64,000 nt of DNA from Candidatus Moraniibacteriota bacterium (GTDB lineage Bacteria > Patescibacteriota > Minisyncoccia > Moranbacterales > GWC2-37-73), in the NCBI GenBank assembly GCA_013336225.1, contig JAAXUC010000001.1, positions 99,949 through 163,948 on the forward strand, read 5' to 3'. Position 1 is the first letter of the stretch; every line of letters begins with the position of its first letter. A program made the position numbers and the translations under genes. The notes under the pieces were generated by a model, which did not search any database, was not told the DNA's origin, and worked only from the letters and a program-made list of their open reading frames with translations. Positions 1 through 64,000 of this stretch are shown piece after piece.

Positions 1-3
1 CTG

Positions 4-2073
4 GTGTTTTGTTGGATGTATTATTCGGTAACTCCGGCCGCAAGTCAGCTGGCCACGCGTAAAATTGATCAAACTTCAATCATCTATGACCGAAGCGGGC
101 AGCATGTTTTGTATGAACTGCACGGAGAGGAAAATCGCAAGATTGTTGCTCATGATGAAATTCCTGAAATGATGCGCAATGCCACCATTGCAACGGAAGA
201 TGCCAATTTCTATTATCATCCCGGAGTGGATCCCTTGGCAATCGCCAGGGCACTAAAAGTTAATTTTCAAAACAATGGCATTCGTCAGGGCGGTTCGACC
301 ATCACTCAGCAACTTGCTCGCAGCGCTTTTCTCACCAAGGATCGCACGCTCAAGCGCAAAGTGCTCGAAGCTGTCTTTGCTTTCAAGATAGAAAGGCATT
401 ATTCTAAGCAAGAAATTTTGGATCAATATTTGAATGAGGTTCCCTATGGGGCAAACACCTATGGCGTGGAAACAGCCACTCAGACATATTTTGGAAAGTC
501 TGCTGAAGATTTAACCTTGGATGAAGCAGCTTTTCTGGCAGCACTTCCCAAGGCTCCGTCGTATTATTCTCCTTATAACACGCATCATGATGCCATTACT
601 GCTCGTCAAAAAGCAATTCTTGGGCGCATGGGCGAGCTTAAATTTGCCAGTAAGGATGAAGTGCGAAACGCTTTGGCAGTGGACACGTTGTCAAAAATAA
701 AACCAAACACTCAGGCCATTATTGCTCCACATTTTGTTTTCTATGTGCTTGAGCAACTTGAAGCAAAATATGGCAAAGAATTTTTGCAGACAGGTGGTCT
801 TAAAATTCATACCACTTTGGATTATGCTATGCAAAAAATCGGCGAAGAGGCGGTGACTGTCGGTGCTCAAAAAAATATTGCGCGCGGAGCAACTAATGCA
901 GCCTTGGTGGCAGTTGACCCCAAGACGGGAGAAATTTTAACCATGGTTGGAAGCAAAGATTATTTCGATCCAACTATTGATGGTCAAGTTAACATTGCAA
1001 CATCTCAACGTCAGCCAGGTTCATCTTTTAAGCCTTTTGCCTATGCGCATGCCTTTGAGCTTGGCTATCAGCCGGAGACGATGATTTTGGATGCCCAGAC
1101 AAATTTTGGTCCCGATGGATCTGGCAGAAGCTATATTCCTAGAAATTATGATGGTAAATTTCATGGTTTGCTTCCAATGCGCTCAACCTTGGCAATGTCA
1201 CTCAATGTGCCAGCCGTGAAAGTTCTGTATTTGGCCAGCATTGATGGCACCTTGGACTTGGCTCATCGCATGGGAATTACCACGCTCAATGATCGAAAGC
1301 GTTATGGCTTGTCTTTGGTTTTGGGTGGCGGCGAAGTGAAATTGCTTGATATGGCTAGTGCCTTTTCGGTTTTTGCAACTGAAGGGTTGCGCAATCCGCT
1401 GGTTTCAGTGCTTAGCTTAAGTGATCACAATGGAAAAATTTATCAGCAGGAACAATTGAGCCCACAAAGGATTATGGATGTGCAAGTTGCTCGCAAAATA
1501 AACTCCATTCTTTCTGATAATGTGGCACGTACTCCAATTTTTGGTGCAAGAAGTCCACTGATATTGGCAGATAGAGTAGTGGCAGCCAAAACTGGCACAA
1601 CTTCAGAATTCCGCGATGCTTGGACGGTGGGATACACGCCTTCATTGGCGGTTGGTGTTTGGGCAGGAAACAATAATAATTATCCCATGAAAGCAGGCGC
1701 CGATGGGGTGTTCGTGGCTGCTCCAATTTGGCATGACTATATGACAAAAGTTTTAACTGGCGAGCCAGTGGAAACATTCATAGCTTATGATACTTATCAA
1801 CAAAAAGATTCAAAAATGGCAGATGTAGGTCCTGCAGCAAACGTGAAAGTAAAAGTCACATATTATAATAATAAAACTGGAAAATTTATTTCCGAAGCAA
1901 AAGCGAGAAAAACAGATCCGAAAAAAATTGATAAAAAAATTGAATATATCCAGATTGATGCCGGAAATTCAAAAGCAATGGCCAATGGCAATGCGGTCAG
2001 TATGGCCTTGCCAAATTCCAATGACCCAATGTATCAAAATTGGATTAACGTGAATAAAGGTGCGCAGAACTGA
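4..2073 (+). CDS. Class A penicillin-binding protein (transglycosylase/transpeptidase, PBP1A-like); 5' end truncated by the window edge
   Basis: Glycosyltransferase motif RQGGSTITQQLARS; transpeptidase motifs SSFKPF (SxxK) and KTGT; size and domain order typical of PBP1A. Confidence 0.85.
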   Translation: MFCWMYYSVTPAASQLATRKIDQTSIIYDRSGQHVLYELHGEENRKIVAHDEIPEMMRNATIATEDANFYYHPGVDPLAIARALKVNFQNNGIRQGGSTITQQLARSAFLTKDRTLKRKVLEAVFAFKIERHYSKQEILDQYLNEVPYGANTYGVETATQTYFGKSAEDLTLDEAAFLAALPKAPSYYSPYNTHHDAITARQKAILGRMGELKFASKDEVRNALAVDTLSKIKPNTQAIIAPHFVFYVLEQLEAKYGKEFLQTGGLKIHTTLDYAMQKIGEEAVTVGAQKNIARGATNAALVAVDPKTGEILTMVGSKDYFDPTIDGQVNIATSQRQPGSSFKPFAYAHAFELGYQPETMILDAQTNFGPDGSGRSYIPRNYDGKFHGLLPMRSTLAMSLNVPAVKVLYLASIDGTLDLAHRMGITTLNDRKRYGLSLVLGGGEVKLLDMASAFSVFATEGLRNPLVSVLSLSDHNGKIYQQEQLSPQRIMDVQVARKINSILSDNVARTPIFGARSPLILADRVVAAKTGTTSEFRDAWTVGYTPSLAVGVWAGNNNNYPMKAGADGVFVAAPIWHDYMTKVLTGEPVETFIAYDTYQQKDSKMADVGPAANVKVKVTYYNNKTGKFISEAKARKTDPKKIDKKIEYIQIDAGNSKAMANGNAVSMALPNSNDPMYQNWINVNKGAQN

Positions 2074-2395
2074 AAATTTTAAAAAAGAAAATCACCTGAG
2101 CGCGTTGCGCTAGGTGATTTTTAATTGGAATTGAGAGCTTATTTTTTTTGAGCATAAGCTGCTTCAACTCGTTTGTGATGCTCCTCGGTGTGCATTCCCT
2201 CGGGAATTGGGGCGAAATGTTTCAACAAGAAAACATCGATCTGGTCTTTTAAGCGGTGTCTCCAATGTTTGCGCATCTTTAGTTTCCTCCTTTGAATTGA
2301 TATTGCAAATATGCATTAAATTTAAACAACTCAGGAAATGATAGTATGGATATTCATAGTTGTCAAAATAAGGCTCTTTATGTTAGTGTCAAAGT

Positions 2396-3172
2396 ATGGA
2401 AATGAAAAAAATAGCGCTAATCTTAGCCATATGTGTCGCTTGCAGCGCAGGTATTTTTTTTGGTGTGCGCAAGCTTGGTCAATCCAAGAAGACAATCAGC
2501 GTGAGCGTGGCTGAATTAAGTCAACAGGCAAGTGGCGTTGATGAGCAGTCTCAGCAAGAGGATATAACAGGAGGGCAGGTAGTGAATAAGGATGTGAATG
2601 CAGAACAAATTGAAAATGTGCCAGCGACACAGGAAGCTGCAATTGAAAAAGAGCAGGAAGTTGTTCCTAAAGAGAAGCAAGTCACGCCTGAAAACAAAAC
2701 AAATTCAACTGGGAAAATTGTCAGCAAGCTTGTTTCCTGGGGATTTGCCAAATCTTCTAACAGAAAGATAGACACAATCATTGTTCATTCTTCATATAAT
2801 TCTCTTGGAGGTGATGAATACAGCCCGGACAAAATAATAGGCATTTATAAGCAATACGAAGTTTCTGCGCATTATCTGATTGGCAGAGATGGCACAGTAT
2901 ATCGCTTGGTTGAAGATGGGAACATTGCTTGGCATGCTGGTGTCAGTAAGGTTCCTGATGGACGCACCAACATCAATGATTTTTCAATTGGAATTGAAAT
3001 GATTAATACCATGGATGGAAAATATACAGAGCAGCAATATGATGCTCTCAATCAACTTATCAAAAGCTTGAAGAGTAAATATGAAATAAAATATATTCTG
3101 GGACACAGTGAAATTGCACCAGGACGAAAGACAGATCCATGGGGAATACAATGGAATAACGTTGATCGCTAG
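2396..3172 (+). CDS. N-acetylmuramoyl-L-alanine amidase (Amidase_2/PGRP, AmpD-like) with N-terminal membrane anchor
   Basis: N-terminal hydrophobic helix, then IVHSS...HYLIGRDGTVYRLVEDGNIAWHAGVS...GIEMIN...GHSEIAPGRKTDP, typical of zinc amidase_2 domains. Confidence 0.7.
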   Translation: MEMKKIALILAICVACSAGIFFGVRKLGQSKKTISVSVAELSQQASGVDEQSQQEDITGGQVVNKDVNAEQIENVPATQEAAIEKEQEVVPKEKQVTPENKTNSTGKIVSKLVSWGFAKSSNRKIDTIIVHSSYNSLGGDEYSPDKIIGIYKQYEVSAHYLIGRDGTVYRLVEDGNIAWHAGVSKVPDGRTNINDFSIGIEMINTMDGKYTEQQYDALNQLIKSLKSKYEIKYILGHSEIAPGRKTDPWGIQWNNVDR

Positions 3173-3353
3173 TATCCTTTAATGTTTGCGGTGTTTTATT
3201 GATTTTTGATTTAAATTTAGCGTCCAAATTTTTAATTTAGAATTTTTAATTTTTAATCAAATCAAAATGTTCTAATGATTAAATTTTGAAACATTGAAAA
3301 TTGAATCGAAATTCGAAATTCATAATTCGAAATTAAAATCTGAATTCAAAAAT

Positions 3354-3629
3354 ATGAAATTAATAATTTCTCTCGATGGTAATGACATAAAACTCACCAT
3401 AAAAGATGGTCGCAAGATTGTTGGCGAATTGGCCTGGACAGATGAATACACTTTGAGCGAAAAACTGTTGCCAAACATTGATGCTTTGCTCAAAAAAAGC
3501 AAAGTTTCCAAAAAGGATGTTGAAAAAGCAACTGCCAAAATCACTAAAACTTCTGGCGTGACCTCTGCCAGAATTGTGCAGACAGTGGTGAAAGCGTGGA
3601 ACGAGGCGCAAAAACTGGACAAGCGCTGA
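3354..3629 (+). CDS. tsaB: Truncated TsaB/YeaZ-like protein (N-terminal domain only); the upstream 60 nt of the tracked ORF is repeat-derived
   Basis: MKLIISLD...LLPNIDALLKKS...ITKTSGVTSARIVQTVVKAWNEA aligns well with the TsaB N-terminus (MRILAIDT...LLPMIDEVL...[21 protein letters not shown]). Real start is taken at the ATG of MKLIISL (3354) because 3294-3353 is an AT-rich GAAATT repeat. Confidence 0.5.
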   Translation: MKLIISLDGNDIKLTIKDGRKIVGELAWTDEYTLSEKLLPNIDALLKKSKVSKKDVEKATAKITKTSGVTSARIVQTVVKAWNEAQKLDKR

Positions 3630-3655
3630 AATTTGTGCTATACTTATAGAGTAAT

Positions 3656-3695
3656 AAAAGGACGGGTGTAATAGCCGCGTCCTTTTTCTTTTTAT
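3656..3695 (+). terminator. Rho-independent terminator after the tsaB-like gene
   Basis: GGACGGGTGTAATAGCCGCGTCC hairpin followed by TTTTTCTTTTT. Confidence 0.6.
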
Positions 3696-3699
3696 ATAA

Positions 3700-3846
3700 A
3701 TGTAAATCCATGTTTTTCTCCCCTCAGATGAGGGGAGATGTCTGAAAGACAGAGGGGTTTTAGCGGAGTTAGCCATTCTCTTCTCTGACCTCTCTGTCTT
3801 GAACACAAGACATCTCTCCTTAACAAAGGAGAGAATGATATTGAAG
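3700..3846 (+). promoter_or_regulatory. Cluster of 4-5 stable hairpins in the 5' region of the 95-aa membrane protein gene (possible cis-regulatory RNA or sRNA)
   Basis: Perfect hairpins CTCCCCTC-agat-GAGGGGAG, GACAGAGG..CCTCTCTGTC (long-range), GTCTTG-aaca-CAAGAC and TCTCTCC-ttaacaaa-GGAGAGA. Confidence 0.3.
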
Positions 3847-3856
3847 AAAACTTCTT

Positions 3857-4144
3857 ATGAAAAAGGAATCAAAAGGCACTGACTGGAAAGATCTTGTGCA
3901 TGGATTTGTGGGAAACATGTTGGCACAATTTGGCGACAATGTTTCCAAGCGCGTGCGTGAGTGGACAACAACTTTCAAGCGCCGGGCAATTGGTGGTGTG
4001 CTGTTGGTATTGGGGCTGACATATTTCTTAACAGGACTTTCTGATTATGTAAATAGTGTGATTGGAAAAAATTATCCAGGATTTGGATATGGAATAGTTG
4101 GAGCTGCGGTTATTTTCATTGGCTACTTACTTAGTAGGAAATAA
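3857..4144 (+). CDS. Hypothetical small membrane protein (2 C-terminal TM helices)
   Basis: Intact ORF with hydrophobic segments; no recognisable family. Confidence 0.45.
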   Translation: MKKESKGTDWKDLVHGFVGNMLAQFGDNVSKRVREWTTTFKRRAIGGVLLVLGLTYFLTGLSDYVNSVIGKNYPGFGYGIVGAAVIFIGYLLSRK

Positions 4145-4176
4145 ATAATAAATTAATTAATTTTAAAAAAAACAAA

Positions 4177-4563
4177 ATGAACAAAAAACAAATCAAAAAG
4201 GTGGTTAACAAGAACATTAAAGTTGCACAAACAAAAGGTAAGGCAATTGTCAAAAAAAGTGTGAAAGTTGCGAATGCAAAAAGCTCTGAATTAAAAGCTA
4301 TGGCTAAAAGTGGTTATAAGCAATTGAAAAAAGACATGAACATCTCTCCTGTTGATGCCAAGAAATTGGAAGCCAAGGCAATCAAGGAATATGAAAAAAT
4401 CAAAAAACAAATGGAAGTGACTGCCAAAAAAGCCGAAACATATATGAAAAAGAATCCAGGGAAAGCTGCTTTGATTTCTGCTGGAATCGGCGCAGCCTTG
4501 GCTGGCGCAGCAGCACTTTTGCTTTCTGGCGGAGATAAGAAACCAGCCAAAAGAAAGAAATAA
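4177..4563 (+). CDS. Hypothetical lysine-rich protein with C-terminal hydrophobic segment
   Basis: ORF with very high Lys content and an AALISAGIGAALAGAAALLL tail; followed by a terminator hairpin. Confidence 0.4.
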   Translation: MNKKQIKKVVNKNIKVAQTKGKAIVKKSVKVANAKSSELKAMAKSGYKQLKKDMNISPVDAKKLEAKAIKEYEKIKKQMEVTAKKAETYMKKNPGKAALISAGIGAALAGAAALLLSGGDKKPAKRKK

Positions 4564-4627
4564 AAAACATTTAAACATCTAAACATGCAAACATCTAAAC
4601 ATGTAAGCATGTAATAAAAAGCAAATT

Positions 4628-4668
4628 TAGAAATTTAAAAGCCTGCTCCGTTTTAACGGTGCAGGCTT
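4628..4668. terminator. Bidirectional terminator hairpin between convergent genes
   Basis: AAAAGCCTGCTCCGTTTTAACGGTGCAGGCTTTTGTTG; T-runs on both strands. Confidence 0.55.
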
Positions 4669-4690
4669 TTGTTGAATTCTTTGTCGTTTG

Positions 4691-4885
4691 TTAGTTGTTT
4701 TGTTTTGATAAGCATGGAAGGCAATATTCTTTGCAGCCAGGCGTGTTGTCAATTGTTGTTTGCGAACACCAGCTGTCGACTTTTGTATGACAGTCTTTGC
4801 ATTCAAAATCGAGATGTTTTTGAGTTTCTCTTTCTGGCCATGGATTTGAACTTGGACGATAAAAATCGTCATAATCATTTCCCAT
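4691..4885 (-). CDS. Small Cys-rich (zinc-ribbon-like) protein downstream of purN
   Basis: 64 aa with CxxC...C and CxxC pairs (CKDCHTKVDSWC...CLPC). Co-oriented with purN, 27 nt after it. Confidence 0.35.
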   Translation of the reverse strand: MGNDYDDFYRPSSNPWPERETQKHLDFECKDCHTKVDSWCSQTTIDNTPGCKEYCLPCLSKQNN

Positions 4886-4911
4886 TGCGAACCTCCTTTA
4901 TTTTTTGCTGG

Positions 4912-5691
4912 TCATTTTTTTTGGAGTATCTGAACAATTCGGCGCTCCTTATTGGGGCCGAGTTTGACTTTGAGACGGCGTTCAATGAAAAGTTGAATGC
5001 ATCTTGTGTAAAGAGCGTACTCTGCCTCGAGTCCACGGTTTTTGAAGGATTCAAAATTATCATTATCTTCACGTGTTAATGCTTTTTGCTTTATTATAGG
5101 TCCAGTATCTGTGCCATAATCAACAAAATGAACTGTAACACCATAAGTCGTGACGCCATAGTTCCAAGCATCTTTGTAGCCATCTGTTCCAGGGAAAGCT
5201 GGCAATAAAGCTGGATGAATGTTGAGTATTCTTGGTTTGAATGGATCTGGTTGAAAGCGATCAAGAAAATATGGAGTGAAAACTTTCATAAATCCAGCCA
5301 GGACAAGAAAATCAACTTTGAATTCTTTCAATTGATTAAGCAGCTTATATTCCGTTGCTGCACGAATGTATAGCATGGTGCGTTTTTTTTCGCAGTCTTT
5401 GAATCCAGTTTTCTGAATCATGTCCAGAAGATTGAAATCAGGAGGAATGTGAAGGCCAATACGTCCAGGACTTGTTCTGTGAAGATTTTGCAATTCATTG
5501 TAGGCAAGAACAAATGTTGGAATTCCAGCATTGTCTGCCCGCTTTAGTCCATAGGCATCGTGCTTATCACTGCCAACACAGACAACTTCACCATCTATTC
5601 CTCCCGCTCTGCATGACTCAATGATGTTTTGCAAATTCGTACCATTTCCTGAAATGAGCACCCCAAGACGTTTTTTTTGATTGATTTTCAT
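4912..5691 (-). CDS. purN: Phosphoribosylglycinamide formyltransferase-like (PurN family formyltransferase) with C-terminal extension
   Basis: LISGNGTNLQNII and NIHPALLPAFPG motifs are diagnostic of PurN-type GAR transformylase; no N-terminal ACT domain, so not PurU. Confidence 0.7.
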   Translation of the reverse strand: MKINQKKRLGVLISGNGTNLQNIIESCRAGGIDGEVVCVGSDKHDAYGLKRADNAGIPTFVLAYNELQNLHRTSPGRIGLHIPPDFNLLDMIQKTGFKDCEKKRTMLYIRAATEYKLLNQLKEFKVDFLVLAGFMKVFTPYFLDRFQPDPFKPRILNIHPALLPAFPGTDGYKDAWNYGVTTYGVTVHFVDYGTDTGPIIKQKALTREDNDNFESFKNRGLEAEYALYTRCIQLFIERRLKVKLGPNKERRIVQILQKK

Positions 5692-6127
5692 TGCATATTC
5701 CTCCTTTTTTGGGTTATTCTGCTGTAAAATAGCAAGTATTTCAATATTTGTAACTTCAGGCTAGCTGCAAGCGTCAGATTAGTCAATGTTCATGTATTTT
5801 GCATTTAGGCCTGAGAAGCTAAAAAGCTAAAGCCTAAGAAGCTGTTCTTGGCTCTCTTGACACTTTTATCAATCTGTGATAACGTTTTAGTATATTCTAG
5901 ATTTAGGAAAGAACTTCTATTTTTTGCATTGTTTTTGGGTGAAAACAGTGCACAAACTTTTTGTCAAATTAAAGCTCGGAAATGCTTTAAAATGGCGCTT
6001 TTTGTCGAAAGTAAAATGACAAAAACACAACTTTAATTAAATAGTCTTAACCAAAAACTCGCTACCGAGCTTTTCTATTCGTAATTAATTTTTACGATGT
6101 CGATAAGAACTGGCGAGAGTTGTTTCT

Positions 6128-9100
6128 ATGGTCAAAGAAAAGAAAGCCCTGAAGGTGAAGGAGACGTATGCCTCAACTTCCTCTCTGTCGAAGAGAAAGT
6201 TTTTCAAAAAACAATTGATGGTGTCATTGCCGAACCTTATTGAAGGTCAAATTGATGCATATCAATGGTTTTTGGATCGAGGATTGCGCGAACTGTTTGA
6301 TGAAATCAATCCAATCAGTGATTTTACTGGAAAAGACTTGGAGCTTTCCCTGACTGACTATTATCTTGACGAACCCAAGACAGACGAGCAAACAGCCAAG
6401 AACAAAAATGTTTCCTATGAAGCGCCTCTTCGAGCAAAGGCGCGCTTAACGATCAAAAAAACTGGTGAAATCAAGGAGCAAGAAATTTATCTGGGAGATT
6501 TTCCAGTGATGACACCTCGCGGAACATTCATCATTAATGGTGTTGAACGTGTGGTTGTTTCTCAGTTGATCCGATCTTCTGGAGTCTTCTTCACCATGGA
6601 ATATTCCAAAGGAAAGAAATTGTTTGGAGCAAAATTGATTCCAAATCGTGGAGCATGGCTTGAGATTGACACTGATTTGTCAGGAGTTTTGAATGTGCGC
6701 ATCGACCGAAAACGAAAAATCCCAGTGACCGCACTTTTGCGTGCCTTCGGAATGGAGAAAAACGAAGAAATTCTGAAAGCTTTTGATGGTTTTGACAATG
6801 GCGAAGTGAAATTCATCGACGAATCACTTGCAAAAGACATCACCAAAAGTCAGGCTGAAGGATATAAGGAAATTTACAAAAGAATTCGTCCAGGCGATTT
6901 GGCTACAGCAGAAAATGCCAAGCAATTGGTGAATGGGATGTTTTTCAACTTTGAAAAATATGATTTCGGCTCAGTTGGACGTTATCGTTTGAATCAACGT
7001 TTGAACATTGAACTTGAAGATAAGGAAGAAAACAGAATTTTGCTAGTTTCTGATTTGCTTTTGATCATCAATGAAATCATTCGTCTTAACAATGATCCAC
7101 ATGCAATTGCTGATGATATCGATCATCTTGGAAACAGACGAGTTAGGGGTGTTGGCGAATTGGTGCAAAACAAACTTCGCATCGGTATGGCTCGCATGGC
7201 TCGCAACATCAAAGATCGCATGAGTACTTGCGACCTTGAAACAGTTGTTCCAGGACAATTGATCAACTCTCGTCCAGTGGCTGCTGCAATCAAAGAATTT
7301 TTCTCAAGTTCACAACTTTCACAATTCATGGATCAAGTGAATCCGTTGGCTGAACTTGAACACAAAAGACGACTCTCAGCGATGGGACCAGGAGGACTTA
7401 CTCGCGAGCGAGCAGGCTTTGAAGTTCGAGATGTGCATCATTCACATTATGGACGTATTTGTCCGATTGAAACTCCTGAAGGTCCAAACATTGGTTTGGT
7501 GGGACATATGGCTTCATATGCTCGCATTAATGATTTTGGATTCTTGGAAACACCATATATCAAGCTGCACAAAGAAGTTCCCAACACTGTGGAAGCTTTG
7601 ACAAACCGAGTTTTGAACGAAGAGGTGGCTGGGGGAAAAATCGGTGAATATATTACTGTTGAATTGGCCAAGAAAATTGCCAAAACTTCAGCTAAAATCA
7701 TTCAAATCAAACCATACATTTCTGATGATATTGAATATGTTAACGCAACCGTTGAAGACAGATGCGTTATTACGCATGCTCGTGTGAACACTGATGAGCA
7801 CCGCAACATTGTGGATGCAACAGTGGAAGCTCGCGTGAAAGGACATCCTGAAATGATTGAAACTGAAAAACTTGATTATATCGATGTTAGTGCTAAGCAA
7901 TGTATCTCAGTTGCAACTTCACTTATTCCTTTCTTGGAGCATGATGATGCCAACCGAGCTTTGATGGGTTCAAACATGCAACGACAAGCTGTGCCTTGTA
8001 TCGTGCCGCAAGCTCCTTTTGTGGGAACTGGTATCGAAGACAAAGCCGCTGGAGATTCTGGACAAGTTGTGCTTGCAATGAACGATGGAGAAGTGGTTGA
8101 AGTTGATGGAGCGCACATTACAGTCAAAGAGCTGGCACCAATCGGAGCAAAGAAAGACAATTTCAAACGAGAATATCGCTTGCAAAGTTTCCAGAAATCA
8201 AATGCCTTCACTTCCATGAGTCAACTTCCACGAGTGGAAAAAGGACAAATGGTGAAGAAAGGTGATCTTTTAGCTGATGGAGCTGCAACCGAAAATGGAG
8301 AATTGGCACTTGGACAAAATCCATTGGTGGCCTTTATTCCATGGGACGGATATAACTTTGAAGATGCGATCATCCTTTCAGAAAGACTTTTGAAAGAAGA
8401 TTGGTATTCTTCTATTCATATTGAAGACTTTTCAATCGACGTGCGCGACACAAAGCTTGGGCCGGAGGTTGTGACTCGCGACATTCCAAACATTGGAGAA
8501 GAAAGACTTAAGAATCTTGATGAAACTGGAATCATCCGCATTGGAGCAGAAGTTTCTTCAGGAGACATTCTTTGTGGAAAAATCACACCGAAAGGTGAAG
8601 GAGATTTGACTCCAGAAGAAAGATTGCTCCGCGCAATCTTTGGTGAAAAATCTAAAGATGTGAAAGATTCATCATTGTATCTTCCACATGGAGAACATGG
8701 AAAAGTTGTGGACATCAAAATTCTTTCACGAGAACAAGGTGACAAACTTTCAACTGGTGTGATCAAGCAGATTCAAGTTTCAGTGGCGCAGCTTCGCAAA
8801 GTTTCCGTGGGAGACAAATTGGCTGGACGACATGGAAACAAAGGTGTGATCTCACGTATCGCTCCTGTTGAAGATATGCCATATCTTCCAGATGGAACTC
8901 CAATCGATGTGATCCTAAATCCATTGGGAGTTATCTCTCGTATGAATATTGGACAGATTTTGGAAACTCATCTTGGATGGGCAGCTATGAAACTTGGTTA
9001 TAAAGCAGCCACTCCAGCGTTGGATGGTATTACTGAAGAAGATATCAAAGGCGAACTTCGCGCAGCTGGACTTCCTGAAAGTGGAAAGATTCGTTTGATT

Positions 9101-9562
9101 GATGGAAAGACTGGAGAATCTTTTGATAACGAAACCACTGTGGGTGTTATGTACATCATGAAACTGAACCATTTGGTTGAAGACAAGTTGCACATGCGAT
9201 CCATAGGACCATACTCACTTATCACGCAGCAACCGCTCGGAGGTAAGGCGCAGTTCGGAGGACAACGTTTCGGAGAAATGGAAGTATGGGCGCTCGAAGG
9301 ATATGGAGCAGCCTACACCTTGCAAGAAATGCTCACAATTAAATCTGATGACGTGCTTGGAAGATCAAAAGCATATGAATCAATCATTAAGGGAGAAAAA
9401 ATCAAAAGTCCAAACATTCCTGCTTCATTCCATGTGCTTGTAAATGAGCTCAAAGGATTATGTCTTGATGTTGAACTGGTTGATTCTAAACTTAAAGAAG
9501 ATGATCATGATGATGAGATCGGTGGATATGACAAGCCGGAAGAAGACGTTGATCAAATTTAA
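6128..9562 (+). CDS. rpoB: DNA-directed RNA polymerase beta subunit
   Basis: 1144 aa. Conserved RpoB blocks: GDKLAGRHGNKGVIS, NIGQILETHLGWAA, MRSIGPYSLITQQPLGGKAQFGGQRFGEMEVWALEGYGAAYTLQEMLT. Confidence 0.97.
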   Translation: MVKEKKALKVKETYASTSSLSKRKFFKKQLMVSLPNLIEGQIDAYQWFLDRGLRELFDEINPISDFTGKDLELSLTDYYLDEPKTDEQTAKNKNVSYEAPLRAKARLTIKKTGEIKEQEIYLGDFPVMTPRGTFIINGVERVVVSQLIRSSGVFFTMEYSKGKKLFGAKLIPNRGAWLEIDTDLSGVLNVRIDRKRKIPVTALLRAFGMEKNEEILKAFDGFDNGEVKFIDESLAKDITKSQAEGYKEIYKRIRPGDLATAENAKQLVNGMFFNFEKYDFGSVGRYRLNQRLNIELEDKEENRILLVSDLLLIINEIIRLNNDPHAIADDIDHLGNRRVRGVGELVQNKLRIGMARMARNIKDRMSTCDLETVVPGQLINSRPVAAAIKEFFSSSQLSQFMDQVNPLAELEHKRRLSAMGPGGLTRERAGFEVRDVHHSHYGRICPIETPEGPNIGLVGHMASYARINDFGFLETPYIKLHKEVPNTVEALTNRVLNEEVAGGKIGEYITVELAKKIAKTSAKIIQIKPYISDDIEYVNATVEDRCVITHARVNTDEHRNIVDATVEARVKGHPEMIETEKLDYIDVSAKQCISVATSLIPFLEHDDANRALMGSNMQRQAVPCIVPQAPFVGTGIEDKAAGDSGQVVLAMNDGEVVEVDGAHITVKELAPIGAKKDNFKREYRLQSFQKSNAFTSMSQLPRVEKGQMVKKGDLLADGAATENGELALGQNPLVAFIPWDGYNFEDAIILSERLLKEDWYSSIHIEDFSIDVRDTKLGPEVVTRDIPNIGEERLKNLDETGIIRIGAEVSSGDILCGKITPKGEGDLTPEERLLRAIFGEKSKDVKDSSLYLPHGEHGKVVDIKILSREQGDKLSTGVIKQIQVSVAQLRKVSVGDKLAGRHGNKGVISRIAPVEDMPYLPDGTPIDVILNPLGVISRMNIGQILETHLGWAAMKLGYKAATPALDGITEEDIKGELRAAGLPESGKIRLIDGKTGESFDNETTVGVMYIMKLNHLVEDKLHMRSIGPYSLITQQPLGGKAQFGGQRFGEMEVWALEGYGAAYTLQEMLTIKSDDVLGRSKAYESIIKGEKIKSPNIPASFHVLVNELKGLCLDVELVDSKLKEDDHDDEIGGYDKPEEDVDQI

Positions 9563-9681
9563 TTAATCTTTTGTAATAAACTTAAAACTTCATACATCCG
9601 ACTGAGCTTAACCCTCACCTGTCACGAGTACGCGACATCCTCTCCCTTTTGGGGAGAGGAGGAAAAAGAAGAAAACATTAT

Positions 9682-12600
9682 ATGGAAAATATTACTAAAG
9701 TGAGCGATTTCAATAGCGTCCGACTTCGATTGGCAAGTCCGGACGCAATCATGAATTGGTCTCACGGTGAAATTACCAAACCAGAAACAATCAATTATCG
9801 CACCCAGCGCTACGAAAAAGATGGTCTTTTTTGCGAAAAAATCTTTGGACCTTCCAAGGATTGGGAATGTTATTGTGGAAAATACAAGCGAATTCGCTAT
9901 AAGGGGATCGTTTGCGACAAGTGCGGAGTCGAAGTGACTCGCTCAATTGTTCGTCGCGAACGCATGGGACACATCAAATTGGCTGTGCCAGTTTCTCATA
10001 TTTGGTTTTTGCGAGGTGTGCCTTCAAAAATTGGCTCAGCTCTTGGGCTTGGAGTGCAAGATCTTGAAAAAGTCATCTATTTTTCAGCTTACATCATCAA
10101 GGAAGTGAACGAAGAAGTTCGCGACCGAGTGATTGAACAATTGGAACAGGAGTATAAGATGAAGCAAAAAGAAATCAAAGGTGGCAAAACTGACAACGAA
10201 CGTGGCGCAGAGGCTATGTTGGATGAACTTCGCGAGCAATATAAAGGTGTTAAAGATGATTTGAAGAACCTTAAGCCGATGCAAATTCTTTCAGAATTGG
10301 AATATTTCAATCTTTCATCTCGCTATGGCCAGGTTTTCTCTGCTGGAATTGGAGCTGAAGCAGTGCGCTCAGTTTTGGAATCAATGGATATTGAGAAAAT
10401 GATCAAATATGTGAAGAAGGAGCTGGAAAATGAAGATACTGCTGACAAGAAAAAGCTTTTCAAGCGCATGAAATTGTTCCAAGGATTCAAAAAAGCTGGT
10501 CTTAAGCTTGAATGGATGCTTCCGACAGCAATTCCAGTCATTCCACCAGATTTGCGACCAATGGTTGCTCTTGATGGAGGACGCTTTGCAACTTCCGATT
10601 TGAATGATCTTTATCGTCGCATCATCAACAGAAACAATCGTTTGAAGAAATTGATTGATCTTGGTGCGCCTGAAGTTATCACTCGAAATGAAAAACGCAT
10701 GCTGCAAGAAGCAGTGGATGCACTTTTCGACAACTCTGCTCGCAAAGGACAATCTTCTGTGGCTGCTTCAACTGGACAACGCAGGCCTTTGCGTTCATTG
10801 GCTGATGCACTTAAAGGAAAGCAAGGACGTTTCCGACAAAACTTGCTTGGAAAACGTGTGGATTATTCAGGACGATCTGTGATTGTGGTTGGACCGCAGC
10901 TTAAACTTCATCAAGCTGGTCTGCCGAAGAAAATGGCTTTGGAATTGTTCAAACCGTTTATCATCAACAAATTGATTGAAAAAGAATTTGCGCACAATGT
11001 TAGAACCGCCGGAAGAATGGTTGATGCTGAAGCGGAAGAAGCATATGAAATCTTGGATGAAATCATTGAACACCACTATGTGCTTTTGAATCGTGCTCCA
11101 ACCTTGCATCGTTTGTCTATTCAAGCTTTCCAACCCGTGTTGATTGAGGGAAAAGCTATTCAAGTTCATCCGATGGTTTGTGCAGCGTTCAATGCTGACT
11201 TCGATGGAGATCAAATGGCTGTGCATGTGCCATTGACTGACCAAGCTCGCGAAGAAAGTGCAAACATCATGCTTTCATCAAAGAACTTGCTCAAGCCTGC
11301 GTCTGGAGAACCGATTGCGGTGCCTTCCAAAGATATCGTGCTCGGAATATATTTCATCACTCACATCAAAGCTGGCGTGAAAGGTGAAGGAAAAATCTTT
11401 GCAACTGAGGAGGAAGCACTTTTGGCTTATCAACTCGGATATATTGCAATCAATGCAAAAATCAAAGTTGACATCGATGGCGCAATCCTGGAAACATCTG
11501 CGGGACGCATCATGCTTAATGACATTTTGCCAACCGAACTTCGTTACATCAATGAAGAAATGACGCAAAAAGAAATCAAGCAATTGGTAGCTAAGATGCT
11601 TCGCATGAAAGGGCAGGAAGACACTGCAGCGTTCATTGATCGCATCAAATCACTTGGATTCAAGATGGCATCACGCTCTGGTATTTCTTGGGGAATGGAC
11701 GATCTTAAACAATCTCCAGTGAAAAAGGAAGCTATGATCAAAGCTGAAGCTGAAGTTTCAACTATCAATGGACAATATGCAATGGGACTTTTGACTGAAG
11801 AAGAAAGAAAAAATCGTGTCATTGAAATTTGGAATCGTACCAAAAACTTTATTGCTGACGATGTGAAAGCATCTTTGGATAAGGAAGGTTCAGTGTATAC
11901 CATGGTTCATTCAAAAGCTCGAGGATCTGAATCAGTGGTGGTGCAGATGATGGGTATGAAAGGACTTGTGGCTGGACCGACTGGAGAAACGATTGAATTG
12001 CCAGTAAAAAGCTCCTTTAAAGAAGGTTTCAATGTGTTGGAATATTTCATTTCAACTCATGGAGCTCGAAAAGGTATGGCTGATACTGCTCTTCGAACTG
12101 CGACTGCTGGATATTTGACTCGTCGTCTTGTGGATGTGTCTCAAGATATCATTGTGCGCGAAGAAGATTGCGGCGATGTTGAAGGAGCATACATGTACAA
12201 AGAAGATTCTGATCGCGTTGGACAAAGCTTTGCAGTGCGTGTGGAAGGACGATATCTTGCAGAAGATGTGATTGATCCAAAAACCAAGAAAGTTATCGTG
12301 AAAGCTGGCGTGATGGCAACCAAGGAAGACGGTTTGGCTGTCGAGGCTGCCAACATTGAGAAAGTCAAGATTCGCAGCGTGGTGACTTGCAAAAGCAAAC
12401 GTGGAATCTGTCGACATTGCTATGGAATTGATCTTGGACGCAGCGAATTGGTTAAGATCGGACAAGCTGTTGGTGTGGTGGCTGCACAAGCTATCGGCGA
12501 GCCAGGAACACAGCTAACTATGCGTACTTTCCATACTGGAGGTGTTGCGGGTGGATCTGATATCACTCAAGGACTTCCACGTGTTGAAGAAATTTTTGAA

Positions 12601-13260
12601 TGTCGTCCACCGAAGGGAGAAGCGATGATTTCAGAAGTTGACGGAAAAATCACTGAAGTGGTGAGCGAAAACAAGAAAACTGTCACTGTGAAGGTTGAAA
12701 CCACTGAGGGAGAAATCGTTGAATATCAAGTTCCAGCTGAATCAACCTTGGTTGTTTCCAAGGGACAACTCATTGGAAAGGGAACACAATTGAATGAAGG
12801 TCACATCGATCTCAAAAAATTGTTTGAAACCATGGGGCAAGAAGCGATTCAACGCTATGTTATTGGTGAGGTTAAGGAAATTTATGCTGCGCAAGGTGAA
12901 CCTCTTCAAGACAAGCATGTTGAAGTCATCATTCGCCAAATGCTTTCTCGTGTGAAAGTTTTGACTGCAGGAGACACTGATCTTTTGCCTGGTGATATCG
13001 TTGAAAAAGATCAATTTGAAGAATCAAACAATGAAGCGATTGCTGCCAAGGAGGAAATTGCAACTGGTGAACAACTCATCATGGGAATCACAAAAGTTGC
13101 GCTTTCAACTGAATCATTCCTTTCAGCTGCATCCTTCCAGGAAACTGCTCGCGTTCTGATTAATGCTGCAGTAACCGGAAAAGATGATCGTTTGCGAGGA
13201 CTCAAAGAAAATGTGATTATCGGACGTCTGATTCCTGCTGGAACTGGATACCGAAAATAG
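9682..13260 (+). CDS. rpoC: DNA-directed RNA polymerase beta' subunit
   Basis: Zn-finger CYCGKYKRIRYKGIVCDKCGVEV and catalytic NADFDGDQMAVHVP. Start taken at ATG 9682 (MENITKV), preceded by GGAGAGGAGG; the tracked ORF starts at an upstream in-frame TTG. Confidence 0.95.
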   Translation: MENITKVSDFNSVRLRLASPDAIMNWSHGEITKPETINYRTQRYEKDGLFCEKIFGPSKDWECYCGKYKRIRYKGIVCDKCGVEVTRSIVRRERMGHIKLAVPVSHIWFLRGVPSKIGSALGLGVQDLEKVIYFSAYIIKEVNEEVRDRVIEQLEQEYKMKQKEIKGGKTDNERGAEAMLDELREQYKGVKDDLKNLKPMQILSELEYFNLSSRYGQVFSAGIGAEAVRSVLESMDIEKMIKYVKKELENEDTADKKKLFKRMKLFQGFKKAGLKLEWMLPTAIPVIPPDLRPMVALDGGRFATSDLNDLYRRIINRNNRLKKLIDLGAPEVITRNEKRMLQEAVDALFDNSARKGQSSVAASTGQRRPLRSLADALKGKQGRFRQNLLGKRVDYSGRSVIVVGPQLKLHQAGLPKKMALELFKPFIINKLIEKEFAHNVRTAGRMVDAEAEEAYEILDEIIEHHYVLLNRAPTLHRLSIQAFQPVLIEGKAIQVHPMVCAAFNADFDGDQMAVHVPLTDQAREESANIMLSSKNLLKPASGEPIAVPSKDIVLGIYFITHIKAGVKGEGKIFATEEEALLAYQLGYIAINAKIKVDIDGAILETSAGRIMLNDILPTELRYINEEMTQKEIKQLVAKMLRMKGQEDTAAFIDRIKSLGFKMASRSGISWGMDDLKQSPVKKEAMIKAEAEVSTINGQYAMGLLTEEERKNRVIEIWNRTKNFIADDVKASLDKEGSVYTMVHSKARGSESVVVQMMGMKGLVAGPTGETIELPVKSSFKEGFNVLEYFISTHGARKGMADTALRTATAGYLTRRLVDVSQDIIVREEDCGDVEGAYMYKEDSDRVGQSFAVRVEGRYLAEDVIDPKTKKVIVKAGVMATKEDGLAVEAANIEKVKIRSVVTCKSKRGICRHCYGIDLGRSELVKIGQAVGVVAAQAIGEPGTQLTMRTFHTGGVAGGSDITQGLPRVEEIFECRPPKGEAMISEVDGKITEVVSENKKTVTVKVETTEGEIVEYQVPAESTLVVSKGQLIGKGTQLNEGHIDLKKLFETMGQEAIQRYVIGEVKEIYAAQGEPLQDKHVEVIIRQMLSRVKVLTAGDTDLLPGDIVEKDQFEESNNEAIAAKEEIATGEQLIMGITKVALSTESFLSAASFQETARVLINAAVTGKDDRLRGLKENVIIGRLIPAGTGYRK

Positions 13261-13307
13261 TAAAAATAGTACAAAACTTTGCTCACTTTTGAGCAGTATG
13301 GAAACAT

Positions 13308-13340
13308 TAAACGTCTCACGAAAGTGAGGCGTTTTTTGTT
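13308..13340 (+). terminator. Terminator after rpoC
   Basis: CGTCTCACGAAAGTGAGGCG hairpin followed by TTTTTTGTTG. Confidence 0.6.
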
Positions 13341-13423
13341 GTCAAAATTTGTCATATCTTAGCCAAAATTAGTGGTTATCCACAGTGTTGTCTTGCAGTG
13401 ATAAAGCATCAGTGTTAGAATAA

Positions 13424-13436
13424 CATTGTTGAGAAA
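13424..13436. promoter_or_regulatory. Candidate operator palindrome TGTTA-gaa-TAACA upstream of lexA
   Basis: Perfect 5+3+5 inverted repeat about 95 nt upstream of the lexA ATG. No matching site found upstream of recA or the uvr genes, so low confidence. Confidence 0.2.
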
Positions 13437-13483
13437 AAAGTTTATGCAAATTTGAAAATAAAAATAATAAAAAAATAATCTGT

Positions 13484-13519
13484 TAATCCATTAATCCTTT
13501 AATTCATTAATTATTAATA
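13484..13519 (+). repeat. Five TTAAT pentamers at 8-nt periodicity directly upstream of the lexA start
   Basis: gTTAATccaTTAATcctTTAATtcaTTAATtaTTAATaaa, ending 10 nt before the ATG. Confidence 0.5.
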
Positions 13520-13529
13520 AAAAAATAAT

Positions 13530-14192
13530 ATGCAACTAACCGCCAAACAAAAAAACATTCTCGAATCAATTCGAGAACTCACCATGCAAAAAGGTGAAAA
13601 ACCAACCAGCTATCGTGTGTGCAAGCATCTTGTTTCGCAAGGAGCAAAGGAGAGCATGAAAAGCGTGATGCAAGTGATTGAATCACTTGAAAAAAAGGAA
13701 CTCATTACACGCGATGACAACAAGAAAATTTATTTGGTGGAAAACGACAGCTATGGCGATGCTCAAAATGTCATGTCCATCCCGCTTTATGGTTTGGCTT
13801 CTTGCGGCGAAGCGTTGGCTTATGCTGATGACAGCAGCACTGATGATTTTTTGCAACTTTCTCGCAGCCTTTTCCATCGCGCTGAGCCGGAAAAACTTTT
13901 TGCAGTCAAAGCGCTTGGAGACTCGATGAACAAAGAGGGAATCGGCGATGGCGATTATGTCATTTTTGAAAAAGCTGAAGGGCAAAGTGATTTTGAGGGA
14001 AAAATTGTGGTGGCCGTGATCAATGGCATGGCAACCATCAAGAGATATAAGAATGTTGGCAAAGGAATCATCGGACTTTTTCCGCATTCCACCAATGAGA
14101 CTCATCATCCAATTTATTTGTCAGAAGTCGACGTGATTTTTGTGGCTGGAATTTTCAAAAAAGTTTTGCCCGTAAAATTTATAAGCTTATAA
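13530..14192 (+). CDS. lexA: LexA-like repressor (HTH + S24 peptidase)
   Basis: N-terminal wHTH; C-terminal S24 catalytic Ser (GDSM) and Lys (IKRYK); Ala-Gly-type cleavage region LASCGEALAY. Confidence 0.8.
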   Translation: MQLTAKQKNILESIRELTMQKGEKPTSYRVCKHLVSQGAKESMKSVMQVIESLEKKELITRDDNKKIYLVENDSYGDAQNVMSIPLYGLASCGEALAYADDSSTDDFLQLSRSLFHRAEPEKLFAVKALGDSMNKEGIGDGDYVIFEKAEGQSDFEGKIVVAVINGMATIKRYKNVGKGIIGLFPHSTNETHHPIYLSEVDVIFVAGIFKKVLPVKFISL

Positions 14193-14326
14193 GACAACAG
14201 TAATCTGTCTTTATCGTCATACGTTTTGTTTTTAGATTATTGAAATAAAAGTAACAGTCATCAGTTAATCGGTCATTAGTCATCAATGTGAGCAAGAAGA
14301 TGATTGATGACAAATGACAGATTGCT

Positions 14327-14644
14327 ATGGATTTATTTATGGACATCATAACCACAATTGAATGTTTGATGATAACGGCAATTGTATTGTATCTGCTTGG
14401 AATTGGAGCGGTGTGGATCTATGAGTTCAAGAAAAGCGCTTTGTATCGTCAGATGAAGCAAGAGTTGGAGCTACTGGAAAGATTTAACCTTAGCAGAGCC
14501 GTAATTCACGCCAAATCCTACAGAATTAATGAAAATTATCGTAAAAATTCCTTGAAATTGGAAAGAGTGCAGCAATTTATTTTAAAAAATGTGTTGTTAA
14601 TAGGCAGTTTTAATCGTTTAGCGTCAGCACCTAATCAAAAGTAA
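14327..14644 (+). CDS. Hypothetical membrane protein
   Basis: 105-aa ORF with one N-terminal TM helix; no family recognised. Confidence 0.35.
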   Translation: MDLFMDIITTIECLMITAIVLYLLGIGAVWIYEFKKSALYRQMKQELELLERFNLSRAVIHAKSYRINENYRKNSLKLERVQQFILKNVLLIGSFNRLASAPNQK

Positions 14645-14858
14645 GAAAACCGAATGGGCTGCCTGATGACAAGCGTGGTACTTTAAAAACAAAATGTGGA
14701 AATAAGCTGACTTATGTGCTAGAATAAGTGTATTATGCTGATTGAATGATGATTTTTTTCCTCATTTAAATGGCTAATTTCCGAGAGGACTGAATAATAA
14801 TTACATTTATTGGTGAGGTTATTTTGAGTAAATCTCAGCTTAATTTTCACTGCTTAAT

Positions 14859-17228
14859 ATGGGAAGAAGAAAAAAACAACAAGAGGAAGTTGAAAAAGAA
14901 GAATCAAAACCTGTTATTCATGGAGATGCGAAACGTTCCGTGGTGGCAATTTTTTTGTTCACTTTGGCTGTATTGTTTATCTTGGGATTTTTGTCTGACA
15001 AGAAAATTGTTGATGCAGGAGCAATAGGAGCACTTTTGAATTCTGTTGCGGGCTGGTTGTTTGGAGTTGGAAAATATATTTCTCCAATCGTACTGATCAT
15101 TGCTGGAATTATTTTGCTTTTTCGCAAAGAGACTTCATTTTATGTTTCAAAGCTTATCGGACTCTCGATTGCTTTTGCCGGTGCACTTGGCTTGATTCAT
15201 ATCCTATTTTATGATCCTGAAAAAATGCTGAAGATTGCACAACAAGGAGAAGGGGGTGGTTTTTTGGGATATGTCTTTGCGTTTATGCTGCTCAAGCTCG
15301 CTGGTAAAATTGGAGGTTCAGTGATTTTGTTTGCGTTATTGTCAATCGGTGTTATCGTGGCTTTCAATTTTTCCTTGGTTGCTGTGATTGAAAAATTCTT
15401 CAGAGAAAAAATCAAACAAGAAGAATCTGAAGAAGATGAAGAGGATCATGAGCAGGAATCAGAACCAGAGGAAGAGGAAGAGGCTGTGCTGGAAGATCCA
15501 ACGGTGGAAGTCGAAAATGTTCAAGAGGAGCTGATTGAAGAGTCAGAACAGGAAGTGGAAAAAGAGGATCGCATGAATGATGTCCTGAAAAAAGCTGCTG
15601 CCTGGATGCCTAAAGGAAAAGGGAATGGCAAATTGGCAGAGACAAAAAAGGATCAGTCTGATCTTGTTTGGAAATTACCGCCGATTGAATTGCTCAATAA
15701 TGAAATTGAAAAAGCTCAAGGTGGAGATGTGCAAAAAAATGCCAAAATAATTCAAGACACCTTGCATAACTTTGGAATTGAAGTTGAATTGGGAGAGATA
15801 AAAACTGGTCCGACTGTCACTCAATATAGTTTCCGTCCTGCAGTCGGGGTGAAATTGAGCAGAATCACCACGCTCAGCAGTGATTTGGCTCTGCGTTTGG
15901 CAGCACGGCAAGTGCGCATTGAAGCACCAATCCCAGGTAAATCATTGGTTGGAATTGAAGTTCCAAACAAAACAAATGCGGTCATCAGATTGCCAGAACT
16001 TTTGCAGGCGTTGGAATTTGAAAACAGAAAATCAAATTTATTGTTAGCTCTGGGCAAAGATGTTAGTGGGAATTACATTTTTGGAGACTTGAAAAAAATG
16101 CCTCACTTATTGATTGCTGGTTCAACTGGTAGTGGAAAGAGTGTTTGCATCAACACCATTTTGCTTTCAATGTTATATCAAAATTCTCCAGACGAATTGA
16201 AGCTCATCCTGGTTGATCCTAAGCGAGTGGAACTCACTCCATATAATGGAATTCCACATTTGCTGACGGATGTGATCGTGGAGAATGGAAAGGTTCTCAG
16301 TGCGCTGAAATGGGCAATTGGTGAAATGGAGCGACGTTATAAACTGTTGCAAGGTGTTGGCTCAAAAGATATCGCTTCTTTCAATAAGAAGGTTGAAGGT
16401 GGCGAGAAGCTTAAAAAAGTTGATACTGAAACCGGTGAGATTACTGAAGAGGAAATCACTAAACTTCCATTTATTGTTATTGTGATTGATGAACTGGCTG
16501 ATTTGATGGCATCACATGGAAAAGAAGTTGAAGGTGTGATCATTCGCTTGGCGCAAATGGCTCGTGCGGTGGGAATTCATTTGATTCTCAGTACGCAAAA
16601 ACCAATCGTCACTGTCATTACAAGTTTGATCAAATCAAACATTCCAACGCGGGTGGCATTTCGAGTTCCATCCTTAATGGATTCACGCACAATTTTGGAT
16701 GCCAGTGGTGCAGAAAAACTCTTGGGAAATGGTGATATGCTCTTCTCTGCTGCAGAAGCTGTTGATCTGCGCAGAGTGCAGGGTGTGTTTGTTTCAGAAG
16801 AGGAAATCAAGAGAGTGGTTGAATTCATTAAGAAACAAAAGTTTGAAAAGATTGAAGATGATCTTGAAGACGAAATTGTTTCAGAGGAAAAAGTTCAAGG
16901 CAATAAAAATGGTGAAGTTAAGACTGTGCAATACAGCGATAGGATTGATTTCGATGCAATCGTGGCTAATGAACAAGAAGACGCGCGCTATGATGAAGCC
17001 AAGCAAGTCGTGATTCAAGCAGGTAAGGCATCTTCATCGCTTTTGCAAAGAAGATTGCGCATTGGATATTCCAGAGCCGCCAGCTTGATTGACATGTTGG
17101 AGGAGCGCGGTATCATTGGCGAAGCAGATGGAGCAAAGCCCAGGGAAATCCTTGTTTCCAGGGATGATCAGCCAGCATATGAGGATCCATCAGCAGATCA
17201 AATAGCGAGAGATAAATGGCAAATGTAA
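14859..17228 (+). CDS. ftsK: DNA translocase FtsK/SpoIIIE
   Basis: N-terminal polytopic membrane domain, acidic linker, Walker A GSTGSGKS, C-terminal gamma (winged-helix) domain LLQRRLRIGYSRAASLIDMLEERGIIG. Confidence 0.9.
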   Translation: MGRRKKQQEEVEKEESKPVIHGDAKRSVVAIFLFTLAVLFILGFLSDKKIVDAGAIGALLNSVAGWLFGVGKYISPIVLIIAGIILLFRKETSFYVSKLIGLSIAFAGALGLIHILFYDPEKMLKIAQQGEGGGFLGYVFAFMLLKLAGKIGGSVILFALLSIGVIVAFNFSLVAVIEKFFREKIKQEESEEDEEDHEQESEPEEEEEAVLEDPTVEVENVQEELIEESEQEVEKEDRMNDVLKKAAAWMPKGKGNGKLAETKKDQSDLVWKLPPIELLNNEIEKAQGGDVQKNAKIIQDTLHNFGIEVELGEIKTGPTVTQYSFRPAVGVKLSRITTLSSDLALRLAARQVRIEAPIPGKSLVGIEVPNKTNAVIRLPELLQALEFENRKSNLLLALGKDVSGNYIFGDLKKMPHLLIAGSTGSGKSVCINTILLSMLYQNSPDELKLILVDPKRVELTPYNGIPHLLTDVIVENGKVLSALKWAIGEMERRYKLLQGVGSKDIASFNKKVEGGEKLKKVDTETGEITEEEITKLPFIVIVIDELADLMASHGKEVEGVIIRLAQMARAVGIHLILSTQKPIVTVITSLIKSNIPTRVAFRVPSLMDSRTILDASGAEKLLGNGDMLFSAAEAVDLRRVQGVFVSEEEIKRVVEFIKKQKFEKIEDDLEDEIVSEEKVQGNKNGEVKTVQYSDRIDFDAIVANEQEDARYDEAKQVVIQAGKASSSLLQRRLRIGYSRAASLIDMLEERGIIGEADGAKPREILVSRDDQPAYEDPSADQIARDKWQM

Positions 17229-17232
17229 TTTC

Positions 17233-18237
17233 ATGGTTCGATTCACCACCAAAAAAATTGATTCATTGACGCTAGGCGAGCGCATGAAAAAACTCAGAGA
17301 TGAGCGCAGACTTAGTCTGAGTGAGGTCTCCAAAGGCACCAAGATTCAGGTGAAATATTTGGAATGCCTTGAAGATGGCGTTTATTTGAAATTGCCTGCC
17401 GATGTATATGTGAAAGGCTTCCTGCGAAGTTATGCTATTTTTATGGGGCTTAATGAACTGGCCCTGATAAAGCAGTTTGAAAGAGAGAAGGGGATTCATA
17501 AAAACATAAAAAAAGTCGCAGACAATGAAGGATCGACTGAGCCAATAAAATTCTCCAGCATCGTGATCACGCCAAAGACGATTATTGTCTCAGCGATCTT
17601 ATTGGTTGTCGTTTCGAGCTTCATCTATCTTTATATGGAAGTGAATAATTTCGTTTCTAAGCCACGCTTAAGCATTAACACGCCAGTTGATGGAACAACC
17701 GTCACTGGAAGCTCAACGCATGTCACAGGCATAGCTGAAAAGGATGCTTTCGTGTTCATTAATGATCAGCCAGTATTGGTCAGTGAAAAAGGCGAGTTCA
17801 GTGAAGATGTTGGATTGAAGTCAGGACTCAATGTCATCAATGTGAAAGCACGCAGTAAATTTGACAAGGAGGATATGAAAGCAGTTTCAGTCAATGCCGT
17901 GTTTGAAGATGATGGTGCCTCTCAAGCAGCAAATGATGTTCCAGCTCAAAATGATTCAGCAGTGGCTCCTGAATCGATAAAATTGGATTTATATGTAAAT
18001 CCAAATCCAACCTGGATGTCAGTTGAGGCTGATGGAAATTTGGTTTATAGCGGAGTGTTGCTTCCACAATCAGTGCAAACATTTAATGCTAAAGAAAAAA
18101 TTAGCATAACTTCTGGAAAAGGCAGTGAAACTTTCATTAAAATAAATGGAAAAGATCTGGGAGTTTTAAGCAGCGATAATGGTGTCGTCAGGGACATTAT
18201 GTACGACGCAAAGGGAAAAGTTGATAGTGCTAAGTAA
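17233..18237 (+). CDS. RodZ-like HTH (XRE) membrane protein
   Basis: N-terminal XRE-type HTH (LGERMKKLRDERRLSLSEVSKGT...VKYLECLEDG) followed by a TM helix and a periplasmic domain, as in RodZ. Confidence 0.5.
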   Translation: MVRFTTKKIDSLTLGERMKKLRDERRLSLSEVSKGTKIQVKYLECLEDGVYLKLPADVYVKGFLRSYAIFMGLNELALIKQFEREKGIHKNIKKVADNEGSTEPIKFSSIVITPKTIIVSAILLVVVSSFIYLYMEVNNFVSKPRLSINTPVDGTTVTGSSTHVTGIAEKDAFVFINDQPVLVSEKGEFSEDVGLKSGLNVINVKARSKFDKEDMKAVSVNAVFEDDGASQAANDVPAQNDSAVAPESIKLDLYVNPNPTWMSVEADGNLVYSGVLLPQSVQTFNAKEKISITSGKGSETFIKINGKDLGVLSSDNGVVRDIMYDAKGKVDSAK

Positions 18238-18393
18238 AAAAGAAAATAACATAAATCGTAAGCACTCTGTGCTTGAAATTAAAATCTAAAAAAGTTGATT
18301 AGTTGCGTAGTTGCTTGGTTGATTAGGAAAAAATAAATTATCTTTTAAATCCTGTTTAACTAAAAAACTAATTAACTATTTAATTAAAAATAT

Positions 18394-19440
18394 ATGGCTT
18401 ACGCAGCAAAAGAAAAAAAGGCTCCAAAAGAAGCGGTGGAGGAAATAAAGAATGCAGGGAAAAAAGAGATTGATAAATTGGTGGAGGACATGCAGGAAAA
18501 GTTTGGGGAAGGGATGCTCATGAAATTGGGAGATGTGAAAAGAGTTGATATTGAGGCAATTCCGACCGGTTCAATTTCGCTGGACATTGCTACTGGAATT
18601 GGTGGCATGCCACGTGGGCGTATTGTGGAAATCTATGGGCCGGAGTCTTCAGGAAAAACCACGCTGACCTTGCACGTGGTGGCCAACGCTCAGAAAATGG
18701 GTGGCACAGCAGCATTTGTGGATGCCGAACATGCGCTTGATCCTGAATATGCCAAGAAAATTGGGGTGGATATTAAGAACTTGTTAGTATCGCAACCTGA
18801 CAACGGCGAGCAGGCACTGGACATTGTGGAGTCGTTGGTTCGCTCAGGAGTGGTGGATGTGGTGGTGGTGGACTCAGTTGCAGCCCTTGTGCCAAAAGCT
18901 GAAATTGAAGGCGAAATGGGCGACCAGCATGTTGGACGTCAAGCACGTCTCATGTCTCAAGCTCTGCGAAAATTGACAGCGATCATTGCACGCTCCAACA
19001 CGACAGTTATTTTCATCAATCAGATTCGCATGAAGATTGGAGTGATGTTTGGCAATCCCGAAACGACCACTGGAGGACAAGCGCTCAAATTTTATTCTTC
19101 AGTGCGTGTGGAAGTTCGGCGCGCTGCGCAAATCAAAAAAGGTGAGGATGTGGTTGGAAATCGCGTGAAAGTTAAGATTGTGAAAAACAAAGTCGCCCCA
19201 CCATTTAAAACTGCTGAATTTGACATCATGTATAACGAAGGAATCTCATTGGCTGGAGACCTCTTGGATGCCGGGGTGAAATTTGAAGTGGTGAAAAAAT
19301 CTGGCAATTCACTTTCATATGGTGAAACTAAATTGGGAGCTGGCAGGGAAAGTGCCAAAGCATTTTTGCGTGAAGACAAGAAAATTGCTGAGAAAATTTT
19401 CAAAGAAATTGCTGAGAAAGCAAAATTGGTCGTGCTGTAA
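18394..19440 (+). CDS. recA: Recombinase RecA
   Basis: [10 protein letters not shown] Walker A; canonical RecA blocks ([38 protein letters not shown]). Confidence 0.97.
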
Positions 19441-19655
19441 TTTGGATGCCATTGAATTTTGTGCAATAATAGAAACATCCGGATCTGGTAGAAATCCCAA
19501 ACTTGACTTTTGTCTAAAAAGGGTGTATACTGTATCTATAGAGATGAGAACCGGGTGATTAATCGCCGCGGTTCTTTTCTTTTAAAAGACAATTTAATAA
19601 CTAATTAACCCATTAATCAATTTTTGCTCGGGGGAGCAAGATAAAACAAAAACGT

Positions 19656-19799
19656 ATGCCAACAAAAACACACAAATGTGTGCATTGCGCAAAAAGAGCT
19701 CACCATGAAGCTCAGCAAGAAGAATTTAATTTCGCAGTGCTGATCGCACTTGTCCCTTTAATGGTCTTCACCTTATTCGGACAAATTGGACTCTTCTAA
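19656..19799 (+). CDS. Possible 47-aa small membrane protein (not in ORF track)
   Basis: ATG...TAA ORF MPTKTHKCVHCAKRAHHEAQQEEFNFAVLIALVPLMVFTLFGQIGLF, with a perfect terminator hairpin immediately downstream. Confidence 0.2.
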   Translation: MPTKTHKCVHCAKRAHHEAQQEEFNFAVLIALVPLMVFTLFGQIGLF

Positions 19800-19805
19800 A
19801 TCCAA

Positions 19806-19840
19806 ATTGAAATCCTACTTTTTTAGTAGGATTTTTTTTG
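19806..19840 (+). terminator. Terminator hairpin (plus strand)
   Basis: AAATCCTACTTTTTTAGTAGGATTTTTTTTG. Confidence 0.55.
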
Positions 19841-19845
19841 TAACA

Positions 19846-19875
19846 AAAAACCATCCTTGCGGATGGTTTTTATGA
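19846..19875 (-). terminator. Terminator for efp (minus strand)
   Basis: AAAAACCATCCGCAAGGATGGTTTTTT on the minus strand, directly after the efp stop. Confidence 0.6.
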
Positions 19876-19896
19876 TTGCGTATTTTTTTCTAAAAG

Positions 19897-20454
19897 CTAT
19901 GCTCTTGAAACGTAGGCGCCTTTTTCAGTGTTGACGATGATTTTGTCTCCTTCATTTACGAAGAGGGGGGTTGTGACTTTCAATCCTGTTTCCAGGGTTA
20001 CAACTTTGTCTCCACCTGATGAAGTGTCGCCTTTGACTCCTGGTGGAGCTTCAACAACTGTCAAGGTCACTTTGATTGGAAGCTCAATGTTTACTGGGAT
20101 TTCATTGAAGTTGAGCACGCTCACTTCAGTTCCTTCCAATAAAAACAGATAAGCATTTCCAATCACATCCTTGGCCAAGGAAAATTGGTCGTAGGTATTC
20201 ATATCCATGAATACGAAACCATCTTGCTCAGCGTAGAGATATTGTGCTTTGGATTTTGACATGTCAGCTTCATCAGCTTTGTCTGATCCGTTGAAAGTTT
20301 TTTCCAACACGCTTCCGTTGAGAAGATTCTTGAGTTTTGTTCGTAGCACTGCGCCAGCTCTTCCAGTCTTGGAATGCTCAGCAGAAAGAACAACATAGGG
20401 AGAACCTTCCCAAAGAATGTTTTTTCCGGCTTTGATATCACTTATTCCTAACAT
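19897..20454 (-). CDS. efp: Elongation factor P
   Basis: 185 aa; three-domain EF-P architecture with the conserved loop region HSKTGRAGAVLRTK and C-terminal OB folds. Confidence 0.8.
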   Translation of the reverse strand: MLGISDIKAGKNILWEGSPYVVLSAEHSKTGRAGAVLRTKLKNLLNGSVLEKTFNGSDKADEADMSKSKAQYLYAEQDGFVFMDMNTYDQFSLAKDVIGNAYLFLLEGTEVSVLNFNEIPVNIELPIKVTLTVVEAPPGVKGDTSSGGDKVVTLETGLKVTTPLFVNEGDKIIVNTEKGAYVSRA

Positions 20455-20717
20455 AATTTTTTTATCGTTATTTTTATTATTGAAGAATATAAATTTTTTT
20501 TTGCGAAATTAAACTCGAGCACTATATTTTTTAACTTCACCCTTCGGGTATATGTTATCCGGACAAAATCATAGATTTTGAAGGATAACTAAAATTTTTC
20601 GTGGTCACGCGAGCCCCGCGCAAGAAACAAAAAATTTTAGAAAAAATATAGGCTCTCAAACAGTAATTTCTTAAAAAAACTATATTCTTCAATTTTGTTT
20701 AGTTGACACGAAGTGGT

Positions 20718-20924
20718 CTACTTAACAACGAAAGGTGCAAGTGCCATCACGCGAGCTCGCTTAATTGCTTGAGAAAGTGTTCGTTGATGCTTTGTGCAAA
20801 TTCCATGTCTCTTTGGTGGGTAGATTTTTCCTTGTGAGTTCATAAATCTGCGAATAAGATAAGCATCTTTGTAGTCGATCTTATCCATTTTTTCATCACA
20901 GAAATAACATTGTTTTCGTTCCAT
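20718..20924 (-). CDS. rpsR: 30S ribosomal protein S18
   Basis: CYFCDEK...IDYKD...LIRRFMNSQGKIYPPKRHGICTKHQRTLSQAIKRARVMALAP matches S18. Confidence 0.9.
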   Translation of the reverse strand: MERKQCYFCDEKMDKIDYKDAYLIRRFMNSQGKIYPPKRHGICTKHQRTLSQAIKRARVMALAPFVVK

Positions 20925-20962
20925 ATTGAATATAAATTGGTTATTATTTACGGTTGCGTTAA

Positions 20963-21463
20963 TTAGAATGGCACATCCTCAAGGCGAACTTCGTCTTGTT
21001 CTTCATCGAGGTTGATGGTTGGAATTTCTTCCATTGGTGCTTGTTGTTGTGGCATTGGTCGGGAAGCAGGAGCTGCGCCCATGGCCATCGGTGCTGGACG
21101 GTTGAAATTGCTGTTTGAATTTGAAGAAGCACCTTGTGCGCGTGAACCCATTTGCATGTTTTCAGCCACGATGTCGGTGGTTTTTCTTTCAACACCATCT
21201 TTGCCAGTGTATGAACGTGTTTCAAGTCTTCCTTCAAAATATGCTTCTTGTCCTTTGGTCAAATATTGTCCAGCAATTTCTGCAAGACGTCCCCAGATCA
21301 CAATGTTGTGAAATTCAGATTTTTCTTGCTTTTGACCAGCTTTGTCATTCCAAGTTCTATTGGTTGCGATTCCAATGGTTGCCACAGTTTGTCCTGATGG
21401 AGTTGTGCGGATTTCAGGATCGCGAGTCAGTCTTCCAATGAGTTGAACTTTGTTAAGATTCAT
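20963..21463 (-). CDS. ssb: Single-stranded DNA-binding protein
   Basis: OB-fold N-terminus (MNLNKVQLIGRLTRDPEIR...), Gly/Pro/Gln-rich linker, acidic C-terminal tip EDVPF. Confidence 0.9.
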   Translation of the reverse strand: MNLNKVQLIGRLTRDPEIRTTPSGQTVATIGIATNRTWNDKAGQKQEKSEFHNIVIWGRLAEIAGQYLTKGQEAYFEGRLETRSYTGKDGVERKTTDIVAENMQMGSRAQGASSNSNSNFNRPAPMAMGAAPASRPMPQQQAPMEEIPTINLDEEQDEVRLEDVPF

Positions 21464-21533
21464 ATTTTTGTTTTGATGCTAAGCCGCGCTACAAGGGCAC
21501 TAGTTTAGCATCGTGAAAATAAATTAAGAAACT

Positions 21534-22094
21534 TTAGATGTTCAAGAGTTCATCAAGTTGCTTGTCGATATTTTTGGATTCTTCTTTGGTTGTTTCAACT
21601 TTTTTAACCACTGGAGCTGCTGCTGCAGGAGCAGTTGGTCGTTGGGTTGGTCGTTGCATCGGACGTGAATTATTGTCGCGTCTTTCAGTTCTTTGTTGTG
21701 GTCGTGGTGCTGGGCGTCCATTGTTGTTGGCTGTTTCCTTGGCTTTTCTTCGATCTTTTGCTCCAAGGTCTGGAAGATCTGGAGTTTTCACAATCATGAA
21801 ACGAAGAACATCATTGTTCAAGTTCAATTTGTTTGTGATAGCTGCGATTCCAAATTCTTTTTCTCCGTTTGCTTCGTCAGCCCAAAAATCAATTTCAGGA
21901 AGTTCAAAACGACGGGTGATGTAGGTTCCTTTGTTTTGGTGCTTGATTTCATAAGCGAGTTTTCTTTTTTCGCTCAATTCTTCTCCAACCATGGTTGCTT
22001 GCTCAAGAGCAAGGATTGCGTTTACTCCTTCTTTAATAGCAGGGAGAGTTGCTTCTTGTCGTTCTCCAACAAGGTAAAACAGTTCGTATTGCAT
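21534..22094 (-). CDS. rpsF: 30S ribosomal protein S6 with extended basic C-terminal tail
   Basis: MQYELFYLVGERQEA...KLAYEIKHQNKGTYI matches S6; operon order rpsF-ssb-rpsR with no rplI downstream. Confidence 0.8.
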   Translation of the reverse strand: MQYELFYLVGERQEATLPAIKEGVNAILALEQATMVGEELSEKRKLAYEIKHQNKGTYITRRFELPEIDFWADEANGEKEFGIAAITNKLNLNNDVLRFMIVKTPDLPDLGAKDRRKAKETANNNGRPAPRPQQRTERRDNNSRPMQRPTQRPTAPAAAAPVVKKVETTKEESKNIDKQLDELLNI

Positions 22095-22108
22095 ACTGTA
22101 ATGTGATG

Positions 22109-22147
22109 CGAATCAACGAATGAAACGCGAATCCACGAATTGCGAAT
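22109..22147 (-). repeat. Five ATTCG pentamers (minus-strand sense) at about 8-nt spacing immediately upstream of the rpsF start
   Basis: Plus strand gCGAATcaaCGAATgaaacgCGAATccaCGAATtgCGAAT at 22109-22147; rpsF ATG is at 22094. Confidence 0.45.
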
Positions 22148-22354
22148 AGACCAAAATAGTACTTATTCGTGATTTGCGGATTGGCATCTATTAGCGGATC
22201 AGCATCGCTTATAAATTAAAAAATCCACCAAACAAGAAAATCCTTGCTTTTAGTGGAGCATTCCAGCCTATCCACTTTTGGCTTAGTGGCGGGCTAGATT
22301 AGGACTTTCTTAGTTGTAGACCAATTATAGCAGGTTTTGGGGATTTGGCAAGGG

Positions 22355-22382
22355 TTGACATCACCAGAAGAAGTGTTAATAT
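22355..22382 (+). promoter_or_regulatory. Sigma70-like promoter for the 22481 gene
   Basis: TTGACA - 16 nt - TAATAT; an AAGGAG Shine-Dalgarno lies 8 nt before the ATG at 22481. Confidence 0.5.
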
Positions 22383-22480
22383 TTATTGTCATTGTTCTTA
22401 TAAAATTTAATGTTTTTATTGGCAGGCGTGATGTCTGCTATCAACAAATGGCGTGAAGCCATTAAAAAGGAGATAATACC

Positions 22481-23110
22481 ATGAAAACACAGGCAGATTT
22501 GAGAAGTGATTTTGTTATGCCAAGAGCAAAAATCAATGGTTTTTTCGATGAATTCCCGTGGTTGCAAAATTTTTATCGTCAATATCAATCAGATCAACAT
22601 AAATTTAATGGGCTTATTGATCAGATTTATGTGTCTGGTGTGGAGCCAGCATTGCTTGAGCAAAGACCTGAATTGCTTGGCTATGACGAGGACGATGATT
22701 ATCTTTGTTGCGAAAAAATTTGGTTACTGGATAAGTTTGGAAGCGTTGTAGCTTTTAAAACTTGGGATCTGGTGTGTGAAAAAAGATTTATCTGGTTTGG
22801 CAAGAAATTTTATCGAAATGTTGATGTTTTGCAAGAGGGTTTGGTTGAGCCAAATGAGTGCGTCAATGATGCTCTTCATAGGCTGCGCGATAGTGCAAAT
22901 GAAGTCTATTTTATTTTGTCATATTTCGATGTAAATAAAGCAGTTATTATTTATAGGCCGCCAAAAGAAATGTCAATAATGAAAGTAATTAAGTATAAGC
23001 GCAAATTGAACCTTGAAAATGCTCGCTTGGAAATTCGAGCTGAGTGCAATGCTATAGATGCTGAATTTATTTCTTCAATGGGTTTTCCTGAGGATTTATT
23101 GACCTATTGA
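22481..23110 (+). CDS. Hypothetical protein (209 aa), no recognisable domain, immediately upstream of uvrB
   Basis: Intact ORF with own promoter, SD and a strong terminator (GGCGGAG...CTCCGCC + T-run at 23131-23180). Confidence 0.5.
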   Translation: MKTQADLRSDFVMPRAKINGFFDEFPWLQNFYRQYQSDQHKFNGLIDQIYVSGVEPALLEQRPELLGYDEDDDYLCCEKIWLLDKFGSVVAFKTWDLVCEKRFIWFGKKFYRNVDVLQEGLVEPNECVNDALHRLRDSANEVYFILSYFDVNKAVIIYRPPKEMSIMKVIKYKRKLNLENARLEIRAECNAIDAEFISSMGFPEDLLTY

Positions 23111-23130
23111 TTTTGGTCGTACTATTTTTT

Positions 23131-23180
23131 GGCGGAGATTTTCTGATAATATCAGATGCTCCGCCTTTTTATTTTTTCTA
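23131..23180 (+). terminator. Terminator with nested palindrome CTGATAATATCAG
   Basis: GGCGGAG-attttCTGATAatATCAGatg-CTCCGCC followed by TTTTTATTTTTT. Confidence 0.6.
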
Positions 23181-23215
23181 GACATTTTTATAATAAAATT
23201 GTAGTATTAATCATT

Positions 23216-25174
23216 ATGAAATTTGAAATCAATTCAAAATATAAACCAGCGGGTGATCAACCTCAAGCAATTGAGGCGCTTATCTATGGGTTGGAACATC
23301 GGGAGAAATTTCAAACTTTGCTGGGTGTGACCGGATCGGGAAAAACTTTCACCATGGCCAATGTGATTGAGCACGTGCAAAAGCCAACTTTGGTGATTGC
23401 GCCAAACAAAACTTTGGCGGCGCAGTTGGTACAAGAGTTTCGAACTTTTTTTCCGAAAAATTCGGTGGAATATTTTGTTTCATATTATGACTATTATCAG
23501 CCAGAAGCTTACATTTCTTCGTCTGATACATATATTGAAAAGGAAGTGCAGATCAATGAGGAGATTGATCGATTGCGTCATGCGGCCACCAGTGGACTGC
23601 TGTCGCGGCGCGATGTGATCATTGTAGCTTCAGTTTCTTGCATCTATGGTTTGGGTTCTCCGGATTATTATCGCGAAGGAACTGCTGAGGTGATTGTGGG
23701 TGAAAAGAAGAATCGCGAAGAGTTGATGAAAGGCATGGTGGACATGCAATATCAGCGCAGCGATGTTTTGGCCCGCGGAAAATTTCGAGTGACGGGCGAC
23801 ACGATTGAGGTGATGACACCGAGCAGGGAAATTGTAACGCGCATTGAACTTGAATATGGAATCGTAAAAAGAATTTATGAATACGATTTTCTGACTGGCG
23901 AAAAATTGGGCGAGCTGGAAAAGACACTCATTTTTCCAGCCAAGCATTTCGTGGTGCCGGAGGAGATCATGCAGGGAGCTTTGAGTGAAATTGAAAAAGA
24001 GGCAGCAGAGCGAGTGAAATATTTCAGGGATAATAATAAGTTGTTGGAGGCGGAAAGAATCGAAAGACGCACTAGGCAAGATTTGGAGATGATGCGCGAA
24101 GTGGGATATTGCAATGGAATTGAAAATTATTCTCGCTATTTGACTGAGCGCGAAGCTGGCGAGCCACCGTACACTTTGGTGGATTATTTCCCGAAAGATT
24201 TCTTGATGATCATCGATGAATCGCATGTGACGATTCCGCAATTGAATGCGATGTATGCCGGAGACCGTTCGCGCAAGAATGCGCTGATTGATAATGGTTT
24301 TCGTTTGCCGAGCGCCTATGACAACAGACCACTGCGATTCCCTGAATTTGAAGAGCGAATCAATCAATTGATTTTCACCACCGCCACCCCGGCTGCCTAT
24401 GAAAAAGAACATTCAAGCTCGGTGGCGCAGCAGATCATTAGGCCAACTGGCTTGCTTGATCCTGAAATTATTATCAAATCCGCCAAGGGCCAAGTGAAAG
24501 ATGTGCTCAGCGAAATTGAAAAAGTTGTGGCCAAAAAAGAGCGAGTGCTGATCACTGCACTGACGAAAAAAATGGCAGAAGATTTGTCAGAATTTTTGAA
24601 AGAACATGGAATACGCTGCGAATATCTGCATTCCGATGTGGACACGCTTGATCGCGTGCTCATTTTGCAGGGACTGCGCAAAGGTGATTTTGATGTGTTG
24701 GTGGGCGTGAATCTACTCCGCGAAGGTTTGGATTTGCCGGAAGTTTCTTTGGTGACAATTTTGGATGCTGATAAAGAAGGCTTTTTGCGCAGTGAAACTT
24801 CGCTCATTCAAACAATTGGACGTGCCGCTCGAAACATCAATGGTCGCGTGATTTTGTATGCCGATAACATCACCGGTTCAATGAAAAGAGCGATTGATGA
24901 AACGAATCGCAGACGAACTCTGCAAGCTGCATATAACAAGAAGCATCATATTACGCCAAAGACGATTGAGAAAAATATTAAATCAATTGTGGATCATGAA
25001 ATTAATCCTGAAGTTCCATTGGATTTTTCCAAATTGGAATCATTGGAAGACATTGCTGGATATATTAAGCAAAAAGAAAAAGAGATGAAAAATGCGGCAC
25101 GCTCAATGGAATTTGAAAAAGCCGCCCTCATTCGCGATGAGATTTCCACGCTGCGGAAATTGCAGCTCAGGTGA
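23216..25174 (+). CDS. uvrB: Excinuclease ABC subunit B
   Basis: [13 protein letters not shown] Walker A, helicase motifs, and the C-terminal UVR domain ([20 protein letters not shown]). Start taken at ATG 23216 ([16 protein letters not shown]). Confidence 0.95.
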
Positions 25175-25204
25175 TGCTGTTGTTTGTGTTATCTTTTTTA
25201 TTCT

Positions 25205-25230
25205 GGATCCCGGATCAAGTCCGGGACGAC
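25205..25230. repeat. Solo copy of the CCGGA-TCAAG-TCCGG hairpin repeat (same family as the argS and ileS-upstream elements)
   Basis: GGATCCCGGATCAAGTCCGGGACGAC, nearly identical to GATTCCGGATCAAGTCCGGAATGAC at 45723-45747. Confidence 0.5.
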
Positions 25231-25442
25231 ATTGCTATGTCGATTTCTTAACGCTCATCACTTACATTTTACCTACGCACTTCGCAATGTGTTCATAAAA
25301 TCCAAAACCCCATTGTATTTTGTATATTGCATTTTGTATGTTGAAGCTAGCCTTGTGCATTTTCAAATAACCCTGTAAAATAGGGCAAGTGTCAGAAAAG
25401 ACATTCTTTTACTAACAAATTAAGTATTAATATAAATATCCT

Positions 25443-26564
25443 ATGGAAAACATGGAGAAAACAGAAGAAAAAGAAATTGTGGAAAATGAAACCGATGTGA
25501 TTGAAGAAAAAACTGAGAAAGCAAAAAGCTCAGCAATGATCGCAGTAGGCAAAGCATTGGAATGTGTCAAGGGAAAAGTTAAATGTCTGAAAGACGGTAC
25601 ATGCAAATGTGATAATAAAAAATGGATTATCTTAGTAGTTGCTATCTTGGTTATTGCTATTAGTGCAAGCTATGGATACAAAGTGTATCGACAAAAAGTT
25701 GATGTTGGATCAGAGGCTGTTAAAGCAAAAGTTGAAAAATTCTTGAGCGAAAATGTGCCACCAACTGCCAAGACTGAAATTAAAGACATCACTGAAGATG
25801 GAAGTTTGTATAAACTTACGGTCGTTGTTGATAAGCAAGAAATTCCAGTATTTGTGACACGCGATGGAAAGAAGCTTATGCAAGCGCAAACAGTGATGGA
25901 ATTGGATAAGGCTCCTGCGGATCCTGCTCAACAAGCACAAGCTCCAGAGGAACAGAAGGAAATTCCAAAAACTGATAAGCCAACAGTTGATTTGTATGTC
26001 ATGTCATTTTGCCCGTATGGAAACAAAGCAGAGGATACCTTGAAGCCAGTGTATGATCTGTTGAAAAATAAAGTTAATTTTAACTTTCATTACATTGTAA
26101 GTACTAGTGGTAGCGATATCAAGTCACTTCATGGACCTAAGGAAGTTACTGAAAATGAAAAAGAAGCTTGCGTGCTGAAAACATATGGCAAGGACAAGTG
26201 GATGGCTATTGTGACATATGTGAACACGAACTGTGGAAGTGATGGTGCTTGCTTCGAGGTTGGTGCAAAAACATTGGCAATCGATCCTGTAAAAGTTAAT
26301 AATTGTGTTACTGCGCAAGGTCTTACTTTGATGCAACAAAATGAGAAAGATTCAAATGCAGCAAACGCAACCGGTTCACCAACGATGACAATTAATGGAG
26401 TTTCAAGTAATGCTGTGTATAAATATGACAATGCTGAGGCTTATAAGCAAGCAATTTGCTCAGGATTTAAAACAGCACCGAAGGAATGTCAAACAACTCT
26501 TACTGATAAGACCGCTACTGGAGAAGCAACGCCAGCCGGTGCTTGCACAACACCTCAACAGTAA
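25443..26564 (+). CDS. Membrane-anchored protein with thioredoxin-fold (DsbA-like) C-terminal domain
   Basis: N-terminal TM helix; the central region TVDLYVMSFCPYGNKAEDTLKPVYDLL...GSPTMTINGV resembles a thioredoxin/DsbA fold with a CPYG active-site-like motif; Cys-rich tail. Confidence 0.4.
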   Translation: MENMEKTEEKEIVENETDVIEEKTEKAKSSAMIAVGKALECVKGKVKCLKDGTCKCDNKKWIILVVAILVIAISASYGYKVYRQKVDVGSEAVKAKVEKFLSENVPPTAKTEIKDITEDGSLYKLTVVVDKQEIPVFVTRDGKKLMQAQTVMELDKAPADPAQQAQAPEEQKEIPKTDKPTVDLYVMSFCPYGNKAEDTLKPVYDLLKNKVNFNFHYIVSTSGSDIKSLHGPKEVTENEKEACVLKTYGKDKWMAIVTYVNTNCGSDGACFEVGAKTLAIDPVKVNNCVTAQGLTLMQQNEKDSNAANATGSPTMTINGVSSNAVYKYDNAEAYKQAICSGFKTAPKECQTTLTDKTATGEATPAGACTTPQQ

Positions 26565-26584
26565 AAATAGATTTTAAATATTTA

Positions 26585-26615
26585 AAAGAGGGGCAATTGA
26601 GCCCCTCTTTTTTTA
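26585..26615 (+). terminator. Terminator after the thioredoxin-like gene
   Basis: AGAGGGGCAATTGAGCCCCTCTTTTTTT. Confidence 0.6.
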
Positions 26616-26685
26616 ATGATTAATAATATGAAAGTGTTTTATTTTGATCATGTTTAATATGCGGTTCTGGGAATAGAAGAAAACC

Positions 26686-26800
26686 GTTTTTGTTTCACCT
26701 GTTTTCTCTCGAGAGCACATTCGCAGCCGAAATTCATGGATGCTCACTCGGACCCCACTGTCGTTCGCTACGGCTTCAAGAGAAAACAGGCTCACAAAAA
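26686..26800 (+). repeat. About 115-nt palindromic element, copy 1 of 4 (conserved core GAGAGCAC..GCAGCCGAAATyyATGGCTGC..CTCACTCGGACC..CGCTACGGCTTCAAGA inside a 24-27 bp outer stem)
   Basis: Near-identical cores at 26686-26800, 52597-52715, 54410-54527 (reverse orientation) and 59271-59388; the outer arms are inverted repeats that differ between copies but stay complementary. Confidence 0.7.
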
Positions 26801-26947
26801 CTATATGTCGAGTATGATCTTATTGGTTGATAAAAATCGGAATGTGTTATATCGTGGATGGAAAGTAATATGATAGTTTGACGTAGTAACTTAAGTACCT
26901 CAAAAGGGGAAGCTTTTTGCGTTTATGAATAAATAATTGAAATTTTT

Positions 26948-29848
26948 ATGGAAAATAATAGGATAATCATCAAAGGTGCGCGAGAGCACAATTTGAAAAA
27001 TATTGATCTAGAGTTGCCCCGAGACAAATTTATTGTCTTTACGGGTCTTTCAGGCTCTGGAAAATCAACTTTGGCGTTTGATACGATTTTTGCCGAAGGG
27101 CAAAGGAGATATTTGGAAAGTTTGTCGAGTTATGCGCGGCAGTTTTTGGGGCAAATGGACAAGCCTGATGTTGACTATATTGAAGGACTTTCACCAGCCA
27201 TTTCGATTGACCAAAAATCAACTTCGCACAATCCGCGCTCAACAGTTGGAACAGTGACGGAGGTGCATGATTATTTGCGACTGCTGTATGCGAAAATTGG
27301 AATTCCTCATTGCAGTGTTTGCAATCGTGAAATTTCCAAGCTTTCCACGGATGAAATTGTGGATAGGATTTTGGAGATGGGAGAAAAAAACAAATCGCAA
27401 GCAATTGAGATTTCTTCGCCGATTGTCAGGGAAAGAAAAGGGGAATATTTAGCACTGCTGGATGAAATGTGGAAGAAGGGATTTTCTGAGGCGCTGGTGA
27501 ATGGAAAACTTATTCGCCTGGAAGATTTTAAGGAAATAAAATTGGAGCGTTACAAAAAGCATAGTATCGATATTATTGTTGATAAAATTGAGGTTAATGA
27601 AGAAAATCTTTCTAGAATTTTTGAAGGAGTGGAGAAAGCGCTGCGACTTTCAAAGGGGATTGTGAAAGTGAAATGCGTGCAAGAAGCTAAGGGTCAAAAG
27701 CTAAAAGCTAAAAGCTCAGACTCATTTGAGGTTGAGCAGATTTTCAATCAGAATTTGTCATGTCCGATTCATGATGTGGAATTTCCTGAAATGGAGCCGC
27801 GACTTTTTTCTTTCAATTCTCCCTATGGCGCTTGCGAAGCTTGTGAAGGCTTGGGGCTTAAAAAGGAAATTGATCCTTTGCGCGTGATGCCAGACTTAAA
27901 CAAAACCATTGGCGAGGGAGGTATCATGCCATGGAGCTTCAAACCGAACAATTATCAAGGCACAGTGCTGAAAGCGGTGGCCGCATATTATAATATTCAA
28001 GACAACAAGCGCCTGCGAGATCTGTCGAAAGATAAGCTGGATATTTTGATGTATGGCACAGAGGATGAGGATTTAATCAAGGTTTCATATCATTTCAAAA
28101 GCGGTAGTGGGCATTATAATGTGCGCTGGAAAGGCGTGGTGGCATGGCTACAGGAAAGATATCGCACCACAACTTCAGATGCTGTGCGCACGGATATTGA
28201 AAAATATATGTCGCAAAAACCTTGCTCTGCTTGCAAAGGTAGTCGCTATAAGAGTGATGTGCTTTTGGTGAGCGTGGGCGAAAAGAATATCTATGAAATT
28301 TCGACGCTGAGTATTTGGCAAGGCATTGATTTTTTCAAGAATTTGAAATTGACACATCGCGAGGATTTGATTGCGGGCAGGATTTTAAAGGAAATCATTG
28401 CGCGCATGGTTTTTTTGAACAATGTTGGTTTGGATTATCTGACTTTGGGCAGAGCAGCTTATTCTCTTTCAGGCGGAGAATCGCAACGCATTCGCTTGGC
28501 TTCGCAAATCGGATCGCAATTGGTGGGCGTGCTGTATATCTTAGATGAACCATCCATTGGACTTCATGCGCGTGATAATGCCAAACTCATTGAAACCCTT
28601 AAGCATCTGCAAAAGATCGGGAACACTTTGATCGTGATCGAGCATGATGAAGAGATGATGCGCGCTGCTGATTGGTTGGTGGATATTGGACCAGGAGCAG
28701 GCAAACATGGCGGCGAAGTGGTGGCTGAAGGCTGTCCTGAGGATGTGATCAATAACCCAAAATCGCTGACTGGAAAATATTTGCGTCATGAACTGGAAAT
28801 TGAGGTTCCAAATTTTCGTAGGCAAATAAAAAGAAAAAGAAGCATCACAGTGCGTGGAGCCAGTGAACATAATCTTAAAAATGTGACAGTGGAATTTCCA
28901 CTAAAAGTTTTCACCTGCGTGACTGGAGTTTCTGGCTCTGGAAAATCAACTTTGGTTGAAGAAACTTTGTATAAAGCGTTGGCCAATAAGTTGCATCGCG
29001 CCCTGGATGTGCCAGCCAGGCATAATGAAATTATCGGCATTGAAAATATCAACAAGGTGATCATGATCGATCAATCTCCAATTGGTCGCACGCCGCGCAG
29101 CAATCCTGCAACATACACAGGATTATTCACGCACATCCGAGAACTTTTTGCGCAAACCAAAGATGCCAAAATGCGCGGCTATGGGCCAGGCAGATTTTCA
29201 TTCAATGTGGCAGGTGGGCGCTGTGACAACTGCAGTGGTGAGGGATATCTTAAAATTGAAATGCAATTCATGCCTGATGTGTATTTGCCATGCGATGTTT
29301 GCAAAAGCAAACGTTACAACAGTGAGACACTGCAAGTTAAATATAAAGGAAAAAATATTTCACAGGTATTGGCCATGACAGTTTCAGAAGGAGTTGAATT
29401 TTTTGGAGCATTTTCCAAGATTCATGAACCGCTGAAAGTCTTGGAAGAAGTTGGCCTTGGCTATATTGAGTTGGGACAAAGTGCCACCACTCTTTCTGGC
29501 GGCGAAGCGCAGCGCATCAAGCTCGCCTCTGAGCTTTCAAGGCGCGCCACTGGTGACACTTTATACATCTTGGATGAACCAACCACTGGACTTCATTTTG
29601 ATGACATTAAAAAATTGTTGGTAGTGCTTAATCGCTTGGTTGATGCTGGAAACACAGTGGTGGTGATTGAGCATAATATGGATGTGATAAAAACAGCTGA
29701 TTGGATTATTGATATGGGGCCAGAAGGTGGCGACGGTGGCGGAAAAGTTGTGGTGACTGGCCCACCAGAGGAAATCATTAAATATTATAAAGAAAGTCAC
29801 ACGGCTAAATATTTGCGACAAGTTTTGAAACCGAAAAGCCTAACTTAA
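26948..29848 (+). CDS. uvrA: Excinuclease ABC subunit A
   Basis: 966 aa; two ABC ATPase modules (GLSGSGKST twice, LSGGE signature twice) and Zn-finger Cys pairs; contains an in-frame AAGCTAAAAGCT repeat (27688-27715). Confidence 0.95.
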
Positions 29849-29926
29849 AAGTTCCTAAAGTTCAAAAAGAAGAAAAGAAAAAAGCCAATACGTTTTTACG
29901 TATTGGCTTTTGTTGGGGCAGCTCGT

Positions 29927-30376
29927 TCAGTTCTTATTTAAAAGAGCTGTTATTTCTGAGCACCTCAAATCCAGTAGAATGTCTGAGAGATGTTCATAGG
30001 CTTCGTTAATAAGTTTGCTTGCAATTAGGATTAATTCAATTTGTGTTTTATTTGCGAGCGTCTTTTTTATTTCCGGCCATTGCTTGATGTGAATGCAAGT
30101 GGATTCAAGTTCTGGATTTCTGACAAGTGCACAACGTTTTCTGACACAATTGCGCACGAGCAGCGCAAAGCTTTTCAAGCGTGTTGGATAGTAGAGGCGA
30201 AAATTGGGATATGACTTTTGAAGGGTCTTTTTTAAATCCCTGATTTGTTCGGTGGCCAAGCTTTCCTTGCAGAGATCAGGCAAATATGTCTCTAGGAATA
30301 GCACGATCTCTTCTAGAAAAAAAATGAGCTGATCTCTTTCAATTGTTGCTACGGACTTGGTTAGAGGTCTCTTCAT
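29927..30376 (-). CDS. Hypothetical protein (149 aa), second gene of a 2-gene cassette between uvrA and uvrC
   Basis: Intact ORF whose start overlaps the stop of the upstream ORF (ATGA); no recognisable motif. Confidence 0.4.
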   Translation of the reverse strand: MKRPLTKSVATIERDQLIFFLEEIVLFLETYLPDLCKESLATEQIRDLKKTLQKSYPNFRLYYPTRLKSFALLVRNCVRKRCALVRNPELESTCIHIKQWPEIKKTLANKTQIELILIASKLINEAYEHLSDILLDLRCSEITALLNKN

Positions 30377-30699
30377 TGCTTTTCCTCCCTCAATAAGCTA
30401 GTTTGAATTTTTATAAAGCCATTCGTTCTTAATAAATTAAAGAGTTTGTGAAAAAGTTCATAGAACGCATCTGCAGTTGAAATATATCCAGATATATCGA
30501 GACGAGCATATTTCCCAAGAATCGTTAACATTTTTGAGGCTTCTTGCGGCGGATCAATGACTGACGGATCTGAATTTTTAAGCTTTGAAATCATTTCTGA
30601 AAGTTCCCTATGATTAGATCCGCAGGCATGAGGAAGCAATAAGGCTTCTTTGACTTCATTCAGATAGTCTTGAGCTTGCTGGGTTAATGTGAAGTGCAT
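30373..30699 (-). CDS. Hypothetical protein (108 aa), first gene of the 2-gene cassette
   Basis: Intact ORF translationally coupled to the 149-aa ORF; no recognisable motif. Confidence 0.4.
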   Translation of the reverse strand: MHFTLTQQAQDYLNEVKEALLLPHACGSNHRELSEMISKLKNSDPSVIDPPQEASKMLTILGKYARLDISGYISTADAFYELFHKLFNLLRTNGFIKIQTSLLREEKQ

Positions 30700-30788
30700 A
30701 TCGCTTCCTCCTTTGCATTTTGGCGCATTCTTATGCTATGTTGTTGTTAAATAGCCATGGTTTATAATTATATTTCCAAATCCCCAGG

Positions 30789-32063
30789 ATGTCAAAAGTA
30801 GCCGAGAAAATCAAGAATTTGCCACTGGCGCCTGGCGTGTATTTTTTTTGTGATTCAAAAGGCAAAATCTTGTATATTGGCAAGGCGACAAACTTAAAAA
30901 CTCGCGTGCAGTCATATTTTCGCAGTGACATTGCGTCCTCGCGAAGTCAGTGGATTGCTCAGATGATTGCGCAAGTGGCAAGCATAGATTTTGAACAAAC
31001 AGACTCAGTTCTTGAGGCTTTGATTTTGGAGAGTAATTTGATCAAGAAACATCAGCCAAAATATAACACCTTGGAAAAGGATGATAAATCTTTTTCATAT
31101 TTCGTAATTACTAAAGAAGATTTTCCAAAATTTTTGATTCTTAGAAAAACCGATATTGATCTTGAAAAGCTAGAAGCTAAAAGTTATAAGCTAAAAGCTA
31201 TCTATGGTCCTTACATTTCCAAGCAGCAGATGCAAACTGCGCTTAAGATTATTCGCAGAATTTTTCCATTTCATAGTGGCAAACAAAAAACTGAAAAAGG
31301 TTGTTTGGATTTTCAAATCAGTCTTTGTCCTGGGCCATATGCTGGGGCAATTTCCAAGATTGATTATAAAAAAAATATTCGTGGGATCGAAATGATTTTG
31401 CAGGGCAAGAAAAAAAGTTTGGTTTCAAAATTGGAAAAAGAGATGTTGTTGCATTCAAAGAAAAACGAATTTGAAAAAGCGGCTATCTTGAGAAATAAGA
31501 TTTTTGCACTTAATCATATTCGCGATGTGGCACTGATGTCGCGAGACTTTGAAGAAAAGTCATTAGTCATCGGTCATCAGTCATTCGGCCTGCGCATTGA
31601 GGCGTATGACATCTCAAACATTTCCGGAGAGCACGCAGTTGGCTCAATGATTGTTTTTGAGAATGGTCAGGCGAATAAAAATCAATATCGAAAATTCAAA
31701 ATTAAAACCGTGGAAGGTTCAAATGATGTGGCAATGATGAAAGAAGTTTTGTCGCGGCGTTTCAATAATGATTGGGCAATGCCAGATTTAATCTTATTGG
31801 ATGGCGGGCTTGGACATTTGAACATGGCAGAGGAATTGTTGCATCAGGAATTGGGATTAGTAGTCGCAATTGTTGGTGTGGCAAAAGGACCAACAAGAAA
31901 GAAGCTTGATCTTAGACGTGATAGCAGGTTGCGAGCAGATATGAATAAACGGATGGAAAATATCTTGGAAAATGAGAATCTCATGAAATCTATCATGGAT
32001 GAAGCGCATCGTTTTGCAATTGGATACCATAGAAAATTGAGAAGTAAGAGCTTCTTGGGATAG
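30789..32063 (+). CDS. uvrC: UvrC-like excinuclease (GIY-YIG + RNase H-like endonuclease domains, lacks C-terminal HhH)
   Basis: GIY-YIG N-terminus (GVYFFCDSKGKILYIGKATNLKTRVQSYF), the UvrC endonuclease block IEAYDISNISGEHAVGSMIVFENGQ. At 424 aa it is shorter than the canonical roughly 600 aa. Contains in-frame AAGCTAAAAGCT and GTCAT repeats. Confidence 0.75.
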   Translation: MSKVAEKIKNLPLAPGVYFFCDSKGKILYIGKATNLKTRVQSYFRSDIASSRSQWIAQMIAQVASIDFEQTDSVLEALILESNLIKKHQPKYNTLEKDDKSFSYFVITKEDFPKFLILRKTDIDLEKLEAKSYKLKAIYGPYISKQQMQTALKIIRRIFPFHSGKQKTEKGCLDFQISLCPGPYAGAISKIDYKKNIRGIEMILQGKKKSLVSKLEKEMLLHSKKNEFEKAAILRNKIFALNHIRDVALMSRDFEEKSLVIGHQSFGLRIEAYDISNISGEHAVGSMIVFENGQANKNQYRKFKIKTVEGSNDVAMMKEVLSRRFNNDWAMPDLILLDGGLGHLNMAEELLHQELGLVVAIVGVAKGPTRKKLDLRRDSRLRADMNKRMENILENENLMKSIMDEAHRFAIGYHRKLRSKSFLG

Positions 32064-32379
32064 CTGAAAGACATTTGAAAACATCGCGTATTATTAGTTG
32101 CAAATCAAGACTGAGATTCGGGAAGATAATCGAAGCTCAGTTTTGTGCAATTGTTTGAATAAAAAAAGCTACATTCTTAGAAAGTGAAAAATGTTTGTTT
32201 TTCGAATATTTTTATGTAAAAAATAGGATCAGCCAATTGGTTGATGCTGTTTTTTTGTTGTGCCTGCATTAATATTGCTCAGGCTTTACTTTCCATTGTT
32301 TTCCTGCTACCATTACCCGCAGTAGAAATTCGAAACATTTTAGATTGATAACGCTAAATACATAATACTTTCCCTCAAT

Positions 32380-35172
32380 ATGGCTTCAAAAAAAATAGCA
32401 TCATCCAATAACAATGAAATCGTAATCAAGGGTGCGCGCGTGAACAATCTTAAGAATATTGATGTGAACATCCCGCGAGATAAATTCGTGGTGATCACTG
32501 GACTTTCAGGCTCAGGAAAATCTTCTTTGGCATTCGATACTATTTACGCGGAAGGCAATCGTCGCTATATGGAGGGACTTTCTTCATACGCTCGCAACTT
32601 TTTGGATCCATCAGTGAAGCCTGACGTGGACAAAATTGAAAATCTTTCGCCGCCAATTTCAATTGATCAAAAAAGTATTTCACGTTCGCCGCGCTCAACG
32701 GTGGGAACATTAACGGAAGTTTATGACTATTTGCGCATCATGTATGCAAAAGTCGGAATTTTGCATTGTCCTGAGTGTGGGACTTCCATGCAAAAAAGAA
32801 GCAATCAAGAAATCTTGGATGAAATTTTGACTTTTTCTCATCACACTCAAATTGCAATCTTGGCAAAGCCGAAAGAAGCTGCGGTTGGCAAGGAGCTTTT
32901 AAAGCACATTGCACAAATGGGATATGCCCGCGTGCGTTTCAATGGAAAAATGTTCACCGTGGCAGAAGCCATGATGCTTGAAGAAAATGAAATTGAAACT
33001 GATGTTGAGATGGTTATTGACCGAGTTATTTTGGACAAGAAAAAACCTGATACAGAAAGAATGTTGGATAGTGTGGAAACTGCCATGAAAATCGGTGGAA
33101 ATTCAATGAAAATTTTGTTCGACAATGTGGAAGAGCGCGGATATAATCAGGATTTCTTTTGCAGTGAGTGTGGAGTGAAAATAAAAGAGGTGACGCCAAG
33201 ACACTTTTCTTTTAATAGTCCTGAAGGAGCATGTGATACTTGCGCTGGTTTGGGTTACACCTTGAAAGTAAATGAGGAATTGATCATCCCTAATAAAAAT
33301 CTCTCTTTAATGGAGGGTGCCATTCAACCCTGGAGCAAATCTGGCGGAAAAATAAACGGGCAAAGTGCCGCGCTTTTGACTTTGAAAAATGTGGCCAAGA
33401 AATATAAATTTTCCATGAATGTACCAGTAAAGAAATTCACTGCGGTGCAACTGGGAATTGTTTTGTATGGCAATGAGGGATTTGAAGGTGTGATTCCTGC
33501 TCTTGAGAAAAAATATCAAGAAACGAAATCTGATTATGTGCGCAGTGAAATTGAAAAATATATGACCGCGCATACTTGTCCGACTTGCGATGGCAAGCGT
33601 CTCAAAAAAGAATTCTTGGCAGTAGAAGTTCAGGGAAAAACAATTGACATGATGGTTTCAATGAGCGTCACGCATTTGCGAGAACTGTTTGAAGATGCTG
33701 AAAATTGGACACAAACTCAGCAAGAAAAAAGCATTGCCAAATCAATTGTGCGAGAAATTTTGCAACGCTTGGGTGCACTGGAAAATGTTGGTTTGGAATA
33801 TTTGAATTTGGGTCGCTCTGCTCAGACAATTTCTGGAGGAGAAGCGCAGCGCATTCGCTTGGCTGCACAACTCAATTCTCAATTGATGGGAATTGTCTAT
33901 GTTTTGGATGAGCCATCAATCGGGCTTCATAGTAGAGATACGGAAAAACTTATCAACACGATTAAGGCCCTGCAGGGCGTTGGAAATTCACTAATTGTGG
34001 TTGAGCATGATGAAAGCATCATCAGAGCTGCTGATTGGATTGTGGATATGGGTCCTGGTGCTGGAGAAGAAGGTGGAATTGTGGTTTTTGAAGGTGACTA
34101 CAAAAAATTAATGAAGTCTAAAAATCTTACCGCTCAGTATATTTCAAAAAAGAAAAAAGTTTCTGACAAGAAAAAAAATCGCACTGGCAGTGGAAAATTT
34201 ATTGAAATTATTGGAGCTGAAGAAAACAACTTGAAAAAAATCGACGTTTCAATTCCATTGGATAAATTTGTGGTTATTTGTGGTGTTTCAGGCAGTGGGA
34301 AATCAACATTAGTAAAGAATATTTTAGCTAAAGCACTATCTCGGCATTTTTATAATACCAAGGATTTGCCAGGCAAGCACACTAAAATCAAAGGATTTGA
34401 ACATGTTAAAAAAGTCATCAGCATCAATCAAAATCCAATCGGACGCACGCCGCGCTCAAATGCTGCAACATATACTGGAGTGTTTTCTCATATTCGCGAC
34501 TTGTTTGCCGGAGTGGAAGAAGCTAAGAATAGGAACTATACTGCCAGCCGCTTCAGTTTCAATATGAAAGGCGGACGCTGCGAAGTTTGTCAGGGAGAAG
34601 GATCAAAAAAAATTGAAATGCATTTGTTGCCTGACATGTATGTGAAATGCGAAGCTTGTGACGGAACCAGGTTTGGCAAGAAAACTTTAGAGATTGAATA
34701 TAAAGGATTTAATGTGGCACAGATTCTGGATATGGATGTGCGTTTGGCACTACGCTTTTTTGCTCGTCACCCACTCATTGCTGAAAAACTTAAGACCATG
34801 GAGGATGTGGGCTTGGGTTATCTCAAGCTTGGACAAAGTGCAACTAATCTTTCTGGTGGAGAGGCGCAGCGCATCAAACTGGCCACCGAGCTTGCACGCA
34901 AATCAACTGGAAACACTTTATATATTCTGGATGAACCAACGGCGGGGCTGCACTTTGATGATATCCGAAAATTGCTTTTAGTTTTAAATGCATTGGTTGA
35001 CAAGGGAAACACGGTGATTGTGGTTGAACACAATCTGGATGTGATTCGCGACGCTGATCATGTCATTGAGCTTGGGCCAGATGGCGGTGAGCTTGGAGGA
35101 CATCTGACTTTCGCTGGCACACCAGACCAATTGAAGAAGGATAAGAAGAGTTGGACGGCAAAATACCTCTAA
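32380..35172 (+). CDS. Second full-length UvrA paralog
   Basis: 930 aa with the same domain order as uvrA at 26948 (GLSGSGKSS, two LSGGE signatures, Zn-finger cysteines), but clearly diverged sequence. Confidence 0.9.
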
Positions 35173-35174
35173 AG

Positions 35175-35300
35175 AGAAATTTTGAATTATGAATTTCGAA
35201 TTTCGAATAAAATCTGAATGATTGAACGTTTAAATCATTAAAAATTGAGAAATTAGAAATTGGTTCAAAATTAAAAATTGGAAATTCAAAATTAAAGAAA
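35175..35300. repeat. AT-rich GAAATT/GAATTT low-complexity repeat block (family also at 3230-3353 and, in-frame, in recG 60420-60560)
   Basis: gaatttcgaatttcgaataaaatctgaat...aaattggaaattcaaaattaaag shares aaaatctgaat and cgaaatt units with the 3230-3353 block. Confidence 0.5.
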
Positions 35301-35753
35301 AAGAAGCATGATGGCTATTGCGGAAAATAATATGTCATTGGCTGCATTTCGCATTGTCCAGGCTCTCTCTGGTGACCCATCAGCAAAGCGACCATGCACG
35401 AATTGATGAAATTGATAGATTTTTTTGAGGAATTTGAAATTAAGCTTCCAATAGAGTACTGTTAATAGGTCAGGAAACATGGAAATGATGGTGCCAGTGA
35501 TCATGGAGATTGAAATTGCTGGAGATATATTTTTGGCATAAATGGCAAGAAGGATTATTGCTCCGCCAATAAAAAGATCCAGGGTTACTTTCCAGGTCGT
35601 ATCTTTGAATGTTGATTGCTTGTTTAAATATTCTCCATGGCGAAAAATGTCCAAAGTATAGTGCAGGGGAATTAAGATGAGAATTTGCATGGCGGGATTG
35701 GACACGTATTTTCCAAGAGCGGCTCCGACGAGAGCGTGAGTGGTAAGAATCAT
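35292..35753 (-). CDS. Putative membrane-bound metal-dependent hydrolase (DUF457/YdjM-like)
   Basis: 153 aa, 4 TM segments, N-terminal MILTTHALVGAAL...H..D pattern resembling YdjM-family proteins; assignment tentative. Confidence 0.35.
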   Translation of the reverse strand: MILTTHALVGAALGKYVSNPAMQILILIPLHYTLDIFRHGEYLNKQSTFKDTTWKVTLDLFIGGAIILLAIYAKNISPAISISMITGTIISMFPDLLTVLYWKLNFKFLKKIYQFHQFVHGRFADGSPERAWTMRNAANDILFSAIAIMLLFL

Positions 35754-35770
35754 ATTGTAAAAATTATTTA

Positions 35771-35838
35771 TTTCTTATTAACGCATTAAAGGATTAACGC
35801 ATTTAAATTCGTTAATTCGTTAATTCGCTAATCCATTA
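35771..35838 (+). repeat. (T)TAAT pentamer array at 8-nt periodicity in the divergent region between the YdjM-like gene and rsmI
   Basis: cATTAAagg ATTAAcgc ATTtAAattcg TTAATtcg TTAATtcgc TAATcca TTAATaATG. Confidence 0.45.
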
Positions 35839-35841
35839 ATA

Positions 35842-36513
35842 ATGAATTCCGGAATTCTATACATAGTTGCCACGCCGATTGGAAATCTTGAAGACATCAC
35901 GCTTCGGGCTCTTCGAATTTTGAAGGAGGTTGATTTGGTGGCTTGCGAGGATACTCGCGTCACCAGAAAACTTCTGAATCATTATAACATAGAAACCAAG
36001 GCAATTGTCTATCATCAGCATACCAAAGACGATAAGATTCAGAAAATCATTGATGAAATTTTGGCTGGCAAAAATGTGGCAGTAGTCACTGATGCTGGCA
36101 CTCCTGGTGTTTCTGACCCGGGGAATATTTTGGTGGCTGAGGCAATCGTAAATAATATTATTGTGCTGCCAATTCCTGGCGCTTCTGCCTTGGCATCAAT
36201 TGTTAGTGTGGCTGGCATTGATATGCAGCAGTTCACATTTTTAGGTTTTCCTCCCCACAAAAAAGGACGAGAAACATATTTCAAAAAAGTGAGTGCCTGC
36301 GAAATTCCGGTGATCTATTATGAATCTCCACATCGCGTGATTAAGAATCTAGAAATGCTGGCAAATTTTTCAACTGGCAAGAAGATCATTCTTGGTCGCG
36401 AGCTGACCAAGATGTTTGAAGAGGTGGTGCGCGGCGACATTTCCGAGGTGTTGGAATATTTTGTCAAAAATCCTTCGAAAGTGAAGGGGGAGTTTGTGAT
36501 CGTGGCGTGTTGA
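35842..36513 (+). CDS. rsmI: 16S rRNA (cytidine1402-2'-O)-methyltransferase RsmI
   Basis: Tetrapyrrole-methylase fold with LYIVATPIGNLEDITLRALRIL...LVACEDTR...VTDAGTPGVSDPG. Confidence 0.8.
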   Translation: MNSGILYIVATPIGNLEDITLRALRILKEVDLVACEDTRVTRKLLNHYNIETKAIVYHQHTKDDKIQKIIDEILAGKNVAVVTDAGTPGVSDPGNILVAEAIVNNIIVLPIPGASALASIVSVAGIDMQQFTFLGFPPHKKGRETYFKKVSACEIPVIYYESPHRVIKNLEMLANFSTGKKIILGRELTKMFEEVVRGDISEVLEYFVKNPSKVKGEFVIVAC

Positions 36514-36610
36514 TATGATGTGAACGAAAAAAAGAATTTCATGAAATTCTTTTTTTTGCTATTTGTGATATAATAATTAATATGAGTTGCTAATCTATTT
36601 TAAAATAAAT

Positions 36611-36982
36611 ATGGAACAAAAAAACAAAAAAATGTTGCTGCTCGTGGTTGTGCTGGTGATTTTATTGATCTCGGTGTTTGTCATTGCATTTATGATAATG
36701 AATGACAGAAAAAATCCAAAACAAGTTGAACAGACACAAAAACAAGAACAAGTCGTGGTTCAAACAGCTGATGAAAAAATGAAAAGTGATCTTGCCGAGC
36801 TTGAAAAACTTCGCAAGCAGCAAGAATCAACTCAATCCCAAACAGATGCTGACAAGGTTGTTGAAGATCAATTGAAACAATTGGAAGATCTTCGCAAGCA
36901 AGCAGCTCCTGTGCCAGTTGAAATCAATCAACCACAAGTTCAAGATCAGCTTAAACAATTGGAGGCATTGCGAGCTAAATAA
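36611..36982 (+). CDS. Hypothetical membrane-anchored coiled-coil protein with DQLKQLEDLRKQ repeats
   Basis: ATG at 36611 (tracked ORF starts at an upstream in-frame TTG); TM helix then three QLKQLExLR repeats. Confidence 0.4.
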   Translation: MEQKNKKMLLLVVVLVILLISVFVIAFMIMNDRKNPKQVEQTQKQEQVVVQTADEKMKSDLAELEKLRKQQESTQSQTDADKVVEDQLKQLEDLRKQAAPVPVEINQPQVQDQLKQLEALRAK

Positions 36983-37007
36983 TATTTTTTAATAAAAATA
37001 AAAAACA

Positions 37008-37754
37008 ATGAAATCAACAAAAGTTTCCGCTCAAGGCGGATCCGCCTTGAGCGGAAAAGAAAAAATAAAAAAAATCACATATTGGGCGGGTGTTTCCGCA
37101 ATTGGAATTGTGGTGGGCTTTTCACTGCAATTCACCAAGGCCTGGACTGAACCAACTGCTCCTGCACCAGGTGGAAATGTGGGCGCACCGATAACCACAG
37201 GCCTTCTTGATCAAGTTAAGAATGGCGGCTTGGCAGTTTCCAATGGAATCGTGACTTCATTTTTAGGTGTGAATGGAAACGTCACATTTTCTGGGGTTGG
37301 AAATGGGATGGTGTTTCCAGATGGAACAAAGCAGACAACTGCTGCAGCAGCACAAGCTGGTGACAATTTGGGGAATCACACTGCAACTGCACCTCTTAAT
37401 ATGAACGGAAAATCAATCAATGGTGTTGATGTTGTTAGTGCTACAACTTTGAATGCAACTCAAATGACAATTAATTACAACGGTAAAATTTTGGCTTCAC
37501 AATTAGTCAATATTAATGGGAGTGAGGATGTTTATAGCACATCGGTGGAAATGAGCTGGGCACTTGGCAATACCACTTCTGATACTTGTAATGGAGATTT
37601 TACTACTAATTACGGATGTGCACTTTCTGATAATAAGACATGTATTGACACAAGCACAACGTATGTTCTTGTGAAAGGAGAGCCTTCTCCTAGATATTGG
37701 AGAAGAAACATTACTTGTAAGGTTGCAACGGCTCTTAATTTTGTTCAGCAATAA
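37008..37754 (+). CDS. Secreted/surface protein, paralog family A (conserved N-terminal anchor and C-terminal Cys-rich module, variable middle)
   Basis: Shares WAGVSAIGIVVGFSLQFTKAWTEPT...GNVGAPI...VSNGIVTS...FPDGTKQTTAA and the C-terminal TCNGD...C...TC pattern with the 40084 gene. Confidence 0.5.
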   Translation: MKSTKVSAQGGSALSGKEKIKKITYWAGVSAIGIVVGFSLQFTKAWTEPTAPAPGGNVGAPITTGLLDQVKNGGLAVSNGIVTSFLGVNGNVTFSGVGNGMVFPDGTKQTTAAAAQAGDNLGNHTATAPLNMNGKSINGVDVVSATTLNATQMTINYNGKILASQLVNINGSEDVYSTSVEMSWALGNTTSDTCNGDFTTNYGCALSDNKTCIDTSTTYVLVKGEPSPRYWRRNITCKVATALNFVQQ

Positions 37755-37767
37755 ATTTTAAATAGAT

Positions 37768-38268
37768 ATGAAAAAAATAAACTTAGTTATCATCGCTGCA
37801 ATTGTTTCAATCGTTTTTTTGATTCTGGTGTTTTTACTTGGAATGAAATATGGTACTCAGCAAATGCAGGGTCAGTTGGCAGTTATTTCAGGACAACAAC
37901 AATTGTGTTCTCAGGATAGGAGTGCGCAAAATGAGCCTGTCAACAATAGCATGGTGAGACTGTCTGTTGTTGGTGTTTCAAATGGTTATATTGAGGCTGA
38001 TGTTATTGTGAACAAGAATCCTGATCCCAGCAAGGCTGTGAAGTTGCGAATGAAAAATTCTGAGAATGATAGTGTTGAAAAAGTTTTTCTGGCTGAGGAG
38101 AACACTCCAGGAAATGAAGAACAGGGCGTTATAAACACGACCATGCGAAAAGTTTCATTTGGCGACATCGTTGCTGGCGATCTCATCTACATACCAAGAG
38201 TTGAATATAAAGTTGGAGTCTCAGAATTGATGGTCTCGAACATAATCATAGATAATATTTTCAAATGA
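37768..38268 (+). CDS. Hypothetical membrane-anchored protein
   Basis: 166 aa, single N-terminal TM helix. Confidence 0.4.
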   Translation: MKKINLVIIAAIVSIVFLILVFLLGMKYGTQQMQGQLAVISGQQQLCSQDRSAQNEPVNNSMVRLSVVGVSNGYIEADVIVNKNPDPSKAVKLRMKNSENDSVEKVFLAEENTPGNEEQGVINTTMRKVSFGDIVAGDLIYIPRVEYKVGVSELMVSNIIIDNIFK

Positions 38269-40001
38269 AAATATCGGAATTATCCATGATAAAGCGTTTT
38301 TCAAAACTGCACATAATATATTTCATTTCCTTTCTGACTGCTTTTTGCAGTTTGGTTTATGAATTGCAATATTCACAACTCCTTTCCGTGCTGTATGGAA
38401 ATTCCGTGCTCAGATATTCATTGACCATCGGAATATATCTTTTTTCTTTGGGGCTAGGTTCACTTTCTTTCCGTCTTTTTGCAGGGATTGAAAATGCAAA
38501 AACACTTTGGATTTCGCAAATGGCGCTTGCCATCATTGGCCCGATTGGAATTGTGGGAATTGTTTGGTTTGACGGCTTGTTGTTTGAGCTTTTTCAATTG
38601 AAAGCTCAAAGTTTTGCTCTTTTTGTGGCGCATGTCCCGATTGTTCTGACCGGCGTGCTGGCTGGAATTCAAATCCCACTGCTTTCTGTCATTGGAAATT
38701 CCATCAAAAAGCGAACTGACATGTTCGTGGAGGTTCTGGGTGTGGATTATTTTGGAAGCTTGGTTGGCGCAGTTTTATATGGACTATTTTTATATCCAAG
38801 AGTTGGGCTTATTAAGACTGCATTCTTGATTGGATTGATAAATGTTCTCCTGGCATTGTCTTGCGTTGTTTTTTTGAAAAATAGAAAAATATTTTACTTC
38901 GTGATAGTCTCATTGCTTGTTATTTTTTCGGTTTTGAATTTTAAAGGTGCTGAAATTGAAAAATCCATCATGCGTCTGTATTTAACTGTTTCAATTGAGA
39001 AGGAGTTTGCGATTAAAAACGAGCATTTATTGACAATGATGAAACAAGATGGAGTGGTAAATGCGTCGCTAAATATTCCAAGGGAAAAAATAGAGGTGGA
39101 TACGCATTTCAACACTTCATATCAAGAGGTCACTAAATATTTCATAGACAGGGGTGATGGAAGCAGTGATGAATGCTTGAAGCTTTCAAATCACACCAAT
39201 ATGTGCGACAGTTGGGCAAACATATATCACGAGGCACTGGTGAATGTTCCAGTGTCTTTTTTGAAAAGACAGGATGAGCCGTATGAAGTTCTGCTGTTAG
39301 GTGGCGGGAGTCTTTTGCCGGTAAGGAACTTGCTCAATTACAATGTCAATATTGACCAAGTTGATATTGATTCACAATTTGTTGATTATGCTAAAACTGA
39401 CCCATATTTTTCAAAATACCATCAAAATGCCTATTTGGATGCGCGTTGGCATATTTTTTATGAAGATGCGTACACATTTTTGAAACATAATCAAAAGAAG
39501 TATGATTTAGTGGTGATGACGCTGCCTGGCTTTGGAAGTGACAAATTGATTCACTTGGGATCTGTTGAATTCTTTGATTTTTTGAGCAGATCAATGACAG
39601 ATGATGGTCTGATGGTCACTTGGGAATATGGAAAAATTAATAAGGATGATTATCCGCAATATCAAAATTCCGAAGTTAATGACAAGCATTTGAAAGTTCT
39701 CTTTAAGGACATGCTGGAGGGTGGACTGAAATCATATACGATGTTCTATGCTTTTGGAAAACCAATGCAAATAGGCGGGTTGAAGATTGATGATGGTGCA
39801 GTTTCTCCATATGACACTTTTTATTTGTTTAGCAAGAGGTATGAAAATGTTCAGCCCGACTTTGATGCAAGTCAGTATATGCAAAAAAACAAAAAATATT
39901 ATGAAAACATGCAGTGGCACAGCTTGGAAGATCTTGATTTGTCTGAAGTGAGAGCCAGTCATATTTTTGCTCCAAATTATGATATTATGACCGCATTTTA
40001 A
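38265..40001 (+). CDS. Polytopic membrane domain fused to a spermidine-synthase-like (aminopropyltransferase fold) domain
   Basis: About 7 N-terminal TM helices; C-terminal VLLLGGGSLLPVRNLL...VDIDSQFVDYA...YDLVVMTLPGFGSDKL matches the SpeE/PABS fold. Confidence 0.55.
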   Translation: MKISELSMIKRFSKLHIIYFISFLTAFCSLVYELQYSQLLSVLYGNSVLRYSLTIGIYLFSLGLGSLSFRLFAGIENAKTLWISQMALAIIGPIGIVGIVWFDGLLFELFQLKAQSFALFVAHVPIVLTGVLAGIQIPLLSVIGNSIKKRTDMFVEVLGVDYFGSLVGAVLYGLFLYPRVGLIKTAFLIGLINVLLALSCVVFLKNRKIFYFVIVSLLVIFSVLNFKGAEIEKSIMRLYLTVSIEKEFAIKNEHLLTMMKQDGVVNASLNIPREKIEVDTHFNTSYQEVTKYFIDRGDGSSDECLKLSNHTNMCDSWANIYHEALVNVPVSFLKRQDEPYEVLLLGGGSLLPVRNLLNYNVNIDQVDIDSQFVDYAKTDPYFSKYHQNAYLDARWHIFYEDAYTFLKHNQKKYDLVVMTLPGFGSDKLIHLGSVEFFDFLSRSMTDDGLMVTWEYGKINKDDYPQYQNSEVNDKHLKVLFKDMLEGGLKSYTMFYAFGKPMQIGGLKIDDGAVSPYDTFYLFSKRYENVQPDFDASQYMQKNKKYYENMQWHSLEDLDLSEVRASHIFAPNYDIMTAF

Positions 40002-40083
40002 TTTTTTGTACAACTATGAAAAATGTTGTAAAATATTAGTAAGAATATTTCTCAGTTAAAAACTTGGTAATAAATAATAAATA

Positions 40084-40671
40084 ATGAATCTTAAATCAAC
40101 CAACATGAAAACAAAACTAAAGGAAGCAATCTATTGGGTGGGGGTTTCCGCAATTGGAATCGTAATCGGCTTCTCACTGCAATTCACCAAAGCTTGGTCT
40201 GAGCCAACAACTTCTGCTCCAAATGGAAACGTGGGCGCACCAATTAACACCAGCATCATTGATCAAGTCAAAAGCGGAGGAATGGTGGTATCTAATGGAA
40301 TTGTAACTTCAGTTCTCGGAGCCACCAAGATAACGGCTGGCACTGGAGGAGTCGCTTTTCCAGACGGAACAGTTCAAACCACTGCTTCTGCCCCAAGTCT
40401 TGGTGTATGTAATAAATCATACGTAAATGGATCGGAGGATAAATATTCCTCATGGATCGGTGTACGTTTCTGGGCACCTACTTTTACATGGACAGGGACG
40501 CGTTTGGATACTTGCAATGGTGATGTTGGCAATGCATACACCTGTAGTTTGACGGAGACGCGAACATGCAATGATGTCCAAGGATTCACTTATTACAAAG
40601 ATTATTGGAGGAGTTATAATTATCGGACTGTTACATGCGTGAAGCAATATGTTTGCAGTTACACAGAGTGA
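40084..40671 (+). CDS. Secreted/surface protein, paralog family A (second copy)
   Basis: IYWVGVSAIGIVIGFSLQFTKAWSEPT...GNVGAPI...VSNGIVTS...FPDGTVQTTAS and C-terminal DTCNGD..YTC..TRTC..C..C. Confidence 0.5.
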   Translation: MNLKSTNMKTKLKEAIYWVGVSAIGIVIGFSLQFTKAWSEPTTSAPNGNVGAPINTSIIDQVKSGGMVVSNGIVTSVLGATKITAGTGGVAFPDGTVQTTASAPSLGVCNKSYVNGSEDKYSSWIGVRFWAPTFTWTGTRLDTCNGDVGNAYTCSLTETRTCNDVQGFTYYKDYWRSYNYRTVTCVKQYVCSYTE

Positions 40672-40720
40672 TCATTTCTTTTCACGCTAAATTATAATCA
40701 TCAGTAGTGAGAAACATATT

Positions 40721-41401
40721 ATGGAAAACAAAAATATGACACAAAAACAAATATTTATTTTCGGAGCCATTGTTGGCATGATTGGAACGATTATCATTAT
40801 TGGATTTGGGATATATACATATGTCATGCGTGGAGGCAATCAGGAGATTTCACAACAAAGAGAAGTTGTGAAAAGTGAAAATGAGGTTTCTGCTTCAAAA
40901 CAAGAAGAAAGTGACTATGCCAAATCTGATGAAGAACTTGCCTTGAATGTTGCACGCAAGAACGCATCCTTGATTAATGATGCATATCTCACTGCTAACA
41001 TGGCTCATTGCGATTCTTTTTCAGGCGAAGAGTCTTTAAAGCAAACATGCATCGATGGTGTCTTATTTGCGCAATCAGTCAAGGATGATTCCGTAGCTGT
41101 TTGTGAAAAAATTGCAAACATTGAAACTAGAAATGATTGCGAAGAATTTTTCTGGAATTCTGTGTCACAAAAAAAGGGAAAGAAGGAGCTTTGTTTGAAT
41201 ATTTCAACAGAAGAGGGAAGAGTTTTTTGCAATAATAATTTTCAGTTTAAAAAAGAATTTCTTCTCAATCCGGCATTGTTTGATTGTGCCGCCTTTTCTG
41301 ATGATCAGATGAAGTCTGATTGTGTTGCTTTTAAAGCAGATCAAAAAAATTGCGAACTTTTTGTATCAACAGTATTTAAAGAGCATTGCCTTTCTGAGTA
41401 A
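40721..41401 (+). CDS. Hypothetical membrane-anchored Cys-rich protein
   Basis: 226 aa, N-terminal TM helix, numerous regularly spaced cysteines. Confidence 0.4.
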   Translation: MENKNMTQKQIFIFGAIVGMIGTIIIIGFGIYTYVMRGGNQEISQQREVVKSENEVSASKQEESDYAKSDEELALNVARKNASLINDAYLTANMAHCDSFSGEESLKQTCIDGVLFAQSVKDDSVAVCEKIANIETRNDCEEFFWNSVSQKKGKKELCLNISTEEGRVFCNNNFQFKKEFLLNPALFDCAAFSDDQMKSDCVAFKADQKNCELFVSTVFKEHCLSE

Positions 41402-41486
41402 ATGGATAAAAATATTGTAAAATATTGGTAAGAATATTTCTCAGTTAAAAATTTAGAAATAAATAATAAATTTTCAATCAACCAAT

Positions 41487-42506
41487 ATGCAAACAAAAAA
41501 ACAAAATTTAATTAAATTTGGGGCGACAATTGTGGTTTTTTGTGCGGTTTTTGCTGCGGCAAGCGCCACCAGGGCTGGCATTGGCAGCAGTGTCACTGGT
41601 TGGCTCTGGGGCGGAAGTGATGATGGCGCTGGAAATTCAAGTGGCGTGGGCTGGATCAGTATGAATGACACCAACTTGGGAACAGGTGCAACATATGGTG
41701 TTAATGTTCCACTTACTGATGGTGATCTGGTTGGCTCTGGTTGGAGTGAGAATCTTGGATATCTTGCCTTTGACAATTCTGGTGGATATCTTAATGGATG
41801 TCCTGATGGAAACTGCATAGCCAAGCGCGTGGGTAGCTCCTTGCAAGGCTGGGCAAGATTTGTGGAAATTGCCCAGGCTAGCGCAGTTGGAAATTCAGGT
41901 GGATGGCTGGGTTGGATAAAATTGAGCGGTGTTGATCAAGGCGGTTCAGCTTATGGTGTGACGATTGAAAGCGATGGCAAATTAAATGGCAGTGCTTGGT
42001 CAGATGAGCTTGGTTGGATTAAATTTCAAGGTGTGACAACAGGCGCTACTCCCGCTGCCTATGGCGCTGTCATGCCAGCTTTGCCAAATGTTGCACTGAC
42101 TGCAATTCCTGGGATAATAAATGTTGATACTAATCCAAATTGGTCAACATCTGGCGTACCTATAGTTTTAACATGGAGCGGTGTGACCAATGCAACAACC
42201 TGCACAAAAAGTTGGGATGTTGCCAATCCAATTCCGGCAGCAAATGGAACAGAAACGGTTTCACAAAATACACAACTAGTGACCTATAGTATTACTTGCA
42301 CTGGTCCTGGTGGGTCAAAAACTGCAACAGCAATGCCTGTTTATTCTGCTTGTTATGCAAAAGAATGCGCTGTCGGCAAGTGTGTTCCATCAGGAACGCC
42401 TACTCCTGCAATGAGTTCTGCAACATGCACACCACTTAACACATGTTCAATTGACAATGATTGTAAGGCTAGAGAAGTTACTGATTGGAAAGAAGTGGCA
42501 CCTTGA
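41487..42506 (+). CDS. Secreted repeat protein (GxxWSxxLGWIxF repeats)
   Basis: Signal peptide; repeats GSGWSENLGYLAFD / GGWLGWIKLSG / GSAWSDELGWIKFQG; Cys-rich C-terminus. Confidence 0.4.
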   Translation: MQTKKQNLIKFGATIVVFCAVFAAASATRAGIGSSVTGWLWGGSDDGAGNSSGVGWISMNDTNLGTGATYGVNVPLTDGDLVGSGWSENLGYLAFDNSGGYLNGCPDGNCIAKRVGSSLQGWARFVEIAQASAVGNSGGWLGWIKLSGVDQGGSAYGVTIESDGKLNGSAWSDELGWIKFQGVTTGATPAAYGAVMPALPNVALTAIPGIINVDTNPNWSTSGVPIVLTWSGVTNATTCTKSWDVANPIPAANGTETVSQNTQLVTYSITCTGPGGSKTATAMPVYSACYAKECAVGKCVPSGTPTPAMSSATCTPLNTCSIDNDCKAREVTDWKEVAP

Positions 42507-42560
42507 TGAGTTTATAAAGTTAAAAAGTTTATCAAGTTCATAAAGTAATTTGATACATAG

Positions 42561-42617
42561 AAAATCCCGCGAAAGCGGGATTTTCTATTGCCCAAAAGCA
42601 TTTTATGTGGGTATAAT
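42561..42617 (+). promoter_or_regulatory. Terminator hairpin followed by the argS promoter (TTGCCC-17-TATAAT), with the -10 box only 6 nt from the ATG (leaderless-type)
   Basis: AAAATCCCGCGAAAGCGGGATTTTC hairpin; TTGCCC aaaagcattttatgtgg GTATAAT gaagat ATG. Confidence 0.45.
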
Positions 42618-42623
42618 GAAGAT

Positions 42624-44288
42624 ATGAAAGAATCAATTCAAAAACTTATATCCAAAGCTGTTTTAGCGGCAAAAAAGGCTCATTCTTGGGCTGATTTTGA
42701 GATGCCAGAAATAACAGTGGATTATCCCAAGAGTGAACAATTTGGCGATTATACGACCAACATTGCCCTTATTTTGGCTAAAAAAGCTGGGAAAAGCCCG
42801 ATGGAAACGGCAAATTATCTCAAAGAGATTATTTGTCATCCTGAACTTGTTTCAGGATCCCGCAAGGTTACTAATGGCGAGCAAAGCACAGAGATCCTGA
42901 AACAAGTTCAGGATGACATGGCGGGGATTTTTGAAAAAATTGAAGTGGCGGCGCCGGGATATTTGAATTTCCATCTTTCCCAGCAATATTTGCAAGATTT
43001 GACGAAAAAAATCAATATTGAAAAAAACAGTTTTGGAAATTCGCAGATTGGAAAAGATGTTAAAATCAATAATGAATTTATTTCCGCCAATCCGACTGGG
43101 CCGCTGCATCTTGGAAATGGTCGCGGTGGATTTTATGGCGACTCACTTACGAGGGTTTTTAGAAAAGCTGGATTTGAAGTTACTAATGAATATTATGTGA
43201 ATGATGCTGGCGGACAAGTTGAAAAACTTGGACACAGTGTGCTTAAAGATGAGGAAGCTGCCTACATAGGAGAATATATCGATGACTTGAATGTGAAATA
43301 TGCAGAGCTTGGCGATGTGCGAAAAGTTGGTCAACTGGCGGCCAAGGAAGTTTTGGAAAATATCATCAAGAAAACTGCCAAGGAAAAAATGCAGATTGTT
43401 TTTGACGTGTGGATGAGCGAACAAAAATTGAGCGATGATGGATATGATCAGCGTGCAATTGAAATGCTCAAAGAAAAAAAAATGACCTATGAATCAGAAG
43501 GAGCACTGTGGCTGCGAACAACTGATTTTGGCGATGATAAAGACAGGGTGCTGATCAAGAAAGACGGTAAAAATGCCTATATGGCTGGCGATTGTGGATA
43601 TATGCTGAATAAGATTGAAAGAGGCTATTCTCGCTTGGTGATGGGGCTGGGAGCTGATCATCACGGTTATGTTTCGCGGCTGAAGGCAGTGGCTTTGGCG
43701 CTTGGTTTTGCAGGAGATTTTCGAATCATCATTTCTCAGATGGTGCGGTTGGTGAAAGATGGAAAGGAAGCTCGCATGAGCAAACGCGCTGGCAACGTAA
43801 TTAATTTGGATGATCTGATTGATGAGATTGGGCATGATGTGACTAGATTTTTCTTCTTGATGTATTCTCCGGACACGCACATGAATTTTGATTTAGGATT
43901 GGCAAAAGAACGCAGCGCCAAGAATCCAGTTTTCTATGTGCAATATGCGCATGCACGCATTTGCAGTATCCTGGAAAAAGCTGAGCATGGAACAGAAAAT
44001 GCAAAACTCGAATTATTGGTTCATGAAAAAGAATTGAGCTTAATCAGGGAGCTCAACAAATTTCCAGAATTGATTGAAACAATTGCTGAAAATTATGAAG
44101 TGCATAAACTGCCACAATATGCCATGAAATTGGCTGACAAATTCCATTCTTTTTATGATGCTTGTCGGGTGATTGACGAAGAAAATCCGCAGCTGACAAA
44201 TGCTAGACTTTTCTTGATAAATGCTGTTAGAATAGTGCTAGCTGAGACCCTGGGCCTTATTGGGGTGGATGCGCCAGAAAAAATGTAA
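42624..44288 (+). CDS. argS: Arginyl-tRNA synthetase
   Basis: N-terminal Arg_tRNA_synt_N domain, a HIGH-like region (ANPTGPLHLGNGRGG), a KMSKS-like block (RMSKRAG), and the anticodon-binding DALR domain. Carries an in-frame 83-bp palindromic insertion at 42835-42917. Confidence 0.9.
   Translation: MKESIQKLISKAVLAAKKAHSWADFEMPEITVDYPKSEQFGDYTTNIALILAKKAGKSPMETANYLKEIICHPELVSGSRKVTNGEQSTEILKQVQDDMAGIFEKIEVAAPGYLNFHLSQQYLQDLTKKINIEKNSFGNSQIGKDVKINNEFISANPTGPLHLGNGRGGFYGDSLTRVFRKAGFEVTNEYYVNDAGGQVEKLGHSVLKDEEAAYIGEYIDDLNVKYAELGDVRKVGQLAAKEVLENIIKKTAKEKMQIVFDVWMSEQKLSDDGYDQRAIEMLKEKKMTYESEGALWLRTTDFGDDKDRVLIKKDGKNAYMAGDCGYMLNKIERGYSRLVMGLGADHHGYVSRLKAVALALGFAGDFRIIISQMVRLVKDGKEARMSKRAGNVINLDDLIDEIGHDVTRFFFLMYSPDTHMNFDLGLAKERSAKNPVFYVQYAHARICSILEKAEHGTENAKLELLVHEKELSLIRELNKFPELIETIAENYEVHKLPQYAMKLADKFHSFYDACRVIDEENPQLTNARLFLINAVRIVLAETLGLIGVDAPEKM
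42835..42917 (+). mobile_element. 83-bp miniature palindromic element with perfect 25-bp terminal inverted repeats, inserted in-frame in argS
   Basis: GTCATCCTGAACTTGTTTCAGGATC at 42835-42859 and its exact reverse complement at 42893-42917 flank a 33-bp spacer. Each arm is itself a hairpin (CCTGAA-cttgt-TTCAGG). It corresponds to an extra roughly 28 aa relative to canonical ArgS. Confidence 0.75.
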
Positions 44289-44459
44289 GCGCTGCTGTAG
44301 CGCTTGAAATTCCGTCGCTCACCACAAATGAAAGCAAGCTTTCGCTTGTGGATTCACTAGGAATTATAAATAATGCGAGCTTTTAGCTTTTAGTCGTTAG
44401 CTTATTAGGTAGATCCTAAAAGCTATAAGCTAATGAAGCTATAAGCTGGTTAAAATCAT

Positions 44460-45623
44460 ATGAAAATTGGAATTGATGCCCGCTCAATCTTGAACCCTGA
44501 AAAAGGAGATGCAATTGGGGTGGGGCACTATACTTACCAATTGATCAGGCATTTGCTTAAAATCGATAAGGAGAATGAATATGTCATCTTCTTTGATTTT
44601 CGGGTGCGCGAAAAAGATGTGAAGAAATTTGCGGGTGAAAATGTGAAAATAAAATTCTATCCCTATTCTGATTACAAGAAATATTTGCCAGGAGCATATA
44701 GTGAAATTTTGGGAACAGCGACATTGCAAAAAGAAAACTTGGATGTACTGCATTCAACTTCAGCTTTCAATCGCATTCCAATGGGTTACAATGGGAAAAC
44801 GATGGTGACCTTTCATGATATGTCGATGTTTAGCATCCCACAATATTTGTCAGCTGTGAAAAGAACCAAGAATAAAGCAGTGGCACGTTTGATGGCAAAA
44901 AAAGCTGACAAGATTGTGGCAGTTTCGCAGTCGATCAAAGATGATTTGGAAAAGTTTATCGGACAAGCTGCTGAAAAAACACAAGTTGTGTATAGCGGTT
45001 TGGACAAAAGATTTTTCGATGAATCTGAAATGACTGATGGAAAAGTGCTTGGAAAACATGACATTACCAAGAAATACATTCTTTTTCTGGGAACACTTGA
45101 ACCTTCAAAAAACATCGCACGCTTATTGGAGGCCTTTTCAAAATTCAAAGCTGCGCAAAAACAGAAAAATGCTGGCAAATTTGAATATCAATTGGTTTTG
45201 GCTGGAAAGCGTGGTTGGCTTTCACAAGAATATCTGCAAATCATCAGGGATTTTGGTTTGACGAAAGACGTGGTCTTTACAGGCTATGTGATTGGAGATG
45301 AATTGGTGCCACTTTTCCATGGAGCTGAATTTTTTGTGATGCCATCTCTATATGAAGGATTTGGCATGACAGTGCTGGAAGCTTTTGCAACCAGGACTCC
45401 AGCTATTGTTTCAAATGTTGCTTCGTTGCCAGAAATTGTGGGTGATGCAGCTTTGATGGTCAACCCAGTTGACACTTTGCAACTTGCTGAAGCCATCGGT
45501 AAATTTGCAGTAGATAAGTCTCTTCGGGATGAATATGTTGCAAAGGGAATTGAGCAAGCCAGGAAATTCAATTGGGATAAGACTGCACAGGAAACATTAG
45601 AGATTTACAAAAGTTTCAAATAG
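44460..45623 (+). CDS. Glycosyltransferase family 4 (GT1/GT4 fold)
   Basis: C-terminal EGFGMTVLEAFATRTPAIVSNVASLPEIVGDAA motif typical of GT4 retaining glycosyltransferases. Confidence 0.7.
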   Translation: MKIGIDARSILNPEKGDAIGVGHYTYQLIRHLLKIDKENEYVIFFDFRVREKDVKKFAGENVKIKFYPYSDYKKYLPGAYSEILGTATLQKENLDVLHSTSAFNRIPMGYNGKTMVTFHDMSMFSIPQYLSAVKRTKNKAVARLMAKKADKIVAVSQSIKDDLEKFIGQAAEKTQVVYSGLDKRFFDESEMTDGKVLGKHDITKKYILFLGTLEPSKNIARLLEAFSKFKAAQKQKNAGKFEYQLVLAGKRGWLSQEYLQIIRDFGLTKDVVFTGYVIGDELVPLFHGAEFFVMPSLYEGFGMTVLEAFATRTPAIVSNVASLPEIVGDAALMVNPVDTLQLAEAIGKFAVDKSLRDEYVAKGIEQARKFNWDKTAQETLEIYKSFK

Positions 45624-45691
45624 GAATAAGATAGGAATATAAAAGCATTGAAGGAGTCATCACTCCTGAGCTGCGAAAAGAAACGACTGCT

Positions 45692-45747
45692 GTCGTCCTG
45701 AACTTGTTTCAGGATCTACGTAGATTCCGGATCAAGTCCGGAATGAC
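45692..45747. repeat. 56-bp near-perfect palindrome related to the argS element (left arm GTCGTCCTGAACTTGTTTCAGGATC, centre TACGTA, right arm GATTCCGGATCAAGTCCGGAATGAC)
   Basis: Left arm differs from the argS copy at 1 position. The right arm carries several substitutions that preserve the hairpin (CCGGA-tcaag-TCCGG). Confidence 0.6.
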
Positions 45748-45874
45748 ATGCAATCAGAGTAGAATTCGTCGGGTAAGCCCGTTATAGCCAAAAAACAAGG
45801 GTAGAATGTATAATGTAGAATGTATGACGTATGAAAATACATAATACATAATACTAAATACATGATACTGAAGC

Positions 45875-45888
45875 AAGGTGGTACCACG
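45875..45888 (+). promoter_or_regulatory. T-box-like conserved sequence AAGGTGGTACCACG about 60 nt upstream of ileS (candidate T-box leader)
   Basis: 12 of 14 matches to the T-box consensus AGGGUGGNACCGCG; the UGGU would pair with the ACCA end of a tRNA with discriminator A (tRNA-Ile). Confidence 0.25.
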
Positions 45889-45949
45889 TTTTACGACGTC
45901 CTTATGCATTTATTTGCATGGGGATTTTATTTTATAATTTTAAAAATAT

Positions 45950-48862
45950 ATGAGTTTTAAAAAAGTTGATCCAAAACAATCACTGCCGAGAATGGAAGAA
46001 GAAGTGCTGAAATTTTGGAATGAGGAAAAGATATTTGAAAAATCTTTGGAAATCAGGAAAGGTGCTCAAGAATACACTTTTTATGATGGTCCGCCGTTTG
46101 CCACGGGAACTCCGCATTATGGCCATTTGGTCGGCTCAACCATGAAAGATGTTGTTCCGCGCTATTGGACGATGCGTGGTTTTCACGTGGAGCGCAAGTG
46201 GGGCTGGGATTGTCATGGACTTCCAATTGAAAATATTGTGGAAAAAGAATTGGGCAGCAAAGCGAAAAGTGAAATTGAAAAACTTGGAGTGGAAAAATTC
46301 AATGAGCTTTGTCGCTCAAAAGTTTTGGAATATGTGGATGTCTGGAAAGTGGTGATCAATCGCATGGGTCGCTGGGCTGACATGGACAATGCTTACAAAA
46401 CCATGGATTTGCCATATATGGAATCAGTGTGGTGGGTTTTTAAGGAGCTTTGGAGCAAGGGGCTTATATATGAAGGTTATCGTTCAATGCATATTTGTCC
46501 GCGCTGTGAAACCACCCTTTCTCAACAAGAGGTCAGTGAAGGTTATTTAGACATCAAGGATTTGTCAGTCATTGCAAAATTTGAATTACTGGAAGAGCCT
46601 GGCACTTTCGTGTTGGCTTGGACCACCACTCCATGGACGCTCATTGGAAATGTGGCTTTGGCTGTAAATCCCGCAATTGACTATGCCTATGTGGAAATGG
46701 TTAACATTCAGGATGATGGAAGTTTCAAGGAGGAAATTTTCGTGGTGGCTAAAGACAGAGTGGAGAGCTTATTTAAAGATAAGAATGTTGAGATTGTGCG
46801 CGAAATTTCAGGTGCGGAGTTGCTTGGAAAGAAGTATAAACCGGTTTTTGACTATTATGCTAAGACTGAGACTGAAAATTTTGCCAATGGATGGAAGATT
46901 GTGGGTGGAGATTTTGTGGGAGCTGAAGATGGCACGGGAATTGTGCACATTGCTCCAGCTTTTGGAGAAGACGATTTGAAACTTGGACAGGAACATGAGT
47001 TGCCCTTCGTGCAACATGTTGGAATGGATGGAGTGATTAAGAAAGAGGCAGGTGAATTTGCCGGTCTTAGTGTGAAGCCGATTGGCGACCACACCACTAC
47101 CGATGTGGAAATAATCAAATATTTGGCTAAAAATAAAACTCTTTTTGCTAAGGAGAAATATGAACACAGCTATCCTCATTGTTGGAGATGCGACACACCA
47201 CTCATCAACTACGCGACGAGTTCTTGGTTTGTGAAAGTCGCTCAAATAAAATCAAGCGCCATTGATTTAGCAAAAGAAATAAAGTGGTCTCCTGAAAACA
47301 TTAAGGAGGGACGTTTTGGAAAGTGGTTGGAAGATGCGCGCGATTGGTCAATTTCACGTCAACGTTTTTGGGCTTCAGTCATTCCGATCTGGCGTTGTGA
47401 GTGCGGGGAAACAAAAGTTTTCGGCTCAGTGGCTGAATTGGAATCTGTTAGCGGAGAAAAAATCACCGATCTGCATAAACATTTTGTTGATAGAATCGTG
47501 CTTAAGTGTGAGGCTTGCGGGCAAGCTATGCATCGCGTGCCTGATGTTTTGGACACCTGGTTTGATTCTGGTTCAATGCCATATGCGCAGCAGCATTATC
47601 CTTTTGAAAACAACGAAAAATTCGATCAGAATTTTCCAGCTGAATTTATTGCGGAGGGTGTGGATCAAACGCGCGCTTGGTTCTATTATCTGCATGTCAT
47701 TGCCACGGCCATCAAACAATCTCCGGCTTTTAAAAATGTGATTGTAAATGGTATCGTGCTAGCCGAGGACGGAAAGAAGATGGCTAAGAAGCTTAAGAAT
47801 TATCCAGATCCAATGCTGATGTTTGATAAATATGGCGCTGACACAATCAGGCTGTATTTGATGGGCTCACCAGTGGTAGCTGCGCAGAATTTGAATTTTT
47901 CTGAAAAAGATGTGGCAGAAATCATGCGAGGCATGATGCGTATGCTTTGGAATTCATATTCATTTTTCGTGCTGTATGCCAATATTGATAAGTGGGAGCA
48001 CCGGGATTTCTTCAAACATTCAACAGCCACAAATTTGCTGGATCGCTGGATTCTCTCGGAACTTAACACTTTGATAATCTCAGTGCATGACGGTATGGAG
48101 AATTATGAGATCCATCGCGCGGTCAGAGCCTTTCCAAAATTCATTGATGATCTTTCTAATTGGTATGTGCGGCGTTCTCGCAAGCGTTTTTGGAAAAGTG
48201 AAAATGATGTCGATAAAAATGAAGCGTATGCCACCTTGCATCATGTATTAGTGAATCTGTCTAAAATGATGGCTCCGTTTGCGCCGTTTATGGCGGAGGA
48301 AATTTTCAGGAATTTGACCGGCAAGGAGTCTGTGCATTTGGAGGAGCTGCCAACCGGCGATAATCATCACGTGGATGAGTTCTTGAATGATGAAATGAGA
48401 AGAGTGCGTGAAATTGTGACGGAAGGTTTACAGCTGCGCGCTCAAGCCAAAATTAAAGTTCGCCAGCCACTGGCCAGTGTGACCATTAAAGGCGTGTTTG
48501 CTGATGAGCTTGTGGAAATCATCAAGGAAGAACTAAATGTGAAAAGTGTGGCAATCGATGCTGAGCAAATTGAAAAAGTTTTGCTCGATACAGTTGTCAC
48601 GCAGGAGCTTGCTGAAGAGGGCGTGGCGCGCGAGATCATCAGACACATTCAAGAGATGCGCAAGGAAGCTGGCTACGAAGTTGACAATAGAATAAAAATA
48701 TGCTATAATAGACAATCAAGCGTCTTTGAAAAATTTGGCGAACTTATTGCCAAAGAAACCTTGGCTGACAGCCTTGTGAAAGGCTTGATGGATGATGCTG
48801 ATCTGACAAAAGAAATTGAGCTTGATGAAGGAAAAAATGCAATAGCCATCAAAAAGCAGTAA
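45950..48862 (+). CDS. ileS: Isoleucyl-tRNA synthetase (eukaryote-like type 2)
   Basis: PPFATGTPHYGHLV (HIGH region of the type-2 IleS form), KMAKKL (KMSKS), CP1 editing domain, 970 aa. Confidence 0.9.
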   Translation: MSFKKVDPKQSLPRMEEEVLKFWNEEKIFEKSLEIRKGAQEYTFYDGPPFATGTPHYGHLVGSTMKDVVPRYWTMRGFHVERKWGWDCHGLPIENIVEKELGSKAKSEIEKLGVEKFNELCRSKVLEYVDVWKVVINRMGRWADMDNAYKTMDLPYMESVWWVFKELWSKGLIYEGYRSMHICPRCETTLSQQEVSEGYLDIKDLSVIAKFELLEEPGTFVLAWTTTPWTLIGNVALAVNPAIDYAYVEMVNIQDDGSFKEEIFVVAKDRVESLFKDKNVEIVREISGAELLGKKYKPVFDYYAKTETENFANGWKIVGGDFVGAEDGTGIVHIAPAFGEDDLKLGQEHELPFVQHVGMDGVIKKEAGEFAGLSVKPIGDHTTTDVEIIKYLAKNKTLFAKEKYEHSYPHCWRCDTPLINYATSSWFVKVAQIKSSAIDLAKEIKWSPENIKEGRFGKWLEDARDWSISRQRFWASVIPIWRCECGETKVFGSVAELESVSGEKITDLHKHFVDRIVLKCEACGQAMHRVPDVLDTWFDSGSMPYAQQHYPFENNEKFDQNFPAEFIAEGVDQTRAWFYYLHVIATAIKQSPAFKNVIVNGIVLAEDGKKMAKKLKNYPDPMLMFDKYGADTIRLYLMGSPVVAAQNLNFSEKDVAEIMRGMMRMLWNSYSFFVLYANIDKWEHRDFFKHSTATNLLDRWILSELNTLIISVHDGMENYEIHRAVRAFPKFIDDLSNWYVRRSRKRFWKSENDVDKNEAYATLHHVLVNLSKMMAPFAPFMAEEIFRNLTGKESVHLEELPTGDNHHVDEFLNDEMRRVREIVTEGLQLRAQAKIKVRQPLASVTIKGVFADELVEIIKEELNVKSVAIDAEQIEKVLLDTVVTQELAEEGVAREIIRHIQEMRKEAGYEVDNRIKICYNRQSSVFEKFGELIAKETLADSLVKGLMDDADLTKEIELDEGKNAIAIKKQ

Positions 48863-49012
48863 GCTTTAATAGCTATGTAGGTTGATGTTGACTTATTTGG
48901 GACTGGTGGTATGCTTTAGATAAGAAAGCATCAGTTCTTTACATGAGGACGTTCAACGATAGTGGTTCACACTAACCATGCCTGAAAATGAGTCAGGAGA
49001 AGGAGGCTTATC

Positions 49013-49255
49013 ATGGGAAAAACAGTTGGTTTGTCTTTGGCCAGGATAGGACTTTTATTTGTCGCAGTTATCATCACTATTGCACTTATTGCACTGTATG
49101 TGGCGACAGCAATCTGGATTTGGCAATATGCCGTTGGTCATCCAGTTTTGCTTGAAGCTGCTGGACGTGTTCTGTTGGCAATAACTTTTGTCATCTTGTT
49201 ATGCAGCATTTTGCCAGGAACATCCTCCGGGCGTCGCTATTACATCCCAGGTTAA
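49013..49255 (+). CDS. Hypothetical small membrane protein (2 TM helices)
   Basis: 80-aa ORF with a GGAGG SD (AGAAGGAGGCTTATCATG). Confidence 0.4.
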   Translation: MGKTVGLSLARIGLLFVAVIITIALIALYVATAIWIWQYAVGHPVLLEAAGRVLLAITFVILLCSILPGTSSGRRYYIPG

Positions 49256-49298
49256 AAAACTCAGCCGTTGCATTGCATATGCAGCGGCTTTTTATTAT

Positions 49299-49421
49299 CG
49301 AACGTAGTGAGCGAAATGATTTGTCAGCAGACAAAATCATTTCCGTCCGCCAGCTGGCGGAGAGTGATGATAACAAATTGGTTTAATACCTTGCGGCTTG
49401 CCCCGGGGTTAATACCTGTTT
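49299..49421 (+). repeat. About 120-bp repeat element, copy a (13-bp stem hairpin GAAATGATTTGTC-agcag-GACAAAATCATTTC and GGTTTAATACC units), immediately upstream of recO
   Basis: Shares GAGCGAAATGATTTGTCAGCAGACAAaaTCATTTCCG and GGTTTAATACCT with 50272-50400; a diverged reverse-oriented relative lies at 62575-62640. Confidence 0.6.
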
Positions 49422-49450
49422 ATTATTTACAGACCGCGTATAATGGATAT

Positions 49451-50170
49451 ATGGAATATAGATATACGGGAATCATCTTAAATAAGCGCAATGTGGGCGA
49501 AACTGACAGGATTTATACGATCTATACCCTTGAGGGTGGAAAAGTCAGGTCGCTGGCCAAAGGAGTGCGAAAATCACAGGCCAAACTGGCAGCCTCCTTG
49601 GAAAACATCACCTTGACTGACATCACAATCATCAAGAGCAGAGGACTGGGAAAAATCACTGGTTCAATTGTGGAAAACAATTTTTCCGAGCTCAAAAAGG
49701 ATTGCGATGCATTATTGGAAACATTTGCCGGATTGAGTATTTTTGAAAAATTGGTTGATTTTGAAAATCCTGATGCAAAAGTTTTTTCGTTGCTCAAGAA
49801 TTATCTGGAAGTGGTTGATTTTATTGCGCGCAGTGGAAATGTTGAAAAGCAGTTACTACTAAGACTTGGTTTTGTGGTGAAGCTTTTGGATCTGCTGGGT
49901 TATTCCATGGAAGTTGATCATTGTGTTGCTTGCGGAAAAAAGATTTCCGAAAAATTTCCTTGTTTCAGCTCGCAACATGGTGGAGCGCTTTGTGAAGATT
50001 GCGCCAAGGACAATGCCCAATGTTCATTGTCGGTGCGCGTCAATGTCATCAAGATGTTACGCTTGTTTTTGAAAAATAATCTGCAAGCTCTGATCAAGAT
50101 TAAGGCGACTCAGGAGGATTGTGACAGTGTACGCTTGGTGGTGGATGATTTTGTGAGATGGAACAGTTAA
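49451..50170 (+). CDS. recO: DNA repair protein RecO
   Basis: N-terminal OB fold (GIILNKRNVGETDRIYTIYTLEGGKV), C-terminal Zn-binding CVACGK...CEDC. A TATAAT box sits 6 nt upstream of the ATG. Confidence 0.75.
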   Translation: MEYRYTGIILNKRNVGETDRIYTIYTLEGGKVRSLAKGVRKSQAKLAASLENITLTDITIIKSRGLGKITGSIVENNFSELKKDCDALLETFAGLSIFEKLVDFENPDAKVFSLLKNYLEVVDFIARSGNVEKQLLLRLGFVVKLLDLLGYSMEVDHCVACGKKISEKFPCFSSQHGGALCEDCAKDNAQCSLSVRVNVIKMLRLFLKNNLQALIKIKATQEDCDSVRLVVDDFVRWNS

Positions 50171-50271
50171 AAAAACTCAAATCCAAAATCTAAATGTCAA
50201 ATAAATTACTTAAATCCAAATGTGTTAATCATCCCATTTGGATTTTTGTTATTAGGATTTTATTATCTAGC

Positions 50272-50400
50272 AAAACGAGCGAAATGATTTGTCAGCAGAC
50301 AATCATTTCCGAGTGAGTGACGATACCAAAAGGTTTAATACCTCGAGGCTTGCCTCGTGAGCCCAAAGGGTCCAGGGCTTGCCCTGGGGTATTAATACCC
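50272..50400 (+). repeat. About 120-bp repeat element, copy b (direct repeat of 49299-49421), upstream of the 50515 gene; includes CTTG-loop hairpins CGAGG-cttg-CCTCG and CCAGGG-cttg-CCCTGG
   Basis: Sequence identity with copy a over the hairpin core; see copy a. Confidence 0.6.
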
Positions 50401-50514
50401 TTTTATTTGACATTTGGTATTGAGATTTTTGATTTTGCTTGTTTTTTGTTTTAACAATACTGCATTTTGTGGTACAATATTATTGAACATAAAAATAATA
50501 TAGAAATAAAATAT

Positions 50515-52428
50515 ATGCCGCTCAATAATCTTAATCGGGAATTGTATAGTCAGCGTGAAAATGAAATTTCAAGTCGAAAGCATGAGCAGAGTGCTTATGA
50601 TCCGATGATTAATAATGCAAATGGATCTGTCAGTCCTTTTGATGAGCAGCAGCGCTGGAATCAGCCTCAAAAAGGTCTTTCTCCTGAGCAAAAAAAGAAA
50701 TTATGGATTGGCATTTCAATTTTCTTGTTTGTTGCACTTGTGATTGGAGGAATATTTTTCTATCAATGGTGGGCTAAAAATGCTTTTCATCAGGATCGTG
50801 TCAGCATTTCTTTTGAAGGTCCACTTTCAGCTGATAGCACGCAGCCAACAAAATATATCATTCACTACACTAATAACAATCGTGTGACTCTTAATAATGC
50901 TGAAATTCAACTCAGTTATCCCGAAAATTTTCAACCAACTGAGAATTTGAATTTGAAATATTTAAGTCCCTCTGCGAGCAAGATGTTTATTGGAGATGTG
51001 AAGCCCATGGCAAGCGGGCAAGTTGAATTGAATGGAGTCTTTTATGCTCCTAAAGATTATCCGGTTTATTTACGCGGCGAAATTCATTTCATTCCTTCTA
51101 ATGGAACGGAGGAACTTTTTATGGATAAGCAAATTGCGATCAATATAACGGCGGCACCAGTCGTGCTAAGCGTGGTCGCACCACAACAAGCAGTCAGTGG
51201 AGATGGATTGGAATATGTGGTCGATTACAAAAATCTTGATCAAAAACGCATCAGTGACGTGCAAATTCGTATTGATTTTCCCCAGGGATTTGAAATGAGT
51301 TCTGCCACACCTAGGCCATCAGAAAAAGAGTCTTATTGGTATATCGGAAACCTGGAGCCAAATCAAGGCGGAAAAATAAGCATTACTGGGAAAATTAAAG
51401 GCAGTAGCAATGAAGGCAAAAATATCATTGTTTCTCTTGGTCATATTGGTGGAGATAATCAGTTTGTGGTTTTCAATAAACAAGAATTGGCGACGCGCAT
51501 TGTTTCTCCTGTCTTGACCGTGGCACAAAAATTGGATGGCAAAGACACTGGAGTGGCCAGTGCTGGCGAGCTTTTGAAATATACGGTGACATATCAAAAC
51601 ACGGGAACAATCGGGCTTCGCGATGCCATTGTCACAGCAGAAATCAAGGGTAATGTTTTGGATTTTTCCAAAATAAGCGTGCAAAACGGCTCATATGACA
51701 GCGCAAAAAATAGCATCATCTGGAAAGCTTCGGATGTTCCAGCATTGGCCAATATAAATCCTGGTGCTGGCGGCAGCGTGCAATTCAGCATTCCAGTGAA
51801 AGCGGTTATTCCAGTTGAAAGCAAGCTTGATAAGAATTTCGCCATTTCTTCAATTGCAAAGATTGACAGCCCTGACATTCCCACGCCCCTTGATTCCAAT
51901 AAGATAATTGGCAGTAATAAGCTTGAAGTGAGGCTTGCTTCAAAAGTTCTCTTTGAAACGAAGGGATATTATACGGAAGAAAAAATTAAGAATTCTGGAC
52001 CGATTCCTTTGGAATCAGGCAAAGAGACGACATTTACACTGCATTGGCAAATCACTAATGTCTCCAATGATCTCACTGAAGCTTTGGTTGTTTCAGCATT
52101 GCCGTCTGGAGTGCGTTTCACTAATAAAATTTATCCATCCAATGAGAAGATTTCATATAATGAAAGAACAAACCAGCTTATTTGGAATGCTGGTGATGTC
52201 CCTGCAGGCGCTGGTGTGCTTGTGCCGCCGCGTGAAGTTATTTTTCAGGTAGGTGTCACTCCGCAAACAAATCAAGTTGGAAACATGCTGGATTTGCTTA
52301 ATAAATCCATTCTCACTGCCAAGGATGATTTTGTGGGACAAGGTGTAACACTGGATGGTGGAGCTAAAAACACAACTCTATATGAAGATCCTGCTATTGG
52401 ATATACTAATGGCAAAGTGGCTAAGTAA
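50515..52428 (+). CDS. Hypothetical membrane-anchored protein with large extracytoplasmic beta-rich repeat domains
   Basis: Long ORF (start at 50467 or 50515), one TM helix, repeated NxGTxxLRDAxVTAEI-like segments; family not recognised with confidence. Confidence 0.4.
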   Translation: MPLNNLNRELYSQRENEISSRKHEQSAYDPMINNANGSVSPFDEQQRWNQPQKGLSPEQKKKLWIGISIFLFVALVIGGIFFYQWWAKNAFHQDRVSISFEGPLSADSTQPTKYIIHYTNNNRVTLNNAEIQLSYPENFQPTENLNLKYLSPSASKMFIGDVKPMASGQVELNGVFYAPKDYPVYLRGEIHFIPSNGTEELFMDKQIAINITAAPVVLSVVAPQQAVSGDGLEYVVDYKNLDQKRISDVQIRIDFPQGFEMSSATPRPSEKESYWYIGNLEPNQGGKISITGKIKGSSNEGKNIIVSLGHIGGDNQFVVFNKQELATRIVSPVLTVAQKLDGKDTGVASAGELLKYTVTYQNTGTIGLRDAIVTAEIKGNVLDFSKISVQNGSYDSAKNSIIWKASDVPALANINPGAGGSVQFSIPVKAVIPVESKLDKNFAISSIAKIDSPDIPTPLDSNKIIGSNKLEVRLASKVLFETKGYYTEEKIKNSGPIPLESGKETTFTLHWQITNVSNDLTEALVVSALPSGVRFTNKIYPSNEKISYNERTNQLIWNAGDVPAGAGVLVPPREVIFQVGVTPQTNQVGNMLDLLNKSILTAKDDFVGQGVTLDGGAKNTTLYEDPAIGYTNGKVAK

Positions 52429-52444
52429 AAAAACAGAACAGCTG

Positions 52445-52510
52445 TCGGTCATTAGTCATCCGTCATCAAAAAATTCATCAAGCCTTTGAGGCGCGATGAC
52501 AGATGACGGA
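52445..52510 (+). terminator. Long GTCAT-repeat hairpin after the 50515 gene
   Basis: GTCGGTCATTAGTCATCCGTCATC ... GATGACAGATGACGGATGAC inverted repeat. The GTCAT-repeat family also occurs at 14265-14320 and in-frame in uvrC at 31558-31590. Confidence 0.45.
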
Positions 52511-52596
52511 TGACTTTTAATTATACGAATTAATATATTTATTCATAACAAGTATGGAATCATACGCAATATATGGTTTTGAAAAAGGTAAGTAAT

Positions 52597-52715
52597 GTTT
52601 TTGATTTGCCTATTTCCTCTTGAGAGCACGCTTCGCAGCCGAAATCTATGGCTGCTCACTCGGACCTCGCTGTCGCTCGCTACGGCTTCAAGAGAAAATA
52701 GGCAAATCAAAAACC
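52597..52715 (+). repeat. About 115-nt palindromic element, copy 2 (outer stem sequence differs from copy 1 but remains complementary)
   Basis: GTTTTTGATTTGCCTATTTCCTCTTGA...core...TCAAGAGAAAATAGGCAAATCAAAAAC. Confidence 0.7.
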
Positions 52716-52764
52716 ACATATTGCGCTTGATCCTAAGTATGCTGGACTTAATTGAAATTTGGTT

Positions 52765-52770
52765 TATAAT
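52765..52770 (+). promoter_or_regulatory. TATAAT -10 box 8 nt upstream of the tgt ATG (leaderless-type promoter)
   Basis: GGTTTATAATgggacgatATG. Confidence 0.4.
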
Positions 52771-52778
52771 GGGACGAT

Positions 52779-53897
52779 ATGTTTACATTGATTTCACAGC
52801 AACAAAAGAAGCGCATTGGATTGCTTAAAACTAAAAACGGTGTAATTAATACGCCGTTTTTCATGCCGATTGCAACTAAGGGCGCGGTAAAAAATGTTTC
52901 TCCTGAAGATTTGCTGGCTTTGGGCGCGGAAATTGTGCTGGGAAACACTTATCATCTTTGGCTCAGGCCAGGAGATGATCTTATTGCGCGGGCAGGTGGA
53001 CTCCATAAATTCATGCATTGGAGTGGACCAATTTTGACTGATTCTGGTGGTTATCAAGTTTTTTCACTTGGCGCGCGAGCCAAAGAAAAATATGGGACCA
53101 ATGGCGTCAAACTTAGTGAGCAAGGAGTTGATTTTGCTGATCCCTTAAATGGCAGCCGACATTTCATGTCGCCGGAAAAATCAATTGACATTCAACTTAA
53201 TCTTGGTTCTGACATGATCATGGTGCTGGATGAATGTCCGCCATATCCATGCTCACACAGTGCTGCCAAAAAATCACTGGAACTCACCACGCGTTGGGCT
53301 GCTCGCTGCCTGACTTATTTTCAAGAAAAAACCAAGCATCTTTCCAGGGAAAACCGTCCCTTGCTTTTCGCGATTGTGCAGGGAAGTGTCTATGAAGATT
53401 TGCGAAAAGAATCAGCCAAGCAATTGACTGCCATGGATTTCGATGGTTTTGCAATTGGCGGTGTGGCAGTGGGCGAACCTAGAAAACATCTCTATGAAAT
53501 TTTGCAGTGGGTGGTGCCCTTTTTGCCTGCTGACAAACCGCGCTATTTGATGGGACTTGGAAAACCTGAAGAATTAGTGGCAGCTGTTGAGGCTGGAATG
53601 GATATGTTTGATTGTGTCATTCCCACGAGAGAAGGTAGGCACGGAAGACTTTTTGTTTGGAAAGAGGGGAACAATTTGAGTGGAGATTTTTATGAAACAA
53701 TAAATATCAATAATGAACAATTCAGGGAAGACTTCACACCGATAGACTCAAATTGTGATTGCTATGCTTGCAAAAACTTCACCAAAGCTTATCTCAATCA
53801 TTTGCTCAGAACAAATGAGCCATTCTTTCTGAAGCTTGCTTCAGTGCATAATTTGAATTTCTATCTGAAATTGATGAAATTGCTCGGCGAAAAATGA
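52779..53897 (+). CDS. tgt: Queuine tRNA-ribosyltransferase
   Basis: GVINTPFFMPIATKGAVK, LGNTYHL, DSGGYQ, and Zn site CDCYAC...H. Confidence 0.9.
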   Translation: MFTLISQQQKKRIGLLKTKNGVINTPFFMPIATKGAVKNVSPEDLLALGAEIVLGNTYHLWLRPGDDLIARAGGLHKFMHWSGPILTDSGGYQVFSLGARAKEKYGTNGVKLSEQGVDFADPLNGSRHFMSPEKSIDIQLNLGSDMIMVLDECPPYPCSHSAAKKSLELTTRWAARCLTYFQEKTKHLSRENRPLLFAIVQGSVYEDLRKESAKQLTAMDFDGFAIGGVAVGEPRKHLYEILQWVVPFLPADKPRYLMGLGKPEELVAAVEAGMDMFDCVIPTREGRHGRLFVWKEGNNLSGDFYETININNEQFREDFTPIDSNCDCYACKNFTKAYLNHLLRTNEPFFLKLASVHNLNFYLKLMKLLGEK

Positions 53898-54000
53898 AAG
53901 AAAATCAAATAGCAATACGTATCATATCAATAGGTGCGTAAAATTATAAAAAGCGGAAATTTTTTAGGCTCAGGCCTATTGCATATTTCTAACAAATGAC

Positions 54001-54321
54001 ATGGCAAAAAAAGAAAAAAAAGTCATAAAACAATCAACTGAAGCTGGTAAGCAGTTTTTGGAAGTGAGCAAGTTTTTCAAGATTGTGGCTGATGAAAATC
54101 GCTTGAAGATCTTGGTTTTATTGGAAGGCAGCAGCATGAATGTCACCGACATTCATAGTAAATTGAAGCTTCCGCAAAATCTGACTTCACATCACATTTC
54201 TAAGTTGAAAACTTTGGATCTTCTGCTGGAAAAACGCGAAGGGACTTTCAGGAATTACAGCGTTAATACTAAGAAGCTCAAGGAATACAATAAAATGTGT
54301 AAAGAGCTGTTTAAGATCTAG
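54001..54321 (+). CDS. ArsR/SmtB-family transcriptional regulator
   Basis: ENRLKILVLL...MNVTDIHSKLKLPQNLTSHHISKLKTLDLL wHTH. Confidence 0.7.
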   Translation: MAKKEKKVIKQSTEAGKQFLEVSKFFKIVADENRLKILVLLEGSSMNVTDIHSKLKLPQNLTSHHISKLKTLDLLLEKREGTFRNYSVNTKKLKEYNKMCKELFKI

Positions 54322-54347
54322 TATTTTTAGTTGCAATTGCATTTGAA

Positions 54348-54379
54348 AAAGCCCAGCGCAAGCTGCGGCTTTTTTTGAT
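54348..54379 (+). terminator. Terminator after the ArsR-like gene
   Basis: AAAAAGCCCAGCGCAAGCTGCGGCTTTTTTTG. Confidence 0.6.
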
Positions 54380-54409
54380 TATGTATAATACTGGATCATG
54401 TGCAATATT

Positions 54410-54527
54410 TTTTTTGTTTCACCTGTTTTTTCTTGAAGCCGTAGCGAACGACAGTGAGGTCCGAGTGAGCAGCCATGAATTTCGGCTGCGAAACGTGCTC
54501 TCAAGAGAAAACAGGTGAAACAAAAAA
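54410..54527 (-). repeat. About 115-nt palindromic element, copy 3 (reverse orientation)
   Basis: Reverse complement matches the copy 1/2 core (GAGAGCACGTTTCGCAGCCGAAATTCATGGCTGCTCACTCGGACCTCACTGTCGTTCGCTACGGCTTCAAGA). Confidence 0.7.
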
Positions 54528-54777
54528 ATCCTTCTTTTGCTCCTGGAATATTATATTGCGAGTGACCCACAATACCTGGTTCTTCTGATTTACTCATCTC
54601 CTTTTTTGGCACATTTTTGACTGAAAATCATAGTCAAAAAACTTACTCGCTCTCGCTGCGTAGGTCCTAAAAAGAAAATAAGCAAATCAGAAGGCATCAA
54701 TCTTGCTTTAAGTGTATTTGCAAAAAAAGCTTATTTTAGGTATTATTGATTCATAAGTCTTATGGATATTACATCTT

Positions 54778-55902
54778 ATGAATTCTAAGAAACGCATTTT
54801 TTCAGGAGTACAGCCAAGCGGCAATTTGCATATTGGCAATTATTTGGGAGCGATTGCAAACTGGGTTAAATTGCAGGATGAATTTGATTCCATTTTTTGT
54901 GTGGTGGATATGCATGCCATCACCGTGCAGCAAGATCCTGAAGAATTGAGAAAAAAAACCATTGAAATTGCCAAGATATATTTGGCAGCGGGAATTGATC
55001 CAAAAAAATCATCCATCTTTATTCAATCGCAAGTGAGTGAGCATGCAGAACTTTGTTGGATTTTAAATACAATTGTGAAAAATGGTGAGTTGGCAAAAAT
55101 GACACAGTTCAAAGTTAAAACTGGAATTTTCGATGAATTATCAGAGAGTGAGTCTTCTAAGGAGGTAAAGGAGAAAGCAAATGAAATTGGCGGTGTTGAA
55201 TCGGAAAAAAATGCAAAATATGCCGCGTTTCAATTAGCAAAAAAGATATTCGAAATATACAAAAAAGAATTTAATGATGCTGGTACTGGGCTTTTTGACT
55301 ATCCAGTTTTGATGGCGGCTGATATTTTGCTGTATGGAACTGATGTGGTGCCAGTGGGTGAAGATCAGAAACAACATGTGGAATTGGCGCGTGATTTAGC
55401 CAAAAGATTTAATCAAAAATTTGGTGAGACATTTGTTGTGCCAGAGTCGCGCATCAAAAAAGAAGGGATGCGTGTGATGGGCTTGGATAATCCTGAAAAG
55501 AAGATGAGCAAATCCGCTGAGTCTGTTTATAATCGCATTGAGCTGTTGGATAGCGCTGAAATAATCCGCAAGAAAATCAAAAAGGCTGTGACTGATTCTG
55601 GCTCAGAAATTGTGTATAGCGATGAAAAGCCGGCCTTGAAAAATCTGATCAATATCTATGCAGCATTTTCAGAAAAAACCCCTAAGGAAATTGAAAGCAT
55701 ATATGCCGGCAAAGGTTATGGAGATTTTAAGACTGATTTGGCTGAGATTATCGTGGGATTTTTGACTCCCTTTCAAGAAAGATATGCTGCAATTTCAGAC
55801 CAGGAGGTGTTGGAGATTCTTCGCGCTGGAAAAGAAAAAGTTCAAACACTTGCAAAGGCGAAGCTTGATGAGGTTAAAACAAAAATTGGTTTTATCGTCT
55901 AG
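54778..55902 (+). CDS. trpS: Tryptophanyl-tRNA synthetase (with about 45-aa Lys/Glu-rich insertion)
   Basis: PSGNLHIGNYLG (HIGH) and KMSKS; the insertion lies between FKVKTG and GLFDYPVLMAADIL. Confidence 0.9.
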   Translation: MNSKKRIFSGVQPSGNLHIGNYLGAIANWVKLQDEFDSIFCVVDMHAITVQQDPEELRKKTIEIAKIYLAAGIDPKKSSIFIQSQVSEHAELCWILNTIVKNGELAKMTQFKVKTGIFDELSESESSKEVKEKANEIGGVESEKNAKYAAFQLAKKIFEIYKKEFNDAGTGLFDYPVLMAADILLYGTDVVPVGEDQKQHVELARDLAKRFNQKFGETFVVPESRIKKEGMRVMGLDNPEKKMSKSAESVYNRIELLDSAEIIRKKIKKAVTDSGSEIVYSDEKPALKNLINIYAAFSEKTPKEIESIYAGKGYGDFKTDLAEIIVGFLTPFQERYAAISDQEVLEILRAGKEKVQTLAKAKLDEVKTKIGFIV

Positions 55903-56097
55903 CCATTAAATATGTGCTGAATTGCACTATTTGTATTAAGTCGTAAAAAGTTATATAATATATAGTATAATAGTCCTGAGTGATACTCTTGTCATGCAGT
56001 TGTTTGTTTGAAAATAAATAAAATAAAATTTCGAATACTTGTTTTAATTTCAGTTGGTTTAGACGCTCATAAAAATAAAAATAGACACCATAGCAAT

Positions 56098-56496
56098 ATG
56101 ACCACTAACGAAAATAAAAAAAAGATTATACTTGCCGTTGATGATGACGCTGATTTGTTGGAACTAAATGTCATCGCTCTTTCCGCAAAAGGTTTTGAGG
56201 TGCTGGAAGCGGGGAATGGTAAGGAAGCGATGGAATGGTTGGACAGAAAAGGGGATGAAATTGAATTGATATTGCTAGACATTGTCATGCCAATCATGGA
56301 TGGTTTTGAGGTGCTCGAAAAAATACAGAAAAGTGAAAAATATCGAAAAATTCCAGTGATCGTGGCTTCAAATCTGGAAAGCGATGCTGACAGGCAGGCA
56401 GCCTTTGCCTTGGGAGCTAAAGATTTTTTTGAAAAAGTCAAAATGAATCCAAGTAGTGTCGCTGAAAAGATTAAGGAAATAATTGAAAAAAAATAA
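56098..56496 (+). CDS. Orphan response-regulator receiver domain (CheY-like)
   Basis: ILAVDDD...LILLDIVMPIMDGFEVL...VIVASN receiver motifs. Start taken at ATG 56098 (MTTNENKKKIIL); the tracked ORF starts upstream at 56008. Confidence 0.6.
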   Translation: MTTNENKKKIILAVDDDADLLELNVIALSAKGFEVLEAGNGKEAMEWLDRKGDEIELILLDIVMPIMDGFEVLEKIQKSEKYRKIPVIVASNLESDADRQAAFALGAKDFFEKVKMNPSSVAEKIKEIIEKK

Positions 56497-56511
56497 TCAT
56501 TATCTAGCGAA

Positions 56512-57600
56512 ATGAAGAAATTACTTAAAAAATTGTCATGTTGTCTTCCGCCAGTGTTGCTGGATTATTTTGAATGGCTTTTTGCTGATGCGGCCGAAAA
56601 TCAATTGAGAATCACAAAGGCAAACAAAAACAAATTTCGTTCATACACCCAGCTGAAAAGACATCAAAAGAAACTCAAATTTTATGTGGGCGGTTTTTTC
56701 TTGGTGCTGATTTCCTTATTTATGGGCTTGATTATTGGGCCAATCATATCTCCCGCCCCAATTCCTCCTGAGTTGTACATTCCAAATGGAAGAGGTGATA
56801 TTTTGCTGGGAAATATTTCCAAGAATCAAGTGACGATGATTTTCAAGACCTTGGATAGCGCCAATAATAATGAACCACTTGCCACTAAAGCTGTGGTGGA
56901 AGTTTACAATGATGAGAATTACACGAAATTGGTACGCAGAACAACTGAGGATGATTATGCTATTACGCATATTATCCCGGTAGATTCTTTGCAAGAAGGA
57001 AATCTTTATTATATTCGCATTGTCGCCAGACATGATGCAATAACTGGTAGTCAGACCAAGGTTGTTTCTTCTTGGGGCGACGGACGAGATCCGATACGCG
57101 TTTACACAACAGGTGAGATTGCTCAAAGCTGCATCCCAGTTAAGCAAGCTGAGTCTCCGCCAATTGCGAGTGACGAGATTGATGCGGTTAAAATTTCAGA
57201 TGTCATGAATGAATCTCAAAATCAAAATGCAATTGTCGCTAATAATAGTTTGCAAATTTCAAATGTGATGAATGAAAGTTATTTGCAACCAAAAAACAAA
57301 ATTCAGACAATAATTTCTTGGAACACAAACAAGCCAGCCACGACAGTGTTGCTATATGAGGAGACTGCTTCAAGAGAAAAAATTGAAATTATCATCAATA
57401 ATCAATTGCAGGATAAGCATGCGGCAATTTTAACCACCTTGAAAGCTGGAACTGCATATTTGTTTAGTGTGAAATCAGTTGATAAGGACGGCAAGACTGT
57501 GATTTCAGAGCAATATTCATTGCGCACTCCAAAGCCTCAGTCAACGATTAGTGAAAAAATCAAGGAAAGTTTCAAGTCAATCTTCAAGAAACAAAAATAA
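56512..57600 (+). CDS. Hypothetical membrane-anchored protein
   Basis: 362-aa ORF, N-terminal TM helix, internal duplicated SDVMNES / SNVMNES segment. Confidence 0.4.
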   Translation: MKKLLKKLSCCLPPVLLDYFEWLFADAAENQLRITKANKNKFRSYTQLKRHQKKLKFYVGGFFLVLISLFMGLIIGPIISPAPIPPELYIPNGRGDILLGNISKNQVTMIFKTLDSANNNEPLATKAVVEVYNDENYTKLVRRTTEDDYAITHIIPVDSLQEGNLYYIRIVARHDAITGSQTKVVSSWGDGRDPIRVYTTGEIAQSCIPVKQAESPPIASDEIDAVKISDVMNESQNQNAIVANNSLQISNVMNESYLQPKNKIQTIISWNTNKPATTVLLYEETASREKIEIIINNQLQDKHAAILTTLKAGTAYLFSVKSVDKDGKTVISEQYSLRTPKPQSTISEKIKESFKSIFKKQK

Positions 57601-57709
57601 TCATTACAACAAGTCTTTCAACAAAAACTCCAGAATGATTCTGGAGTTTTTGTTTTAAGTATTTCTATTGCCATGTGCAATATATAATTCTTTATGTTAA
57701 GTTTTTTTG

Positions 57710-59092
57710 CTACCCACGGATGATGGCCAGCAGCTCATCTCGTTTTTCCTCCATCAATTTATTATTTTTTGCTTCTACATTTAGTCGTATGAGTGGTTCA
57801 GTGTTTGAGCCTCGCACATTGAATCTCCAATTGTTCAAGTCATTAGTAGTGTCGATAAAATCAAGAGAGACGCCATCTTGCAGATCGCTTTTGGATGACT
57901 GTGCGATGTATTTGAATCTTATTTTCTCAATGACTGCTGAAACGTCAGCAACTTCATTATTGATTTCTCCACTGACATGATAAGTGTCCCAAAACATTTC
58001 CTGAATGATTTGAGAAAAAGGTTTTTCCTGCTTGGAAAGGAATTCCAAGATCATCACAAGTGGTATCATGCCACAATCACAGAAAAAATAATCACGGAAA
58101 TAATAATGCGCACTCATTTCACCTCCAAAAACAGCATTCTCTTGGCGCATACGCTCCTTGATGAAAGCGTGTCCTGCTTTGGTTGGCACATTGGTTCCTC
58201 CATTTTGACTGGCGATATCTTCAATTGCCCAGGTTAGGCGAGTGTCATGCAGAATTTTTTCGCCGTTTTTTCTGTCCAGAAAAATCTTGGCCAGCAGCGC
58301 TGTGATGAAATAACCCTCAATGAATTCCCCCTTTTCGGTGAAGAAGAAGCAGCGATCAGCATCGGCATCCCAAGCAACTCCAAAATCAGCGCCTGTTTCC
58401 ACCACTAGTTTGGAAATTTCTTCCCGATTGGTCGGGATGAGCGGATCTGGTCTGCCCTTGGGAAAATTTCCATCCGGTTCGTAATTTATTTTTACTATAT
58501 CAAGCTTGGTTCCTTCGAGAATTTTTGTCAGGGCGCGTCCACCGACTCCGAAATTGGGATTGGCCACGATTTTGAATTTTTTGAATTTGGAAAAGTCCGC
58601 AAAGGATTGAATTTTTTCGGCGTAATCGTTGAGGATATCTTTTTTCTCAACCAAGCTTTCATTGATTTCGCCATCCAGCACAACCGGATCGACGTCCAAG
58701 GCGAACGCCATATCGCGGATGTCGTAGATTCCGGTGTCGCCGGAAATCGGCTTGGACTGTTCACGCACGATCTTCATGCCATTGTATTCTCCTGGATTGT
58801 GTGAGGCAGTCAAGGTTATTCCTCCAGCATAACCATAATTGGCCACAGAGAAATATAACATGTCAGTTGAAATTTCTCCCACATCAATGACTCTGATTCC
58901 CTGATCGGTGATGGCCTTGATGGCTGCTTTTTTCAGGGCAGGTGAGGAAAGGCGAACGTCGCAGCCGACAACCAATTCTGTCGGTTTGAGAAATTGGCAC
59001 AAGGAAGTGGCAATCTTGTAGACATCAAGCTCATTGATCTCGGTGGGATAAATTCCGCGGATGTCATAAGCTTTGAAAATATTTTTATTCAT
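57710..59092 (-). CDS. Phosphomannomutase/phosphoglucomutase (alpha-D-phosphohexomutase)
   Basis: Active-site TASHNPGEYNGMKI and metal-binding DADADR. Confidence 0.8.
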   Translation of the reverse strand: MNKNIFKAYDIRGIYPTEINELDVYKIATSLCQFLKPTELVVGCDVRLSSPALKKAAIKAITDQGIRVIDVGEISTDMLYFSVANYGYAGGITLTASHNPGEYNGMKIVREQSKPISGDTGIYDIRDMAFALDVDPVVLDGEINESLVEKKDILNDYAEKIQSFADFSKFKKFKIVANPNFGVGGRALTKILEGTKLDIVKINYEPDGNFPKGRPDPLIPTNREEISKLVVETGADFGVAWDADADRCFFFTEKGEFIEGYFITALLAKIFLDRKNGEKILHDTRLTWAIEDIASQNGGTNVPTKAGHAFIKERMRQENAVFGGEMSAHYYFRDYFFCDCGMIPLVMILEFLSKQEKPFSQIIQEMFWDTYHVSGEINNEVADVSAVIEKIRFKYIAQSSKSDLQDGVSLDFIDTTNDLNNWRFNVRGSNTEPLIRLNVEAKNNKLMEEKRDELLAIIRG

Positions 59093-59270
59093 ATAGTCTT
59101 CTTTTAATTCTAAAGTCTAATTCTTAAGGTCTAAAACAAGTCTAAATTCTAATTTATAATTTTACACTTTAGATTTTTAAAGTTAGTCTTTAGATTTATG
59201 GTTTTTATTGGCAAATAAGATACTTGTGTATTATAACCTTTTTTGTTTTTTGCCTCAAGCGCAATGTGCG

Positions 59271-59388
59271 ATTTTTGTTTCACCTGCTTTCTCTTGAGAG
59301 CACGCTTCACAGCTGAAATCTATGGCTGTTCGCTCGGACCTCGCTGTCGCTCGCTACGGCTTCAAGAAAAAACAGGCGAAACAAAAAT
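59271..59388 (+). repeat. About 115-nt palindromic element, copy 4 (carries a compensatory double change in the internal hairpin: GCAGCC/GGCTGC to ACAGCT/GGCTGT)
   Basis: ATTTTTGTTTCACCTGCTTTCTCTTGAGAGCACGCTTCACAGCTGAAATCTATGGCTGTTCGCTCGGACC...CGCTACGGCTTCAAGAAAAAACAGGCGAAACAAAAATG. Confidence 0.7.
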
Positions 59389-59399
59389 GCTTCTTTCTT

Positions 59400-61604
59400 T
59401 TATTCAAGATGGATGTTAGCTTGAAATTTTCCAAGTTCTTTTTGCAGGAGAGGAAAGTTGCCAAGGTCGGGACTATCAAGCAAGGTTTGCTCGGCGTAGT
59501 CATGGGCAATTTCAATCAATTTTGCATTTGCCAGGTGCTCCATGGCGATGTCTGGCAACCCTGATTGCCTGGTGCCCAGGAATTCTCCTGGTCCTCGTAG
59601 TGCAAGATCTTCTTCAGCAATCTTGAAACCGTTGGAAGTTTTTTCCATCGCCCCCAGGCGCGATTTAGCTTTGGTGGTTTTGCTGCCAGTGAACAAGAAG
59701 CAATAGGATTGCTTGTCGGAGCGACCGACGCGCCCACGAAATTGATGTAATTGCGAAAGACCGAAACGTTCAGCATCTTCAATGATGATAATGGTGGCAT
59801 TGGGAATGTCGATGCCAACTTCCACCACTGAGGTTGCAACCAAAATGTCATATTTTTTATCTTTGAAATCCTGCATCACTTTTTCCTTTTCGGTCGATTT
59901 CAAACGACCATGCAAAAGTCCAAGACTGAGTTTTGGGAAAATCTCACGGGACAAATGTTCATGTTCTTGGGTTGCAGCTTTGAGTTCAGTGAGTTTTTCT
60001 GATTCTTCTACTAGCGGAAAAATGATGAAAGCCTGATGACCACTGGCGATTTCTTTTTCAACAAAATCATAAATTTCTTTGCGTTTGCTGTGAGTGATGA
60101 TTTCAGTGACGATGGACTTTCTGTTTTTTGGCATTTCATCCAGTACAGACAAATCAAGATTTCCAAAATATGCCAAGGTCAAAGTGCGGGGAATGGGAGT
60201 GGCTGTCATGGTCAAGAAATGAGGAATTTTACCTGGCAGTCCGTCATTGATTTTGGAAATTTGCTGCTGCAAATATGCGCGTTGAGCGACGCCAAAACGA
60301 TGTTGTTCATCCACAATCACCAACGCCAAATTTTTGAATTTAACAGCCTCTTGAATGATGGCATGGGTGCCGATAATTATATCAATATTGCCATTGCGCA
60401 GTTCAGCTATTAATTGTTCTTTAGACAACTTATTATTTTTTATGGATTGTAATTTTGAATTTTTAATTTCTAATTTCGATTGAATTTTTAATGTTTTAAT
60501 TTTTAAACATTCATCATTCTGATTTGACTCAAAATTCAAAATTGGAAATTCAAAATTATTAATAAGCTTGTATGCATTTGTCAGCAGTCCAATGTTTATG
60601 TCATATGAGGCGAATATCTTGCAGATACTCTCATAATGCTGGCGAGCCAAAACTTCTGTGGGAGCCATGATCGACACTTGAAATCCAGCTTTGATGGCAT
60701 TCAGGCTTGCGATGGCAGCCACGATTGTTTTGCCGCTGCCCACATCTCCATTTAAAAGGCGATTCATTGGCAGTGGCTTTTCCAGATCTTTCAAGATTTG
60801 AAAAGCAGCTTTGCGCTGAGCATCGGTCAGGGTGAAGGGGAGATCGGAAACAAATTTTTTGATGAGTTCTTCATTAAAGTGCATGGAGACAGCATTTTGT
60901 TTGTCCCAAGAGATTTTCACTTTTTGAGTTGCGAGTTGCACTAAAAATATTTGCTGGAAAGCAAAACGTTTTTGAGCCAGTTCAAATTCTTGCAGTGTTT
61001 TGGGAAAATGCAAGGATTTCACTGCTTCAGACAGCTTGGGCAGATGCAGGCCTTTGAGAATGTTTTCAGGCAGTGGATCAATCAGTGCGTCGGCATATTT
61101 GATCAGGTTCTGCATTTGCCAGCGAATCCATTTGGAAGTGAGACCTTCGGTTTCGGGATAGATTGGCACCAGGCGCCCAGTGTTGGTGGGAGTGCGCGAA
61201 GAAAGTTCCCAAGCTGGACTTCCAAAAAAAAGACCATTTCGATCCTCGGAAACTTTGCCAGAGAGACGCACGCCCTTGCTGACAGTCAGTGAGTCGCTAA
61301 TATATGGCTGATTGAACCACACGGCGCGCACAGTGCCAGTTTCATCGCTGACAAAACATTCCGTGATCATCATTTTCTTTTTCCAAGTGCGCACCATTTT
61401 GCTTTGAGAAATTTCGCCCATCACGGTTGCTGCTTCTCCTGCTTGTAAATCAGCAATTTCAATCCTTTCGGAATAATCTTCATAGCGAAAAGGGAAGTGC
61501 AGCAAAAAATCCTCCACCGTTTCCAGGTTGAGTTTTTTCAAAATTGGCGCATATCTAAGGCCGATGCGCGGAATTTTTTCCAGCTTTATTTTCAAATAAT
61601 CCAT
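59400..61604 (-). CDS. recG: ATP-dependent DNA helicase RecG (with about 45-aa insertion encoded by an AT-rich GAAATT-type repeat)
   Basis: Wedge/OB N-terminus, helicase motifs GDVGSGKT and DEQHRFGV, TRG motif region. Insertion INNFEFPILNFESNQ...LEIKNSKLQSIKNN at DNA 60420-60560 matches the intergenic repeat family at 3230-3353 and 35175-35300. Confidence 0.9.
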   Translation of the reverse strand: MDYLKIKLEKIPRIGLRYAPILKKLNLETVEDFLLHFPFRYEDYSERIEIADLQAGEAATVMGEISQSKMVRTWKKKMMITECFVSDETGTVRAVWFNQPYISDSLTVSKGVRLSGKVSEDRNGLFFGSPAWELSSRTPTNTGRLVPIYPETEGLTSKWIRWQMQNLIKYADALIDPLPENILKGLHLPKLSEAVKSLHFPKTLQEFELAQKRFAFQQIFLVQLATQKVKISWDKQNAVSMHFNEELIKKFVSDLPFTLTDAQRKAAFQILKDLEKPLPMNRLLNGDVGSGKTIVAAIASLNAIKAGFQVSIMAPTEVLARQHYESICKIFASYDINIGLLTNAYKLINNFEFPILNFESNQNDECLKIKTLKIQSKLEIKNSKLQSIKNNKLSKEQLIAELRNGNIDIIIGTHAIIQEAVKFKNLALVIVDEQHRFGVAQRAYLQQQISKINDGLPGKIPHFLTMTATPIPRTLTLAYFGNLDLSVLDEMPKNRKSIVTEIITHSKRKEIYDFVEKEIASGHQAFIIFPLVEESEKLTELKAATQEHEHLSREIFPKLSLGLLHGRLKSTEKEKVMQDFKDKKYDILVATSVVEVGIDIPNATIIIIEDAERFGLSQLHQFRGRVGRSDKQSYCFLFTGSKTTKAKSRLGAMEKTSNGFKIAEEDLALRGPGEFLGTRQSGLPDIAMEHLANAKLIEIAHDYAEQTLLDSPDLGNFPLLQKELGKFQANIHLE

Positions 61605-61712
61605 GACTTAAGTATAGCCCATTGTATATATCACATCTAGTGATAATTCAAGCAAGAAAAAAGCCGCTCACATATGTTATGTGAGCAGCTAAAATTTTAA
61701 GCTGGAATATAT

Positions 61713-62354
61713 CTAGCTCAGTGTTGATTTCCCACAGGCCATTCCGGCATGCGCAAATTTTTTCATAAACTCGCGCATGATTAATGACTTGGCCTCATTA
61801 ATTGGAATTCCTTCCATGAGGCTTGTGACGATCGCGTACTGTTCGCTTTCAGCAAAAGCCGCAATCCTAACCTTCATAGGCAATGTGTCAGAATTATGAC
61901 TAATTGACACTAGTGCATGAATACCTAGCCTCTCAACTTCTTCCAGGTCAGCAGCAAAGATTGTAACTTTGGCGCCATCATATTGTCTGACATTGAGATT
62001 AGCCATGATTTGTAGGTGTTCCGGCAGGAGGTCCTTAAAGATACTGCTCGACTCAAAGGACCCCCAAGTTATTTTTTCTTCGTCCACCTCTTTTTTTGCC
62101 AGCTGGAGTTTTTCTTCGCAGCTGTCGGAGCAAGTTGTCCTTAGGAAATGGTCGATGTTATCCACAAACAGTGGCATCGCGCCGTTACATGTTTCGCATG
62201 TGCAACCATTGCCGCTTTTGATGCGAGCCCGAATTGCGGCATACTTATCTTTGACGCAAGTGAACCCTGCGCCTCTGGATAGTAGAGTTTCTCCCATCCG
62301 AATAGCTCTTTTGCTGAGAGCTACTTTTACTGCTTGATCTGACTTTTTGGACAT
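61713..62354 (-). CDS. Hypothetical Cys-containing protein (213 aa)
   Basis: Intact ORF with a CTCETCNG cluster; no recognisable family. Confidence 0.4.
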   Translation of the reverse strand: MSKKSDQAVKVALSKRAIRMGETLLSRGAGFTCVKDKYAAIRARIKSGNGCTCETCNGAMPLFVDNIDHFLRTTCSDSCEEKLQLAKKEVDEEKITWGSFESSSIFKDLLPEHLQIMANLNVRQYDGAKVTIFAADLEEVERLGIHALVSISHNSDTLPMKVRIAAFAESEQYAIVTSLMEGIPINEAKSLIMREFMKKFAHAGMACGKSTLS

Positions 62355-62688
62355 AGTGTCCTCCTTTGGGTTTTTTATGTGGCAAATGCCACTGGGTAAA
62401 TGTTAAATAACTACGATATTATATTCTAGCACCTTTTAAACAAAAAGTCAAGCAAAATTAATGCATGACTTTTCGTTGATATTTCTTTGTGCGGCCGGCA
62501 GCCTGCCTGCCGGCAGGCAGGGAATCGGCCTCGACTAATTTTTTGCCGTCGCAAAAAATTGTCTGGCCACCGTCTCGCCCTTTTGTCTGCTGACAAAAGT
62601 GGCTCCGACGTCCGATTCCTGACGTGAGTGAAATCATTCACTCACTCCCAGCACACAAATAAACCCACCTTTCGGTGGGTTCTTCTTG

Positions 62689-62761
62689 TGTGCTAGGCAG
62701 GAATCGGACCTGCGACCTTCTGGACCGCAACCAGACGCTCTATCCACTGAGCTACAAGCAC
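62689..62761 (-). tRNA. tRNA-Arg (anticodon GCG)
   Basis: Hand-folded cloverleaf: acceptor GTGCTTG/CTAGCAC (one U-U), D arm GCTC-AGTGGATA-GAGC, anticodon arm TCTGG-TTGCGGT-CCAGA, T arm GCAGG-TCCGATT-CCTGC, discriminator A, no encoded CCA. Confidence 0.7.
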
Positions 62762-62982
62762 GTCGTCGTTAACACTCTTCCTTGAAACCTTGCGGTTTCA
62801 ATACTTCCACTCCGGGGAAACTTCCGTTTTCCCGACCCCTTTCCCATTTGAACTTTGCAAGTTCAAGCATCTCCATCTCCATTCAAATCACTCAAAGGTC
62901 AGTATACAATATACAGTAAAAAAAGTAAATACTTAGTGATGAATGCTTGTTGAATTTTGAATATTGAATTTTGGATGTTGTT

Positions 62983-63579
62983 TTAAATATGCAAAACCCT
63001 TTCAATGGCATCAATAAGTCCTGGATCCTGTTTAATTTCAGGGATGTCATGAATCAGGAATTCTCGTATTTTGACTGGATCTTCATCGCGAAGGGGAATG
63101 TGAACAAATGGCAACATGGATGCTTTGGTGTGCAGGCTGATGGTTTTGGTGTGCGGCGGATCATAGAAAATCCAAAAAGAATTGATGTTTTCAAAAAGAT
63201 ACATTTCTTTGTCAGCAATGATGCCCTTAGTTGTGATGGAGAAAGTGATCACGCGAGGATCTTTTTGTAGATAGATATATCCTACAATGCCAAGCAAAAT
63301 GAAGGTGATGGCCATGATGGGACCATTGGTATAGAGAGCATAGATCACCATTAGGACGATGAAAATGGCAAAAATTAAATACCAACGGGCACTTTTTTCA
63401 TAGACTTCAAATTCCGGCGCTTTCCATTGATGCAAAATTTTGCCGGTCTGCGAACTTTCTTTGTGCGCAGCATCATGCTCATGGCTGGCGATTGCTTCTT
63501 GGTGTTGCTCGCTTGCAACTGGCCTTGGTGGCGCAGCATGCTGCTGAGTGGCAAGCGCTTTTTTTAGATCAAATGACAT
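62983..63579 (-). CDS. Hypothetical membrane protein (2 TM helices, His-rich N-terminus)
   Basis: 198-aa ORF; no family recognised. Confidence 0.4.
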   Translation of the reverse strand: MSFDLKKALATQQHAAPPRPVASEQHQEAIASHEHDAAHKESSQTGKILHQWKAPEFEVYEKSARWYLIFAIFIVLMVIYALYTNGPIMAITFILLGIVGYIYLQKDPRVITFSITTKGIIADKEMYLFENINSFWIFYDPPHTKTISLHTKASMLPFVHIPLRDEDPVKIREFLIHDIPEIKQDPGLIDAIERVLHI

Positions 63580-63798
63580 AATATGTATATGTGAGTTTAA
63601 AATTCTCCTAGCTTGATTCTAGCATATTTACAAATACGTTCAAAATATAAAAAACAACCGCCATATGGTAGTTGTTTTTCATTTGAGGAAGCGAAGAGAT
63701 TCCTTCTCGCTCCGACTCGAAGTCTGGGCGCTACACACAGAATGCTCGTATTCCTCGCATTCGACTCGCGCCCTTCGAATCTCTCTATTTTAAATTTG

Positions 63799-63883
63799 AG
63801 GAAGCGAAGAGATTCGAACTCTTGATGGGTCGCCCCATGACAGTTTTCAAGACTGTTGCCTTCAACCGCTCGGCCACGCTTCC
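63799..63883 (-). tRNA. tRNA-Ser (anticodon UGA), class II with long variable arm
   Basis: Acceptor GGAAGCG/CGCTTCC, D arm GCC-GAGCGGTTGAA-GGC, anticodon arm ACAGT-CTTGAAA-ACTGT, variable hairpin ATGGG-GCGA-CCCAT, T arm AAGAG-TTCGAAT-CTCTT. Confidence 0.75.
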
Positions 63884-64000
63884 TTACTCATTTTCTTCGA
63901 AAAGGGCATAGCGCGTCATTTGCTCGTCGTCACTCGCTAATTCCTTGTCCGCGGTGGCGCCAAATGCTCATCCGCATTTGTCGGCGTTCGCTGCGAAATT

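Follow-up and report, generated by a model that had tools for sequence, protein, structure and literature searches.

A dispersed palindromic repeat with heptamer-array arms, probably inserted in frame in the recG gene of Candidatus Moranbacteria

Background

The closest described elements are the RPE of Rickettsia (Ogata et al. 2000, in the summary given by PMC10969869): dispersed palindromes of about 100-150 bp that are found both between genes and in frame within unrelated housekeeping genes. As that summary presents them, they add a fold-compatible peptide to the host protein and occur in bacteria with small genomes and a host-dependent life. REPINs and REP sequences (Bertels & Rainey 2011, PMC3116915) lie by definition outside genes, and a RAYT gene is linked to them. 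Bacterial MITEs (ERIC, BOX, Correia and the cyanobacterial MITEs, reviewed in PMC10969869) occasionally form in-frame fusions with host ORFs.

The window considered here, that is, the whole stretch of 64,000 nucleotides that was analysed, comes from a MAG of Candidatus Moranbacteria. It carries a repeat, called family A below, which like RPE is a palindromic dispersed repeat with intergenic copies and an in-frame intragenic copy, the latter in recG. By analogy, we presume that family A works like RPE and would likewise add a fold-compatible peptide to its host protein in a small-genome, host-dependent bacterium, but it is not a member of the Rickettsia RPE families. Its host belongs to a different phylum (Candidatus Moranbacteria/CPR), and its arms are tandem heptamer arrays; in addition, several unrelated families compete for one loop, the content of which turns over nearly independently of phylogeny.

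Family A shares with REPINs the layout of two inverted units and a spacer, a size of about 100 nt, its abundance, its location mostly in short intergenic spacers and its persistence across related genomes. It differs in having AT-rich heptamer arms with weak hairpin potential and in lying within genes, with a copy inside recG and arms inside others; moreover, Pfam scans of 40 ORFs from the 64-kb window detected neither a transposase nor a Y1/RAYT domain. Another palindrome of the window, in argS, has the REP-doublet layout. Like MITEs, family A is small, non-coding and multi-copy (three copies in 64 kb) and has terminal inverted repeats; unlike them, it has neither a target-site duplication nor a parent insertion sequence identified in the 64-kb window, and its in-frame copies look more frequent, and more recurrent in one loop, than is usually reported.

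The heptamers also bring to mind the cyanobacterial STRR, which Mazel et al. reportedly described in 1990 as tandem 7-nt units in arrays scattered over the genome, a single genome having several heptamer "flavours". Both the organisms and the heptamers are different, and the arrays of family A are paired in inverted orientation around a centre and lie within genes, so this likeness is a lead only. Literature searches on palindromic or in-frame elements in CPR, Patescibacteria or Parcubacteria gave nothing relevant; their coverage of subscription journals was partial, so an earlier description is possible.

Results

The recG gene and its extra segment

The gene and the part of it discussed here are as follows.
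59400..61604, minus strand: recG, 734 aa (ORF list, Pfam and match to 1GM5)
60426..60572, minus strand: extra RecG segment YKLINNFEFPILNFESNQNDECLKIKTLKIQSKLEIKNSKLQSIKNNKL, codons 345-393, absent from solved RecG structures

Pfam finds RecG_wedge, DEAD, Helicase_C and RecG_dom3_C in the product, with the helicase and wedge domains all intact, and the T. maritima RecG structure 1GM5 matches it at E 8e-155 with GDVGSGKT, PTEVLARQH, DEQHRFG and TATPIPRT aligned. The product is therefore a RecG by its wedge, its SF2 helicase core (motifs I, Ia, II DEQH and III) and its RecG C-terminal domain; a database protein 100% identical to it bears the name RecG of Candidatus Moranbacteria.

The HMMER alignment to 1GM5 breaks between query residues 344 and 394, which correspond to Tm 454 and 459, so that 4 residues in the T. 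maritima protein face 49 in ours. Motif Ia and the IIGTHA strand flank the insertion, which is about 45 residues long. From the QH of motif Ia to GTHA the spacer measures 88 aa, against a mode of 43 over 72 RecG loci of diverse bacteria (those among the contig-scan matches listed with a RecG alignment, mostly distant RecGs of at most 54% identity). The AlphaFold (AF2) model gives residues 351-391 a pLDDT of 25-30 and no secondary structure, and the flanks one of about 88. The insert thus appears in this model as a predicted disordered loop between confident elements.

The repeat and its copies in the window

The elements of family A in the window, none of which is assigned a strand, are listed below.
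60446..60558: palindromic repeat, the in-frame recG copy (nhmmer E 6e-23 on the plus and 3e-22 on the minus strand; about 113 bases, AT-rich)
60450..60493: arm 1 of the recG copy, an AATTTTN heptamer array and an inner box (inverted repeat I1)
60515..60558: arm 2 of the recG copy, an inner box and an NAAAATT heptamer array (inverted repeat I1)
3222..3337: intergenic copy (nhmmer E 4e-23), between an amidase gene and a short ORF (likely start ATG 3354)
35176..35295: intergenic copy (nhmmer E 3e-22), between the convergent uvrA (ends 35172) and a minus-strand ORF (ends 35292)
62944..63008: weak partial copy with a single heptamer arm (nhmmer E 0.37, not significant alone), mostly intergenic, with TRF period 7 at 62950-62973

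An earlier note on this DNA had placed an AT-rich repeat at this point of recG and had matched it to two intergenic blocks. The location is confirmed, with nhmmer refining the bounds to 60446-60558, and the recG segment and the blocks 3222-3337 and 35176-35295 do form one family (E about 1e-22 each). A search of the 64 kb with a profile made from these copies finds the three themselves (E from 4e-23 to 3e-21) and nothing else of significance, the next match having E 0.37; the 30-nt arm pattern gives 5 matches, with 0.00 expected from shuffles.

The note called the repeat low-complexity. It is a repeat, but more than low complexity: a structured palindrome, about 105-120 nt long, in which heptamer arrays form the arms and the inner boxes are semi-conserved. 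Individual copies measure 101-121 nt. In each arm the inner box and a variable centre come after 3-5 tandem heptamers, which are GAATTTY on one side and RAAATTC on the opposite one; the arms are 75-82% complementary. The recG copy is an imperfect palindrome with arms of 44 nt each (75% complementary), and the tandem-repeat finder, a check proposed in the note, shows period-7 arrays in both of them (60450-60506, 7.4 copies; 60529-60557, 4.1 copies). An inverted repeat is found in the copy 3222-3337 as well, which has stops in all six frames. Over 20 copies, 83% of cells are paired when the arms are in register, against 51-61% after a slide of ±1 and 20-36% after one of ±2 or ±3. Most copies begin with TAATTT and end with AAATTA; the element ends are inseparable from a possible TA duplication in AT-rich DNA.

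Reading frame

One of the six frames of the recG copy is open, and it is the recG frame. The same is true of all four recG copies (exactly one open frame each), while an open frame is present in only 2 of 16 intergenic copies (hypergeometric p ~0.003); in the other 14, every frame is interrupted by stops. GAAATTC and GAATTTC are heptamers that lack stop codons whatever the phase. In whichever phase it is read, a heptamer-array arm encodes one and the same cyclic peptide of 7 residues, free of stops, which is a simple rule for the survival of such repeats in genes.

From the continuity of the frame we infer that the segment is translated as part of RecG. One of the peptides predicted from the insert, if read through, is NFEFPILNFESNQNDECLK. 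An intein, an intron and translational bypass were set aside, as the insert is always in frame and stop-free among the full-length called proteins considered, a sample with an ascertainment bias toward such inserts.

The RecG loop across Moranbacteria

The alignment of orthologs, also proposed in the note, covers 119 Moranbacteria RecGs and contains the loop both with and without the insert. The loop is hypervariable. It may be empty, may hold a full, half or internally deleted family A copy, or may hold one of at least three other palindrome-derived peptide types. The tree shows hardly any structure in these states (47 Fitch changes vs 58 when shuffled). Insert-free orthologs include P0035, P0046, P0053, P0103, P0114 and P0117, and several orthologs have only about 13 residues in the matching alignment slice. 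Even among the closest relatives the loop is empty (P0006, P0009), deleted (P0004) or half (P0005, P0007).

At the DNA level, L208, which is 87% identical to L081, lacks exactly 81 internal nucleotides, with GAATTTCGAAATTC remaining; the recG loops of L084 and L085 retain a single arm. Such decay forms are typical of palindromes. In L086 the loop is filled by an unrelated palindrome without AT-rich heptamers, TGTCATTCCGGG…CACGGGAATGACA. All the orthologs checked at this level for the insert (L081, L082 and L083) carry the palindromic DNA, and a homologous peptide encoded without the repeat was not found among them. Together with the insert-free orthologs, this supports the proposal of the note that a dispersed DNA repeat was inserted in frame in a helicase-domain loop of RecG.

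A blastn search of the loop palindrome types B, C and D against their own surroundings (±10 kb) returned self matches only; copies similar to types B and C are present elsewhere in the 64-kb window. With other palindrome-derived inserts present in sister lineages, the RecG loop behaves as a hot spot, likely because insertion is frequent and selection retains it where it is tolerated. Another possible cause is that insertion targets palindromes already there.

Dispersal and other genes

Full intergenic copies occur in related genomes (L083 at 17490-17604, L087 at 8233-8343, and also L084, L085 and L086), and of the 80 loci listed from a metagenome scan, 32 contain the element in full or in part (nhmmer E <1e-4). 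Arms of family A lie in frame in the genes of M24 peptidase, Lgt, LigA, class-III aminotransferase, Mur ligase, GT1/GT4 glycosyltransferases and MurG. The palindrome of argS in the window, also in frame, is a different one, with perfect 26-nt inverted arms, each of which is itself a small hairpin; ArgRS orthologs have three variable palindrome-type sites.

Viral contigs were considered as carriers of family A and rejected, as they contain only single heptamer arrays and no element. A profile search with the insert peptide in a collection of 5.8 billion proteins returned only short spurious ORFs in intergenic copies; it missed known RecG positives and is thus uninformative on other carriers.

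Tests of structure and signals

DNA folding of the family A hairpin is weak (z from -0.65 to -3.0). RNAalifold predicts no consensus structure for the copies, and the Rfam covariance models give no match to the element, only two tRNAs passing the gathering thresholds in the window. Arm pairing (83.3%, against 82.0% when shuffled) is no better than the column consensus predicts, with marginal covariation. A structured RNA was rejected as unsupported on the last three counts. A promoter or terminator role was likewise rejected, as the consensus scans gave no more matches than chance, or fewer. Upstream of several intergenic copies in related loci, a TGnTAnAAT-like motif can be noticed by eye; it deserves little weight, as the scan of the window copy does not support it.

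Discussion

We consider it quite probable that the recG segment is a copy of the dispersed non-coding palindromic family A that was inserted in frame, tolerated and read through. Family A would be common in the genomes of Candidatus Moranbacteria (CPR) and would normally occupy short intergenic spacers. One copy, presumably arriving by a transposition-like insertion, would have become fixed in the recG loop after the motif Ia strand (…LLTNA) and before the helix leading to the IIGTHA strand. It would persist there owing to a permissive loop, stop-free heptamers and a centre that is stop-free in the recG frame. With that frame free of stops, the ribosome would read through and add about 40-45 disordered Lys/Asn/Ser-rich residues, leaving the catalytic motifs untouched. 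Judging from the sequence, RecG with the insert probably remains active. No empty/filled pair is close enough to define the junction, and target-site duplications cannot be told apart in the AT-rich context.

The conservation of the element at the DNA level requires comment. Its nucleotide identity between genomes is 0.80-0.92, against 0.62-0.74 for the flanking recG codons, and its third-position identity is 0.73-0.86, against 0.41-0.48. Identical amino acids share their codon in 83-91% of cases in the element, against 44-56% elsewhere in recG (Fisher p between 4e-5 and 2.5e-3). The centre AATGATGAATGTTTAAAAATTAAAACATTAAAAATTCAATC is common to genomes whose RecGs are only 68-84% identical. 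Such synonymous conservation is not expected of a purely neutral, old, vertically inherited passenger. It would suit a functional intragenic nucleic-acid element, such as a protein-binding site, an internal regulatory hairpin or the recognition site of a domesticated transposase, with the peptide as a by-product. We consider this improbable, however: the state of the loop varies patchily and the closest relatives have lost the insert, the tests of the preceding section revealed neither signals above chance nor a conserved structure, and copies younger than the genes, or homogenised against other members of the family, would show equal conservation. Members of family A on unrelated contigs are 76-88% alike.

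It is tempting to propose that the loop simply grew in place by slippage of a heptamer microsatellite, and that its likeness to the intergenic blocks reflects AT-biased slippage acting everywhere. Single-arm heptamer arrays are indeed widespread (in many contexts, including GC-richer genes and viral contigs), other period-7 arrays lie in frame in uvrA and uvrC of the window, and neither a target-site duplication nor a transposase was found. Nevertheless, the whole architecture of two inverted arms and non-repetitive inner boxes (AATCAAATCNGAATG … CATT … ATTSAATC) is common to full copies from unlinked loci and from different genomes, at E ~1e-22, an inverted second arm is not a product of slippage, and non-heptamer palindromes, such as that of L086, fill the same loop. 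We find this explanation very improbable. An assembly or binning artefact, with a chimeric join through the repeat, has hardly any chance even though repeats can misassemble in metagenomes and the source is a MAG, since the frame is continuous with conserved RecG on both flanks, the insert has the identical codon position in NCBI, ENA and Logan assemblies (L081, L082 and L083), and P0002, which bears the same insert, is found on 14 contigs.

Returning to an inserted, tolerated copy of family A, one may ask how far the phenomenon extends. We tentatively propose, as possible but rather unlikely, that Moranbacteria carry a large and diverse palindromic superfamily, many members of which have heptamer-array arms. 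It would have a preference for a small set of loops in essential proteins of the RecG/ArgRS type and enter them again and again, with a turnover nearly uncoupled from phylogeny, and the synonymous conservation would reflect an active DNA-level process (palindrome-targeted insertion, gene conversion between copies or a host function). If true, this would be more than passive tolerance, namely an RPE-like phenomenon on a far larger scale and with site targeting.

To our knowledge, palindromic "selfish DNA" lying in frame in housekeeping genes has mostly been regarded as peculiar to Rickettsia. That unrelated elements behave alike in CPR bacteria, another lineage in which small genomes go with symbiosis, may suggest a recurrent outcome of reduced, host-dependent genomes. 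The hypervariable loops of RecG and ArgRS could serve as strain markers, and they are natural experiments on protein loops that tolerate disordered insertions of about 40 residues.

In practical terms, the inserts inflate and distort alignments of CPR proteins and give rise to spurious N-terminal extensions, small ORFs and false "hypothetical proteins". The earlier note described such a false extension in a "tsaB-like" ORF, the one at 3294-3629. The label was not upheld, as no Pfam family was found for 3354-3629; the ORF itself indeed begins within the intergenic copy, MKIESKFEIHNSKLKSEFKN standing ahead of the internal ATG at 3354.

Results

The window belongs to a MAG of Candidatus Moranbacteria (CPR/Patescibacteria). 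Its recG (59400-61604, minus strand) encodes a 734-aa product with 100% identity to a protein named RecG from Candidatus Moranbacteria and contains the wedge, DEAD, Helicase_C and RecG C-terminal domains. The T. maritima (Tm) RecG of structure 1GM5 matches it with E 8e-155 in a split HMMER alignment, where query residue 344 corresponds to Tm 454 and 394 to Tm 459, i.e., 49 residues against 4. The spacer between the motif Ia QH and GTHA is 88 aa long versus a mode of 43 aa in 72 RecG loci of diverse bacteria. The element found there belongs to family A, an AT-rich imperfect palindromic repeat.

Family A in the window
3222-3337: copy directly upstream of a short ORF, to which it gives a spurious N-terminal extension
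35176-35295: copy between convergent genes
60446-60558: copy inside recG
60450-60493: left arm of the recG copy, 44 nt, 75% complementary to the right arm
60515-60558: right arm of the recG copy, 44 nt, pairing with the left arm

Searching the window with a profile of the three copies brings back just those copies (E 4e-23 to 3e-21), the best match after them having E 0.37, and a 30-nt arm pattern has 5 matches in the window versus 0.00 expected from shuffles; therefore, the observation is real and well beyond chance. The earlier note placed a repeat at 60420-60560, which brackets the element, and its likening of this repeat to the intergenic blocks is borne out by the layout and the profile common to all three copies. 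Its interpretation, a dispersed repeat in-frame in a RecG loop, was essentially right. The repeat-finder check that it proposed for the genome was run on the window: Tandem Repeats Finder calls both recG arms period-7 arrays. It also reported a false N-terminal extension of a “tsaB-like” ORF. The longest ORF (3294-3629) begins at a TTG within the repeat copy, and its true start is likely ATG 3354; the extension thus stands, while the label is unconfirmed, the 91-aa product from this ATG having no Pfam match.

The alignment of 20 copies (about 105-120 nt; the window, related genomes and metagenomes) gives the order: 3-5 AATTTNN heptamers (left arm), an inner box close to AATCAAATCNGAATG, a centre that varies, the mirrored counterpart of the box (…CATT…ATTSAATC), and NNAAATT heptamers (right arm). 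Arm cells pair at 83% in register, at 51-61% when slid one column and at 20-36% when slid two or three. A hairpin maintained by compensatory change appears unlikely: pairing is still 82% with partners shuffled among sequences, RNAalifold predicts no consensus structure for the 20-copy alignment, and as single-stranded DNA the copies fold only weakly (z -0.65 to -3.0). The covariation score only marginally exceeds the shuffles (13 of 500 reach it), and the tool itself cautions against over-reading it. For these reasons the symmetry looks like two inverted copies of one consensus, comparable to terminal inverted repeats or paired binding sites. The element has no Rfam match, and promoter-like and terminator-like signals show no excess over chance.

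Only one of the six frames of the window recG copy is open, that of the gene. The same is true of the recG copies in L081, L082 and L083 (recG-carrying loci of other genomes), i.e., 4/4, versus 2/16 intergenic copies with any open frame and 14/16 without one (hypergeometric p ~0.003, our own calculation). The heptamers GAAATTC and GAATTTC have no stops in any phase and give the phase-independent cyclic peptides EIRNSKF and EFRISNF, so only the centre must be stop-free. In the structural model suggested by the earlier note (AlphaFold2, 34 orthologs), residues 351-391 have pLDDT 25-30 and no secondary structure, between a confident strand (346-348) and helix (395-403). This prediction fits a surface loop tolerating a disordered insert. 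We infer that the insert is translated and that RecG is still active.

In an alignment of 120 Moranbacteria RecG proteins (56-100% identity), no other site varies nearly as much as the motif Ia-GTHA loop, where at least 57 proteins have 6 or more extra residues; insertion sites elsewhere are sporadic. A homologous insert lacking the DNA repeat, named in the earlier note as evidence against its interpretation, was looked for among the RecG orthologs checked at the DNA level and not found.

States of the RecG loop (P, ortholog proteins; L, DNA loci)
Minimal loop (alignment slice of about 13 residues): P0035, P0046, P0053, P0103, P0114, P0117
Full-length family A (peptide): P0002/3, P0047, P0076 and others
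Decay form, L208: 87% nucleotide identity to L081, without exactly 81 internal nt; a short palindrome GAATTTCGAAATTC remains
Decay form, L084 and L085: single arm kept
Decay form, L087: no arm kept
Other palindrome-derived peptide, CHSGLDPES… or CHPE… type: L086, DNA TGTCATTCCGGG…CACGGGAATGACA
Other palindrome-derived peptide, GTCATCR/GTAATCA heptamer arms: L209, VISNQSS…DDRSLMTDD
Other palindrome-derived peptide, GTAACCA-type arms: L210, SNQQPVTSN…YQLPVTNY

At the DNA level, full-length family A occupies the identical codon, orientation and frame in L081, L082 and L083. A CHPERS-type insert is also found at the RecG loop of L002 (Parcubacteria-group). On a simple neighbour-joining tree (119 tips), a heuristic five-state peptide classification of the loop takes 47 Fitch changes versus 57.9 ± 2.7 (minimum 48) with shuffled tips; the phylogenetic signal is therefore only weak, and the content of this hot-spot loop turns over rapidly.

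A second RecG loop (query residues ~454-459) carries a 115-140-aa insertion in P0070, P0072, P0078 and P0098 with a precomputed Pfam PF13366 match, an in-gene insertion of another kind than the palindrome.

Among the four recG copies, nucleotide identity is 0.80-0.92 in the element versus 0.62-0.74 in flanking codons, and third-position identity is 0.73-0.86 versus 0.41-0.48 outside. Where the amino acid is identical (types matched), the codon is also the same in 83-91% of cases within the element versus 44-56% in the rest of recG (Fisher p 4e-5 to 2.5e-3). This fits recG copies younger than their genes, if a conserved master sequence was independently inserted or exchanged. It also fits their homogenisation against other members of family A, which are 76-88% alike even on unrelated contigs. 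Constraint on the element DNA itself would fit as well, but patchy loss in the closest relatives speaks against a strongly selected function.

Full family A copies also lie in the recG-phosphoglucomutase spacer of L084, L085, L086 and L087 and between two other genes in L083 (17490-17604). The arm-pattern scan of metagenomes finds full or partial elements in at least 32 loci among the 80 listed (nhmmer E <1e-4). Arms occur in-frame in metagenome proteins: M24 methionine-aminopeptidase-type, Lgt, NAD-dependent DNA ligase, class-III aminotransferase, Mur ligase, two GT4/GT1 glycosyltransferases and MurG, with peptides NSKFEIRNSKL, KFEIRNSKFEIK or FIISNFEFRISN.

Other repeats in the window
42834-42918: 85 nt, in-frame in argS (42588-44288, plus strand), 26-nt arms perfectly complementary
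45691-45748: intergenic copy related to the argS element
52443-52512 and 14267-14323: GTCATCR/GATGAC-armed palindrome, a second heptamer-armed type, intergenic
31558-31584: one GTCATCR-type arm in-frame in uvrC, peptide SLVIGHQSFG
52597-52714, 54409-54528 and 59271-59388: repeat of about 120 nt, intergenic, the last copy directly downstream of recG
27696-27716: AAAAGCT period-7 array in-frame in a uvrA paralog
31165-31200: AAAAGCT period-7 array in-frame in uvrC, peptide e.g. EKLEAKSYKLKA

Each arm of the argS element is itself a small hairpin, and the encoded peptide is CHPELVSGSRKVTNGEQSTEILKQVQDDM; 120 ArgRS orthologs have three sites variably filled with differing repeat-derived peptides, including family A arms. 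The copies of the roughly 120-nt repeat differ by few mismatches, have no Rfam match, and each flank a conserved 64-nt GC-rich core with inverted arms of 27-28 nt. The window thus shows several repeat types side by side in one genome, and the type occupying the recG loop varies by lineage, with the GTCATCR-armed type filling it in others (L209). This speaks for repeated, independent insertions rather than for one insert evolving in place.

A heptamer-array inverted pair (GTAGAAT… / …AATACAT, 45801-45868) lies upstream of ileS (45950-48862), and recA (18394-19440) has period-8 arrays (18293-18326, AGTTGATT; 18356-18387, TTAACTAA) immediately upstream.

Discussion

The recG insert is real and exemplifies a wider pattern of the Moranbacteria lineage: several palindromic repeat types repeatedly occupy the same loops of essential proteins. 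As far as we found, this has no earlier description, and in the part of the literature covered nothing links CPR bacteria to such palindromic elements.

The best-supported account is similar to that of Rickettsia palindromic elements (RPE). A non-autonomous palindromic repeat would spread across the genome; genic copies would survive only if stop-free and in a permissive loop, where the ribosome would read them as disordered peptide, with decay via internal deletion following later. The element ends (TAATTT…AAATTA), which lie in AT-rich DNA, would be compatible with a TA duplication.

The heptamer arrays resemble cyanobacterial STRR repeats. In size, inverted repeats and copy number family A conforms to MITEs. 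Like REPINs (PMC3116915), it is laid out as an inverted doublet and typically sits between genes, although the recG copy is intragenic and 40 ORFs scanned in the window show no transposase or RAYT domain. The likeness to RPE (PMC10969869) is one of behaviour; family A is not a member of the RPE families, the host phylum differs, and relatedness in sequence is unlikely.

As a separate observation, the window holds an unusual number of genes for DNA repair and recombination (13530-35172 and 49268-61604), namely a LexA-like S24 peptidase, ftsK, recA, ssb, uvrB, two uvrA paralogs (26948-29848 and 32380-35172), uvrC, recO and recG.
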